From positions 1,860,001 to 1,924,000 of the forward strand of contig JBLDXI010000013.1 of NCBI GenBank assembly GCA_047495785.1: a DNA stretch of 64,000 nt, given 5' to 3'. Of this stretch, positions 1 through 64,000 are shown one piece after another. Every line of letters begins with the position of its first letter. Within the stretch, counting starts at the first letter, position 1. The translations under genes and the position numbers were made by a program. The notes under the pieces are model-generated. The model had not been told where the DNA came from. It saw only the letters and a program-made list of their open reading frames with translations, and ran no database searches. Origin of the DNA: Lepidodermella squamata. Lineage: Eukaryota; Animalia; Gastrotricha.

Positions 1-238
1 ATTCGAGGAAAAGGGGCAGAATATTAAATTTGCATAGAAGACCATTATTATCGACGCGAAAAAGGTGCTAATGAAGAATGAAATCAAAATAGATTTCATG
101 ATGCTTCTACTACCTTTCAGCTATTCTCTTTATCTGATATGAGACTTGCAACGGATTTACAATAGATCAATTAATGCTTCAAATACTTTATTCAGGTGCA
201 CCGATATATGTTTTGTAGAAAGGATTTTGCATCAATAA

Positions 239-1529
239 TTAATCCATATCTCGTGTAAGTGCTATGAAAGATTCTGAGACTAGTTTGAAGCGCTCTTGGC
301 GCCGTAGTTTTGCGGAATAGCCACGCTCGCCCCACTGCGACGGATCTGGCAGCGGCTCGATTCCCCATTTTTTCGATAATAGGCTCAAAATGCTTTGATC
401 GTTACGATGAGCGCCATAATTGAGCGGATCCGAGGCCAGCCGGCTTGGATCGTTGGCAATCAGACGGATATCCTCAGCGTAAGCCAACCATTGTGTGATA
501 AATTGGAATGCTCGAATGGTTTTCCTAACGAAAATGAACCCTCCAAGAAGCTGCGGACTGTCTGAAAATTTGCGGTCTTCAGCATCTACGCCCATCAGAA
601 GAAACGCGTCGCGTTTCGTATATCGATGTTCGGGGTGTTCGTCCTATATCAAAATACTCATAGAAATGATTAAAATGACGGAAATCATACCTGAAATACA
701 AAAATATCAGAGCAAGTTTTTTCCATCAAGCAAACATGTCCGAGGTCCATATTGCGAACAAAATGGCTCCCGGCGTCGCAATAGAAAAGTACATCATCCT
801 CTCTCATTGCGATCATGGTCTTGAGAATTATGTAGCTTTTCCATAGCCAAAGACCGGCTCCTTTGCGCTGATTCATGATTGCAGCATTTCGAGTTTTGAA
901 ATCCTCGTCGAGTGATTTGTCAGTGAAAGATATACAGACATCAAAACCGCCAACGGAAAGCCCTGTTTCACAGCTATGATGGTAAGAAAAAACATAGGCC
1001 GCAAATCAGCTTTCGGTAAAAAGTAACTTTTTGATCTGAGATTTTTCGCAGCAATTAGACGCGTAGTTGATCAGGATCCGACGCCCAGAAATAGATTGGC
1101 ATCGGCCATTGATGTTTATTAAAGAAGAATTTCTTCGTGTTGAACAGAGTCAAGAGAAGTAGAGTGTGATAACCAGAAGTCTTACCTTGTTGTAATTCGA
1201 ACATTTGACAATTTTTCTGCCAAGTCATGAACGTCTATTTTCTGTTGTTTTTCCGTTTCAGATGAATCAACAGTTAATGGCCTTAGTAGTTCAATAACTG
1301 ATTCCTTATCGCAGTTGCTCTCAGAAATCGGAATGGAGTACTCAGTTGGATAAAATACACCGCCGTTCGACTCGATCGCTGTCAGCAACATGGCTCGAAA
1401 ATCAGGAACCAACCGTAAGAGAGCGTAAAAAATTACAACGATCACGAGTAAGAATACTAGTATCGCCTTTATTACTGATCGGTAAGAACATTTTAAGAAA
1501 CAGCAATGCCTATCCCACATGAAATTCAT
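239..1529 (-). CDS. Type II membrane glycosyltransferase-like protein; 4 exons (1529-1186, 1132-1028, 973-691, 643-239)
   Basis: Three GT-AG introns join the ORF fragments in frame. N-terminal TM segment (ILVFLLVIVVIFYALL), then motifs INYA, GGFD, KGAGLWLWKSYII, LFYCDAG, YTKRDAF and HRNDQSILSLL, typical of GT-A-like nucleotide-sugar transferases. Confidence 0.75.
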
Positions 1530-2091
1530 TCGGTTGGTAATTTTAAGCTCATCGCCACACTAGAGCATTAGCATGTAGGCGCTTGCCGGCCTTCAATAGA
1601 TAACCATGATGTGAATAGGCCAGCTGAATCACTCATATTTGTATATCTATTACCCCGCCACAATACATCCTTTTAGCTCTATTGTTGAATATTGTGAATG
1701 GGTTGACACTTACATGTATAAGATCAGCTGCTGTTGTCGTCCGAATCGGGCCGGCGTAGCAACGTTCACCTCCGGAAATGACGTACAGGTGAACTGCGGC
1801 GAGATTGCTCCAATTTACGGACTTGGCAACGTGCTGTTTGGATTTGGCGTTTTCCCACACACCACGGGCCTGGATCATACGACGAAGCAGTTACCTTTTG
1901 TTATCAACTGTTTTCACAACAGAAATCGCAAAAAACATTGCAGTTCACAGAAGTGTAAAGAAACAGACAAATTGCTAACAATAGCGCAAACAGTGCCCTT
2001 GATAAAAAAAAAATCAAGCCACGACAAATTAAAGCCTTAAACCGTCTGTTGATATCTAGCTTCAGCTTGGACATTTTAAGTTTCAAGGAAA

Positions 2092-3630
2092 ATGGCAAAA
2101 TTTTTCATGTTCAGTTTGACTATCTGCGTATCAGTCTTATCACTGATGCTGCTGGTCGCTCCTGATAACACCGAGGCTGCGAGCAAGTCATGCGTCAACT
2201 TTTTCTCATGTATGAACGTTCTATTCACGGTGCCATTTTCGAAAATCGCAAATGCATCCTACTACTACACCACGAATTTGATGCGGCTTAGCGGGATTAG
2301 TGATGAAGATTTTCAAGCTCAAACAGACCTATTGGGAAATTTATGCGAGACATGGGTCACATTCGATTCATGGTATGACCATATAAATTGAGGTGAAAAT
2401 AACTTGACAGCGCCTGCCTTTATAGCATGGATGCGGATTGGATTGATTGTATCGATTGGGACCAACTTGTAAACCTCGTCAACATGGTTGGCTCTGAGGG
2501 TTTCGATAAACAGACAAATGGAAATACAGATGAAAATCAACGCATCCGAGACCAAGGCCTAAACCAGACTTATGAAACGTTTAGCAGCGTTGGATGGGTA
2601 AAACTTGGCATTTCCATGCATCCTCACTGTAGTTCAATTGCTCTTTTTCTCAGACGAGAGACAAGACTAAGAAAGCCGTGCAAATTGCGACTTACATGTG
2701 CAAAAATATGCCTTCGATATTGCCCTACATGAAGTGCTTCCGAGATGTCATGTTGATGAATGAAACAATCATCAATGGAACAACAATGTACGGCGCTTTG
2801 ATCGACGCTGAATGCAACGATGGATTGAAATGTAAAATTTGAAGAAAAACTGATAAAATGAAATAATTATATTTACTTTTCTAGCAACTACGTGTAAGAA
2901 AACCGAAATTTTGACTAGAGTTCTCGGGCATTGGCTATACCACGGTTGCGAAGCTGGCATTGATCACCTGCTATCAATTGTTCGAGTTATTTTCCAAGCG
3001 ATGATGTTCACTTCGGATCAAGAATGTGTTGATATTTTCGATGGGAAAACCGCCAAAGACTTGTTTGAACGTATGCAAACTTGAGTTATATCGGCTCCAA
3101 ATATTTAAAGATTTAAATTAATAGCCCGATACCCGCCGGAATGGGCTCTTTCCTTCGGCGAGCTGAGATATCCCAGTTGCGACAAGGCGAGGATCGCCCG
3201 CGCCTTTGATGACGAGTACAACAGTACAGTACTAGCCTACGTCAGAGAACGTAACTTCTCGGATGCCTGCGAGCTGTTCCAGTCTAATTACTGCCGATAC
3301 AACCAGACAAAGTGTCAAACAACTCCGCTGGAATGCACGTTGAAGAAGCAACGCGGCGGTAATGCTGCGGCGAATACGCCATCGCGGTCTAAAGTTACAA
3401 CCCTAATTCCGACTACTACAACAACAGCTACTGTTACGCAACGGGGCAGGGCGACGGCGGTTCGCAGGGGTAACAGCGAAACAACGACTGTGAAAGGAGG
3501 GCGGAATGCAAGAACGCGGAAACCGTCGAAAAATGACGACTACGACGACAATTCAGGGTCCAGCCACCTTATGAACATGAAAACTCTGGTGCCTATTGCC
3601 CTAATTGCGATTTACGCTCATCGTTACTGA
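2092..3630 (+). CDS. Cys-rich secreted, predicted GPI-anchored protein, tandem family copy A; exons 2092-2372, 2426-2597, 2654-2831, 2885-3070, 3125-3630
   Basis: Signal peptide, GT-AG introns that keep frame, family motifs FDSCM..WIDCIDWDQL and GHWLYHGC, Thr-rich stalk, hydrophobic C-terminus ending at the stop. Confidence 0.85.
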
Positions 3631-4140
3631 AATTGCGATTTTCTTTTGCTACTTTTTGAGAAATAAAAATGTCATTCGGAGGTAAACGGATAATTGCAAC
3701 TTCCGATTACTCATATTTTCGTAATATTATTTGTTCCACACATGCCGACACGTTCTTTCATAGGCAGGTGCTCGGATCGGGTTCAATAACACGTTTATAT
3801 AAGCAAGCAATTTTTTCTGCAACAATGCGTGGATTGTTGTAGAACTGCGTAGGTATCGTGAATGCTCCAAGGCTTTGTGCTCGGCAACTTGTTCGGTTCG
3901 TGGGGGTCTTTAATCGTCTTGGCAGCGGCAATAGTTAACACCTTTAGGAACGTGAAGAACAACTTTTTTCGTGGCGTAGTTCGTGAACATTACTGGCTGC
4001 ATTAAAGTTGAATCCTTTTAATCCTCCCAGGCTGAAATAATTGGTTGAGATCATCTCTATTCCACCGTTCTCCCCATCAGTCTAGGTAGTCTAAGGCAGC
4101 TGGCCAATTTCTATTTTAGTTTTTTACCTATCAATTAATC

Positions 4141-5559
4141 ATGAATCATTTTTCGCTGACGATTCTAAGTGCGGTTGCAATTTGGTTAGCTGGTGATACT
4201 GGAATAATGAGGACAGAAGCTGCCACGCGATCATGCGTGAATCTCTTCCAATGCATGCCGTACCTGTTTACCATCCCTTTCAAAGATATTGTCAACGCGA
4301 CTTATTACTATACCGGGAGTATCATGAGGTTGTCGCAAATTAGTGACGAAGATTGGGGCAAACAGATGAACACACTAACAACTCTATGCGATATCTGGCT
4401 CAACTTTGATTCTTGGTAGAATTAAAACTTTTGTATCGAATTTGAGGTAATTTTACGCATTTTATAGTATGGATCCTAATTGGATTGAATGCCTGGATTG
4501 GAATCAATTGGCTAATATGGTTGAACTCGTGAGCTCAACCTCTGGAGTGGAAGCTGCCAACTCCACTGAAGCGCAACGAAAAAGGCAAGAGGGCCTCAAT
4601 AAAACCGCCACTGGTTTGTCAAACATCGGCTGGACGATGGAAGATACCAAAAAGTCGATGAAAATTGGGTCACATTTGTGCCAGAATGTCCGAACCGTCG
4701 TTCCTTACCTATCCTGCATGCGAGATTTGCTGCTCTCCAATGAAACTATGATCAACACTACGCTGTGGTATCAGGGCTTGATTAAGGTCGGCTGTGTTCA
4801 GCCTGACATCAGCTGTAATAAGGTGGACAAGATGAATAGAATGCTGGGACATTGGCTTTACCACGGTTGTCCTCAAGGCACTGAGGCTCTTACCGACGTT
4901 GTCAGAGTCATCTTTCAAGGAATGATGTTTACTGACGATGGCGATTGCGTCAATCTTTTCACCGGAAAAACAGCTAAAGATCTTTTCGAACGTAATATTT
5001 TTTACCAAACTTTGCATTCACCTATTTATGATGAATTTTTACAGCGCTATATGACAAGAGAACTGAAGTCGATTTCGGCAATGATTTGAAGGGTTGTGAT
5101 TTGCGGCGAGTTGGCGAAGAACGGGATAAAGGTTATAAAAAATGGGTCACCGACTATCTGGTCGGGCAAAATGTTACCAAGGAAGATTTCTACCACAAAA
5201 TGGCCTGCAAGCAAAAGAACATTCCGTTGGAGATGTGTGCTTTATGGCCGTTCCCTACCACCAAGACAGCCTCGGCGACAACTAGGGCGTCCATGTCCCG
5301 GACTACAACAACTCAAGCAGCAGCAGAAGTAACAGCGCCGACACGTGGCCAGCGGGTGCCTGCTCGTCCAGTTGCGAATAGACAGCGGGACGGCGACGGC
5401 GGTGATTCTGACACGACAACTAAGCGAAGTCGTGGCGTTGCGAGAGGCAAAACAGCTAAACCATCAAGTGATTATGACGACTCGTCCTCCGCCGTTTCGG
5501 TGAAAGGCAGCACTGCTTTCGTCGCTATCTCAGCTCTTGTCATGCTAGCTATCCAGTGA
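4141..5559 (+). CDS. Cys-rich predicted GPI-anchored protein, copy B; exons 4141-4415, 4468-4991, 5045-5559
   Basis: Signal peptide; same Cys pattern and GHWLYHGC as copies A, C and D; Thr/Ala stalk; small residues followed by a hydrophobic tail. Confidence 0.88.
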
Positions 5560-6369
5560 TCGAATAAGAAAGATATCATTCCGGTGATTTGGGGAGAAAT
5601 GTCACATTTTGCTCTGAGAGACGACTTTTAATTTTATACATATCGCAGTGACGAAAAAAATCTGCGTTTCGCCCACAAATTTATGGAAATAAAGAGGAAG
5701 TTGTGCGCAAATATTGTTGAAATATTAGCGTAAATACCTGCCTTATATCTGTCTGCAGCGGTGTTCATTTGCATTCGAGGTTAACCTATAGCCGCTTGTA
5801 TCGCTACCGTGACAGATACAAACAGTATATGAGTAATTTGCTAAGTTGAAAAGCTTCGCGGTGTTCGAGGCACATATCTGGCGCGGTGGTATAAGGCAGC
5901 TTGTTTGACGAATTTTACACCATGGCCTGATGAACATAGCTTGAACACGTGAAAGAGTTCATGCTATTAATTGATGAGCGCAGCACGAAGTTTTACATGC
6001 CATATATTCGTCAAATATAGCAGTATGCTACCCAGAGCGCATTTTCTGAAACCGAGGTAAATTTTGAAATAATGAAGCTTCTATCTCGCCATTTTATTCG
6101 ACTTTTTTGACCCAAATGCACATGCCCTGGAAGACATACCCTTGCTTTAATCTTAACGTATATAAGTCACCCACTATTTTTCTGTTAGATCGGTCTGAAG
6201 CTCGATGCCAAGGTGCCGCTAATCCGCGTTAATTTTTTGCGCCCTCAATAGCACGTAAAATTTGGTCTCGTTCCTCGGGACAAATAACCCATTTTGCCTT
6301 ATAATTGCATTGACTTATCATTTCAAGTTATTCTTTGAATTTATTTCTCTGAATAAATAGTCCGTAGAG

Positions 6370-7862
6370 ATGTTGAAAAATTTTCCGATCGCCGTATTAG
6401 GCGCTGTCTGCATTTGGTTTGCTGGGGATATCGGCATTGTCAGACAAACTGAAGCTGCCTCCAGGACATGCGTGAATCTCTTCCAATGCATGCCGTACCT
6501 GTTTACCATCCCCTTCAAAGATATTGTCAACGCCACATATTACTACACTGGAAGTATCATGAGACTTTCGCAAATTAGTGACGAAGATTGGGACAAGCAG
6601 ATGAACACGCTCACCACGCTTTGCGATATCTGGCTCAACTTCGATTCTTGGTATGTAACCGACCCAACGTTCTAATTAATTTTGAATTCAACCTTTTTCC
6701 AGCATGGATCCGAACTGGATAGAATGCATTGGTAAGTAATCTTTCAAGCTTTTGATTTGAACATACTCCTTAACGAAGGATTTCTTACAGACTGGGACCA
6801 ACTTAGTACCTTGGTCGAGGTTGTAGGCGCAACAGCCGCTGATCCCCAAACTGGCGCGAACACAGCCGCTGTATCCGCGGACCGTCAAAAGGCGTTGAAC
6901 AAGACTCGCGAGCGGCTTGAACAAGTCGGCTGGACATCTGCTGATACGAGGAAGGCAATGAAAATCGGTTCGCAGGTGTGTAAAAACGTTCGCAACTTCG
7001 TTCCCTACATGTCATGCATGCGCGACTTGATGTTATCGAACGAAACTCTGATCAATACGACATTGTGGCTTCAAGGCCTAACCAAGGCTGAATGCACGCA
7101 GTCTGACGTGTCTTGCGATAAGGCTATCAAGATGAACAGAATGATTGGGCACTGGCTTTACCATGGCTGCGAGCAGGGTACTGAGGCACTATCCGAGGTA
7201 GTAAGAGCAATTTTCCAGGGAATGATGTTCACGGATGACGACGCTTGCGTCTCCGAGTTTGCTGGTAAATCGGCGAAAGAGCTATACGAACGTAAGCTTG
7301 CAAATGCCTGATTGTTTTATTTGAGCTTTCAAATCTCTATTCTTTAGCAATGTATGACAAAAGTATTGAGTACAATTTTGGCAACAACTTGGCAAATTGT
7401 AACTTAACTCGAGCGGCTCAGGAACGCGATAAGGCCTACAAAAAGTGGATCTCCGATTATTTGGTAACGTTGAACCTGACCAAAGAAGAGTTCTACCACA
7501 GAATGGCGTGTAAGCACAAGAAAACTCCACTGGAACAGTGCAACATCTGGCCAATTCCAACAACGGTTTCAAGCCGCATTGTGACCACTCCAGCAGCAGT
7601 TATTCGGCAGCAGCCTGTCGCCGCTCCCGCCCCGCAACCAGCGGCTCCAGCGCCAGGTCGTCAACCGGCGATACCTGCTCGCCCAGTTGCGAACCGACAG
7701 AGTGACTACGACGAGCCGGCAAGGACAACGACAGTAGCCCGTCGCCGCGCAGGCAGGACGACGAAAAATTACGATGAAGACTCTAACAATAGCGCCGTCA
7801 AGGCTGTTCAAGGCTCTGGTCTCGTCGTGATGCTCCTTCTCGCGCGGAGAATATTATTCTGA
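6370..7862 (+). CDS. Cys-rich predicted GPI-anchored protein, copy C; exons 6370-6650, 6703-6731, 6791-7291, 7348-7862
   Basis: Closest paralog of B; GT-AG introns keep frame; Pro/Ala/Thr stalk; hydrophobic tail. Confidence 0.88.
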
Positions 7863-9857
7863 ACTCAGTTGAACTTATTTTAACGGGCTTTGAAATGATA
7901 TCCAATGATTGAATCAAAGCGGCGTTGCAAATTTTTTTACCATTCTTCAATTCCTTTTCTTCTTTCATTTTTTGACGACTTTCTGTGCGTGTTTTGAATA
8001 AAAAGTGGAGGATTGTGGAAATCTTGTGTCGTGACTGACAACCCCTGATGTGTAGCCAGAAACCATGTTTACACAACACCTTTTCGTGCTAGGCACCCCA
8101 CTCTCTCGCGTGCTTGTACTCAGAAACCTTCGGTGCATGAACGGTGGTTGGAAACAAAAGAACTTTCAGCCGGCTTGTATTCTTTTTTTTGTTGAATTGA
8201 ACAGAGCCATTTGTCATCCATCACGAACTTTTCGTGTTTTCATAAAAAAACTGCTAATTTGGGTGAGTTTGTGGGGGCAAAGACTTCAACAGCTATTAGT
8301 GAGAATTTAATTACTTAAAAATTAACTGATCAACGTTGCTGAAGATTGGTTCAGATATATGAAGAAATTCGGCTCTAGCAGTACGAGAAACTAATCATTT
8401 CATGGCCAATTTTCGGAGCGTACGCTATTGCTTTTTTAGTTGCCAAGATGCAAAAGAAACCACAATATGGACTGTTACCTGGGGAAAAATACTCCGTAAA
8501 TTCTCGCCTTGTCTATTAATATGAAAACATACAAGGCAAAACAAATTGTTTTGCAAAAATAATTACAGATATAATATCTGCGGTTGTTTTTGTGTGAGGC
8601 AAAATGATCCGAAAAACAGAGAATCAAAAAAATGATAAGATGCCGACTCGAACATTCATTGTGTTGTGTTGGATACCGGTAAACCGCTGTGTTGATAAGA
8701 AGTGGGGATACCTAATTATTGACTTTCAGATGGAATGTAGAGCGAGTAAATGATGAGTAGAAAATCCGCCCCCTATCTCACATGGCGCTGTAATAAAATC
8801 ACTCTTACCTGCTTCACATACCGCAGCTGCTGAACAGTTTTTCCGTCCGACTTTTATTCCAGAACTTATTGCTACGATTAATACAGTATTAAGTATTATC
8901 GCTGCAAAATGAATGATGAAGTATAGCCACCATTCGAAAATCTAATTTATTTCTTGTAGCAGTGATATCTTACGAAACGGAGTAAACGCACGCAGGTTTT
9001 ATTGGCATGTGGTACCAGGGTGGGATTGAAGACAGGCTATAAAGTGCGCGCCCAGCCAGAGGTCGGCTTAGGGTGCATCAATGTAACGTTACATTAATCA
9101 TCACCGTAAGTGCGCCGATGAATGGCTTGAAACAACAATATTATGCTATATGCGAGTACTGCCCATCGTATATCCGCCGTCCGTTTTGATTCACCTTGAG
9201 AAAAGAAAACAATTTTCAAGGCTATAGAAGCGCGTGATAAATTGTACTGGCTATTCGTTCTTTTCCTCTCGATCAGGTCATTTTGCGAGCAACGTTTTCG
9301 GTTCATTATATGAAGAAATTGTCTTTCTAAATTGCCATAGTTCTAGATTGCCATGTCACCTTGTCCCACATGTTGCGTTCGCGACGCAGATGTGAGCGCA
9401 AAAAAAACTGTGCTAGCCTTTTGCGCGCAAAACTTTTCGCGCGCTCTCTCACTTTAACTCTCCGGCCAGTAGTATTAACATCGAAATGTTATTTTTGTTT
9501 GATGCTCGCAGGCTTTCATGAGGAAAAAACGAGTAAAACGGCTCAGAGAAATGTTATTATTATTATTATTTTCAGCCGGCTATTTTTATTGTAATTACTG
9601 TTGAATTTTTGCCGTATTGGAACCGCTGCATTCTCCAGCTGTGCGAGAGCGAGTAATAAAAAGATCGCTTTCCGAGCATTGTGTTCCGGCAGCTTTTGTC
9701 AAAACCGTAGCCTGAACAATTTTAACGCGCCAGCTTTTGTGTCGTTGAAATCTCTGCCACTGGAGTAGGAAGGCGCTCGACTTTCATAAACACATCTCAC
9801 GTTTCCGCTAGTCAGTGTGGCCATTTAGCTTCGTCGTTACAGAGCTCTCAAGTTGCA

Positions 9858-11532
9858 ATGTCGAAAGGCCAGTCAAAAAACTATGCTAGAAGTCCACCCG
9901 GCTCCAGGGCACGCATTTTCCCGCTGCTCATCGTCGGGCTTGGGCTCATTTACACAGCCGAAGCGAGGCGGATGTGCCACACTTTCCTAACATGCGCGCC
10001 ACTTCTACTTTCGGCCCCTCTTCGCGAAATTGTCGACGCATCGAAATATTATTCCAAGTCACTGCTTGTCGTGTCCGAAATCACAGATGCTGAGTGGGAG
10101 AAGCAAATGAAGCTCGTAGAACACCTGTGCCATACTTGGATTTCTTTCGACACATGGTAAAGAGCCTCGTAGCTTTCACAAACTCCTTCCTTCATGACTT
10201 TGAACTTATTTCTAATTAAAGCATGGAACGAAATTGGATCGAATGTATCGACTGGTCACAGCTGATCACTTTTCTCGACGTCATGGCTGGTCGGGTCGAG
10301 CAAGCCGGGGTAGCCGGAGCTTCGGTTTGAAATAGAAATACCATATTTATTGGCTTTATCTGTAAATTTTATAGGTCAACAAAGAAGCGGTTGAGCACGC
10401 CCGTCGAGCTTTTAAGGGAGATCACTGGACTGAAAAGACCCTCAGAGACGCTATGGATATCGCAACGTAAGTTGGAAAAAGGGAAAATCGAATGAAATTA
10501 TTCCGCACTATCTCGAATTTTTTATCAATTATAGTTTCACATGCAGCAATATCAAGCGAGTCACGCCCTACTTCAAGTGTGGCCGCGATTTAATCCTGTC
10601 CAACGAAACGATTCTCAACACCACATTGAGGTTGGAATCATTTATTTGAGCTGAATGCTGAAAGATGACAAATTGAGGCGGATACGTTCGCAAATCTTTA
10701 AAAATTGCACAAATTTTATTTTAATTTACTGTCTTCTTAATTATACTGTCGTTTTAGGTTCAGAGCCCTTGCAGAAGTACAATGCTTCAAGGGGACGCGA
10801 TACGATTGTGACAAGGTGCATACAATGATGACAGCGCTTGGACATTGGCTGTATCATGGCTGCCGCAACATGACTGAAGAGCTGACCGATATTGTCAAAA
10901 CCATATTTACCGGTCTTTTCGGGGACCAAATGAAGGACTGCGCCCGCATTATAGACGGGAAAACAACGCAAGAGATGTTCGAGAAACCTCCGCCACCGGA
11001 GGTTTACGAAAATTTCGGCGATGATCTATCCACGTGTAACATGACTGGCGTCAGTCTTCACAACAGATGGAATTACGACGGAACTGTGGTCTATTATTTA
11101 CAGCAACACAACATTACGAAGAAGCAGTTTTTCGCGCAGATGAGGCGCCGTATGATAGCAAATGGGTACGTGAACAAGGCTACTGAGGCTGAGGCAGAGC
11201 TTGAGGATGAAGAGGAAGCGCTCAATTCAGCTACAGAAGCGTCAAAACTAGCCGCCGAGTCTGAGAAGAAACTAGTCGACGAGGATCATTCGCCGTTGAA
11301 TACCGCGATTCAAGGCGATGAAAATAAAGGCGAGCTGAACAAGGAGACGACTACAACTCAAGCTACAGCCCGATACGGCAAGAGGCGCCGGCGAACTACA
11401 ACTCCTAGAAATGACGACTACGCTGCAGGCAGCGCTGATGAATATTCGTCTGATTCACGGTCGTCCATCGGAAACTCTCAACAAATCGCCCTTGTTTCCC
11501 TTGGCGCTATTATTAGCTGGCTTTATTGTTAA
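9858..11532 (+). CDS. Cys-rich predicted GPI-anchored protein, divergent copy D; exons 9858-10156, 10222-10324, 10375-10466, 10535-10630, 10758-11532
   Basis: Motifs FDTCMERNWIECIDWSQL, PYFKCGRD...NETILNTT and LGHWLYHGC; acidic stalk; hydrophobic tail. Confidence 0.85.
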
Positions 11533-12349
11533 ATCACGTATTTCAACGATACATATTATTGTTATTTAAATTATTTAATTTTTATACGGTGATGCAGAAA
11601 TTACGAACTCCATTGTTTTAATAATATTATGTAAAACGACCCTCTGATTATCAGAAATTAATTGACGCGATACCTACTGTTTTCAAGTCAAAAAGCGCTC
11701 AAGTAACCATAGCACGTGCGAACTTCGACTTTACTAGTACGCTCAAAAAAAGTTGGCAGGAAATTGGATTGCAAATGACGGTTCATAATTGAAATAAAAA
11801 AACGCGATAAAAATGCAACTCACACCGAGTCCATATTGTTTTTCGAGTGGTTCAAACTTACAAACCTGCGATTTCGATGCAGGTTTTGGAGAGATAAATA
11901 TCGAGCTTATATTGTTTTCAAATTATTTATGCTGTTTGGTGGGACTTGTTTTGGGGCCACCACCTAAGAGACAACAACATAATTGCCGATTAATTAGTGT
12001 CTTTTGTAGTTAGCACAAAGCCATAGCGGTAACAAAGGGCGGAAATAACAATTAAATGAAGTATTCGTGAGATCGATTAACATACACCATTCTCGTTGTC
12101 GGTTTTTTATTTACAGATAGTGAATTATTAATCATTTCGATCGATGGTCATTGAATCGATACGATTATTTTGCTTCTGGTGTGTCGGTCCATTGCATCAC
12201 TAGGTAACAAGATGAAGGTGCACTTGCTTTTATACCGAATTATTTCAGCTTCAATTTTCATTCGATTTTTGAGATATTCCATTTTTTTCGTAGGTAATCA
12301 GGCTGAAGATGCCATTAAGACAATAGTTGGTTATAATTTCAGCCGTAAT

Positions 12350-13575
12350 ATGGCAAAGCGAAGCTCTAAAAACTTACTTGATCTGACGCGAGAGTCTGGC
12401 AATGTTCGCCGAGCCCTTCGCAGCAATCGGTAACTAAGTTCAAAAATTGTCCTAATAGTTTCCCAACGATTTTTGTTTTAATTTACACCAGGGGCCTAAC
12501 TCACGAGCTCAAAATCACCTTCCAGCACATCATCTCCGAACGAAACTTGAACGAAGTTAGTTGGAGGAATAAGGAACGGCTCATCAAGCGTCACGCAGTA
12601 CATGTTTTGGGGCCTTATCAAGACGTAATTGCTCGAATGAAAATCGAGCAACAACACAGAATGTTGATGGGAAACCAGCCGGGTATGGGTGCTTCCAGCC
12701 CACCCCGTGATCGTTCAACTTCGATTTTGCTACCAGCAATCAGCCCAACACATCGCGGTCATCGCCCTAGGTCAGCTTCGACCAGCTCAGATGGCTCTGA
12801 AGGCACTAGCGATGAAAAAGATACTAAAAGTTCCAAGCGTAGCCATCAACCGAATGCCAAATCTAGCCGAAATGCTACAGCGGTTACGACAAACGTTTCC
12901 AGCCTGGAAGATTTAACGAATTTGAAGCCGAAATTCAACCAAAAAGTAGCTACTCAACAACGCCGGGGAGCAACGACTCCTGGCAGCCCTCAAGCAGCTC
13001 GTTCGCCGCCGTTGATGATGACGGCTCGAACGTCGACTTTCTCTCCACAACGCCGCCTTTCACCTTCGCCTAATCGAGGCAGTCAAACTGTACGTTCATT
13101 AACGACCCTAGCCGCTGTTGATACTACGCATGTATCAGCTTTGGAGGAAAAACTAGACAAATTCCACATTCAACTCCTTGAGGATACTTCAAAACCGAAA
13201 TCGCCTGACGTAGGCAATCCGGCTAATAATAACCGAGAGGAGACTGATGACGAGGAAGCTACAATTGACGCGGCGAGGCTTTCACGTTTACGCAATGTAT
13301 TGATAAAATCTGTGAAAGGTGCGAGGCTTAGAACTTCGGCGCGGAAACGGCGCCAAGAGACATCAGGCACTGCTGGGCCGACCTGGCAAGCTTTGGCGGC
13401 AGCTATGCAATTCAACACTCGCTCATCGAGTTTCTATACTAATAGTCAGCCACGACAGGCCACGCGGCAACATGCGGATGCAGGCCGAGTTTTTCATCAG
13501 CGACCTTCAACGATTATGGAAGTCCCGTCGCGTGTTAGTAAGTCAGAAATGACAAGGCAAGCGACAGTAATCTGA
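12350..13575 (+). CDS. Hypothetical protein with a short helical N-terminal region and a long Ser/Thr/Arg-rich disordered tail; exons 12350-12429, 12492-13575
   Basis: A 62-nt GT-AG intron joins MAKRSSKN... in frame to a 1-kb ORF; no family recognised. Confidence 0.65.
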
Positions 13576-13861
13576 TGAAAAGTTCTGCAACTTGATATGA
13601 TGCAATTTTTAGCGATTATTAAAATTAGCTTCTCGCCCTCATTGGTAGAACCAAACGATGAGTTGTAATTTTTATTTGAAATTTTATTTGAAATCACAAA
13701 ATGCAAACGAATAAAAGCGACAACGTTAAACGATGCGCACTTTGAATACCTATTGGTCACTTTATTGCCAAGAGGACAATCCTCTTAGACGATAATTAAG
13801 AAGGATAAAGCACACCAGCATTTGTATACCTATATGTAATGGGAATGTTCCATCCAGGTAA

Positions 13862-14327
13862 ATGAAATTAGCAGCTTGTTTCCTGCTCTTTTTAGCAATT
13901 CTCTTGTCCGATTTTCGGTTTGCTGGTAAGTTTCCACTCACTTTTGTCCGATTTCACCCCTAATTTTAATTTTAAAGCCGCCATTATTTGTTTCGTTGGT
14001 GACTGCACCTTACCGTGTCTTGTCGGCGAATATGGCGAGAAAAAAGAATGCAGTGAGCCCGATGATCACTGTGCTGTAAGTAAAATTATTAGCTGAAATT
14101 TCAAAAACTTTCGCTTTCTGTAGAAAATGACGCTACACATATCTGATGGAGGCGGTAGAATATATCGATCATGCTTGACGACCTGTGGCACTTTTAACAA
14201 CATCACAGACGAATACAAGTTTTTCATGGACTGTTGCAGCAAAGATTTGTGCAACTCAGCGTTTAATAGAAAAACTAACAGTTTGATTTCTGCGTTGCCA
14301 GTTCTATTGCATTACTTGCTTTCGTAA
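13862..14327 (+). CDS. Ly6/uPAR (three-finger) domain protein, predicted GPI-anchored; exons 13862-13925, 13978-14075, 14124-14327
   Basis: Signal peptide MKLAACFLLFLAILL, 10 Cys including the CCSKDLCN signature, hydrophobic C-terminal signal. Confidence 0.85.
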
Positions 14328-14412
14328 AATAAGAGCCAATTGTCAAAACAAGCTCATTTATTTCTGTGGTTCAAAAATAATTGTGGTAAACAAAATAAAA
14401 AGCTCAAAGTCA

Positions 14413-15837
14413 TCAAGTCGACGCTTTATCAGCAAGGTCTCTCAAATCAGCAGCAGAGTAGCCAACCAATTGCTCCAGATCTACAGCGAAACAATACGTC
14501 CAGTTGGGGCTGCGTCCAGTTTTCTGGGTATCGACCCGTTTTAAAATAGATTCTTCGGTAGAATAAGATCGGAGAGCACGACCGATTGATTCAAGGGACG
14601 TGACTTTCTCAGGATGCCCACACGCTTTCGACCAAAGCGCCGCAAATTTCTTCGGGTCTGTAATTGTGAACTCACTTTTTGACACATCGCTCCATTTTAT
14701 CGAGGAAACGACTTCCTCTGTTTGACTGGGAAGAACCAAGCACTCGAGAATGAATCTCCATAGGCAAGGCTTAGTCGTTAGAGCGAGGGACGATGTACCT
14801 ATGAGAAACCATATGCAACGAGAAAACAACAGATTATCAAATCAAACCTGATTTCCTCTCGATGAATGGTAAATGATTTGAACGGATAGGTGTATCGGTA
14901 AAATGCTTTGCTGATGGTGGTAACGACACGGCTTCATTGCTTTTACCAAGAGGCCAAGGACGGAAAACACAATGCTCCTGCTTCAGCAATGATAAATGAA
15001 CAGCTAACAAATCTGACAACCGATCTTGATCTGGTGGACTGCTAGTAAATACCAGCTTGAACAGTTCTTCACGTTGAAGAGCAGATAGACCTACACCATC
15101 AAGAGAGACATCGCCCAAGCTACCAAAATTATTAGCAGTTCCTCCAGCGGAACTCCTAAATACACTTCGGGCCCATGCTAGCCAAAACCTGACATCTGCA
15201 ACAGACCATCTAGAAGGATCTAAAATGCGAAATTAAATAAGTAACCTGCTTGAACTTCGAAACTGGAGTCAATACCCTTGTGCATGCCGAGCTTCTGCTG
15301 CTCCAACGCAAACGCAACGTCTTCTTTCCATAGGTATCCATTTGATTCGTAGGCCGAGGTTCCCCCAGTACCACCAACCAGATGGGCCGGCGTCGACGAC
15401 TGAGGATCAACGTGAGAATTCGTTCGACCCGAATCATTTTCGGAAGCAAGCAGAACATCATCAAGTTCAACGGATAAGTGGCCCGCTAAAGCAATTCAAA
15501 TGAATCTTTTATCAAGCAACTTACTATAGTTTAAACGTACTATCACTAGTGATCACGCGGCACTTCACGTATACCCTTCCGAATTTAACGACACAGCTTT
15601 CATCAAGCGTGAGTGAATTGGGTAACTGAGGATAAATCAGTTATAAAGAAAGAAGGAAAGCAGAAAAATACACGAAACCTCATTGCCTTTAAGGTAAACT
15701 GGAGTGGACGAAGAGATTTTGCGGGTAAACAATAGCTGAGATAACAATTCTTTCAGATAGCCGATTGGTTGAGTTATATCCATTTCAACGTACAAATAAT
15801 CACCATCAACGTTATCAATCAATGGAACTCCGGCCAT
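14413..15837 (-). CDS. GABPA: GABP-alpha/Ets97D-like ETS transcription factor (GABP-alpha N domain + PNT + divergent ETS); 5 exons
   Basis: MDITQPIGYLKELLS (GABP-alpha N domain); WKEDVAFALEQQKLG..DPSRWSVADVRFWLAW (pointed domain); LWRFILECL..IKW..EFTITDP..GRALRSY (ETS). Confidence 0.75.
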
Positions 15838-16807
15838 TTGTCACTTCTTGCACAAAAATATATCAAAACTTAGCTATATAACATGGGAGACAATCAGGCA
15901 CGATGCATGGATTAAAATAATAAGAAAGCGGAAAGTGGCATACTTCGTCGAAATGTTTCCTTCAGTAAGCTGTGACCTGCGACTGGTCAGCTAAATCAGA
16001 GTAATGCTTTCAAGAACATTAGTACCTTTTACTGCAAACGAAATTGGCCCCTGACCTTAGCGGTTTTCAACCGCAATTTAAATAGGCTTAGACCTTACAC
16101 TGAAAAGAGATGAGATAGCCCGAGAGCAGTAACTTTTTAGTGAACTGCCTCTGTCCTCAGTAGGATCAAGGATTGTTAAGATTGGATTGTTAAGATTGGA
16201 TAAAATGCTTAGGTAGCAGAAGGTATTGCTCGCCTTGAAGCGTAAAGCAAACGTTAGTCTCAAATTAGGCCAACCGGGGCAGAAACTTCAAATCCTCTAT
16301 CTCAGAAAATTTAATATTCAATCGCAGATATCGATATTGGGGCAGAAACTTGCTTGAGGAGCAGTTTTCCAGCGGCCCGCCTTAGAATTCCAACACTTCT
16401 CAACACTTTTGACTTCGCGGTCAATTTCAAATATTCAGTTTCACGTCATTTATTATTTTAATTTTTAAATTATGTTCAATTCAAGAAATATTTAATATCA
16501 CAAAAAATATTTGTTTTAGCTCGTGATTTTTTTAAGTCGATACGGCAATTCGAGAATGTTTACAGCATTTCGACCAATCAGCGAAGGCGTAGTCTTGGCC
16601 TGTCATATAAAGCTCACTTTTTCGCCCACTTTCATCAGTACGCTGGTTTATTTTCTGACGAAAAGAAGACGGACAAACCTGCTGATCCTCGAAGCTATAA
16701 TATTAAATACAAATTTGTATTATAGCAACGGTTTGAATTGTGCATTGCATCGGGCAAGTAATATTGGCAAAAGAATCAACGCATTGTCGCGAAATTAGGC
16801 AATCATA

Positions 16808-19395
16808 ATGTCGACGCCAGATAGCGCTGTGACGCTAATAAAAGACATCAGGCCAGGGCTTCGTCAACTGACCTCTGACTTCATCGTCTTGGATATCTGT
16901 AAATACAATTTCCATTATTCGTGCACATAAAAATAGTAGAGCTAACGGAGTCAAAGTTTACTCGGTTATCACGCGCCAATTTTTTGCACCAAAATTTAAT
17001 TCGGTAATACCGTCGAAAAGATGGCTATCATCAATTTAAGGCAAATAAGAAAATACTAATTCTGCATCGAATATACCCCCCTTATGCGTTATGCCAAAAT
17101 TTGGGCCTTATGGTTGTTAACGCGCGCGCAAGATAGCAATATTACTATAGATTTAGTCAGTACGATTGCAATTTTGACGGCTGGGTGCGAGGATGTAGAG
17201 ATAATCGATGTTTTGAGCTAGCCCTTATCTTCTGACTATATGCGCCGTGAAACAGTTTTTTCTCTAGTCGTAACCAACTTAGCGGCAATGCGGCGCCTGT
17301 CGATTCATGCGAGCTCGTAATTCAGGTATGGAGAATTTTTGGACGTGAAACCGATCTCGATTGCTGCCAACAGCTGACGCTTGATTAAAAAATAATCAAG
17401 GCCGAAAATCGATACGAATCACGTCGAAGATTGGTTGGACTATCGATAGCAGTTGCAGAAAATCGATTGACTTTTATCGACATCAACTTGGTGCATGGCT
17501 CTCACGTTTTAGTATCGACTAGAATGCGGTGGTGAACATGTGATGATAATTCTGCAATTTTGTTGTTCACATGATATGTGTAACATACAAATACGCGATG
17601 TTACGTCATTCCACTTCAGAAGCGGGTTTCTTCGATCGGTTGTAGGTGTCGGCCTAAAAAAGAGCGATTTTCCTGCGAGTTCTACATAAAACTCCTGCAC
17701 GCGTTTGTATGTGGACCAGTTTGAGGTAGCGATAAATCATGTTTTCCTAAACTATCGATTTTTTTCTTGCCAGTTGCGTTAATATTTTTTATATGCTCGT
17801 GCGAGCGTAAAAAGCGTGCTGACTTTTCGGTTTTACACACGCGAACAGCCCCGTGCTATTTTTATACCGATGATTCATCTCATACGTACGGTATAATAAT
17901 AGATTTCCTCTCCGACTTACGTAGAGTTTCTTGTTATATTCAAAAATAATGGTAGCCTTAACGCATCGACAGTAGCTAATAGTTGCATTTCGTGCTGCGC
18001 GGAAGTAAGCAAGAAGTTGAGTTAAAAAATGGCGAATGAAATCCCAATTAATATCGTAGCTAATTTTTATTTCGTCTTGGTTTATTTCGGCTGTAAGGTG
18101 AATTGAAGGGTTCTTTTACTAACATAATTTGCTTCCATCAAACCAAAATTAATTGGCGCGTGACCGAGTAAATCTTGAAGAAAGCGATTTACACATACTT
18201 TGAATTTACAGCAGAACTTTACTTATAGTCATTCCTTATTTGCAGATCAAACCTTCAAAACTAAAGAGGGGAAAGATGTAGCTACTATCAAAGTAGCCGA
18301 CGCGACCGGATCAATAAATGTTGTCCTGTACGGGGATTACGTTTCTGCTTTACAACCCAGTGATGTTCTTCGAATGACCTACGGGTACGCATTTTTCACT
18401 CAATCGATTAATTTAACTTTAAATTGTCAAATTGAAATTCTTGAAATTTAACTTGAAATTCTTCATTCACGTAAACAGATATGCTGTAGTGAACAAAGGC
18501 GCTATGTGTTTGTACATGGCTAAACATGGATCACTGACGAAAATCGGAGAGTGAGTTAAACTTGAAAAAAATCGATTAATCGATTTATTGATTTTCAATT
18601 TGAATCCTTAGATTTTGCTTCCTTTTTTCGGAATTACCCAACATGAGCGATCCTAATGCGGGTTTTTTGAGTGATTTCTCTCAGCAACAGCAGCAGGTAT
18701 TTATAATTTATTTTAATCAATTCTGTAAACTGTGAAATATTCTCTAGCAAAATGGCCGAGGCAATTCTCCACCTTCTATGGATATGCCACCCGAGCCTAT
18801 TGGTCACCCCGGCTTTGGCCCCGGTCAACCAGGTCGTCAACAACCCGGTGCTCATTATCCCCCACATCAAAATGCTCCCTGGCCCCAGCAACCCGGTTCA
18901 TACTCCGCGCCACCTATGCCACCAATTGACCCAACTAATCGTCTTCAGCCTCCAACTTTCGATCTTACTTCGGGTCGAACTGGGGTTGAGTCTCCACCTC
19001 ATTCTGGTAATTTCTCATTTTTTTGAGTATCTTTCATGTTATAAAATCATTTTTCTCTACTTTCAGCGAGTTCGCCTCCTCCATCTGACCAGCCTTTGTC
19101 TGGCCCTCGAGTTATCCCTGCTCAAAGTTCTTTCCCTCCCGTCAGCGCTGCGCCTCCTGTATCGTCTGGTCCAGTGGATCCTCGAGCGAGTCGAGGCGGA
19201 CAGAACCGATATCATCCGTACCAACAACAACAATCGCAACCGCAGCAACGGCAACCTCTGCAACCGATCGGCTCGGGCCCGAGTGGCGGCGTGAAAGTGC
19301 CGCCTCAAGCTCCTCAATCGCGTTCTTTCAATGGTCCTCCTCAAAATTCCCGAGCCCCAGTTGCATACCGTCAAGCCCCTGGTGTTCGCCGATAA
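16808..19395 (+). CDS. NABP2: SOSS complex subunit B (OB-fold ssDNA-binding protein) with Pro/Gln-rich tail; intron 1 = 16899-18245
   Basis: IKDIRPG..FIVLDI|YQTFKTKEGKDVATIKVADATGSINV...KIGEFCFLFSELPNMSDPN matches the hSSB1/2 family. Confidence 0.88.
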
Positions 19396-20454
19396 AATGA
19401 AAGAAAAAAGCCGAAAAAAGATCTGGAGAAATGAAAAGATGGAAATTAAGGTGCAGAAATTGATTATAAAATGGCGTTCTCAATCCCGAGTTGTCACACA
19501 CGATGAATTTCGCTGCCAAGGGATGTTTCTCAACACTGCGTTCTCTTTATTCATGTTTTCCTTTGTAAATTTTTTCGCATGTATTATTTCGCGCTGTAAT
19601 GGATAATATCAGTAGTATTATATTATACAGTACTTCCATCGCGAGACGCAGCTTGAGAAAGCCCGTTTGTTCACGCGGCGGGTGTAGGTTTATGCGGATC
19701 TTCTGCTCGGCCGACGAGACAAACAACAGCTCGTTTTGTGTGTGTTATGCGTTGAGATTGGTCATTTTATTCAACTTCTACAATAATTAACCATTTGGTG
19801 TATCATACAAAGATGAAAAAATATAAAAATTATACGGCAGTGGCAATGGAAGAACTATGACGGTTGCTTGTAGCGAAACCGGTCGCAAGAACGGGTGAAC
19901 CCTTACTTCGTTTTCTACTTACGAGACCGCATGAACCTTTCGTCTCCATCTGTTTTTCACGTCGGAAAATCCGGCGATGTTCCTCCTCATTTGCTTTGTT
20001 ATAGCATTGAATTAGCATTTTCAAATTGCAAAGAAAAATTGATGAAGAGAAATATTATGTAAATGTTATATATATGGGAAGAAAAATGAAAACCGCAAAT
20101 GATGAAACTGAGTTTTTCACTTTTAAGATGACAAAAGTCACTGGTGTTCGAAAGTCGCAGAACTTGATATCCGGGAAAAACGCAGCGGAATCTTTGAATG
20201 AGTTGATTGAAAAAACAACATTTTTTATGGTCACGCGGTTTTTATTGATTTTTGTCAGCTATCGTTATCACCTGATGTCACTTGTAAAATATATCAGCAG
20301 CGGAAAACACAATAACGGAAAGATGAAGAGAGAAAGCAAAAATACTTAGCGCAACACCGCATCAGGGTTTTTTGGTAATGGGAACTTGAGACATGATTTC
20401 CACTCGCACGCACTGCACAAATAACGAAGTGTCTTCCTTCGAGTTACATTTGTT

Positions 20455-21903
20455 TCACTTTTTGCCACTCGAGGGCGTGTTGAATTTGTAGAACATAATA
20501 TCGCCATCCTCGACAATGTATTCGCGGCCCTTCTGCATGTACTTGCCGGAAGCCTTGCACGCAGCTTCTGAACCAGCCTCCTTAAAGTCGGTGAACTTCA
20601 TCACTTCAGCCATAATGAAGCCCTTTTCCATATCGGAGTGGACGCGGCCAGCGGCTTGAGGGGCCTTGGTGCCCTTCTGAATAGTCCATGCTCTTACTTC
20701 ATCGTGACCAGCGGTGAAGAAATACTCGAGATTGAGTGCCTTATAACCGTTAACAACAATTTTCGCCAGGGCACTGGGATGATGGATGAAAATTAAAAAA
20801 TCGCTTCGGAATGCAATAAATAAGACTAACCTGGTTATGCCATTCTCTTTCAGGTAGCGCTCTTGCTCGTCCTCCGGCATATCCATCAATTTGAGCTCGA
20901 GATCGGCCGAGAACGGGATGAGCATAGCACCTGGGTCGTTCTTATCGATCCACTCCTTGACCTTAGGCAGCCACTTGTTTTTCTTTCGCTTGTAGTCCTC
21001 TTCAGACATGTTGCACAGATAGACAACGGGCTTTGCGGTCAAAAATAAGTGCTGATTGAGAACTTCGACTTCTTTCGGGTCCCATTCAGCAAATTTGACC
21101 CAGCGATTTTCTTCGGTCAACGTTTTACGCACCTTGGAAAGAACTTCCTGCGAATATAATAAAGAATTATGAAACAATAAAAAATAATGCGAATCTTACG
21201 TAATCGAATTTCTTGGACTTATCGTTGCCTCGAACAACAGCTCGCTCGATAGGCTCAATAGTTTTGGTTAGCATTTCAATATCTTTCTTCATCAGCTCAT
21301 CGTAGATGATGCCCAAATCACGCACAGCATCGACATCACCTTCAACGTGAATAACGTCCTCGTTCTAAAAAAAAATTGATTACGATAAAATTTGATGAAG
21401 AAATCCAGGGCTTACATCGAAAATTCGAATCATATGGAAAATGGCATCGCACGCGCTGATATGGGACAAGAACGCGTTGCCGAGACCTTTCCCCTCGTGA
21501 GCACCTTTGACAAGACCGGCAATATCGGTAACGTTCAAAAACGCTGGCGTGCGTTTCGCAGGCTTCCAGTGTTCGCATAAATAGTCAAACCGTTCATCCG
21601 GAACAGGGCATCGGCCTAGAAAAAAATTAAAATTAAAATTTTAATAGATTTATCAAGTAGCCTACTTACTTTCATTAGGGTCGATGGTGCAAAATGGAAA
21701 GTTCTCGGCTTGAGCTTGGCTCTTCGTCAAACAATTGAAGAAGGTCGATTTTCTGTGAAATGGAAAGTTTGCAAAAGAATTCACGGAATGAGAGGTTAAG
21801 ATTACCCGACGTTCGGAAGGCCGACGATACCCGCCTTAAGGTTGGTACCCATGCGACCCATCAACACGACCTTCACCGGCTCTTCCTTCTTCTTAGGCGG
21901 CAT
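20455..21903 (-). CDS. OLA1: Obg-like ATPase 1 (YchF family), multi-exon
   Basis: [45 protein letters not shown]; C-terminal TGS region ([23 protein letters not shown]). Confidence 0.95.
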
Positions 21904-22322
21904 TTTGAGCAATAAATTGTTAGACTAATAGCCTATACAAAACATGACGATAAAAACACTTATTACGGTGGACGCGGCTAGCCCATAGCAAAATAAAACA
22001 ACAAAAATACTCCGCTCGATTTTCTTATCATCGTTCCATTACGCTGTAACGCGATAAAAAACTGTACTTAAGAAACTTTTTACTTTTATTATTGCGTAAT
22101 AAGGTCAAATTGAAGATAAAATTTGCAAATGCGTCAACTGAAAGCTTCCTGCGCTCTCGATCAAAATTTTACTAGAATAAATCACGCCTATAGTAATCGC
22201 AAGCTTTTTGTCCAACAATAGGAGCCGATTTTTTTATTGGCTATCGGCTGAAATAAAAACAAGATCACAACGTTCGCAGCCGCGTAAGCGCACGTTGGGA
22301 ATTTCGCTACCCAATCGTTGTC

Positions 22323-25182
22323 TCAGAATGAATCCATCGGCTCGTCGCTGTTAGCCAATGTCGCATTGTAGTATACGCCGTTGTTCGACAAAACAGTTGC
22401 TGCCTGGTAGTTGGTGTTGTTCGACGGGGCAGTGTAGACTGGTGGCGGGGCCATAGGTGTTACTCCATACTCGTCTTGAGACGGAGGCATAGCCAAATAC
22501 GGCATAGATGGCACGGTCGGCATAGGCTTAACGTGAGGTTGATGTAGCTGCTTCTCAGGGTCTTCCTTTTCCGGTTTCGCTTCTTTCTGCTCGATTTCTT
22601 CGACGTAGACGTAGAAGTACGCCATGATGGCTAAAATCACAGTGACCACAACCATGAGTCCGCCAAACAGGAAAAACTCGACGGCCTTGTCTGGAATTTT
22701 GATCTCAATGACGATCAAATCGATTAAATTACCGAACGAAGCGGTCAACAGCCAACCAGCGGTGAGAATTGACTTCATAGAAGCCGGCGCCTGGGGAAAA
22801 AATAGGGGAAAAGTTTGAGACTGCCGTAATTTTAATCACTTTTCTAACCTGGGAGAAAGCAAATGATAGACCGGTGATGGAGAACAAAATTTCAGCACAG
22901 GTGATGATGAAGTAGGGAATAGCTTGGAGGAACATCGACTCTGAGTTCGGTTTCTTGTCCACGAGCAATTCAACATCAAAGCCAAGAGCATTCGTGCTAG
23001 GTACCAAGAACGCAGTATAGGCACCACCTTGTAATAGGTAAAGATCTTTTTCGATGATGACTGCCAGCTCAGGTTTTGACGTATCTAAGCCAGGTGCCCA
23101 AAAACCGATGTGGTAATATTGAGACGGTGTTGTACCGGTGGTGAAATTTCGCTCGATCTCCCCGTTTGCCGATGGCATAAATTGCCCGCCCATCTCAGAT
23201 TTTCCCTTGAAAAACGCCATTTTCGCAACTCGAGTGGGTGGCAATGATGTGTAACTCGACATCAAAATTTGGTATAAATGCTCATTTTGCGGCTGTCCGT
23301 CTGAAGCGCTCAATGGAAATCCATTAGTGCTGTCAACTTGAGAAACCTTCATATCTTTGTCGAAGAAAATCGACAAAATTGGATTGCCTTCTACTAAAGT
23401 AACATCGAAAGGAATTTCAGGATAATTGGAACCGCCGTTACACTCGATGTTAATGAACCTGATTGTTTCATTTTTCAAAGTGCCGGGTTCCATGTAGAAA
23501 GTATCGTATGGCTTGAGCTTTTCAACCAACCATTCGCCGTCCTTCATTACGCCGAAATTGCATGATGGGTTGGTATTGAAAATGCGACCGCGGTACGTTT
23601 CCAAATTTTTCAGCTCCATAACATCATTTCCGTTTTGAACACCGAGTTGGATGAAACCGATAACGCCGAAGGAAACAGCGGCCAAGAGGCAACCGGCAAC
23701 CATTCGCTGCAAGGGTTTAACCAGCAAATTGCACTTCTTGAACAACGGATAGACAGCTGCGTCGAAAATCGGGACGAAACAAACGACCATCAACCCGTTG
23801 AGAATTTGAATCTGCTCAGGCTCCAAATGCCAGTCGAGGAAATCGATGTAGCCGTTCATTTTCTGGGCCTGGTAAACCCAACGTGATCCGGTTTGGTCGA
23901 AAAGAGCCCAGAAAAATGGCAGAGGCAGGTAGAGAACCAAAACTCGAAGTACAGCTTTGCAGTCATTCACAAACTCTTGCTGTAAGAAAAAAATTTAAAA
24001 ATTTCAGATCGTAATTTTTCTTCATTTCCCCGAATTTATCGAATTTTGTTCGAATGTCATTTTTCTACGGAAAATTAGTCATTGAAGGTGTTTGATCAGC
24101 TGCTTTAGCATACGAGTGGTAACGAAAAGTCAATACAACACGCAGGGAGAATTTTCTAGAGATTAAAACTAACTGAGAAGTCGGGAACAGCGCGATCGAG
24201 CCAGTGGTCGACTTTCTTTTTGTTACTACTGCAGCTTCTTCCGATCGCTTTGCCGACCGCAACACTCATTTCCAGCGCAACATTGCCAGTTACGGGAGCT
24301 TTCGTGTAAAACGGCGTTCCAATCAAAAACAGAACCAACGCGACGACCATCAAGGCAGCAGGCAGCCCAAACGCTAGCACCCAACATTCTTCCTCGCCAA
24401 AGCAAGGCGTCGCTATAAAAAAAAGATCCAGCTAATAAAAATCCACCTCAATAGAATATGTAGCACAAACATTTGATGATAGGCGTAACAAATTGTGAAA
24501 TAAGGGCACCGGCATTGATGGAGATGTAAAACATGGAGAAGAAAGACTTCTGCATATTTGTTTGCGTTGGTCCAAATTGATCGGCTCCGAATGACGAAAC
24601 GCACGGTTTTATGCCGCCCGTTCCTATCGCTATAGTGAACATGCCTATTAACGCGCCTTCAAATGACCCGCTCCCTAACGCAGTTGTAGCCATGACGATA
24701 TTTCCAATGACGTAAACGATTGACAGGCTGAAAATAGTCCAGTAGCGACCGATGAAAGAGTCGGCTAAAATAGCACCAGGTAGAGGCATGAAGTAGGAGA
24801 CGATGGCAAACGCGTGGTACAGAGAAGCTGCTTCGTCTTCGCCTCGCCTCAGCCTGATTAAAAAATATATTAGTCAAGAAACAATTTATTTGCCAAAATT
24901 ACTTGATCATCAGGTAAGTCTGGAGGACGGCTTTCATGCCATAATAGCAGAATCGTTCGCAAAACTCGTTACTGATGATGAAAAACACTCGCTTCGGATA
25001 TTCCGGCTGGCATATTTCGATGCCACCGCACTAAAATTGTCAAAAATTAAGGTAATAAGATCAAATCGAATCCTGTGTTACTTACCCTTCCTTTAGTCTT
25101 TTCATCTGATGATCGGGAAAAAAGAGATTTTCGAGGCTGTTACATAACATTAATCATCATTCTCACCTTTTTCGCCGCTCAT
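22323..25182 (-). CDS. SLC15/PEPT1-2-like proton-coupled oligopeptide transporter, copy A
   Basis: NEFCERFCYYGMKA (ExxERFxYY), GTGGIKPCVSSFGADQF, FWALFDQTGSRW, EILFSITGLSFAFSQAPASMKS; large extracellular domain. Confidence 0.92.
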
Positions 25183-25928
25183 TTTCGCGCAGCGGTGACC
25201 AAACTACCGATTTTGCTCTACTCACTTGACCCGGAACAGTGCGATAAAAAACGCAATTGTGATGCGAAATGAAATGCGAATACTGACAAGCGCGGCGTGT
25301 GAATGCAACTGAGAATGGGCGCGCGGCAATGCTAAAATGCGTGCGATATCGGGGTGACTTCGCCTTATAGACATTATCAGGCTGAAAACGCCCTACATAG
25401 CAATTAGAATAAGTCGCCGCCGCGCGGAATTGGCTCATGCTTATCACCGTTACGGAAGAAAAATTTCAACCCGTGTTTGCACGAACTTGACAAAACACCG
25501 TCGTTTCCGGTTCTTCCGGCTGTTTAACGGAAAATAGATGAGCGAAGTAGCTGAAATAGATAAAACAGAAGCATTCGGTCCAAAGATAAGCTCGAAGATA
25601 TGATCAATCATCACCGCCGCGCCTAAACAATTTTGACCTGCCAAAGTAAACTATCCATTAGGACATGACGTCACATGTGTCAAAATTAACCGCCGCTAAT
25701 GAGTTTATTGAGATAATAATACTTCTCTTAATTGCACAATGAAGTTTGGCGTTTACACGTTTGACACGGAATTAAGCTGAAAGAATAAAAGCATATGGAA
25801 GCAGATTTTGCCAGGGAAGATCAATATTTGTCACAACTCAGTAATAAAAGCTTAATAAATGGTAAAATGCTTGGTAAAATATTCAAAATAAGTATTGCTT
25901 TTCAGATCGGTCAACAAGTAAAAATTAT

Positions 25929-28510
25929 CTAGGCTTTATCTTCGTCAGAAGTAGCTCCATAATTTGTTTCCTCCTCCATAGCAGTAGCAGATTTGGCCTC
26001 CACCTTATCAGCAGTAACGTCTTCCTTCTTTTTGGCAGATCCATAAACGTCATCGACGTAAACGTAGAAATAACTCATGATTCCAAAAATAACGGACACG
26101 ACAACCATTGAACCAGCGAAGACGAAAAATTCAATGGCTTTGTTTGGTATGTCAAAATTGATGATAACCAGATCTATAAGATTACCAAACGAAACAGTGA
26201 GCATCCAAACAGCTTGCAAGGCCGATTTCATCGAAGCAGGAGCCTAAAATTTATCCTGAATAAAATGAACAAAATCGGTCGAATGGCTTTACCTGTGAAA
26301 AGGCGAAAGATAGACCAGTTATAGAGAACATGACCTCCGACCAAGTTAGCAGCAAATAAGCGAAAAATTGCCAGAAAACATTGACAGCATGTGGTTGCTT
26401 ATCAACCCAAAGCTCAACTTTGCCAGGGCTTGACGATCCGTAAACCATGGTGTAAGCTCCGCCTTCTCGCAAAGTAAACCATTCAGATAGACTGGTGTTA
26501 GCTTTGTCATCAATTTTCAGCCGAAAGCGGCCAGGTCTCTCCAATTGATGATAAGCCAGAGTTTTGATATCGCTGGGTTTTGTGCTGTTAAAAATAGGAC
26601 TGTCACCGGGAGACAAAACTTGTATGTCGTTCACATCTTCATTTTCAGTATAGACGGCAAGCTGAACAACATTCAGGTATTCACTGCCTTTAGGGAACGA
26701 ATTCATCGCCCCGTACCACTTAGCTTCACAGTTGCCAGATATTCTAAGGAATGAGATGGGTGTAATATCAGGGCCGATATTGATCGCACCATTTTCGCAG
26801 CTGCAAGATGATTGAATCTTCAGCTTTGGTATCTCTCCACTTCCTAGCCTTATTAATCCTGATTCGAGCGGCCCTAAACTCAGAACGTGGTTAGTACCAC
26901 TATATGTCACATTGTAGGTGCAGCTCTTATCAGCGTTGAAGGTACGAATGCGGTAGGTTGATGAATCAGAAAGGCTCATAGGATCATTCCCTGTTTGAAC
27001 GGCGATTTGAATAAAGCCGATGATGACGAAAGACATGGCACACAGAAAACAACCAGTAACCATCCGCTGCAAAGGTCTTACTAAAAAGTTCAGCTTTTTA
27101 GCGAAGGGATAAACAACTGCTTCAAAAAGAGGAACCGACAGAACAATGAGAAGGCCATTGAAAATTTGAATCTGCTCCGGCTGAACAGAAATATTGAGAG
27201 ATTCAATATAGCAATCCATATTTTGAGCTTGGAGGGTCCAACGAGAACCCTGTTGGTCGAAAAGCGCCCAGAAAAATGGCAGAGGCAAGAAGAGTAACAA
27301 TACTTTCAGCACTGATTTACAATCATTGACAAAGTTTTGCTAAACAGATCAATAATAATATGAAATTTTATTGTTATTCAAACACTACTTACCGATACAT
27401 CATTACCAACAGCGCGATCTAACCAGTGGTTAGCAGGAGCTCGTTCTCTTTTAAACAACTCGACAGTGGCGAGGTAAATAACCTTGCATAGTTTGAGTGG
27501 CGAATCTCCAGTTACAGGAACACGCTTATAGAAAGGAGTGCCAATAAGAAACAGGATCAACGCGACAATCATCAGTAACGCCGGCAAGCCAAACGCAATC
27601 AACCAGCAGGAAGTACCAAAACATTTCACAGCTGAATGAGACAATTCATGGTTCGACGAAATGAAATAAGTATATTGCTTCTCTTACTCTTCAACTCGGG
27701 TGTAATAATTTGCGATAGGAGAGCTCCGGCGTTAATAGCAACGTAAAATAGAGAGAAGAAGGACTCTTGCGCCTTGGCCATAGTTGCAGGGAATTGGTCA
27801 GCGCCGAATGCAGATACACAAGGTTTTATTCCTCCTGTTCCAACAGCTATTATAAAAGTCCCCGCAATAGCCCCAGAAAGATATCCGCCATTCAAAGAAG
27901 TTAGCGCCATCACAACATTTCCGATTACATAAACAATCGACAAGGATAGAATAGTCCTAAATAGAAAGTGTTAACCGCAAACCGCAAATACTGATGCCAA
28001 CAACTTACCTATAGCGGCCGATGAAAGAATCCGCCAGTATAGCCCCGAGGACCGGTGTAAAGTAAGCGACCATAGTGGATGCATGAAACAGAGAACTCGC
28101 AGTTGTTGCCGCAAGGTTCAGTTGCACGATCAAGTAAGTTTGAAGAATTGCTAAACACATTAACATTATGACAGCGCGAAGCATAAAGAAAACGCATTCT
28201 CACCTCGCATGCCATAGAAGCAAAATCTTTCGCAGAATTCATTTCCAATGATCAGGAATACGTGTTTGGGATATTCTTTACGGCAATATGTAGCTCCACA
28301 CTGCGATAGAAAGCGTTATTAGGTCCATTTGATCGCATCAATTCATTAACAACAACCTTACGCGATTGCGCCTCGTCATCAGGCACTCCATTCTCTTTTG
28401 GGACAAAGGGCTCAGCTGTAAATATTAGAAAGCATGATGGTTCATGATGCGGCTTGCTGCAACCTGTACATACCCTCTTCTGAAAGCTGCCGGACTAGTT
28501 TCATCATCAT
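25929..28510 (-). CDS. SLC15/PEPT1-2-like oligopeptide transporter, copy B (tandem duplicate); possible alternative first exon at 29707-29656
   Basis: NEFCERFCFYGMR, GTGGIKPCVSAFGADQF, FWALFDQQGSRW, SITGLSFAFSQAPASMKS. Confidence 0.9.
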
Positions 28511-30933
28511 AAAATCACCAGGTTAGTACCAAATACACCAGTATGAAATGGCAAGAGTGGAGACTTTAACCGGATAAAGTCATCAGATAACAGAATAGGG
28601 TAGAGATTTGACTAGGAAATGAGCCCCGGTTACAGGGTGCAGTAAATCCACGAGGTCTCCCTAAGTCTTTTCCCAAGGGGAGTTGACACAAAAAAACTTG
28701 GGAAAAAATGTCACCTGCTCGGAAAAAGCACGCGCCAAAAGGTAAAACAATTTTCACATTTATTAATATTTTCATAATTATTTTGAGCTAACAATTTTTT
28801 TGATGGAAAGTTTTATTAGTTAACATTATTTAGTCGCAGTAAATTGCATTATTGCGCGGGCAATTTGAATGCGAAACTTGTTTGTACACTGCTTTCTGAT
28901 CGAAATTGAAGTCGGCCCTCAAAGAACTTGGTATCATTTTACAAAATTTCACCACAGACTCACTGCGAAAAATGGCTATTTTTATATACTTTGACTTTTT
29001 TCATTTGTCAACGAAACAGGCTCCTACAATAGAAACGGCTCTTCTGGTGATTTGCGGTAGGCTAGTGCCAACAATAACTTCTGAGGAATTCGTCTCTGTC
29101 AACTTGAGAAAAAGGCTCAGAACGAGACTATAATGTTGCCTGGTTTACATCATCAGCCCGCTGTGTTGTAGCCACTTGCGGCTTATATGATCTTCTGGGT
29201 TAACGCTTAAAACATAACTGCCGTATCTCGTGAGTAACGATAGGAGCTGTTGGATTTTCAGCTGTTTGCACAATTACTCGAATTGAAACTACCCACGGCT
29301 AACTACACCAAGAACTTGATGCTACACTAAATGTTCCATGTATACCGAAATTTTCACAGAAAATACCCGATTGTTCAGTCGTTTCGGTATTTTCGTCTTT
29401 GCATGATTTGCGCGAGTCATCGGGATTTTTCAATGGGATATAATGGGATTGATGGGTCTTGCAGTCACTTATGACATTTATGACAGTAACTTGGCGGCCT
29501 CGAAAAATAATAGCATGATATATTTACCCAATACCAAATTATTCCCTTTTTGAAATAAAGGGAATAATCAATAAATTATATAACTCCTTTCGAGCTCATA
29601 AATGTTTTTGCCCAAAATCCGATGTCATAGTTTTCAATGGGTTTTAGCAACTCACCTTTGCCGTCTCCCTGCTTGTCGTCTCCCTTGACAGCTGCGGTAT
29701 TTTCCATCGTTAAGTGTTCTTCGTCATCATGTAAGCAAATCTAAATTTAATGAAAAACCGCAAGTTTGCAGCTGTTCTGGAAAGCTGTTCGCATCTGGGA
29801 TTCGGCTGTTCAAAATGTGTAGAATTGATAGAAAAGCTGGTGACTCATTTGATCAATAAATAATAACTATGATTAATAAACATATTGCAAAGGCGTTCTG
29901 GTTATTCGGGAAGTTAATTGCATGCGCTAATTTTCAACTGAACATCTTGGAACTGAGGACATTGGGTTGGCAAATTTAGGCTGGCGGATGAGAGATTTTG
30001 GGAATTCTGTCAAGCTCGTATTCCAACAGCTCGTATATGTTTAGCTGTTGGGGAATTATATACCTGTCGACGCCGCCTGTTCATTAAGTACTTCATGAAA
30101 TACTTGTTAGCACGATGTCTATGCTTGAGCAGTGAACAAATGGAGACGAACAAAATTGCGTCTATCTACTTATAAGAAGCAAGAAGACTACATAATTTAA
30201 ATTACACAATCTTGCGCTAAATGGGCTGATTTTATCACTTTGTAATGTTTCTTCAATGCGAAGAGCTGGCTGGTGAGTTGGCCTATTACATTTGGAGTGT
30301 GCGTTTTACAAACCCTGTTCAAAACCATTGCTGGGTTACAAGAAGGAAAAATCTTCTTTCAAATAATTTATCAGGCATTTAAGCGTTAGTGACAAGTTAC
30401 ATAATTTATACTTGGTATGAAATGCAGTAAATGTCGATGGTTATGATAGGTCGCTTTAATCGACCTAGTATACTAGCCAATGTGGAAGATAATCTCCTAA
30501 GATGCCATACTATAGCTACTCAAGAACAGGCACCCTAATTATTTACCGCCGTAAAAGTAAGTTACTCTACCAGCAATACGCTTGGGAACGGGTGCGTCAA
30601 TCAATATTTACCCATCATTGTCGCAATATTAGGCCTCTCCTTATTGCTAATTATACATAATACCTACGTACTTGAGCATGTTATCTTCATGCAGGCCATA
30701 ACCCAGGTAAAACATCATCAAAGTTATATAAAGTTTATTTATTTCAAAGCAATTCATTATAAGCTTTGCTGATTTTACAACAAAATAATGATAATCATAA
30801 TATCGTATTCAGTAAACAGTTTGAAAATAAGTATTGGTAAAGTCATCCTAAGAACGCATGTGAGGATAGAAGGCTGATTATTCTTCCGGTCAGGTGTGCG
30901 AACTTGTGGTTAAAGGTATAACATTCGTTTGAC

Positions 30934-33322
30934 TTATTTCTTCTTCTTTTTCTTCGGCGCCTGAGCTTTGCGCTTAGTCTTCTGTTCGATCAGCTCATTT
31001 GCTTGTTTCTTGAGGTTGGTGCGAGATAGTACCTGGAATAAAGACAACGTATTAAGATTTATGGAGAAATTTTATTTTTAATATTATTACTTCAGCCCCG
31101 GCATCGTCCTGCTCATCTTCGTCCTCGGCATAGAGCTGATCTTTCTTAGAATCGGCCAGGTGAATTCTTGTGTTGTAAGCTGGTAGCTTTCCTTCAAGAG
31201 CCATATGAAATTCCTCCTCCATCATTGCCTTTCGTAAATCGTCCTCCTTTTCGTTCACGAGTTCATCCATAAGTTTGATAAGTTTTTCTTCGCAAACAGA
31301 AAGCAGATCAAGAACGTATTCGTCACTGGCAGGATTGATTTTCGCCCCAGCGACGCCTCCCTTCGCCTAAAATCATCAAATTTTGGAATATTTTTACAGT
31401 CAAAGGTTGAAAGACTCACAGTCTTGATATGCTGAAGCTTTTCGTGAAGATGTTCGACTCCTGAGCGAATATCACTAAGCACGTGAGTATTTCTTTGAAG
31501 ACGGCGGTCGGTTTCGCGAAGCTCGTCTTCCTCGCTTTGGACATAACTGCGGAACTGCTCCAACATTCGTTCACCCCTTAAAAATCATCATTTAGTTTTG
31601 TAAACTAGTTTATTTGTTGACTTACTGTGACAGACGGGCTTCTCCAGTATACTTCTTCTGCTCGTATTCAGATTGCAGGCGCAATTTTTCCTCCTTAAGG
31701 CGCGCAATTTGTTTCTCGTTCTCGACTTTTAGCTCTTCCAAATGACGTCTGGTCTCACCTTGGCTCAAAAATCGCTGAACGACTTCCTATAGGTTTACAA
31801 ATGTCATTCTGAAATTCTCTTTATTCGTTATTAAGGTATCAAACCTTCATGTCAGCGACACCAGTTGCTTCCTTGATTTTCTGGAAAGCTTCTTCGTACG
31901 AAGTAGTCTTCTCACGATCAACGTCGTCATTCCGTTTTTCTTGCGTCGTTTCAGTTTGCTCGCCGAACGCAGCTTCATGTCGCGTCTGAGCGAAGCATAA
32001 AAGATTCAAGTGAAACGTCAGAGTTTGAAAATAATGGTTGATAGGTTACACGGAGATACCCATCATGCGAAATGGTTTATAGAGGGGTCTAAAAAATATT
32101 CGGGACAATATTCCGCAGTAATTATATGAGGAATAAATTATAGTAGGTTACGGCAACATAATGGAAGCTACAATTTACCGACAAATTCTTCCAATCATTC
32201 TACGCGGAAAACGCAAGACCAAGTTGTTGATGAATCAGTTCAGTACATTGTGCAGTTTTTATTTAATTTAAATATTTAGCTAAATAAAAACTTACGATGC
32301 GGCGCTCCATGCGTTCTTGTTGCTGTCGTCTTTCTTCAGCTTCACGACGAAGCTGCTGCAAGTCTTGGTCACGGTGCTTCTTGTCAGCATATATTTGCTC
32401 CTCGTGACGTCGTAACTCTTTCTGTGCGGTTTCTTTGGACAGCACGGCATCGCGATGAACTTGTCTCAGGTCTGAAATACAGAAAAGACGGATAACGCAC
32501 TCAGAGATAAACCGCAAAACGGAAGCTTGCCTTCAACTTCCGCTTTGGTTTTCCTGATTTCTCGCTCCAGATCGTTGATGCGATTCGGGTAATTTTTCGC
32601 CTCCTGAGCATCAAATAGTTTTGAAAATCTTTCGCACAAATATAGTGCTATAAACACACCTCTTCGAGTTTAACCCTAATCTGATGGTAAGTTCTTGCAA
32701 TGTGCTCGGCTTCCTGCAGCTTCAAAATAGCCTTGTCTAAGCGGTTTTCCACTGATCGCTGTCTTTCGACTTCTTCTGATTCGACGGCATCGGCCTGCGC
32801 AACAACAGCGGCGTCTTTGTTCATTCCTTCGTACAGCGTTTTCAGCTCTTCCAGGCGGCGTTCGCGCCGTTCTCGTTCATGGCGCAGGCTGTTCAACCGC
32901 TTTTGATGGTCACTGACCATTCCATCCATTCGGTTAATCGCTTGCTGGCAACAATAAATAATTTTTAGATAATTCAACTCAATCAGTAATTGCCTTACTT
33001 CTCCAGTCTTATTCTTCATCGAAGCACGTATAACAGGTTTGTTGTGAAAGGCTTCGTTAATGACATGGTCATCAGCCTGTAAACAGAATAGTTTATATAA
33101 AATTCGAAATTCATTATCAGATAGATCCTAGAGACTGACCGCAAGACTGTCCTTGAGTTTCTTTCGCAATTCAGTGTTTTCTTTTCTCATTTGAGCAATC
33201 TTCTCCTTGTTTTGCTTAATATTCCATTGAGAGCTTTCATAATAAGCCTTACGATCGCCCTCGAGAAGGGCGATTTTCGACTTGAGCTCCTCAATGTCTT
33301 CGACAATTGCATTGCCGGACAT
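30934..33322 (-). CDS. ODAD3: Outer dynein arm docking complex subunit 3 (CCDC151), multi-exon coiled-coil protein
   Basis: [58 protein letters not shown] and terminal [20 protein letters not shown] match the CCDC151 family. Confidence 0.85.
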
Positions 33323-33776
33323 TTTTGGATAAAAGTCTATAAAGGTGAACATTAAGTGAATGTTAATTTGCGCTGAAATGAAAGGGATATGAATTGTGCC
33401 CTGTTGATAGCTCAAGAGTGCAAATACCAGATAGTTAGTTCGTTAGTTTTATTTTTTGCTCCCAACAGGTTACAGGTTTTTAGGTATCTATCATATAGAT
33501 ACTAAATGGTTATATTTATCACATATATATTGATAAATCTGGAGTCAGGGACACTTATGCGTCCTATCGAGATATGTTCTAGGTTATGTTTTAGGATAAC
33601 AAACACTCGTGAAAATAAACAATTGATTGGGCCATATACATATATGTTATTAACAGCTCTGCGTTTCGTTAAAATGTTTGCCGCCTCGCGCATTATTTCT
33701 GATGGGAGTTAAGGTGGAGGTTGTTAGGCAGGATGGCACAAAAACAGAGTGGCCATGTAAAGCCGCAAATACCAAC

Positions 33777-33790
33777 GTTGCCATGATCAC
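33777..33790. promoter_or_regulatory. RFX X-box-like motif upstream of the ciliary gene ODAD3
   Basis: GTTGCCATGATCAC, with one perfect half-site, about 455 bp upstream of the ATG; forkhead-type TAAACA near 33616. Confidence 0.35.
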
Positions 33791-34775
33791 CAAATAAATG
33801 TAATTAATTAGTTTATCTATAATAATACAATTCATATTAATTTTTGTAAAAGTAACAATTATAAATGAAGATTTTTTGACATGTGACTACGTCATGTGAC
33901 GCCGGTAACTGCCGACGGGTGGCACAACGGCGGCCAGCCTAAGTTTTGGGTGTTGGTTGAAAGCTGCATTCTGACAAGTTAGCACTGGTTGCTGAGCCAT
34001 CAGACTATTAGTAATGGTTATTTCTCATTTTGATATGAATCTATAATGTAATGCTCGTCTTGTTCACGATGGCCAAGGAATCCTCACAATGAAACTCTTA
34101 GTTAACAGCTCATGTTTAACAATAAACTCGAGATGACGCTCTTCAATCAATAGTCCGAAGATATATAGTTCAACTTTGAGCCAACTTGAACGTACAATAA
34201 GCTGTTAATTATGCCGGGTGACTTTATTTATCTTCGGACTAAATCGCTGCCTTAAAAGTAGGATTTCAATGTTAGGGAGTTTTTTCCAATGTTACATGTT
34301 ATTCCGCGGTGAAGCCGGTAAGTTTGTTGGGCTCACCTTATGTTGATTTGCTCATCAGATTCATGACATAACAATGCAGAAACATGAAAAATTTTAAAAT
34401 TCATCGAAAAGGGGCAAGTGTTAGCCGCCTTGGCGAAATATGTACCGTAGTCTGCAATGGAAAAATGGTTTTGTCTTGATGGTTCTTGGTTCTTGAGGTT
34501 GGAGATACAAATGATATGAGTTAATTGTATTGATTAATCCGACTTGAAAGCGCCGACAATAAGAATGGTATTTCTCGATATGATTATTATGTAGCTTTCA
34601 ATTGAATTTCCAGCTCAAATCAGCTCAGTGAGACGTGACAAGATACGACATTCTTTCATTGTTAAATTCCGGGGCCTCTATTTCTTGAAGTATTACCATC
34701 TTTTCTCAGTAGTGCTTAGTGCTCATTATGTATTTACTATTTACTCATTATAACTCATTATTTTGCTTGTGTAGG

Positions 34776-35407
34776 ATGGCGTTAATAATGAGCGCAATTG
34801 TAGCGCGTCAAAGCTGCCTGTTTTATCGTGCATTGGAGAGTGGGGTTAAGCTTGGTCCCATTTGTTGCAACCTTAGCTCTGATCCATCAGCGGCATCTTC
34901 TTATGATGCTTATAACAGTTACCACGTAGCAGCACCTTATAAAAAATACAAAAGTGAACCAGGCCGTCGCCATGGATATAGAGCGAAGTTCTACGCTGGC
35001 GGCCCTCTGCCTCAGATGGACACCGAAAAACCTTTGCCTTTCCCTGAGTACAAAGCTAAAGATCCATTCATTCCAGAGAAGGCTTATTTCGGCCAGAACG
35101 ATTTCATTGGTGAGTTGATAGCGAAGTTGCATGATATGAAGATGAATGTCTACTTTCAACAGATATACTCGGCGATGGTTCCATCTCACCGTGGGAATTG
35201 ATGGATGGCCCTGTTTGGCTTCGCGGTTTTCGAGGCAATGAGTTGCAGCGATTGATCAGACGACTGCGCTTCGAGTACGACGATCTTGCGGCGGAGCGGC
35301 CGAGAGAGCTGCACGAAATTCAGAAACGAATCCGCTTTCTTTACCGGCGTTTCAATCGCTATCGTCGTGACGAGTTCAGAGACAATTTGTTTGTTCAAAA
35401 GCAGTAA
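34776..35407 (+). CDS. MRPL51: Mitochondrial ribosomal protein L51; exons 34776-35109, 35163-35407
   Basis: FGQNDFIDILGDG..GPVWLRGFRGNELQRLIRR..KRIRFLYRRFNR signature. Confidence 0.9.
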
Positions 35408-36267
35408 ACAACAAAATATCCACACGGTCGAAATGTTGTTACGTTGCTGTATATCTAGTCACCGTGTTTTCTGAAGTAGATGCCATTTGCTATATAACCT
35501 ATAAAATAAAAGAGTCTTCATGCGCCACTGCATGTTGCTGTTTTTAATCAGCTCATTGTATCGTCTTTTTTCTGGTAAAATAACACCCGCCATACGAAAA
35601 ACAAGTGTCAAGTCATGTCGAGTACATCATTTCCGGGTGTGTGTGAGCAATTCTCCCCGTGTCGGTCGGTGTTGTGCATCAGTTCAAGGGCAACATCTTC
35701 AGACTTACCGAATGAATAACTGAGCGTGTCACAAATGTGTTGCTGCGTAAATAGTAAGACAGAGATGGGCGAAAAAAGACCGAGTTGAGGGGCTTTATAG
35801 AGCCGCCGACGTGCCCTTTCCGGGCCGCTTGAATTCAATAATCCTGCGGCGACGGCGATTGACGGAACCGCGTGGCCGGCCGCTAGCTACAACATGTACA
35901 CACCGCTTTAGTCACGCAGGAGTGTTTGCGGACACTCCCATCCCATTCCACCCCGCCACACACTTTAACGAGCAATAAACAGAGTCTCGGCGCGTAATGC
36001 GCTATGAAAGCGCCGATGAGCCGAAAGAGCATATTCGCGACCGGCCAGCGTAAACACTAGTAAGCAGCCGGCGACGTTTACACCGCTAACAAGGCAGCAT
36101 CGCACGAACTTACGTGCCCATCATTTGCCGCAATTATACAAGTCACATAATTATTACACAATTGAGATAATTCCATGATTGACCTTGTTATCACCTTGCC
36201 TATTCCCTACCTCAGCTGAATCATCATTCCGATTACTTTTACTAGAATTGATAATTTATTTTCAAAA

Positions 36268-37030
36268 ATGGCTTCGACAGCCGCTTTGACAGTGATTGCG
36301 ACTGTTTTATTCGCATCAACTGCCCGGGCGTTCCCTGTAAACTTTTTTGAAAATGCCCTGCAGAATTTTCGGCTCAACGATTCCGCTGTTGAACAGCACA
36401 TTCAAGAAGGTTCGAAATCGTAGTGTTAACAAGATTTTTACGTTTTATCTAATATTAAATAATTTAGTAACTCGGGACATACTCAATAACCCTCAGATCA
36501 TGACCTTGTTTACCCAAATTCGGTCCGAAGTTGCGACTATGGTGAAGCAAATCGAAGATGTTGAAATTAAGAAACATGGCAAGAACTCAGAAGAGCAACC
36601 TCTTCAATTCGATCAAACGACGGTGGCATCAGTGCCTTCAACCGCCAACTGGACAGGTAAAATAGCTAAAATAATCAAACCCCGCTTTCTGCTTGACAAT
36701 TAATAATACCAATAGTCGAAAAATGCTAACAAAATCTGTTTCTATTGTATTGTAGAGCAAATTCGTTCTCGCTTAGTTTCCACGCAGCCGCTTCTTGTTC
36801 GCAATCGTAGGCAACAACAACAGACCTTGTTGTGCGGTCTTGCGAACCTGATAAATAGCGTAGCTGTGTCGATGACCGTCGGCATTCTAGAGACCCAGCT
36901 GAATATGTTGCCGCAAGATTTCCGCAATTTTATCAAGTCCGTCGTAGCGCAATCAATAGCACTGTCGATAAACCAAATTTTCGGACAGTTTACCAACTCA
37001 CCAACATGCATCGACATGGGCAAGAAATGA
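36268..37030 (+). CDS. Secreted prepropeptide, isoform A; exons 36268-36409, 36468-36656, 36756-37030
   Basis: Signal peptide MASTAALTVIATVLFASTARA, pro-region, RNRR|QQQQ furin site, C-x57-C, terminal GKK*. Confidence 0.8.
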
Positions 37031-37256
37031 CACCAGCCATCTCGAGACATTTCTTACTGCTAACCCTGCGTCTTGCTTTTCATACACATTAACATCTGTT
37101 TTTATTGTGCTTTGATAGCAATAAAATTCATGAAGTGTGCGTTGCTTCATAGTAAAATTATAACGATGTTGAGCATCATCTGCCGAACGCAAATAACAAT
37201 AAAAAAGCAGTAACATTTTAAACCCATGATTATTACCTGCAATGCTATTTTCAAAG

Positions 37257-37673
37257 ACATTTTGGCGTCAGTCAAGTTAGCCAGGTCGCGCCGTCAAGCC
37301 GAGTTGCTAGCCGGCTTGTTGGGCGGCGGTGGTGGCGGACTTGGCGCGCTTCTCGGTGGCGGAGGGGGTGGAACGGAGGGTGGCGAGGGTTCAAGTGGCG
37401 CCGGCAACCTGATTTGTACCATTGGATCAATCGTATATTCGACCGTTTCGTCTACTGTTTTGAACAGTATCAACACTGCTCTAGGAGAAAACGTGGCGCC
37501 TTGGGCGAAGGGTGTGTTTTCAATCGGGAAATATTTCATTCGATTTTTATTTCTGACAAATAGATATAATCAATGGTCTTTTGCAAACGAGTCTTACTAC
37601 AGGTTTCCGCGAAGTATTTCGACTTTTGACCAATGGAGAAACGTGCATTAGCGCCGGGCCAGAAGCTGGCTAA
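37257..37673 (+). CDS. Second mature-peptide cassette (putative alternative terminal exons 37257-37511, 37564-37673) of the 36268 gene
   Basis: Phase-1 acceptor matches the donor at 36657; RSRR|Q; Gly-rich linker; C-x58-C homologous to cassette A; terminal G*; no signal peptide of its own. Confidence 0.7.
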
Positions 37674-38376
37674 ATTGAGCTGTGAATGTCCTTCAAAAAC
37701 TTATAAGATTGGATTATATTTTTGTAAGAAATATTTTTCTTCCCCATTGTAGCTTTATATGCATGTTTTAGACGCTTTCGCTTAAGCGATAGCATGTCCC
37801 ATTTTAGACTCCCGTTGAAAGTAAAACTGGACTGATGAAAGCTTGTTCAACATTTTACAGACATCAGTATAGTAGAGTTATATACTGCGTGACGTTCCCG
37901 CGAGTCTCGCTGGAAGCTGAGGGGAAAAATAAGATACCCGCGTCGCTGACACTAACCCATGATTGTGCTACAAAAGATAGGATCAGTATTTCCCGGCTCC
38001 AGAGATAATGCACGAAGCAACTGATTTTCCCGTCATAATATCTACTGGGCGAAAAGCCAACTATTTTACGAACCAATTATTATTTGTCCTTGATTCAAGG
38101 TCAACAGCGAACTATAGCAATGTTCCTCTGCGCCGGGCTCCCTTCCTTTCTCTTGTCCCAAATATAGGGCGCAGTATGTAATTAAAAAAGCCTTTAAGTG
38201 AAACGCTTTCATTTTTATTTTTTTCCATATTTCTCAATTTTTCATCAGACTGTTTTTCATACGGAAATATATAATAAGAATAATTGACAATCCGAACCAA
38301 AACGCTATATACAGAAGACAAAAAATACACAATTATTAATGTTAGTATTTACGTTCTACACACGACATATGGGCGC

Positions 38377-38392
38377 GCACACACACACACAC
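38377..38392. repeat. (CA)n microsatellite
   Basis: Run of CA dinucleotides in the probable PNUTS 3' region. Confidence 0.6.
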
Positions 38393-39685
38393 GACGCAAA
38401 AAAAGATACTGCCTAAGTTCCGAATGAGAAATAGATCTCTCACGACGCCGGCAGCAAGAATACTACTTAGAGGACACCTGTTGATCGTATGTCACTTTTT
38501 CGGTAATTACAACTTTCACCAAGCCGATCGTGACGCAAAAAACTAGCTGTAACGAGGCTTTCAACGTGGGTCAAGCGGCACGCGTGCGCTAACGGCACGT
38601 GCGTCAAAAAACCCACATGCGACGAGACTACTGGCAAGTGACACCTCGGCGTGCTCCTGAGACCACGCTTTTTAACACGGCGTGCACTCTTTCGTAGTAA
38701 TACCTCGTTTCGCGTCGAATCCACAGGTTGTTTCATTACACTCACAATCGCTGGAGCACAATCGTTTCGGGATAGCTGGTGGTCAAAAATAGGTAGTAAA
38801 AGGTTTTTACCGTTTTCCTTCTCCGATTTGCAGGCTAATTCGTTCATTATAACTGGTCGTTATTTCATGATTATTATCGCCACCGTTATGAACTTTTGCC
38901 ACGGGATTAAATGCTAATTAATATGGTGATTAATATTATGATTTCGTTTTCTTTCATTTCTCTTCAAATATATAAGAATATATATATATAAATCATCGTC
39001 ATCAAAACATCATCGAGAAAGCGAGAAGATTTGATGCAAAAAAACACGTGAAATACACAAATAATGGTAATGCCAAAACAAAGTCTCGCAGCAGCGGCGG
39101 CGGCTGGTGATACATATAGATATTTGTACATAGCAAAAATTCGCCCGCCTCGTCTGCTCACATTTATACATCGCAACAGAGAAGTAGAATAAGTATTTCA
39201 AGCCATCTTTTAACAATAATGAAATAGAAGTAACAAAGAGCACTTTATCCGCGCGTAATGAACAAAAAATTGTAGGTAGGAAGAGAGGAGTCGCGGCCTT
39301 CTCTTGTCACAATATAGCTTATAATAACACAGGGTGTCACGTGCAAAACGTTCCAACCGTGCGCATTTGATCGGTGCCGGTTTTTTTCCATATAATTATA
39401 TATATCGTCGAGGATCGAGAAATCACGCGTTGAAAGACGGCCATTATTATATATATTCCCTGTCAGAGTTTTCTCACTCTTTCATGTTCCGCTGCTGTTC
39501 CGAAAATAACAAAATAAGTGGCTGGCTTTGTGTTGGAATATGTTCACTTTTAACGATTATTATTATTATTTAGGCGACGAAAAAAGAAAGAACTAGAGAG
39601 TGTGTGTGCGCGCCATTTGAAAAACAGGAGAAGAGTTAGCTATAAGTTTTATTTTCCGGGGTGATTAAAAATCGTTGTCAACGCG

Positions 39686-42600
39686 TCACCGCCGACCGGC
39701 CGCGACGGCAGTGGCAACCGGCGCCCTGACCGATGGGTTTTGCGAGTGGTCCCGCGGCGAGTCGCGAGACGGATGATCGTCCATCTTCGCCACGTTTTCC
39801 AACGGCTTCTGAATGTGTTTGAACTTGCAGTAGTGTTGCCGCGGGCAGTCGCCTGACTCGTAAAAGTAGCGACAAACACCGAACGGGACTTTGCTAGGAA
39901 TACCTATAGCATTGCCAGACATTAGACCAGATCGAAATAAGCTAGTTTGACCAGGCTTACCAGCAGGAAATCGCATGGAGACGGGCTGCCGTCTCGAGTC
40001 GAAGTTTTGTTGATATTCGCCACGCTGTTGCGGCGGCTGGTCCGGGGTTGGCAGTAAAGCGGGGCCGGACGACGACCCGACAGGCACTATGGTAGGTGGC
40101 GAGTTTGACGAGGGCGGTTGCGAAGATGCCGGGGCAGAGGCGACTGGTGCAACCGGAGGCGGAAAGGGGACTGAACCTGGGAACGGCGGGATCACAGATT
40201 GAGAGGCCGGGTCGAGACCCGGTGGCGGTGGGAACGGCATTCCGGGCGGAAACGGGAACGGCGGGAAAGGCATGCCGGGTGGTGGGGGGAACGGCGGTGG
40301 CGGCATGGGCGGTAGAGATCCGTCCGGGCCTGGCGGCATCGGTGGGAACGGCATGTTCGGGTCGAATGGCGGGAAAAACGGTGGCGGTGGAATTGGCACG
40401 CCGTCCGGGCCAGGCATTGGGAACATACCAGGCGGAGGGGGTGGAATCGCTAAAATTTAAATAAAATTCAAAAAATTGATTACATTGAAACACAAAAAAT
40501 TACCAGGCGCAACAACTGGGGTTGAATCAACGGATTGAGGAGGGGTGGCAGCAGGGTTTCCGCTAGAGATTGCGGCTAACACAGAAGAAAGCGGCCCGGG
40601 TAGCGTCACAGCCGAAGGAGCGGAGGTTTGCTGATAAGTTGGCGACATTGCGTCCGGAATATCCGGCGCAACTTCCAGTGGAATCGGCTTTGTCACAACC
40701 GCCGATTCACTGAACATGTCCGAGGCGTTAGGTTCAGCCGGCGAATCTGGAATGTCTCGCCGGATGAAGTAGACAACCTCTAGGACCCGCAACTGGTGAT
40801 CAGCCTGCGTGTATTTCTCCTTAGACTCCGTGCCTTTTTGACTGAAAATATTCGCGATGTTCTCGGGTAAATCGACCGGAATCAACCGCCTCCAAACCGG
40901 AGCGCCTGGTGAGGACGATCCGGGTGAGTAACCGGGAGATGTTCGAGATGATAATAGAGAAGACGAAGTAGTATACGGCATACCGCCGTCGATATCCTCC
41001 TGTTCTTGCATCGCTAGTTGCTGATCGACTTGTTTCGCCTTTTGCAACGCGCTCCTGTCCATTTGCATCTCGGCCTTCTTCATCGCATCACCGTGCTGCC
41101 GGCCATGCATGATCGGCTCGTGTTCAACCTCGAAATACTTGATTTTTCGCAGTTCGGCATCCGAATCCGGCCACCAGACTTTTTTCTTGCCTGATTTCGA
41201 GGGGCCTGATGGCGAGGCCGAGTGAGGGGGTGTCGCATCGCCTGCTGATGGGTCGATTGGGGGTGTTGCGGTTCGAGTTGCGGTCGAGGCGATATCGGTT
41301 AGTGGCACGGGCGCAGGGCGCTTTTTCCGCCTGATCAACCCGCTTCCGCCGGTTGGACTGGTCGCCATGCTAGCGGCCATTGATTGAGCAGCTTGAGTTG
41401 CACTGATGACTCCGATTGCAGGCGGGGGGACTCGAGGGGCACTGAGGGCGTCCATGAAACCGGACGATTCTCGGTATTCGACAACTTTTGGTGGCGGAGC
41501 TGGTTTTTTTGCTGGGGGCGGGACGGCAGCGCCGTTCATGTGGGAATTCATGGCTTCGAAGACGTTGCCAGTCGTGGTTTTCGGGCGTTTTGTTGCATTT
41601 GCATCCTCTTGAGCACTGTAAATTGAGAAAAAAACAGGTTAACTATCGGATTTGGTAATATTATCGAAAAAAATACGCGCGCATGTAGTCGCAATACAAT
41701 AGCCTCATTTGAACACACATAACAGATAAGACAGATAATTTTTCGACGTGAAGGAAGATTTTTTCGCGAAATTTCACTTCGCTGCTTGGAAAAAGACGAT
41801 AATTCAGCCAATTTTTCAACAGACACGTGTTTCTTCCTCGATGACGCACGATCTTCTAAAAAGTGGTTCTCCATGTTTGTACACGATGTAATCTCGAACA
41901 TCTGAAGTCGAAGCCCATTTAAAGCCGTTTCATTTTACAGAAATTTGATATTTCGTGAGGCAAATCGGTGAAAACTTCGAATTTTCAAGGCCTCCCTCAA
42001 TATCAAGAGAATTTACTGTGATCTGACCGCGTTCACACTAAATTTGGGGTAATTTAAGAGAAAGATTGCTTCTTAACTGATATCGTATTTGCCTTACTTC
42101 GAAGCGAATTTCATCAAATAATAATAATAATATTATTATTAAAAAAATAAATACTAATAATATTGCCAGTACTAAATGTATCCAACTATCAATAATTCTC
42201 ATCTAAATGCCCCAAAAAATTAAAATGAATCATTATTGCCAAATTGTAAGGAAAATAAAATGTCTACCTAAAAAAATTAAAAAATATACGGTGAGCAGCA
42301 GCCCGAATGGCTGAAACCAGAAAAAATGTAACCTACGAGAAAATGACCCTAAACCGCAAATAAAAAACTTTACTAACTTTACGCTATAGCTCAATTCTTG
42401 AAGAGAGCAGTAAAAAATTATGCTTAAATTATTTAAATTCCACCCATTTTACCACTCAATTGAGAAGCCTACGGCACCCGATTGCTCACCACTGAGAATT
42501 ACTGTCAAAGTATCATGCTATTTGGTCCTCAACTGGCTTGTATATTCATTTCCCAAGCATGACTTGAGTGGTATTATTCAAGCCTCAATAAATCTCCACC

Positions 42601-44023
42601 ACCCTGTTCATCAGCTTGGCGTTTGTAGTAATCCAAGAATTCCAAATTCTTAAACAACCAATTCCCGTGTTAAAATAGCATGGGAAGCAAGAACGGGGCT
42701 TGCAGTTGCGGCGAAAATCGTGCGTGAAACGGAATCCTTTCCCTGTACAAGACATTAGTGTAAAAGTTATCAGCAAAACGTGAATTGCTTCCGAATCAGT
42801 CGTGTCGGCTCGACGTTAATCCCAAATAATTGACTGGCCACACTGCATGAAACTTTGCTGACCTAAAACGCAAACTTTCTGCTTCACCTGATAACTGCTG
42901 CTGGAACTTGAGTCTGTGTCAGCTCGTACGAATGCATTTGAAAGACCATCGACGTTCAAACGAGAGTGCGTTAAGAAATTAATTAAAATTCATTAGAAAT
43001 GCGAGAAAATACATCAGATTGAGCGCGAGTATCATCACAAACAAATGAGGCATATTGAAAGCGACGAAGTATATAAATCTTTCTGTTTCATAGCAATAAA
43101 AGAGCGCCGCGATTACAGTTGTTGGAGCATAGAACGAACGCTACTAACTTGGTCCTCTTAGCCGGTGCACTAGGCTGCGGCTCAAGGCCAGTCGACCGGA
43201 ATTTGGTCGGATGCGTTTTGACTGTTGCGGCTTTGGACTTCTGCTGGTTGTTCGACGGTTGAGTTATCGACAGGGGAACGATCGGTTTGCTGATTGTGTC
43301 GACGGCGTCTTGCATGTCGTCGATCACGTTCGAGTTCGAGCTGGAGTCCTCGTCCATTTTCGAAGACGTAACTGAAGAAGTCACAGGCTTGGGTTTCGGC
43401 TTTGCTGGAACAGTTGCCGCGATTTGCTTCTTCCAAGCTTGGCAAATAGACAAACTGACTTTCGCTACTTCGGCGTACCCTGAACGTAAAATAAACACGC
43501 AAATGAAGTTAGATATTACTGTCATCAATCATTGAGATAAACGCACGTTTGTCAGTGTTTTTCGCGAGTTTGGCGAGGACTTTCGCAGTTGGTGTTGATT
43601 TCAGCACATCGACGTCGACTGGAAGAATCGAAAAGACACCGAGGAGCTCCAAAATCAGAGCTAGATTTTCATCGTGTATCGATTCGTCGAGCCAATTCGA
43701 TAGAATTGACCAGCCTTCACTGGTTATTAGTCTAAAAAGATCAGAATAGTAATCATTCGGTAATTACATGAATAAACAAACTTTTTCAAAATATCCTTAT
43801 TCCTTGTGGAAGAAATGATCAACAGGTAGACGCATCGGCTCGCCATTTTTGTAGCATTGTCCCTCATGAAACTGAACATAAAAAAACATGTTTGAACAGT
43901 GAAATCGAAAAAAATTAGTGTAACCAACCCGACAATGCGCTGTACGTGTGACAGCTCTTTGATTCCGCCATTCGAATCGAGCATAGGGCTAATAGCCTCT
44001 AGCACGTTCTTCGGATCGACCAT
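39686..44023 (-). CDS. PPP1R10: PNUTS, PP1 regulatory subunit 10 (TFIIS-N domain, RVxF-type motif, Pro-rich region, CCCH finger); one long intron at about 41617-43148
   Basis: MVDPKNVLEAISPMLDSNGGIK; KFRSTGLE; SGFMDAL; KKKVWW (PP1 docking); CRYFYESGDCPRQHYCKFKH. Confidence 0.88.
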
Positions 44024-47000
44024 TAGAATAATTACTTTCACTCAATCACTTATTTTAAAAATTCTAAAGCAATGAAGACAATTAGTTACAAGTCAGCTCT
44101 AGAACCTTATCAATTGCGAATCACTTCACGACGCTTCACTCCAAAATACTGCTTCCGAAATAACCGAAGTTAAAATTGGCAAGGTAAATAATTCAGAAGC
44201 GGGACCCCAAGTGAAGGCCTCAATATTTACAAAACACATAAAAATGAGCCATAACCGAATTTACAAGTCAGGCTCGAGAAATGAGGCTACGAGTGCCACC
44301 ATTTTCCTCATTTTCCCAGGTTCGGGAGAACCACTGAACTATCGAGTGACCCCACAAGGGCGAAGAATGTTGTACGACTGTAATTGGTATCCAGCTTAAA
44401 AATGTGTACCTGTCACTTATCTCGCAACTAATAGCTTCTCCACTGTTATGCACTTTCCACGTTACAAAAAGCTCTCTAACGTTCGTGAGATATCGTGAGT
44501 ATGGTCGCATGATCCTTAGATTGTCTGTGACCTCAATCGAAAGCGTGTTCTGTGGAGAGCAGACGTGGATGAATCCCTAGCATTCAAAAGGTACAACAAT
44601 GTTGAAGTAGATGGCCATACAAGGGTGGCTGCGCTTAAATTGGGACATCCACTTACTAGCTCGTAGGAGTTGCGAAGCCCTCATCTAAACAAATGGAGCC
44701 CAAATTTAATAATCAATGGTTCAGGAGGTTAGAGAGCTTCTCGGTATTATTTGGCGCACACAATAACGCTAAAAATAAATCGCAATGACTGCCGAATAAT
44801 CAATACATCAGTACTGGAGGAACGAGCGTTCATGAGACAGGTAATGATATCCGCTAGGTAATACTACTTCACTGTCATGGTTTATCATAACGGTTAGCAT
44901 TCAATTTTTCGAATGGTTGTCGTGATGATTCATCGATGAATCATCAATGAATCATCAATGTCCAAGAAAAAGAGCTACGCAGCGAATGAATAAATGAAGT
45001 CACCACCAACAAGCCCACATATTCGGAGTCCTGCAAGGCTTAGCATGAATTTGAAGGCTTGGCGACATGAAGCGCAGCTGCGACAATCGGGCATGCTATT
45101 TCTTCTGTTGCGTAACTGCAGTCTTTCTCAACAACTTCCGGCAACATTCTCGAGTTTAAGGTTTCAGGATTTCTTGATGCTTGATCGTAGCAATAAACAA
45201 CACGCACATCTTGCAATTTTATTTGAACACTGCGTGAAAGTTGGTAACCCTTTAATATCAACAAAATACACATTTTACCGCTCGCTTATCAAAATCGGAC
45301 TTCTCCTTGATGACGCTTGGCAAGTTCAAGTCAAATTCTTATCATTTCGTCAAGTAAATGCAAAAATGTAAAATACCTAGAAAAAATACAAAGGCGAATG
45401 AAACAGCGAGTCAAGTATTGATAGAGCCGGACATCGGCATTTCGATAGAAGCCAGTAGGCGAGATACTAGGGAAACGATTGCAAGACCGTGATAATCTAA
45501 TGCGCCTGAGTTAATCAGGGCAACGCCTAAATATTTAGTCACAGAACAAACTAATCGCAGTTCAAGTCTAAAATTGACCCGCGATGAAATGCCCTGATTA
45601 TTGTAGTCGGGACCCGGTCATATAAACTGAGCGTGCGGGTTGATTCTGTAACAAACGCTGCATGGAATTTAGATTGTTGCCCAAAAAGCAGTTGGCTATC
45701 AATCATCACCACGACTTAATTACTACTAAAAATAGTAGAGCTTTACATTTCACCTGCCTACCGTCTAAATGTCAAAAAGATAATACTAGGCGGAGTAGAT
45801 ATTTACCTAATTTATGCATCAAATGTAGCCCCCTCTCTCAGGGATCTCAGTAACAAGTTAGCATGCACGCGGAAGCGGAATGTTAGCTTAGATGAATTAC
45901 AAGCTCCCCTTGATCCGAAGCCCGAATCACGAATCAGCCATACGCCATAGCACTTTCAAGGGAGCACATCGCTTGCCGTATAATCACCTTTGATACATAC
46001 CTGCTAAATAGAATGCAGAATGCAAATCTCACAAACTTCTCGACTTCGTGGTTGTGGTTGTTACTAGTGTCTGCTAATCTGCAAAATAAATAAGCGAAAT
46101 GCTGCTGGCAGCTGACACTGAGGCGTAATTTTTATTCAAATACAGCCCAACAGACCCAATGGTTGTCGCCGATGTCCAAAATCGTTCATAGAAGACACTT
46201 ACCTCCAGGCATCATAACGAGATCAATTTTCAGCAGCTGTAACCCATTAAGGAGCCATAAGGTTGCATATGATGTACTCTTGAAACGTGAAAAAGATGAA
46301 AACTTGGATAGATAAATGGTAGCTAGTTGCTAGGTTGAGCCTAGCATAGATACGGGATACGGTATTCGAACAGTATTAATTTCAAACTTGAACAAAATTA
46401 TGCAGTTCATGGCCATATCATTACAGTATCTGCGAAACTCTCATTGCTAGTAAATTGATTGATAAGCGAGAGCGTTAGATTATTTCAGAGCAGTTTCAAG
46501 TTCAGGTAAGCACCATGATTTATTCAGAAAACCTGAGAAACTGCCGTCACACTGACACGCTGCTAGATTGCAAATTCCACGAGGTTATAGCGGATGAACT
46601 AAACAGCCATCGGCTCAGATTGACAGCCGGTACCTAATAAACGAATCAGCAATCAGGCAACAGGATTCCGGAAACAAAGAACACAGGGAACTTGTGACTC
46701 GCGGAGTTAACCTGGCCAAACCAAACTTCGAGTAACCAGAAAACAAAGAAACTGCACGAACATGGAAAAATGCAGTAAACAAATCGAGAACAAAGGACTT
46801 TTTTCACCGAAAAAAAATATTTTATTATCAAACCAACATTTTTATTGAAAATTATTCAAGATGAATTTTAGATAATTAATTTTTGAATTTGGATTTTTGC
46901 GGGAAATTTGGGAAAAATCGATGATAAAGTTGGGTACATTGGCATTGGCTCAGCTGATCAGGTTCAGGCTCCTGATGTCCTGTGTCCCGGAACCTGGAAG

Positions 47001-47436
47001 CTCTAAACGTTTATGTGTAACATCTGAGATATATGAGATCTATGAAGTAGCCCTCGAAATTCTGATATCTTCTGATTCTTATATGCCTTCACGCTACAAG
47101 GATCAGCGTTGACTGTGTTATATCAGTGGATTTGGTTCGAGCCTACGATTATGATGCCTGAAGACTTCTATGCCAAATATTAACACCGGCTGCTTTCACT
47201 TGAAATAGTTAACGTCCTGTGGGGGATCAATATTCAATAATCTTTCTCTGTCAATACTCGTCCGGTAATAAAATGGAGGCCGCAAGGGCACTCCAGAGAA
47301 GAATGCTTGGAACTTCTGTAGCTTTCATACCTCATACCACAAAACCACATCGTCCAGACGACTAAATATTGCTATATAATTTAGCTGCCTCCTGAAGGAT
47401 ACATTTTCCACTTCTAATTTTTCTTAGGACTAAATC

Positions 47437-48165
47437 ATGGATGAAGACTTTGCTTCGTCTTCTGTGTCCCGAATGCGAGGGCTCGTAGTGGTCAAACCAG
47501 TTGTTTATGGAAATGTTGCCAAGTACTTCGGTAAGAAGCGAGACGAAGACAATCATACCCATCAGTGGACAGTGTATGTCAAGCCTTTCTATAACGAAGA
47601 CATGTCACAATACGTGAAGAAAGTAACTTTCAAATTGCACGATAGTTACTCTGAGTGCCTTCGTGTAGTTACGACACCTCCTTACGAAGTAACGGAAACT
47701 GGATGGGGCGAATTTGAAATCCAAATTAAAATTCACTTTCACGATATGAATGAGAAGCCTGTGGCCTTGTATCACATGCTGAAACTATTTCAATCCGAAG
47801 CGAATTTGTATCTAACCGATCGAAATCTCATATCCGAGTATTACGATGAGCTAGTTTTCTACGAGCCATCGTCGTTAATGTATCAGCTACTGCAAAATCC
47901 GAAGCCAATCACGTACGGAAGTTATCGCCATGACACCGATTTTGTATCTCTTGCCGGCCATCAGCTGGATGCTATTCGCCAAGCTCAGACGAAGGCAACT
48001 GAGGAGACAGCTCAGCTAACCCAGAAGATAAAGAAAAGACACGAAGAAATTTTGCGGATTCGAGAGCACATCAATCGCGTTAAGCGTTCAAAGGAACAGG
48101 AGCAACTCCGCCTCCAACCTGTCACAGCTTCTGCGCCTGAAGCGCTGATCTCCGCAAATCAGTGA
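47437..48165 (+). CDS. YEATS4: YEATS domain protein 4 (GAS41), intronless
   Basis: [39 protein letters not shown]; C-terminal coiled coil. Confidence 0.95.
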
Positions 48166-48265
48166 AATCTGATTTTTCTTTCTTTACTCTGCCGCTCACA
48201 TTAAAAATATTGATTTAATCAGTTTATTTCATTTCCTTTATTAGGTTGTTGTGGTATTTAGTAAA

Positions 48266-51200
48266 ATGCCAAGCGAAAATGAAGAAAAGGCTGACTCGAG
48301 AACTAACAAAGCTGTATCGGCCGTGGCTGAACCAATCGTTTTTATGACCTTGATTAAAAGTGGAGAGACAAATGATTCTACACTGGAACCGGATATGGCA
48401 GTTAAGATTGAAGAAGTTTTCAAACCCGATAATAAACCACTCGATCCGAGAGAGCCTCGCTCCATTTCCAACGTAATGATGCAACGAAATTGCATCGCAA
48501 CATCGATGGCTGTTAACGATCGAATGATTGTCGTCGGATCTTCAACTGGATTGGTCATACTTTCGGATCCGTTAGGAAACGTTGACCACAAGAACAATAT
48601 TTTTCACCATCACGCGAGAAATGTTATCGCACTTGACATCGACATATCAGGGGAATTTGTTGCCTCTGGCGGAGATGACGGGCGCGTGGTGGTTCTTGAC
48701 CTTGCGCTATCAGCTAGTTCTAAAGACCCGAAATTCATGCAGCTAACGCATGATCGACCGGTTCGAGCTGTTGCGTTGGACCCGGATTTCAGTCGCTTGA
48801 AAGATAAGCGGCTACTAGTCGCTTGCGGCGGACGTGTGTTAATGTATACACATCGGAAAGCTTCATTATTTTCATCAAGCGAGCCACAAATCTTAGCCCT
48901 CGTTGATAATGTTATCCTTATCCTGAAACTAGCGTGGCACCCCGCTACAACTAACGGGAGTACGCCCCTCGTCGCTTGGGCGAACGAAAGGGGTGATGTT
49001 ACGTTGTATGATGAAAAGCGGCGAATTAATGCTGGCTTGATTCGGCCCGAGCCGAGTCAGATAGTCGCAGCCACTTCTCAGTCGAACAAAGTTAGCGCTT
49101 CTTTCACTCGAGTGTCATTGTCTTGGCTGCCTCAGTTGGACTCGTCTGGGGCTAGTTCGATTCTAGTTGTTTGCGGTTCTTTGCTGCGAGTTTTTCGCAT
49201 AACTGGCGGTGACGAAGCACGCGGGTCGGATATAGTGACGCCACGTGTTGTTCATTGCATATACCGGTTTCAGCTCGACGCCGAAATTTGTCTAGACGCA
49301 AGTATTGCCTCGGTGGGAACACCTGCGAGCCTTAATTACGCAGCATGCTGCATACGCCCTAAAGAGGCCGATGATTCATACGAACTCGCGTTGTGTAGCA
49401 TTGGCGATTATCAAAGCGGGAAACCTTCCGGCGTAAACAGCGGCTCAAACTACCGGTTCCCAACTGGCGGTCAGGAATTAGTCACATTAGCTAGTTTACC
49501 ATTTGATCAGCAAACTTACGCCCTGGCTAAAAATGGCCTTTTATTCGCCATTAAATTGAGCGCAATTGACAGCGAAATTTTGACGGATTACGTTGATTAT
49601 TTGTTGAAAATTGGCGATGCAACTAGCGCAGCTGCTCAATTACCCCTTATTTTTGACAACAAAAAAGCGAAATCTAACAGAAATAGTCGCATTTCGTGGG
49701 AAGATTGGCTTGAAACTTTCGATAGATTGAACCAAATTCCAGCAGTCGCAAAATATTTGCCTGTGAGTCTACCACAAAATGGGTCTAATGCAAATCTTCC
49801 GTCGAAGGAAAAATACAACATGGTTCTAGATCGATTGTTGAAGCATTCGCCTAGTCAATTTGAAGAATTGTTATCGCGACTTTCGCCCGATCTTTATTCG
49901 AGCGATGCCGTTTTGCAAATTGTGTCAGAAAAATTGGTTACCGATCCGAGAAATCGTCACCTTCTCGCATCTCTAGCATTTTTATGTTGTTCCCGCCGCG
50001 AATTCGACCGAGCAATCAATTTACTGCTTGATTTGAAGCACGAATTGCTTTTCAAAGTTGTTGAAGAAAACTCGTTGTATCACTTGTTGCAGAAACGAGT
50101 GAATGAATTCGTCGCTTGCGGGTCGAACCCAGACCAGGTTGTGAAAATTCTTGTAACGCACATCGATAAATTCCCGTCAAATTCCGTGATTTCCCAATTG
50201 AAATCGGCGTTTAAATCAAACAAATCGTCTGCAGCTGCTTTATTTTCTTACCTAAAACGGATGAACGCTGACCATCCTGATGAACTGAAAATCGAAGACT
50301 GCGATTTGCTGGTCACTCTTTATGCAGATTTAGACCCGCAAAACCTGCTGACTTTCCTCCGCTCGACCGATAATTACCGGTTAGAAAACGCGTTAGCCGA
50401 GTGTCGAAAACGCAATTTACCCCACGAATGTGTTTACCTGCTTGGAAAAGGCGGTAAAATGCTCGAAGCGATTGATGTGATAATCAAGGAGATCGGCTCG
50501 ATTGAAAAAGCTGTCGAATTCTGCCGTGAGAAGGGCGGCTCGTCCGATCGCGATTTGTGGATGGTTCTAGCCGAGCGAGTTGTTACCCATCGACCGAATC
50601 TGGTCGCTGAATTGCTGCGGCTAACCGGGACTGAATTACTGGACCCAGGCGAGGTGATCAAGCTGATCCCTGCTGCTAGTGGTCGGTTGGTCCCAGGGTT
50701 GAGGCAAGCTCTTGAAGGAAGCCTGGCTGATTCAGATCGGCAACTTACTTTGCTGTCTTCTGCGAAAAATGGTAATTTGATAATTTGAAAATTATTTGGA
50801 AATTATTGTTGGTAAATTTAGTTGTCAGCCACGACTTGAGCCAGGTCTTCAAGCAGATCACAATGTCGGCATTTTCGGCTACTGTCATCGTGGATGATCG
50901 GTAATATTCGCGAATCTAATTAGCCCTTTTATTAAATTTCAATAATTGGCCGAAAAATAATTTGCTGACTAAGTTTAGATCTAGCAGAAACTCATTAGGC
51001 AGAGAAAGATGACATACAGTGAATGTTGTCTAAATCTGACCAAGGTCGTGCCAGGCAAAATGGTCCGGTTTGGCGATAGTTCGGTCAAGAAATTCAAGAT
51101 TTTACTCATTTCACAGCCTGTATATCATTTCGGGAATAAAATTCATAAAATATTTTATAAATAATCGAAAAATATGGAAGTACCTTTCCTAGGAGGCCTA

Positions 51201-52006
51201 AAACGGACTCCCAAAATCGGTCTGTTTTAGACCACCATTGACCGTAGAATTGAAATGATAAGTCCACACTCGAGCCATCCAAAATCGAGACAACTTTCAC
51301 TGTATCCTGGGGAATTTCTTGAGAGCAAGAATATTTCAGCCATTGGGTATAATAGACATGCCTAACCTCGTTTAAGATCGATTTTTCCAAGCTGTCTCGT
51401 TTTTTTACTACTTCTTGGGCCGTATTCTTAGTACTCGAGTAGGTTGTATACGTTATAATTCTGATGACTCTACCTTGACTGGTCCTCGTGGCCCAATGGC
51501 AAGGCGTCGGTCTCCTAAACCGAAGATTGCGGGTTCGAATCCCGCCGGGGATATACATTTTTCCGATTTTATTTCGAATAGCTGCTGTCTTGGTCGAATC
51601 TAAGGACAAAATCGCCGATTTTATTCACCTTTATTTTAGGCAAACAAATTTATATTTTATTTTTATTTTTATCAGAGCGCCGTGTCAGGAGTGCCATGAA
51701 CCACTATCGAACGTCAATTCAGTTTCAATGCGTCTCATTGTTTTCACTTGCCGTCACGCCTTCCACTACGCCTGTCTTACGAACCCTGACGATGCTAATT
51801 GCCCTGTTTGCGGCCGGTTGAAAGAGCGCACGAATATTGGTGCGAAAAGCGAGTCATCGGGCGATTTTCTCGGCTCGATGCACCGCCAGGCGGCGAATTC
51901 ACTGCAGGCATCGAACGCAAACATGAGCCATTCTAGCTCAAGCCACAGTCTTCCATTCGGCAATTTGATAAGTCTCGCCAAATCTGCTGTCCGTGAAATG
52001 ACTTGA
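48266..52006 (+). CDS. VPS41: VPS41-like HOPS subunit (WD40 + clathrin repeat + RING-H2); exons 48266-50771, 50822-50900, 51676-52006
   Basis: GEFVASGGDDGRV, RPVRAVALDPDF, LLTFLRSTDNYRLENALAEC, C-terminal CQEC...FTCRHAFHYAC...CPVC. Confidence 0.8.
51482..51553 (+). tRNA. tRNA-Arg (anticodon CCU) inside VPS41 intron 2
   Basis: Full cloverleaf: acceptor GTCCTCG/CGGGGAT, anticodon arm TCGGT-CTCCTAA-ACCGA, T arm GCGGG-TTCGAAT-CCCGC. Confidence 0.9.
51558..51562 (+). terminator. Pol III terminator (T5) of the tRNA gene
   Basis: TTTTT 4 nt after the discriminator base. Confidence 0.6.
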
Positions 52007-54055
52007 AAAATTATTATTCTTCTACTATATATACATATATCTTAACCAATTCCGCGTGATTTTCGTGGCGATAATGTCCTTGATGTAGATTTTGATTTCC
52101 CTCGCAACCGTTTCTTCTATGCGAAATGATGCTTTCAACAGATTTATTGAACGCTACGATTGTTTTTTATTGCTGACACGAATATCCGACTTAGATGGAC
52201 GAATCGATCAAATTAAATTGTTTTATTTCTTGAACACCAGTGTTTTTATTCGGAAAGAAATCACGGACGTTGCGTATCGAAAGCGCTTGCAAGCTATCAT
52301 TTTCCGTCGCTGATCTATTTGTTGATATTGATATTGTCATCATTCTTGTTGGAAAAAGAAGAGATTTTAAATAAAAATGAATTTTGGTACGAAATCGAGT
52401 TGATTTGCCGGCAGGAGCAGCAGAAAAGCTCTTACAAGATTCAGGAACTATCGAAAGGGCGAGTTGTATGAAATTTGAGAATAAATTTGTTTTTCGTTTC
52501 GTTTGGGCGTTATTTTCTGGGCATATTCGTTCTTATGAGTCTCATTTACCAGGTGGCAAACCATAAGGAGTCAGAACCCATATGCATAGCTATATGTCTA
52601 GCTCACCGCATAGGGAGATTCCTCACCGTTACTGAACTATCGTCGCTCAAAGTAAAAACAAAGTAAGAACAAAGTTAATATCCTCTCGATAGCGCCCTAA
52701 ATTTTCATAAAATATTATTTTTCAACCTAAATTGCATACCTGTCCAAATTAAATCTCAAGGTGGTCAGCTTGAACCCTTTCTCATTATCAGCAACCCTCC
52801 TTGGGTTATCCTTCATGTATTGCCATTTCTATCGATATCGCGCAGTTATCTTCGCCGGGTCTAACCTGGTTTTATCAAACTACACATCGATTTTATATAC
52901 TTTTCTCTTACTTGGAATATATTTTGCTGAATGAACCAATTACGAACATCTTGCACAGCGAACTCTTGCGCAGCATTTTTTACGTAGAAAACAATCCGGC
53001 GTCTAGCACGTGTTGGCACGTGGCGCTCTCTGCGCGACGCATTGTCGCCGTTTTTCGCTCAATAAAATTCGATGGTGTGTAATTGGCGCTGGACGGCTCA
53101 GGGCTATTCAGGCGGCTTGGCAAGCGGTTGCGGCAAGCGTTCAGTAGTAGCGAAAGGTCGCGCGAGCAGGGCCGGACGGCGACGGTCTTATTCAACGCGC
53201 GAAGCGGAAAGCAACCTATAATTTGTTTTTCCATGTTCTCTTTAAAACCTTTTTAACTTCTTTCACGAGAGGCGAGCGCGGTGTGATGCAAGATCACAGA
53301 GCCACACAGATTGAGCGAGAGAGATAATAACAGAGTGAGAAAAGATGAGCGAGAGCGCGCGCGCAAAAACTTCTCGCCTGCTCCGGCATTTGTGTGACAG
53401 ATGTGGGGACCAAATAACTTTGCCGACACACAATCGCGAGCTCGAGGCAAAATGCGACAATCATTGTCGCCATCATCGTCATCGCAGATAAAACTCTTAC
53501 GGAGCAATTAAACTCGCGCGTCACCACGGGACACTCGCGCCACGCGATGATTTTTTCTCAAAACCTGAAATTTTCTCGTTTTGGTAACTTTGTTTGTAAC
53601 AACGTAGTTATTATTCCAAATGGTTGCGTTTTGGCCGTGTTGTGTTGATTGATTGACTGGCACTACGCGCTTGCTCTTTTCTCGCGTGTTAACTGAACCG
53701 GTTACTATACACGTCCAACCCATGTCATATGGGCGCGCTCACTCGCTCACCTGTGCGCGCGCGCGACGCGGGAAGCCGAGCACTTGTTGCGCGCCTTTTC
53801 GCCTCACCGGGTGTGCACAGATTCACCCATCACTCCCGCCTCTCGCTGTTTTAATAGACTCGTCAACGCAGCGGGAGTCGCGCGACGAGACACCTATTTA
53901 GAAGTAGCTAAACACTCCTAATCCCCATCTTGAATCTCTATTCATTTACGACTTGTCACTTTCTTATATCTTACAATCAAGTGGTGATTTGTAGCCTCGC
54001 AATAACGTGCAACACATTTTTCTCAACAACAATAATAATAGCTTTGAAAGTAATA

Positions 54056-55434
54056 ATGAACGGAATCGGCAATTTTACGACGGCTAATAACAGTGCTTCG
54101 AAAAATGCGCAGTTCATGATGAGCAGCGCATCAGCTACGGGCTTCAACGCTCCGGCCAACGGCGCCTCGCAGCAAATTCAAGTGCCAACATCTTCGTCGG
54201 CCTACTGCTGGAACGAAGTCGTCCAACAGCATCAGCAACAGCAGCAGCAACAACAACAGCAACAAAACACGGCTTGGCCGAATGCGATCAACTGGTCGGG
54301 CAGCAATAACGGCGCCATGTTCTACGGAAATTCAGACTTGCTGCCGAATTTAACCGATCCGTACCAATCAATCGCTGCGAGTTACAGCTCGGCGCAGTCT
54401 ACGGCGGCAATTACAGCGGCGCTGGTCTCGGTTTCGCAGCAACACATGCCGCCATCGGCCTGGACGCCGCCATGTACCAGTGTCAGTTCGTTCTACTCGC
54501 CGACTAGTGCCATGAGCTGTTTGAGTCACTTTCAACCTACCTCGTCAGGCCTCGATCTCAATCAGCATTTTCAACTCGGCGCCAAGTCTCAACAACAGAC
54601 TACTCCAACTTCAGGTTTGTCTCGAAAATATGAACTTTTTAAGAAATATAATTTTTTTATTTCACAGAAGGTCGCAACGATGATGGTTTGATGCCTGGTG
54701 GTTTGATCGGCGTTTCCGCCTACCCGACGCCCCCGTTCGATGGCACCAACGCTCTGACGTCAATCGGCCACTCGAATCAGTCAGCTTCCAGCCTAAAACA
54801 GCCGTCCAAGTTGTCGGCTCGAAGCGCCGCTGCCAAGCCGTACACCGTTCCGAATCCGACCGGCGCGCTTTCCAGCAGTTCCAACTCTTCGACCAGCAAC
54901 TGCCCATGCTCGTCTTGCCAGTCATTTGTCGGCTTCCCCGGCGCCACGCCACCAACTCAACACCCGTGCAGCGTCCCTGGATGCGGTAAAATCTACTCGA
55001 AATCTTCGCATCTTAAGGTATTATAAATATTCCGTCTCGTTCTTTCTCTAAACAATTCTTATTTTTCCCAGGCCCATTTGCGCTGGCATGTTGCCGAGCG
55101 GACGTTTACCTGCAACTGGGCACTCTGCGGCAAGCGTTTTTCGCGTAGTGACGAGCTACAACGCCATGTTCGAACAGACCATGCTGGTTCGGGTTCCGAC
55201 GTGACACCGCTCGATCCAGGAGCCGCAGCCCACGACTACGGCAATCTCATCGGCAGCTCTTCACCAGCCGTGTTTTCGTGCCCGACTTGCGAGAAGCCGT
55301 TTTCGAAACCCGAACAGGTCAGCGCCCACATGAGAACGGCCCATTCGTCACAGGCGAAATCGATCCAACCTCGCAGCGGCAGCAGCAACAAAAAGTCATC
55401 GGCTAAACAAGCCCTGCCGCCACCTGCGAATTGA
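54056..55434 (+). CDS. Sp/buttonhead-family C2H2 transcription factor; exons 54056-54614, 54668-55017, 55072-55434
   Basis: polyQ tract; Btd-box-like NCPCSSCQ; ZF1 [23 protein letters not shown]; ZF2 CNWALCGKRFSRSDELQRHVRT; divergent ZF3. Confidence 0.85.
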
Positions 55435-55953
55435 AAATTTTGTAATTTTTTATTATAAGCTCAATTTTATACCGTAAAATGTATATAGCGTATAACACCT
55501 TTTCATTTTCTTTGTTCTTGACCCGTAATTGTAAATTTAATGTTGTCATAATGGGTTTCGATGATTATGTTATAAATTCTATGAGACAATCGTCAATATA
55601 TTGAGGTGTTATCTGTAAAAATTAATGATCGATTTTTATATTCTGATGAGTGAATGTTGAGCGATGATAAAAATAAAATAAAATAACGCGAATTGCAAGG
55701 TATCGCCAGTCGAGGTTGAAAGCGGACGCACCCATCTATCATGACATTAATTACCCGGAAGTACTTCACGAATGGGGTGAGATAGATGTATGAATGGCGG
55801 CGCGAAAAACACAGCACATCTCTAATTTCTCCAGCCCGCCTCGCGAGTATCGAATTCAGGCGGCTGGCGTAATGCAGTTCCTGCTAATCAGTCATAGCAA
55901 AGTGTGTCTAAATTTGTTCACTTTGAATCAGACTCTTTTGGAAATTAATTTGA

Positions 55954-58329
55954 ATGTTCAAGTTTCGAATTGCCGTATTGTTATCAGCTGTAATCTATGC
56001 ATCATTATTCACTCTGGCTAAAGAGCGGAAATTGCAATTAAGGACAATCATGCCATTGTCGAACCCGAAAATGTTCGCTGCTTGTAACCTGGCGATGAAG
56101 ATGGTCGTGGATGAGGTTAATAAACGCGCTGATATTCTTCCTAACTACGATGTCGACGCTCAGTTCGATGACGGGCAGTGCTCAGGGCCCGTTATCGTGC
56201 GCCGATTTTTCGACTACGCCGAAGCTTTGCTATCAAATGCAAGTTCAATCGCGCCGCTTCTGATCGGACCTTATTGCGAGTTGGGTTGCCGCTACCTCGG
56301 CTCGTTCGCCCATCAATTCAATACAGTAGAGCTTTCATACGGCTGTAACTCGCCGATTTTCACATCGAATCGACGGCTTTACCCAAATTTCTACCGCATG
56401 CAAATTGCTGATAACATGAGTGCTGAGGCCATGGTTCGATTCTTGACTGCGACGAGATGGTCACGCGTTGCGATAGTTACCAGTGCCGCGTCGAAAACTG
56501 ACTACGACACCGCAACATTGCTTTTTCGAATCGCGAATAAACACGGCTTCGAAGTCACCGATTTCGAAGTTGCCGTCGATCAATTTGAGGATTACAGATC
56601 TCGGGAAAATCAGCTTATCTTCAACGCTCTGAAGAATCAGTCTGATTCACGAATTATCATGCTATACACAACACAGCGTCAAGTCGCTGCGAATTTTCTG
56701 TGTCTTGCAATTTTTTTCGGTCTGAATGGTGGGCGGTACATTTTTATCATTCCGTCGCAAGCTTATTTCCGACCAGATGATTTTGCTTTGAATGGTCTTT
56801 GCGGACAGGACGAACTAGAAGACCAATTGGTAAGAGTCTTTTGGACAGGGCCAAACTTGAACCCTTTCAATGTCCAGGTAACTGAACTAGGTTACAACCT
56901 AACACAATTCGAGCGGGAATTTACGGCGAGAAGTTCTTGGTTCCCTAGCAACTACGACACGTCCCTGCGACACGTTTGTCACGACACTATGCTTGGAGCT
57001 TTACTCAGCCTTGATAAGGCGGATAAAGATTTGATTTCACAACGAAATCTAACAATCGACAAATATCACTTGAAACCCGAAGTCGTGATGTTAGCCATCA
57101 ACAAATCGACATCTGAGTTGAATTTTCGTGGCTTGAGAAACGCCCCGGACCCTACCAGATATTCGCATAGGAAGGAAATGGAGCTCGAACCCCTTGTTGT
57201 CTTTCAAAGTATCAACTCAACGCGGCGTTTGATCGGCGAAATTAGGCAGTTGTCGAATTTGGAATCTTGGTCTTATCAGCCAATTTCCGAGCCGATTTGG
57301 TACACGGCAACTGGCGAAACTCCTCGAGATGCCGCCATCAATGTCTCTCGTATCGATCAGCTAGCCGATGAGGTGAAATATTCAGCCGTAACCCTGGCAA
57401 CTCTATTTGCATTCGTCCAGTTTTTCGTGATATTTCAAACTTGGCGAACGCGAAAAAATAATTTAGAACTTCGGAAATTACCGATAAGTAATTGCCTATT
57501 AGCTGCGAGTTGCGTCGTTCTGGATATTTCTGCTATTATGATAGCTATACCCGTCAATAACATGACTCTAATTCCTACATGCCTGATTTTTCGCTGCCTC
57601 ATCACTATTGGCTTGGCTAGTTTAACTGGTATTCTATTTTTCAAAATCTTCAGATTTTATATGGCATCACGATACTATCAATTGCGCCAACCTCTTGGCC
57701 ATGAAAAATTTGTTTTAACCGGAAGTTTCACTTATTTAGCCGTAAATGTCGGATTCTTTGCCGGCTGGTTTATAAATCAGCCAATCGAAGGATCTTTTGT
57801 GCCAATCGAGACTATTTTCATCGACAGAGAGGACATTAATTTGACAGTCATTGCTGCTAATTGTTCTACGGCAATTTTCCCGACCTGGTTTATCATCGGT
57901 GTCAATGGCGGTGTTTTGCTTATCGCTAGTTATTTCGCGATTTCGACGCGAAGGCAAAATATTGGGCCTTTTCTGACGAATACAAACCACGTTCGAGTTG
58001 CAATCATCAATTTGCTGACAACAATGACTGCCTTGGTGATAGCTGCACAGCTTATTAAGTCGACTGCATTCATGGACGAAAAGTCTGTGACTACGTTAGC
58101 AGCTTTTGGGGCTCTTATCATTTCCGCATCAACTTCTATCATCATATTCTTCCCTGCTTTTAAGACGACAACCACGCCTGCTGTCGGTGGCAATAGGGTA
58201 TCGGCAGGTAACACCTTTTCATTCATCAATGACGCTCGGAGGGCGACGACGTCTACGCTTCAAATTCCTAATGCAAACAGCTCAAAGTCACGTCGTTCCG
58301 ACCAAAAATCGGACTTTCGACACATATGA
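55954..58329 (+). CDS. GABA-B-receptor-like class C GPCR (Venus flytrap + 7TM, no Cys-rich domain), single exon
   Basis: Signal peptide; VNKRADILPNY..DGQC; LIGPYC; LSYGCNSP..NRRLYPNFYR; seven hydrophobic segments. Confidence 0.8.
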   Translation: MFKFRIAVLLSAVIYASLFTLAKERKLQLRTIMPLSNPKMFAACNLAMKMVVDEVNKRADILPNYDVDAQFDDGQCSGPVIVRRFFDYAEALLSNASSIAPLLIGPYCELGCRYLGSFAHQFNTVELSYGCNSPIFTSNRRLYPNFYRMQIADNMSAEAMVRFLTATRWSRVAIVTSAASKTDYDTATLLFRIANKHGFEVTDFEVAVDQFEDYRSRENQLIFNALKNQSDSRIIMLYTTQRQVAANFLCLAIFFGLNGGRYIFIIPSQAYFRPDDFALNGLCGQDELEDQLVRVFWTGPNLNPFNVQVTELGYNLTQFEREFTARSSWFPSNYDTSLRHVCHDTMLGALLSLDKADKDLISQRNLTIDKYHLKPEVVMLAINKSTSELNFRGLRNAPDPTRYSHRKEMELEPLVVFQSINSTRRLIGEIRQLSNLESWSYQPISEPIWYTATGETPRDAAINVSRIDQLADEVKYSAVTLATLFAFVQFFVIFQTWRTRKNNLELRKLPISNCLLAASCVVLDISAIMIAIPVNNMTLIPTCLIFRCLITIGLASLTGILFFKIFRFYMASRYYQLRQPLGHEKFVLTGSFTYLAVNVGFFAGWFINQPIEGSFVPIETIFIDREDINLTVIAANCSTAIFPTWFIIGVNGGVLLIASYFAISTRRQNIGPFLTNTNHVRVAIINLLTTMTALVIAAQLIKSTAFMDEKSVTTLAAFGALIISASTSIIIFFPAFKTTTTPAVGGNRVSAGNTFSFINDARRATTSTLQIPNANSSKSRRSDQKSDFRHI

Positions 58330-58712
58330 GCACTTTGACACTACGCTAATTAGCTCGAAAGTAAAAACGATTTCGTTGGAAAGGGGGACTGAGCTTGATG
58401 CAAGATGCGCTGGTGGATTCGAAATGCGCGTAGCACAATCACTCGCGTTCTAGATTTTGAATTTCAAATGATACTCTTTTCGAACCTACATCAATTGATA
58501 GTGAAATTCGAATTTCCCGGTTTGTTGGTGAAAGCCCAAAGATTGATAAGGTATAATAATAATATGACCGCTAACAAGTGAAACCACTTTCAAGATCAAT
58601 GAATGAGAAGTCGAACGATATCAAAAATATGCTGATAGTCATCAGGGTTGCTGAGAAAATTGGCTTCAACGATTTTGGGTAAAAATTGCTAAGTCAGAAA
58701 AATGCGCATTCA

Positions 58713-59750
58713 AAAAATATAACACTGTGTCTATATTTTTAACCTTGAAACACAAATCTATATTTTTTCATACTTCAAATATAGATTTGAATATGAACTA
58801 TATTTCTGATCTATATCTGAAATATAGATTTAGGTGTATCTATATTTTTGACTTGGAAAATCTATATTTTGAATATAGATGCCCATTTCCAAGCCCAATA
58901 CTTCCGAGGTCTTGAAACAGCTAATTCTAACGGATAAACACAGGGATATAGTTTTCGCAACGCAATTTATTATGAAAGAAAATGGAGAAATTCAATTTTG
59001 AGAATAATTTAGACGGGGACAGCTTGGCAGGCGGGCTGCAAAAATTGACCGTAGGAACCAGAATTTCTCAGAAAACTCCGGAAAATCGGGCAGCATTTCG
59101 TCCCCGCTGTGCATGAATTCGCAGCGATTCGCGGGTCGGATCGCGCAGAAGATCATCGAACAGGTACGGTCAGCAAGTCGTCTTCTTACATCGATAGAAC
59201 GCGCCGGGAACACTGAGCAGAAAATCCAGAAAATCGGACAGCATTTTGACCCCAATTCGCAGAAATCACCACCGGGGATTGAACCTTGGAGCAGTCTGCC
59301 TGTGACAGTTCCGATTCGATCACGTTGAAAACATCGACGCACCAAACACCGTTGCGACGCGCTAGTCCGAAACTGAACAATTTTCAACAACCAGACATGC
59401 GATTCCGACGGACTGCTGTCGACCTTCTCTCATTGCATCCAAACGTGTCGTTCAGATCGAACCAGTTTCTTCGGATCGAAAGGTTTCAGGGTTGATGGTT
59501 TATCGAACCATTCCTCTTCGAATGCGGCAGCTTTGCCAATCGGAGCAGAATTCTGGGAGCATTTGTTCGTGAAATTCGAGCAGAATTCCGGTCGGACAGA
59601 AATTCGACGTTCAAAACGAGACGAAATTCGAACGAATGAGAAAAATGAGCGAAAATGAATAGAAAGCCATTTTTCGATGAAATTTTAAGTTGGATTTTTT
59701 ATTATTTATTATTTTGCGTTGCGAAAAATATAGACACCGTGTAATATTTT
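58713..59750. mobile_element. Candidate non-autonomous inverted-repeat (foldback/MITE-like) element
   Basis: GTGTCTATATTTTT (58727-58740) is the exact reverse complement of AAAAATATAGACAC (59724-59737), within a longer imperfect inverted repeat; reiterated ATCTATATTT/AAATATAGAT subterminal motifs; non-coding, GC-richer interior. Confidence 0.45.
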
Positions 59751-60662
59751 ACGATACAACATTCGTAGAAACCTATATTTTCGTGAAGCACTCGTATAGA
59801 TCTCGTAAAACTCATTCACCTCGTGAAATCTCGTCTCCACTCGCCTACCGGCTCGTTCCGCCTCGATTTCACTCGTTTCATTCGTTTTACTCGATCTATA
59901 TTTCGTGCTTCACTCAAATATAGATTCCTACTCATGTTATATCATACAAATATAGTTTTTATTGCGCATCAATTAATACTTGGCCGCGCAGAAAATTCTG
60001 ATGCCATTTTTCTTATGCGCAGTCGAGATTTTTTGGGGTAATCTGAGCTGAGGAATTTCGCTAGATTGTCAACAATTTTGATGGCATCAAGCTAGTGCTT
60101 CCACGTCAATCTAAATCGATAAGCTATTTCAACGACACTGTGGGGTCCCCCGTTCATTCTTTGAGGTGGATGGGAGGCTCCTCTGGAGGTCTGAATTTTG
60201 AAAATTCGAAATCCTCAAGCAAAATTGAGTCAGGAGTCAACCCACTTTTCGGTATTTACTGGAACATACAGAAAATGCCCCTAGCGCTGAATAATCTCTT
60301 CTCCGGCTGGTCTTATCAGTGTGAAATCGCCCACCCCCATAGCTGAAAATCCTACTTTTCCGAGAAATTTATAATCATTTATAATACACCGAAAATTGCT
60401 GGTAGGAAAATTTACACCCATTTCGCAGCGTAGACAAAAGCAAGTTGAAAAAATCTAGACATTATAAGGAACAGGTTATACCGAAGAGCAGCGAAAAATA
60501 CAAAAAACATCATCATCATCATCAACAACAATGCGTAATATGTATGAATCATTATCAGACACCCCTATCAGAGTGGGATAATAACCAACAATGTAATCTG
60601 AATAAATATTTTATTATTTATTATTTATCACTTACTCACTCACACACATCTATAGGGCTCAG

Positions 60663-61395
60663 ATGGCTCAGATGGCGAAAATCACGATTCTCGGTGAAAG
60701 AGCAGGTACCTATTTCATAAAATTTGAAAAAATTTGAAGAAATTCAATGTCATTTGCTTTCAAGTCGGGAAAACTTCGATTCTTACCCAGTTTCTGTACA
60801 AAACATGCGACCCAAGCTATTTGAGTACCATTGGCATCGACTTTTTCTCTAAAACTATTCGAGTCAACGGTTCACCTGTAAGACTGCAACTGTGGGATAC
60901 TGCTGGTAAATATCTCAATATACAGAATATCATTCAATGTAACACGATTTAGGCCACGAGCGTTTTCGATCTCTAATTCCTGGCTATATCAGGTCGTCAA
61001 ATGCCGCAATAATTGCGTACGACGTTACCGATCGCCATTCTTTCGGCGAGGTCGACTACTGGGTCAAAGAGGTCAGATCTGAGCAGGGTAAGAGTGCCTT
61101 GATCATGCTAGTTGGCAATAAAGTCGACCTTCGACACGGTCCGGTTGCCAATGGCCCTGAAGCTATTGACACCTTGGAGGGAAAAGCGAAAGCCGAGTCG
61201 ATTGGCGCATCTTTCATGGAGGTTTCAGCAAAAACTGGGTACAACATTCAGCAGTTGTTCTTGGTTACAGCTAGTTCGCTACAGGAAAGTGGAATGCCAA
61301 AGCTGTCCTCCAGTCAAAACAATATCGTTAATCTTCAAGAGGTGGCGAATACGGATGAAGGTGATAGCTCAGCTCATCTGTCATGCTTTTGTTAG
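60663..61395 (+). CDS. Divergent Rab6-like small GTPase; exons 60663-60705, 60765-60905, 60953-61395
   Basis: [64 protein letters not shown], terminal CFC prenylation motif. Confidence 0.85.
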
Positions 61396-62481
61396 ATTTG
61401 TATGAAAGCTACCTACATAATTCCTTTTAAAATGGAATACCTTAAAATAAAACTTTTAATTTATATGTATCTAATAGGCCTTGTGTGGATCGAAAAACGA
61501 ACCTAATAACCGAAGTTCCTTAAAGCTTATTAGACTTTCACATGAGCTAGAATCAGGCATCGTAAAAGTGCAGTAAGCTGATTCACGAAGCACAAGCAAT
61601 CGGGAATTAAACCCAATAAATCATTTTTATTAAAGCCAAAAATCCTCGAAAGCCACCAGATAATTAAATGATTTAAAAAAATGCTACATCAACGGCTTGA
61701 GCAATATAGATGTTATCATCTATCATCTAGCACTTGGGTTCAATAGAACCTAAAGGTAATAATATAGACCAGCGAATACTCAGTTTTTGGGGACTATGGA
61801 ATTACTAATAGCAGATTGCAGATTACACTACACGCTCGCCAATCAATCATATACCTCGCTATTTCATCCGATCAAAAACTTGCAGATCATTGCTTTAAGC
61901 CCGTGCATTGACAGGTGCGTCATGCTATTCAATCCCTATTCAATTTGCTAATAACGAGTTCAAGCTGCTGTAAACCTTGCCAAGGTACATCATCACAGTT
62001 TTGCACTTGATTGACTAGATCAGATCACATCAATATAGACATTAGCTATCAAAAATGATTGGGATAATCATGATTAAACAAGCAAACAAGCAAACAAGCG
62101 CAACAGACATTCTTCATGGTTGAGAGTAATATTCCGTCAGTAATTGTCACTCGCAAGACATAATGATGACGCGTGCATGTCGTGTTTTTTTAATCTGTCC
62201 GTTATTTGAATGATTGATTTGATATTGAAAGAAATTTCATTATGACGGGTGTTATCAACTGCACCAGGGTCTATGATTGAGATGTTTTGAGTTGAAGTTC
62301 ATCTGAGCTGAAATCGTACATTTGATGTGCCTGCCAGATGATTGACTGCAATTAGTCATCGTCTAACACTTCCACACCCCAATGCGCAGTAATTGCCAAG
62401 GTTAGGTATATAGGTAAATCCTGGTTTAAGACTCGAGCAAGTCATTCAATTTCTTTACTTCTCCACCTTAAAATTACAATA

Positions 62482-63041
62482 ATGTTCATAAATTGCGATA
62501 TTGTCATCAGCGTTTTCCTTATCGTATCGTTTGCTCTAAGGCTGCTAGCAGCTAGGCCCGGGACCAGTGAACAGCCATTAAGCCATAAGCGATCACTTAT
62601 TGCCGAAGCATTGACCAACTACCAGAACGATCTCTCCAAAGAAAATACACAGTCTAAACGAGACGAATTATTGGATAAAATCCTCAAAGGTAAAAATGAT
62701 AATTTCGGTAACATGAAATGCAATGCAACGAATTCCTCACTCTTTCAGAAAGTTTCTGGAATCTGCTGAAGAAGCGGCATAACGTGAAAGGTGCTCTTCA
62801 AATTCTACGAGTGATCAATGCTCGGATTAAATCTAGGCGGTTGAAATACTGCATGGAAGTTTTGACACTGGCTCTTTGCACTAACACAAGCCCAGAGCCT
62901 TTCTACATGTGGGCACGCGTGGCTGCTCAAGGCCTGCTAGATCGCCATTCAACGGTGGAGGAATTGACCATTGAGAGAGCCTTGTCACAAGTTCAACTGA
63001 ACCCATCACATGAATCCACAGTTCCAGCCGCCTCCTTATAA
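62482..63041 (+). CDS. Secreted prohormone/neuropeptide-like precursor; exons 62482-62689, 62749-63041
   Basis: Signal peptide; dibasic sites HKR, SKR, KKR and SRR; one C-x8-C pair; in-frame 59-nt GT-AG intron. Confidence 0.6.
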
Positions 63042-64000
63042 TATAGCATCTAAAAACTATTCATCGCTCTATTAATTTGCGATTAGGTTCCGTAGAACCG
63101 AAGTGCTAGATGATTTTTACGATACGAACCGAAGTTCGTATCGATGTAACCGGCGTTCGACTGGGGAAACTTAAATTGCTCAAGCCCTTGATGTCTAGCT
63201 CTTTTTTTTAATTTTTTATCTGGTTTTCGAAGATTTTCGGTTTCAATAAAAATCATCGAGTATGAATCTTGCATTCCCGATTGTTTCGCGAAGCAGCTTA
63301 CTGATGCGCTATCTGGTCGAATCTTTGAAATTTGATAACAAACTGATAACTTATAATTCCATTTCGTATCAAATGAGCGCTCAAAATTACCCGCTAATTT
63401 TTTTCACTTAATTCAGTGTATCCATGTTTTCGATCGCCAAAAATCAGGTAAAAATCTTAAAATCACCAAAATCGAGAGATGAATAAGGAATCGCATTACA
63501 CACGTTAGAAGTGAAAATCATTGATTTATGAGTTGAAATAACTGATTTTTAATGTTCGAAAAGCTTAGTTTTGTCTATAGATGGTTTTGTCCAAAATGAC
63601 CTACTGTTTCCTACCGTAGTTGCTTTGCACCTGTTGGCGTGTTAACCCCGCGCGAATTACGAACATTCTCTCTCTCTAGGCTTACCAATCAATCAGATGC
63701 CCCGTTTGTTTTTCATCAGATCAACAAATTGCATTTAACCCTGATTTTGTCCTATATGCTACAACAGGTTAGATTTTTCCAAACCTCTGAGATTTTTCCT
63801 GAAGAAACATAACTAAAATAAATGGGCCACGTCACTGTAAGAAGCTTGCCACGGTTTCTTTGGCAAATCATCCCTATGTACATTAGCAATGTCATTATTA
63901 TCCACTTGATCGACATGGTACTTGTCAATTAGCATCGGAGATGATTAGGTCATCTTAATGACTAGCTGCTGATTCTTAGTGGCTGGATATCAATTCATCA

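What the first reader, a model, noticed from the sequence alone, without database searches (positions are those of the whole stretch)
36268..37673. One prepro-leader, two switchable payloads: alternative terminal cassettes encoding homologous pyroGlu/amidated disulfide-closed helical peptides
Seen: exon 2 ends in phase 1 (TGG ACA G|gtaaaa, donor at 36657). Two downstream acceptors restore frame in that phase: tgtag|AG at 36756 and tcaaag|AC at 37257. Cassette A reads ..VRNRR|QQQQTLLC-x57-CIDMGKK*. Cassette B, after its own 52-nt intron, reads ..LARSRR|QAELLAGLL(G6)LGALL(G6)..NLIC-x58-CISAGPEAG*. The cores align (LLC/LIC at the start, central Pro, FTNSPTCI/LTNGETCI at the end). B has no signal peptide of its own, and AATAAA signals lie between A and B (about 37120 and 37198). 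AAG acceptors are used elsewhere in this window (10221, 13977, 60764). Established: RxRR is a furin site, N-terminal Gln can cyclise to pyroglutamate, and terminal G or GKK is the PAM amidation signal; both cassettes carry all three features. Inference: an exon-duplication-derived splicing/polyadenylation switch producing two amphipathic helical-hairpin peptides closed by one disulfide (about 69 and 107 aa), possibly membrane-active (toxin or antimicrobial), adhesive or hormonal. I recognise no family.
Basis: partly seen in the sequence, partly recalled or inferred. Interest (0 to 1): 0.85.

Follow-up and report, generated by a model that had tools for sequence, protein, structure and literature searches.

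The report
One leader, two spliced hairpin peptides
A small animal gene joins one shared secretion leader to either of two related end pieces, as seen in RNA-derived contigs, and each version is predicted to release a different disulfide-closed helical peptide of no known family that likely acts on membranes or lipids.

Summary
The splice switch is real. One cDNA-derived run (X1) holds both joints from the exon-2 donor (36657): to cassette A (36756) and to cassette B (37257), plus intron 1 and B's 52-nt intron; a second run (X2) holds the unspliced DNA. Caveat: one run, contigs only, 25 letters on the short side of both joints. A and B are true protein homologues (score 71; 0 of 5000 shuffles reach it). 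Each has RxRR|Q, two Cys 57/58 apart and a terminal Gly motif; cleavage, pyroGlu, amidation and the disulfide are untested. AlphaFold gives A a generic helical hairpin. No family was found in Pfam, NCBIfam, PDB, 1.84 billion representatives or fold searches, but the host lineage is barely represented there. The helices are low-charge and only locally amphipathic; net charge is about -1 and -5, so not a classical cationic antimicrobial peptide. The gene layout is known (calcitonin/CGRP, locust neuroparsin and myosuppressin); the payload is new. Best guess: membrane- or lipid-acting secreted peptides, shaped like gallocin A-type bacteriocin hairpins; a hormone role is the main rival. The scan had not noted this on other DNA.

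The parts
36268..36409 (+). Exon 1 (coding part): ATG, predicted 21-aa signal peptide (36268-36330) and start of the pro-region
   Evidence: Sequence; hydropathy peak 1.66 at residues 1-19; X1 covers 36304-36407 and joins it to exon 2. No SignalP run.
36410..36467 (+). Intron 1, 58 nt, phase 1
   Evidence: Joint in X1, depth 32.3, 104 letters on the short side
36468..36656 (+). Exon 2: shared pro-region; one long predicted helix then a disordered linker; ends in the shared phase-1 donor
   Evidence: AlphaFold of the exon alone: helix 8-37, pLDDT 86-97 over residues 1-30, about 50 afterwards; X1 cover
36657..36755 (+). Intron 2 of isoform A, 99 nt
   Evidence: Joint in X1, depth 31.8, 23(+2) letters on the short side
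36756..37030 (+). Terminal cassette A: RNRR site 36800-36811, Gln at 36812, Cys 36833 and 37007, hinge Pro 36911, GKK-stop 37019-37030
   Evidence: AlphaFold helices 2-29, 35-61, 64-70, mean pLDDT 76.9; one X1 contig 36754-37212
37031..37212 (+). 3' UTR of A with AATAAA at 37120 and 37198; lies inside the 600-nt intron of isoform B
   Evidence: the X1 contig stops at 37212, 9 nt after the second hexamer (contigs cannot prove an end)
37198..37256 (+). Inferred switch region: the distal poly(A) hexamer of A ends 51 nt before the AAG acceptor of B, so 3'-end formation and branch point/acceptor use would compete for one short stretch
   Evidence: Distance; competition is inference
37257..37511 (+). 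Cassette B, first exon: RSRR site 37283-37294, Gln at 37295, Gly/Leu-rich extension, Cys 37415, hinge Pro 37499
   Evidence: Joint 36656-37257 in X1, depth 12.5
37512..37563 (+). B-specific intron, 52 nt, phase 1, at the hinge; absent from A
   Evidence: Joint in X1, depth 17.7, 111 letters on the short side
37564..37673 (+). Cassette B, last exon: second helix, Cys 37644, terminal Gly 37668-37670, stop
   Evidence: X1 contig runs on to 37831; its 11-nt insertion after 37668 keeps Gly-stop

Best explanation
One gene splices a shared signal-plus-pro leader onto either cassette A or cassette B, as RNA-derived contigs show, and each precursor is predicted to be cut at its RxRR site into a disulfide-closed, low-charge helical hairpin (about 69 or 107 aa) that likely acts on membranes or lipids outside the cell. 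Shown: both joints, B's own intron, protein-level homology of A and B. Inferred: the choice is made by competition between polyadenylation after A and splicing to B, whose signals lie 51 nt apart; a furin-type enzyme frees the peptides; the new N-terminal Gln cyclises; GKK (A) and G (B) give amides; the two Cys staple the hairpin ends; the pro-region helix may shield the apolar hairpin until cleavage. The membrane or lipid role (defensive permeabiliser or surface-active coat component) is the least certain step, about 40% given the rest.
For: Joints and cover; X1 has zero depth over 35568-36293 and 37867-38200, so it does not look like DNA there. Both alleles of site 36631 end at the fork (two 57-nt contigs) and both cassette contigs begin just past it, which fits both alleles feeding both cassettes (inference from a 31-mer graph). 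5 of 5 differences in sense codons are synonymous against about 24% expected (4 in the leader, 1 in B's RSRR). RxRR/RxKR followed by Gln occurs 3 times in 14,018 residues of the window's long frames, two of them here. Hairpin model for A. Uncharged runs of 26 and 25 residues in A and 33 in B, charges gathered at hinge and ends; hydropathy peak 1.63 over A's first helix; one strongly amphipathic 11-mer in each core (31 and 2 of 2000 shuffles). Gallocin A peptides have the same described build (42 and 60 aa, few charges, hairpin, Cys near both termini) and permeabilise vesicles (bioRxiv 10.1101/2022.12.05.519244, passages).
Against: Only one RNA-like run, labelled 'RNA?' by the tool, contigs only; both alternative joints fall short of the tool's 31-letter bridging rule. 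Whole-helix hydrophobic moments are not above shuffles (353-1546 of 2000). Processed A and B are net about -1 and -5, unlike cationic antimicrobial peptides. No sequence or fold link to any membrane-active family. The five AlphaFold models of A vary widely (mean pLDDT 40-77, single sequence), Cys-Cys distance was not reported, and spliced B was not folded. B's terminal Gly is not in the position of A's (the Gly four residues after the second Cys is shared, but B continues five more residues). PyroGlu plus amide plus alternative last exons is the typical pattern of neuropeptide genes.
Confidence: 0.38

Rival explanations
1. Same splice switch and processing, but A and B are neurohormones or pheromones: two receptor ligands made in different cells from one gene, as with calcitonin/CGRP.
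For: Signal + pro-region + basic site + Gln start + Gly(-Lys-Lys) end + one disulfide is the standard neuropeptide precursor pattern (established knowledge). Shared leader exons with homologous alternative last exons are described for Locusta neuroparsin (five mRNAs), Locusta myosuppressin, termite CNMa and calcitonin A/B (PMC4237046, passages and section 17). Identity between A and B is concentrated round the two Cys, as a receptor-binding end could be.
Against: No Pfam neuropeptide or hormone family hit. Long uncharged apolar helices and B's 40-residue Gly/Leu extension are unusual for a soluble ligand (inference). Only about 24-29% identity between the halves of A and B.
Confidence: 0.28
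2. Same switch, but the products are structural or surface secretions (adhesive, mucus, cuticle, egg or sperm coat) that self-assemble once the pro-region is cut off.
For: Gly-run/Leu-pair repeats in B's extension and Ser/Thr/Asn-rich uncharged helices; furin-removed pro-regions often delay assembly (established knowledge).
Against: Short products with blocked ends and a single disulfide, no long repeats; amidation and pyroGlu are more typical of bioactive peptides (established knowledge).
Confidence: 0.2
3. A and B sit on one polyprotein mRNA through a GC donor at 37020 (ATGG|gcaaga) spliced in frame to 37257, so no either/or switch is needed.
For: The read-through model is open and in frame (320 aa).
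Against: No such joint is listed; the A contig runs through 37020 and the stop codon to 37212, and exon 2 joins B directly. Contigs drop rare forms, so a minor isoform is not excluded.
Confidence: 0.05
4. B is a decaying duplicate or is made from its own in-frame ATG (37226) without a signal peptide; the exon 2-B joint is noise.
For: B's joint has the lowest depth (12.5) and a weak AAG acceptor; an in-frame ATG lies 31 nt upstream of the acceptor.
Against: B keeps an intact frame across its own spliced intron, both Cys, the RxRR|Q site and Gly-stop in two alleles, although A and B no longer match at DNA level (108 of 500 shuffles reach the score); its one coding difference is synonymous. The ATG gives no hydrophobic signal and X1 shows no cover of 37213-37254.
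Confidence: 0.07

Closest known systems
Calcitonin/CGRP gene (Calca) and insect neuroparsin, myosuppressin, CNMa, calcitonin A/B and orcokinin A/B genes
   Same: Shared leader exons joined to alternative, homologous peptide-coding last exons; for Calca the choice involves both splicing and polyadenylation (PMC6617714 passages; PMC4237046 passages and section 17).
   Different: Payload is unrelated in sequence: 69-107 aa with one 57/58-residue disulfide loop, not a short N-terminal ring (recalled for calcitonin) or a many-Cys neuroparsin; one cassette has its own intron and a Gly-rich extension.
Gallocin A subgroup of class IIb bacteriocins (gallocin A, brochocin C, thermophilin 13, ABP-118)
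   Same: Two long, low-charge peptides, each modelled as an antiparallel helical hairpin with Cys near both termini; permeabilise vesicles (bioRxiv 10.1101/2022.12.05.519244, passages).
   Different: Bacterial, two genes, double-glycine leader and ABC export, immunity peptide; no sequence similarity found. A likeness of build only; that A and B act together is untested.
Saposin-like proteins (saposins, amoebapores, NK-lysin)
   Same: Small, secreted, helical, lipid-interacting domains cut from a precursor and closed end to end by disulfides (recalled); a short helix after a Ser/Gly-Pro/Glu turn ends both cores.
   Different: Two Cys instead of six; predicted two long helices, not a four/five-helix bundle; no Pfam hit; saposin C appears only at rank 46, E 8.3 in Foldseek.
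BRICHOS-related polychaete antimicrobial peptides (nicomicins)
   Same: About 240-aa prepropeptide with signal, long pro-region and a C-terminal disulfide-bearing helical peptide that damages membranes (PMC6265681, abstract).
   Different: No BRICHOS domain in the leader, which has no Cys; mature peptides here are two to three times longer and not cationic.

Membership tests
Alternative-last-exon prepropeptide genes (Calca-type layout) | Shared signal/pro exons joined to either of two peptide exons in RNA | tested here: met
   Both joints in X1; one run, 25 letters on the short side
Alternative-last-exon prepropeptide genes (Calca-type layout) | Each last exon carries its own cleavage site, a homologous peptide and a stop | tested here: met
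Alternative-last-exon prepropeptide genes (Calca-type layout) | Separate poly(A) sites | tested here: inconclusive
   AATAAA 37120, 37198 and a contig end at 37212 for A; no AATAAA found for B before 38300; contigs cannot show ends
Alternative-last-exon prepropeptide genes (Calca-type layout) | Tissue- or stage-specific choice | not testable with these tools
   One RNA-like run only
Calcitonin/CGRP peptide family | Short N-terminal disulfide ring in a 30-40 aa peptide (recalled) | tested here: not met
   Cys 57/58 apart, 69-107 aa; no Pfam hit
Neuroparsin | More than ten conserved Cys (PMC4237046 section 17) | tested here: not met
   Two Cys per precursor
Saposin-like proteins | Six-Cys pattern, three disulfides (recalled) | tested here: not met
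   Two Cys; no SapB family in Pfam scans of the exon pieces
Saposin-like proteins | Saposin fold | tested here: inconclusive
   Single-sequence model; Foldseek saposin C E 8.3; not among the 50 rows shown
Gallocin A-type class IIb bacteriocins | Double-glycine leader, ABC export, immunity gene | tested here: not met
   Signal peptide and RxRR site in a spliced animal gene
Gallocin A-type class IIb bacteriocins | Long low-charge hairpin with Cys near both ends | tested here: met
   7% and 12% charged residues in the cores; hairpin predicted for A only; disulfide itself untested
Gallocin A-type class IIb bacteriocins | Both peptides needed for membrane permeabilisation | not testable with these tools
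   Needs a leakage assay
Gallocin A-type class IIb bacteriocins | Sequence homology | tested here: not met
   0 families for 7 of 7 pieces in NCBIfam; 0 of 15 pattern matches confirmed in GTDB genomes
BRICHOS-related antimicrobial peptide precursors | BRICHOS domain in the pro-region and cationic mature peptide | tested here: not met
   No Pfam hit on exon 1 or 2; net anionic products

The most novel reading that the evidence does not exclude
A and B are the two halves of a two-component pore former, an animal counterpart by convergence of gallocin A-type bacteriocins, encoded by one gene whose splice/poly(A) switch sets their ratio or keeps them in separate cells until release.
Probability: 0.08. 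Interest if true: 0.85.

Novelty: new variant of a known kind. Interest (0 to 1): 0.5.

Why it matters
The gene yields two processed, secreted peptides of a scaffold (a 57/58-residue hairpin closed by one disulfide, ends probably blocked) for which I found no relative, from an animal lineage with almost no annotated proteins. Both products are short enough to synthesise or express, so membrane activity, pairing of A with B and receptor activity can be tested directly. If membrane-active it is a new non-cationic peptide scaffold; if hormonal, a new ligand family. The switch itself adds an example to a known layout, with unusually tight spacing between one exon's poly(A) signal and the next exon's acceptor.

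Tried and rejected
No whole genome is held for the window, so paralogues elsewhere and the processing enzymes (furin, glutaminyl cyclase, PAM) could not be looked for; within the window tblastn finds no further cassette (best outside hits E 0.024 or worse). phmmer of exon A against 1.84 billion representatives gave 3 hits at E<=0.001, all long repeat proteins scored by summing 6-22 weak stretches; rejected. Word-based searches: exon 2 (0 of 6 candidates) and the A/B C-half alignment (0 of 21), longer proteins only; weak evidence. JGI metagenomes: 0 of 597 pattern matches for A; 12 mRpL51 loci (33-66% identity, mostly short) carry no cassette-like match (best E 0.17). PDB sequence searches: nothing for A, only Gly-run matches for B. 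Fold searches with A: 0 matches at E<=0.001 in PDB and BFVD, best VIA Z 7.2, none at 8 or more of 48,161 chains, i.e. generic hairpins. The ESM Atlas could not read the sequence. A homodimer prediction of A gave no verdict (score 0.02). The run search listed no holder on record as RNA; contig depths were not used to rank expression. The pro-region is not a third copy of the cassette (2455 and 210 of 3000 shuffles reach the score). A recalled likeness to saposins was not borne out by any search. The spliced precursors and spliced B were neither folded nor searched remotely; only single-exon pieces were, which lowers sensitivity. Literature: five of six searches aimed at precedents for the payload or for a spliced two-part pore former listed 1, 6, 1, 10 of 226 and 0 papers; none of the listed titles or abstract starts describes this peptide; supplements were not read.

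Full report
Setting. The window is from an animal with a compact genome: about 42% GC, short introns, neighbours mRpL51 upstream (Pfam MRP-L51) and a Pro-rich gene on the opposite strand downstream. YEATS4 in the window is at most about 58% identical to named animal proteins and 82% to one unnamed metagenome protein, so the lineage is nearly absent from protein collections; blanks below must be read with that in mind. No whole genome is held.

Observation. Exon 1 (36268-36409) and exon 2 (36468-36656) give a 110-residue leader with a predicted 21-residue signal peptide. The phase-1 donor at 36657 fits acceptor A (36756) and acceptor B (37257); B has a 52-nt intron. Precursors are 201 and 231 aa with two Cys each, both in the cassette, 57 and 58 residues apart.

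RNA evidence. Two runs hold the stretch. X2 lies across it as DNA without joints. X1 is marked 'RNA?' by the tool; it shows five GT..AG joints (four in this gene, one in mRpL51), no depth over 35568-36293 or 37867-38200, and loose ends that I recall as a cDNA adapter. Both alternative joints are there: skip 99 (depth 31.8) and skip 600 (depth 12.5). The graph explains this: a two-allele site at 36631 gives two 57-nt contigs that stop exactly one shared base past exon 2, and both cassette contigs start at 36632, the first 31-mer free of the site (k=31 for these contigs is taken from the tool text and recall). That pattern fits both alleles leading to both cassettes, so true alternative splicing, not two alleles or genes with one cassette each. 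The A contig runs through the stop and 3' UTR to 37212, 9 nt after AATAAA 37198; no listed contig covers 37213-37254 or joins A to B, against the polyprotein model through a possible GC donor at 37020. Limits: one run, one study, contigs only, 4 pieces not shown.

Constraint. Of 25 substitution rows, 5 fall in sense codons of the gene and all 5 are synonymous (about 24% expected); 4 are in the leader, 1 in B's RSRR, none in either mature peptide; 1 changes the B stop to another stop; 6 lie in mRpL51 (5 synonymous); 13 are non-coding. This supports a protein-coding leader under selection and says little on the payloads.

Homology and age. A and B cores align at score 71 against 24 +/- 4 for shuffles (0 of 5000) and a best of 37 among 651 background windows. 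DNA similarity is gone (108 of 500 shuffles) and B has an intron that A lacks, so the duplication is old. Only 44 nt separate the end of the A contig from B's acceptor, leaving no room for a leader of B's own; the in-frame ATG at 37226 gives no signal peptide. Exon duplication, or gene duplication with loss of the second leader, both fit.

Predicted products. RNRR|Q and RSRR|Q match the furin consensus; the motif with Gln occurs 3 times in 14,018 residues of long frames, two here. A ends in GKK, B in G in both alleles seen. Processing would give 69 and 107 aa with net charge about -1 and -5. AlphaFold on A alone gives helices 2-29, 35-61, 64-70 (best mean pLDDT 76.9, others 40-67); contact between the Cys was not reported. 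Exon 2 alone gives one long helix then disorder. The helices are low-charge and moderately apolar; whole-helix moments are not above shuffles, though each core has one strongly amphipathic 11-mer. 'Amphipathic hairpin' is therefore only partly right.

Searches. No family in Pfam or NCBIfam; no credible relative among 1.84 billion representatives for A, in word-based searches, metagenomes, GTDB genomes or PDB sequences; fold searches return generic hairpins only. All used single-exon pieces. The scan's own notes hold nothing similar.

Mechanism. Shown: one leader, two mutually exclusive ends. Inferred: A's distal poly(A) hexamer ends 51 nt before B's weak AAG acceptor, so cleavage after A removes B, while splicing to B removes A and its signals. 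Inferred: secretion, cleavage, end blocking, one disulfide. For function I commit to action on membranes or lipids (about 40% given processing), because long uncharged helices stapled at the ends are the build described for gallocin A-type peptides, which permeabilise vesicles, and are unusual for soluble ligands. A hormone or pheromone role is a close rival, since the precursor pattern and the splice layout are those of neuropeptide genes; a structural secretion is third.

Comparison and papers seen. PMC4237046: passages and section 17 (neuroparsin mRNAs sharing two exons and adding their own; myosuppressin, CNMa, calcitonin, orcokinin). PMC6617714: passages on Calca. bioRxiv 10.1101/2022.12.05.519244: passages. 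PMC6265681: abstract and outline. PMC11123039: passages (ectatomin as pore former; a single-disulfide ant peptide of 34 aa, different scaffold). Others: search listings only. No supplements were read. The layout is known; the peptides fail membership tests for calcitonin, neuroparsin, saposin-like (Cys pattern), BRICHOS and class IIb families. I did not find the peptides described, but the library omits most subscription papers.

Verdict. Real, expressed, alternatively spliced prepropeptide gene with an orphan payload; known switch, new peptides, function untested. Interest 0.5.

Noticed in passing
window 2080-11532 (+): A tandem of about four related genes for secreted or surface proteins with Cys-bearing N-terminal domains, Thr-rich stalks and hydrophobic C-termini. 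Five pieces gave no Pfam family; two others gave only sub-threshold hits.
   Followed up: partly
window about 31000-33400 (-): ODAD3/CCDC151-like outer-dynein-arm docking gene (E 1.9e-13 to the PDB chain); suggests motile cilia and questions a nematode reading of this genome.
   Followed up: partly
window 55954-58329 (+): Single 791-aa frame with an ANF_receptor domain (E 3.7e-28) and several hydrophobic segments; looks like an intronless class C GPCR-like receptor.
   Followed up: partly
window 22323-27970 (-): At least two tandem POT/PTR2 peptide transporter genes.
   Followed up: partly
window 47434-48165 and 48245-50788 (+): YEATS4 and Vps41 in long uninterrupted frames, pointing to intron loss; tRNA-Arg(CCT) at 51482-51553.
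   Followed up: partly
window 37100 and 37668: Length variants: X2 has a 27-nt insertion in A's 3' UTR that ends in an acceptor-like TTTACAG; X1 has an 11-nt insertion at B's stop that keeps Gly-stop.
   Followed up: partly
window 37400: An X1 contig has an adapter-like loose end at 37400, just after B's Gly-rich stretch; probably a library artefact.
   Followed up: no
window 14413-15495 (-): Divergent Ets-domain gene (E 1.2e-13).
   Followed up: no
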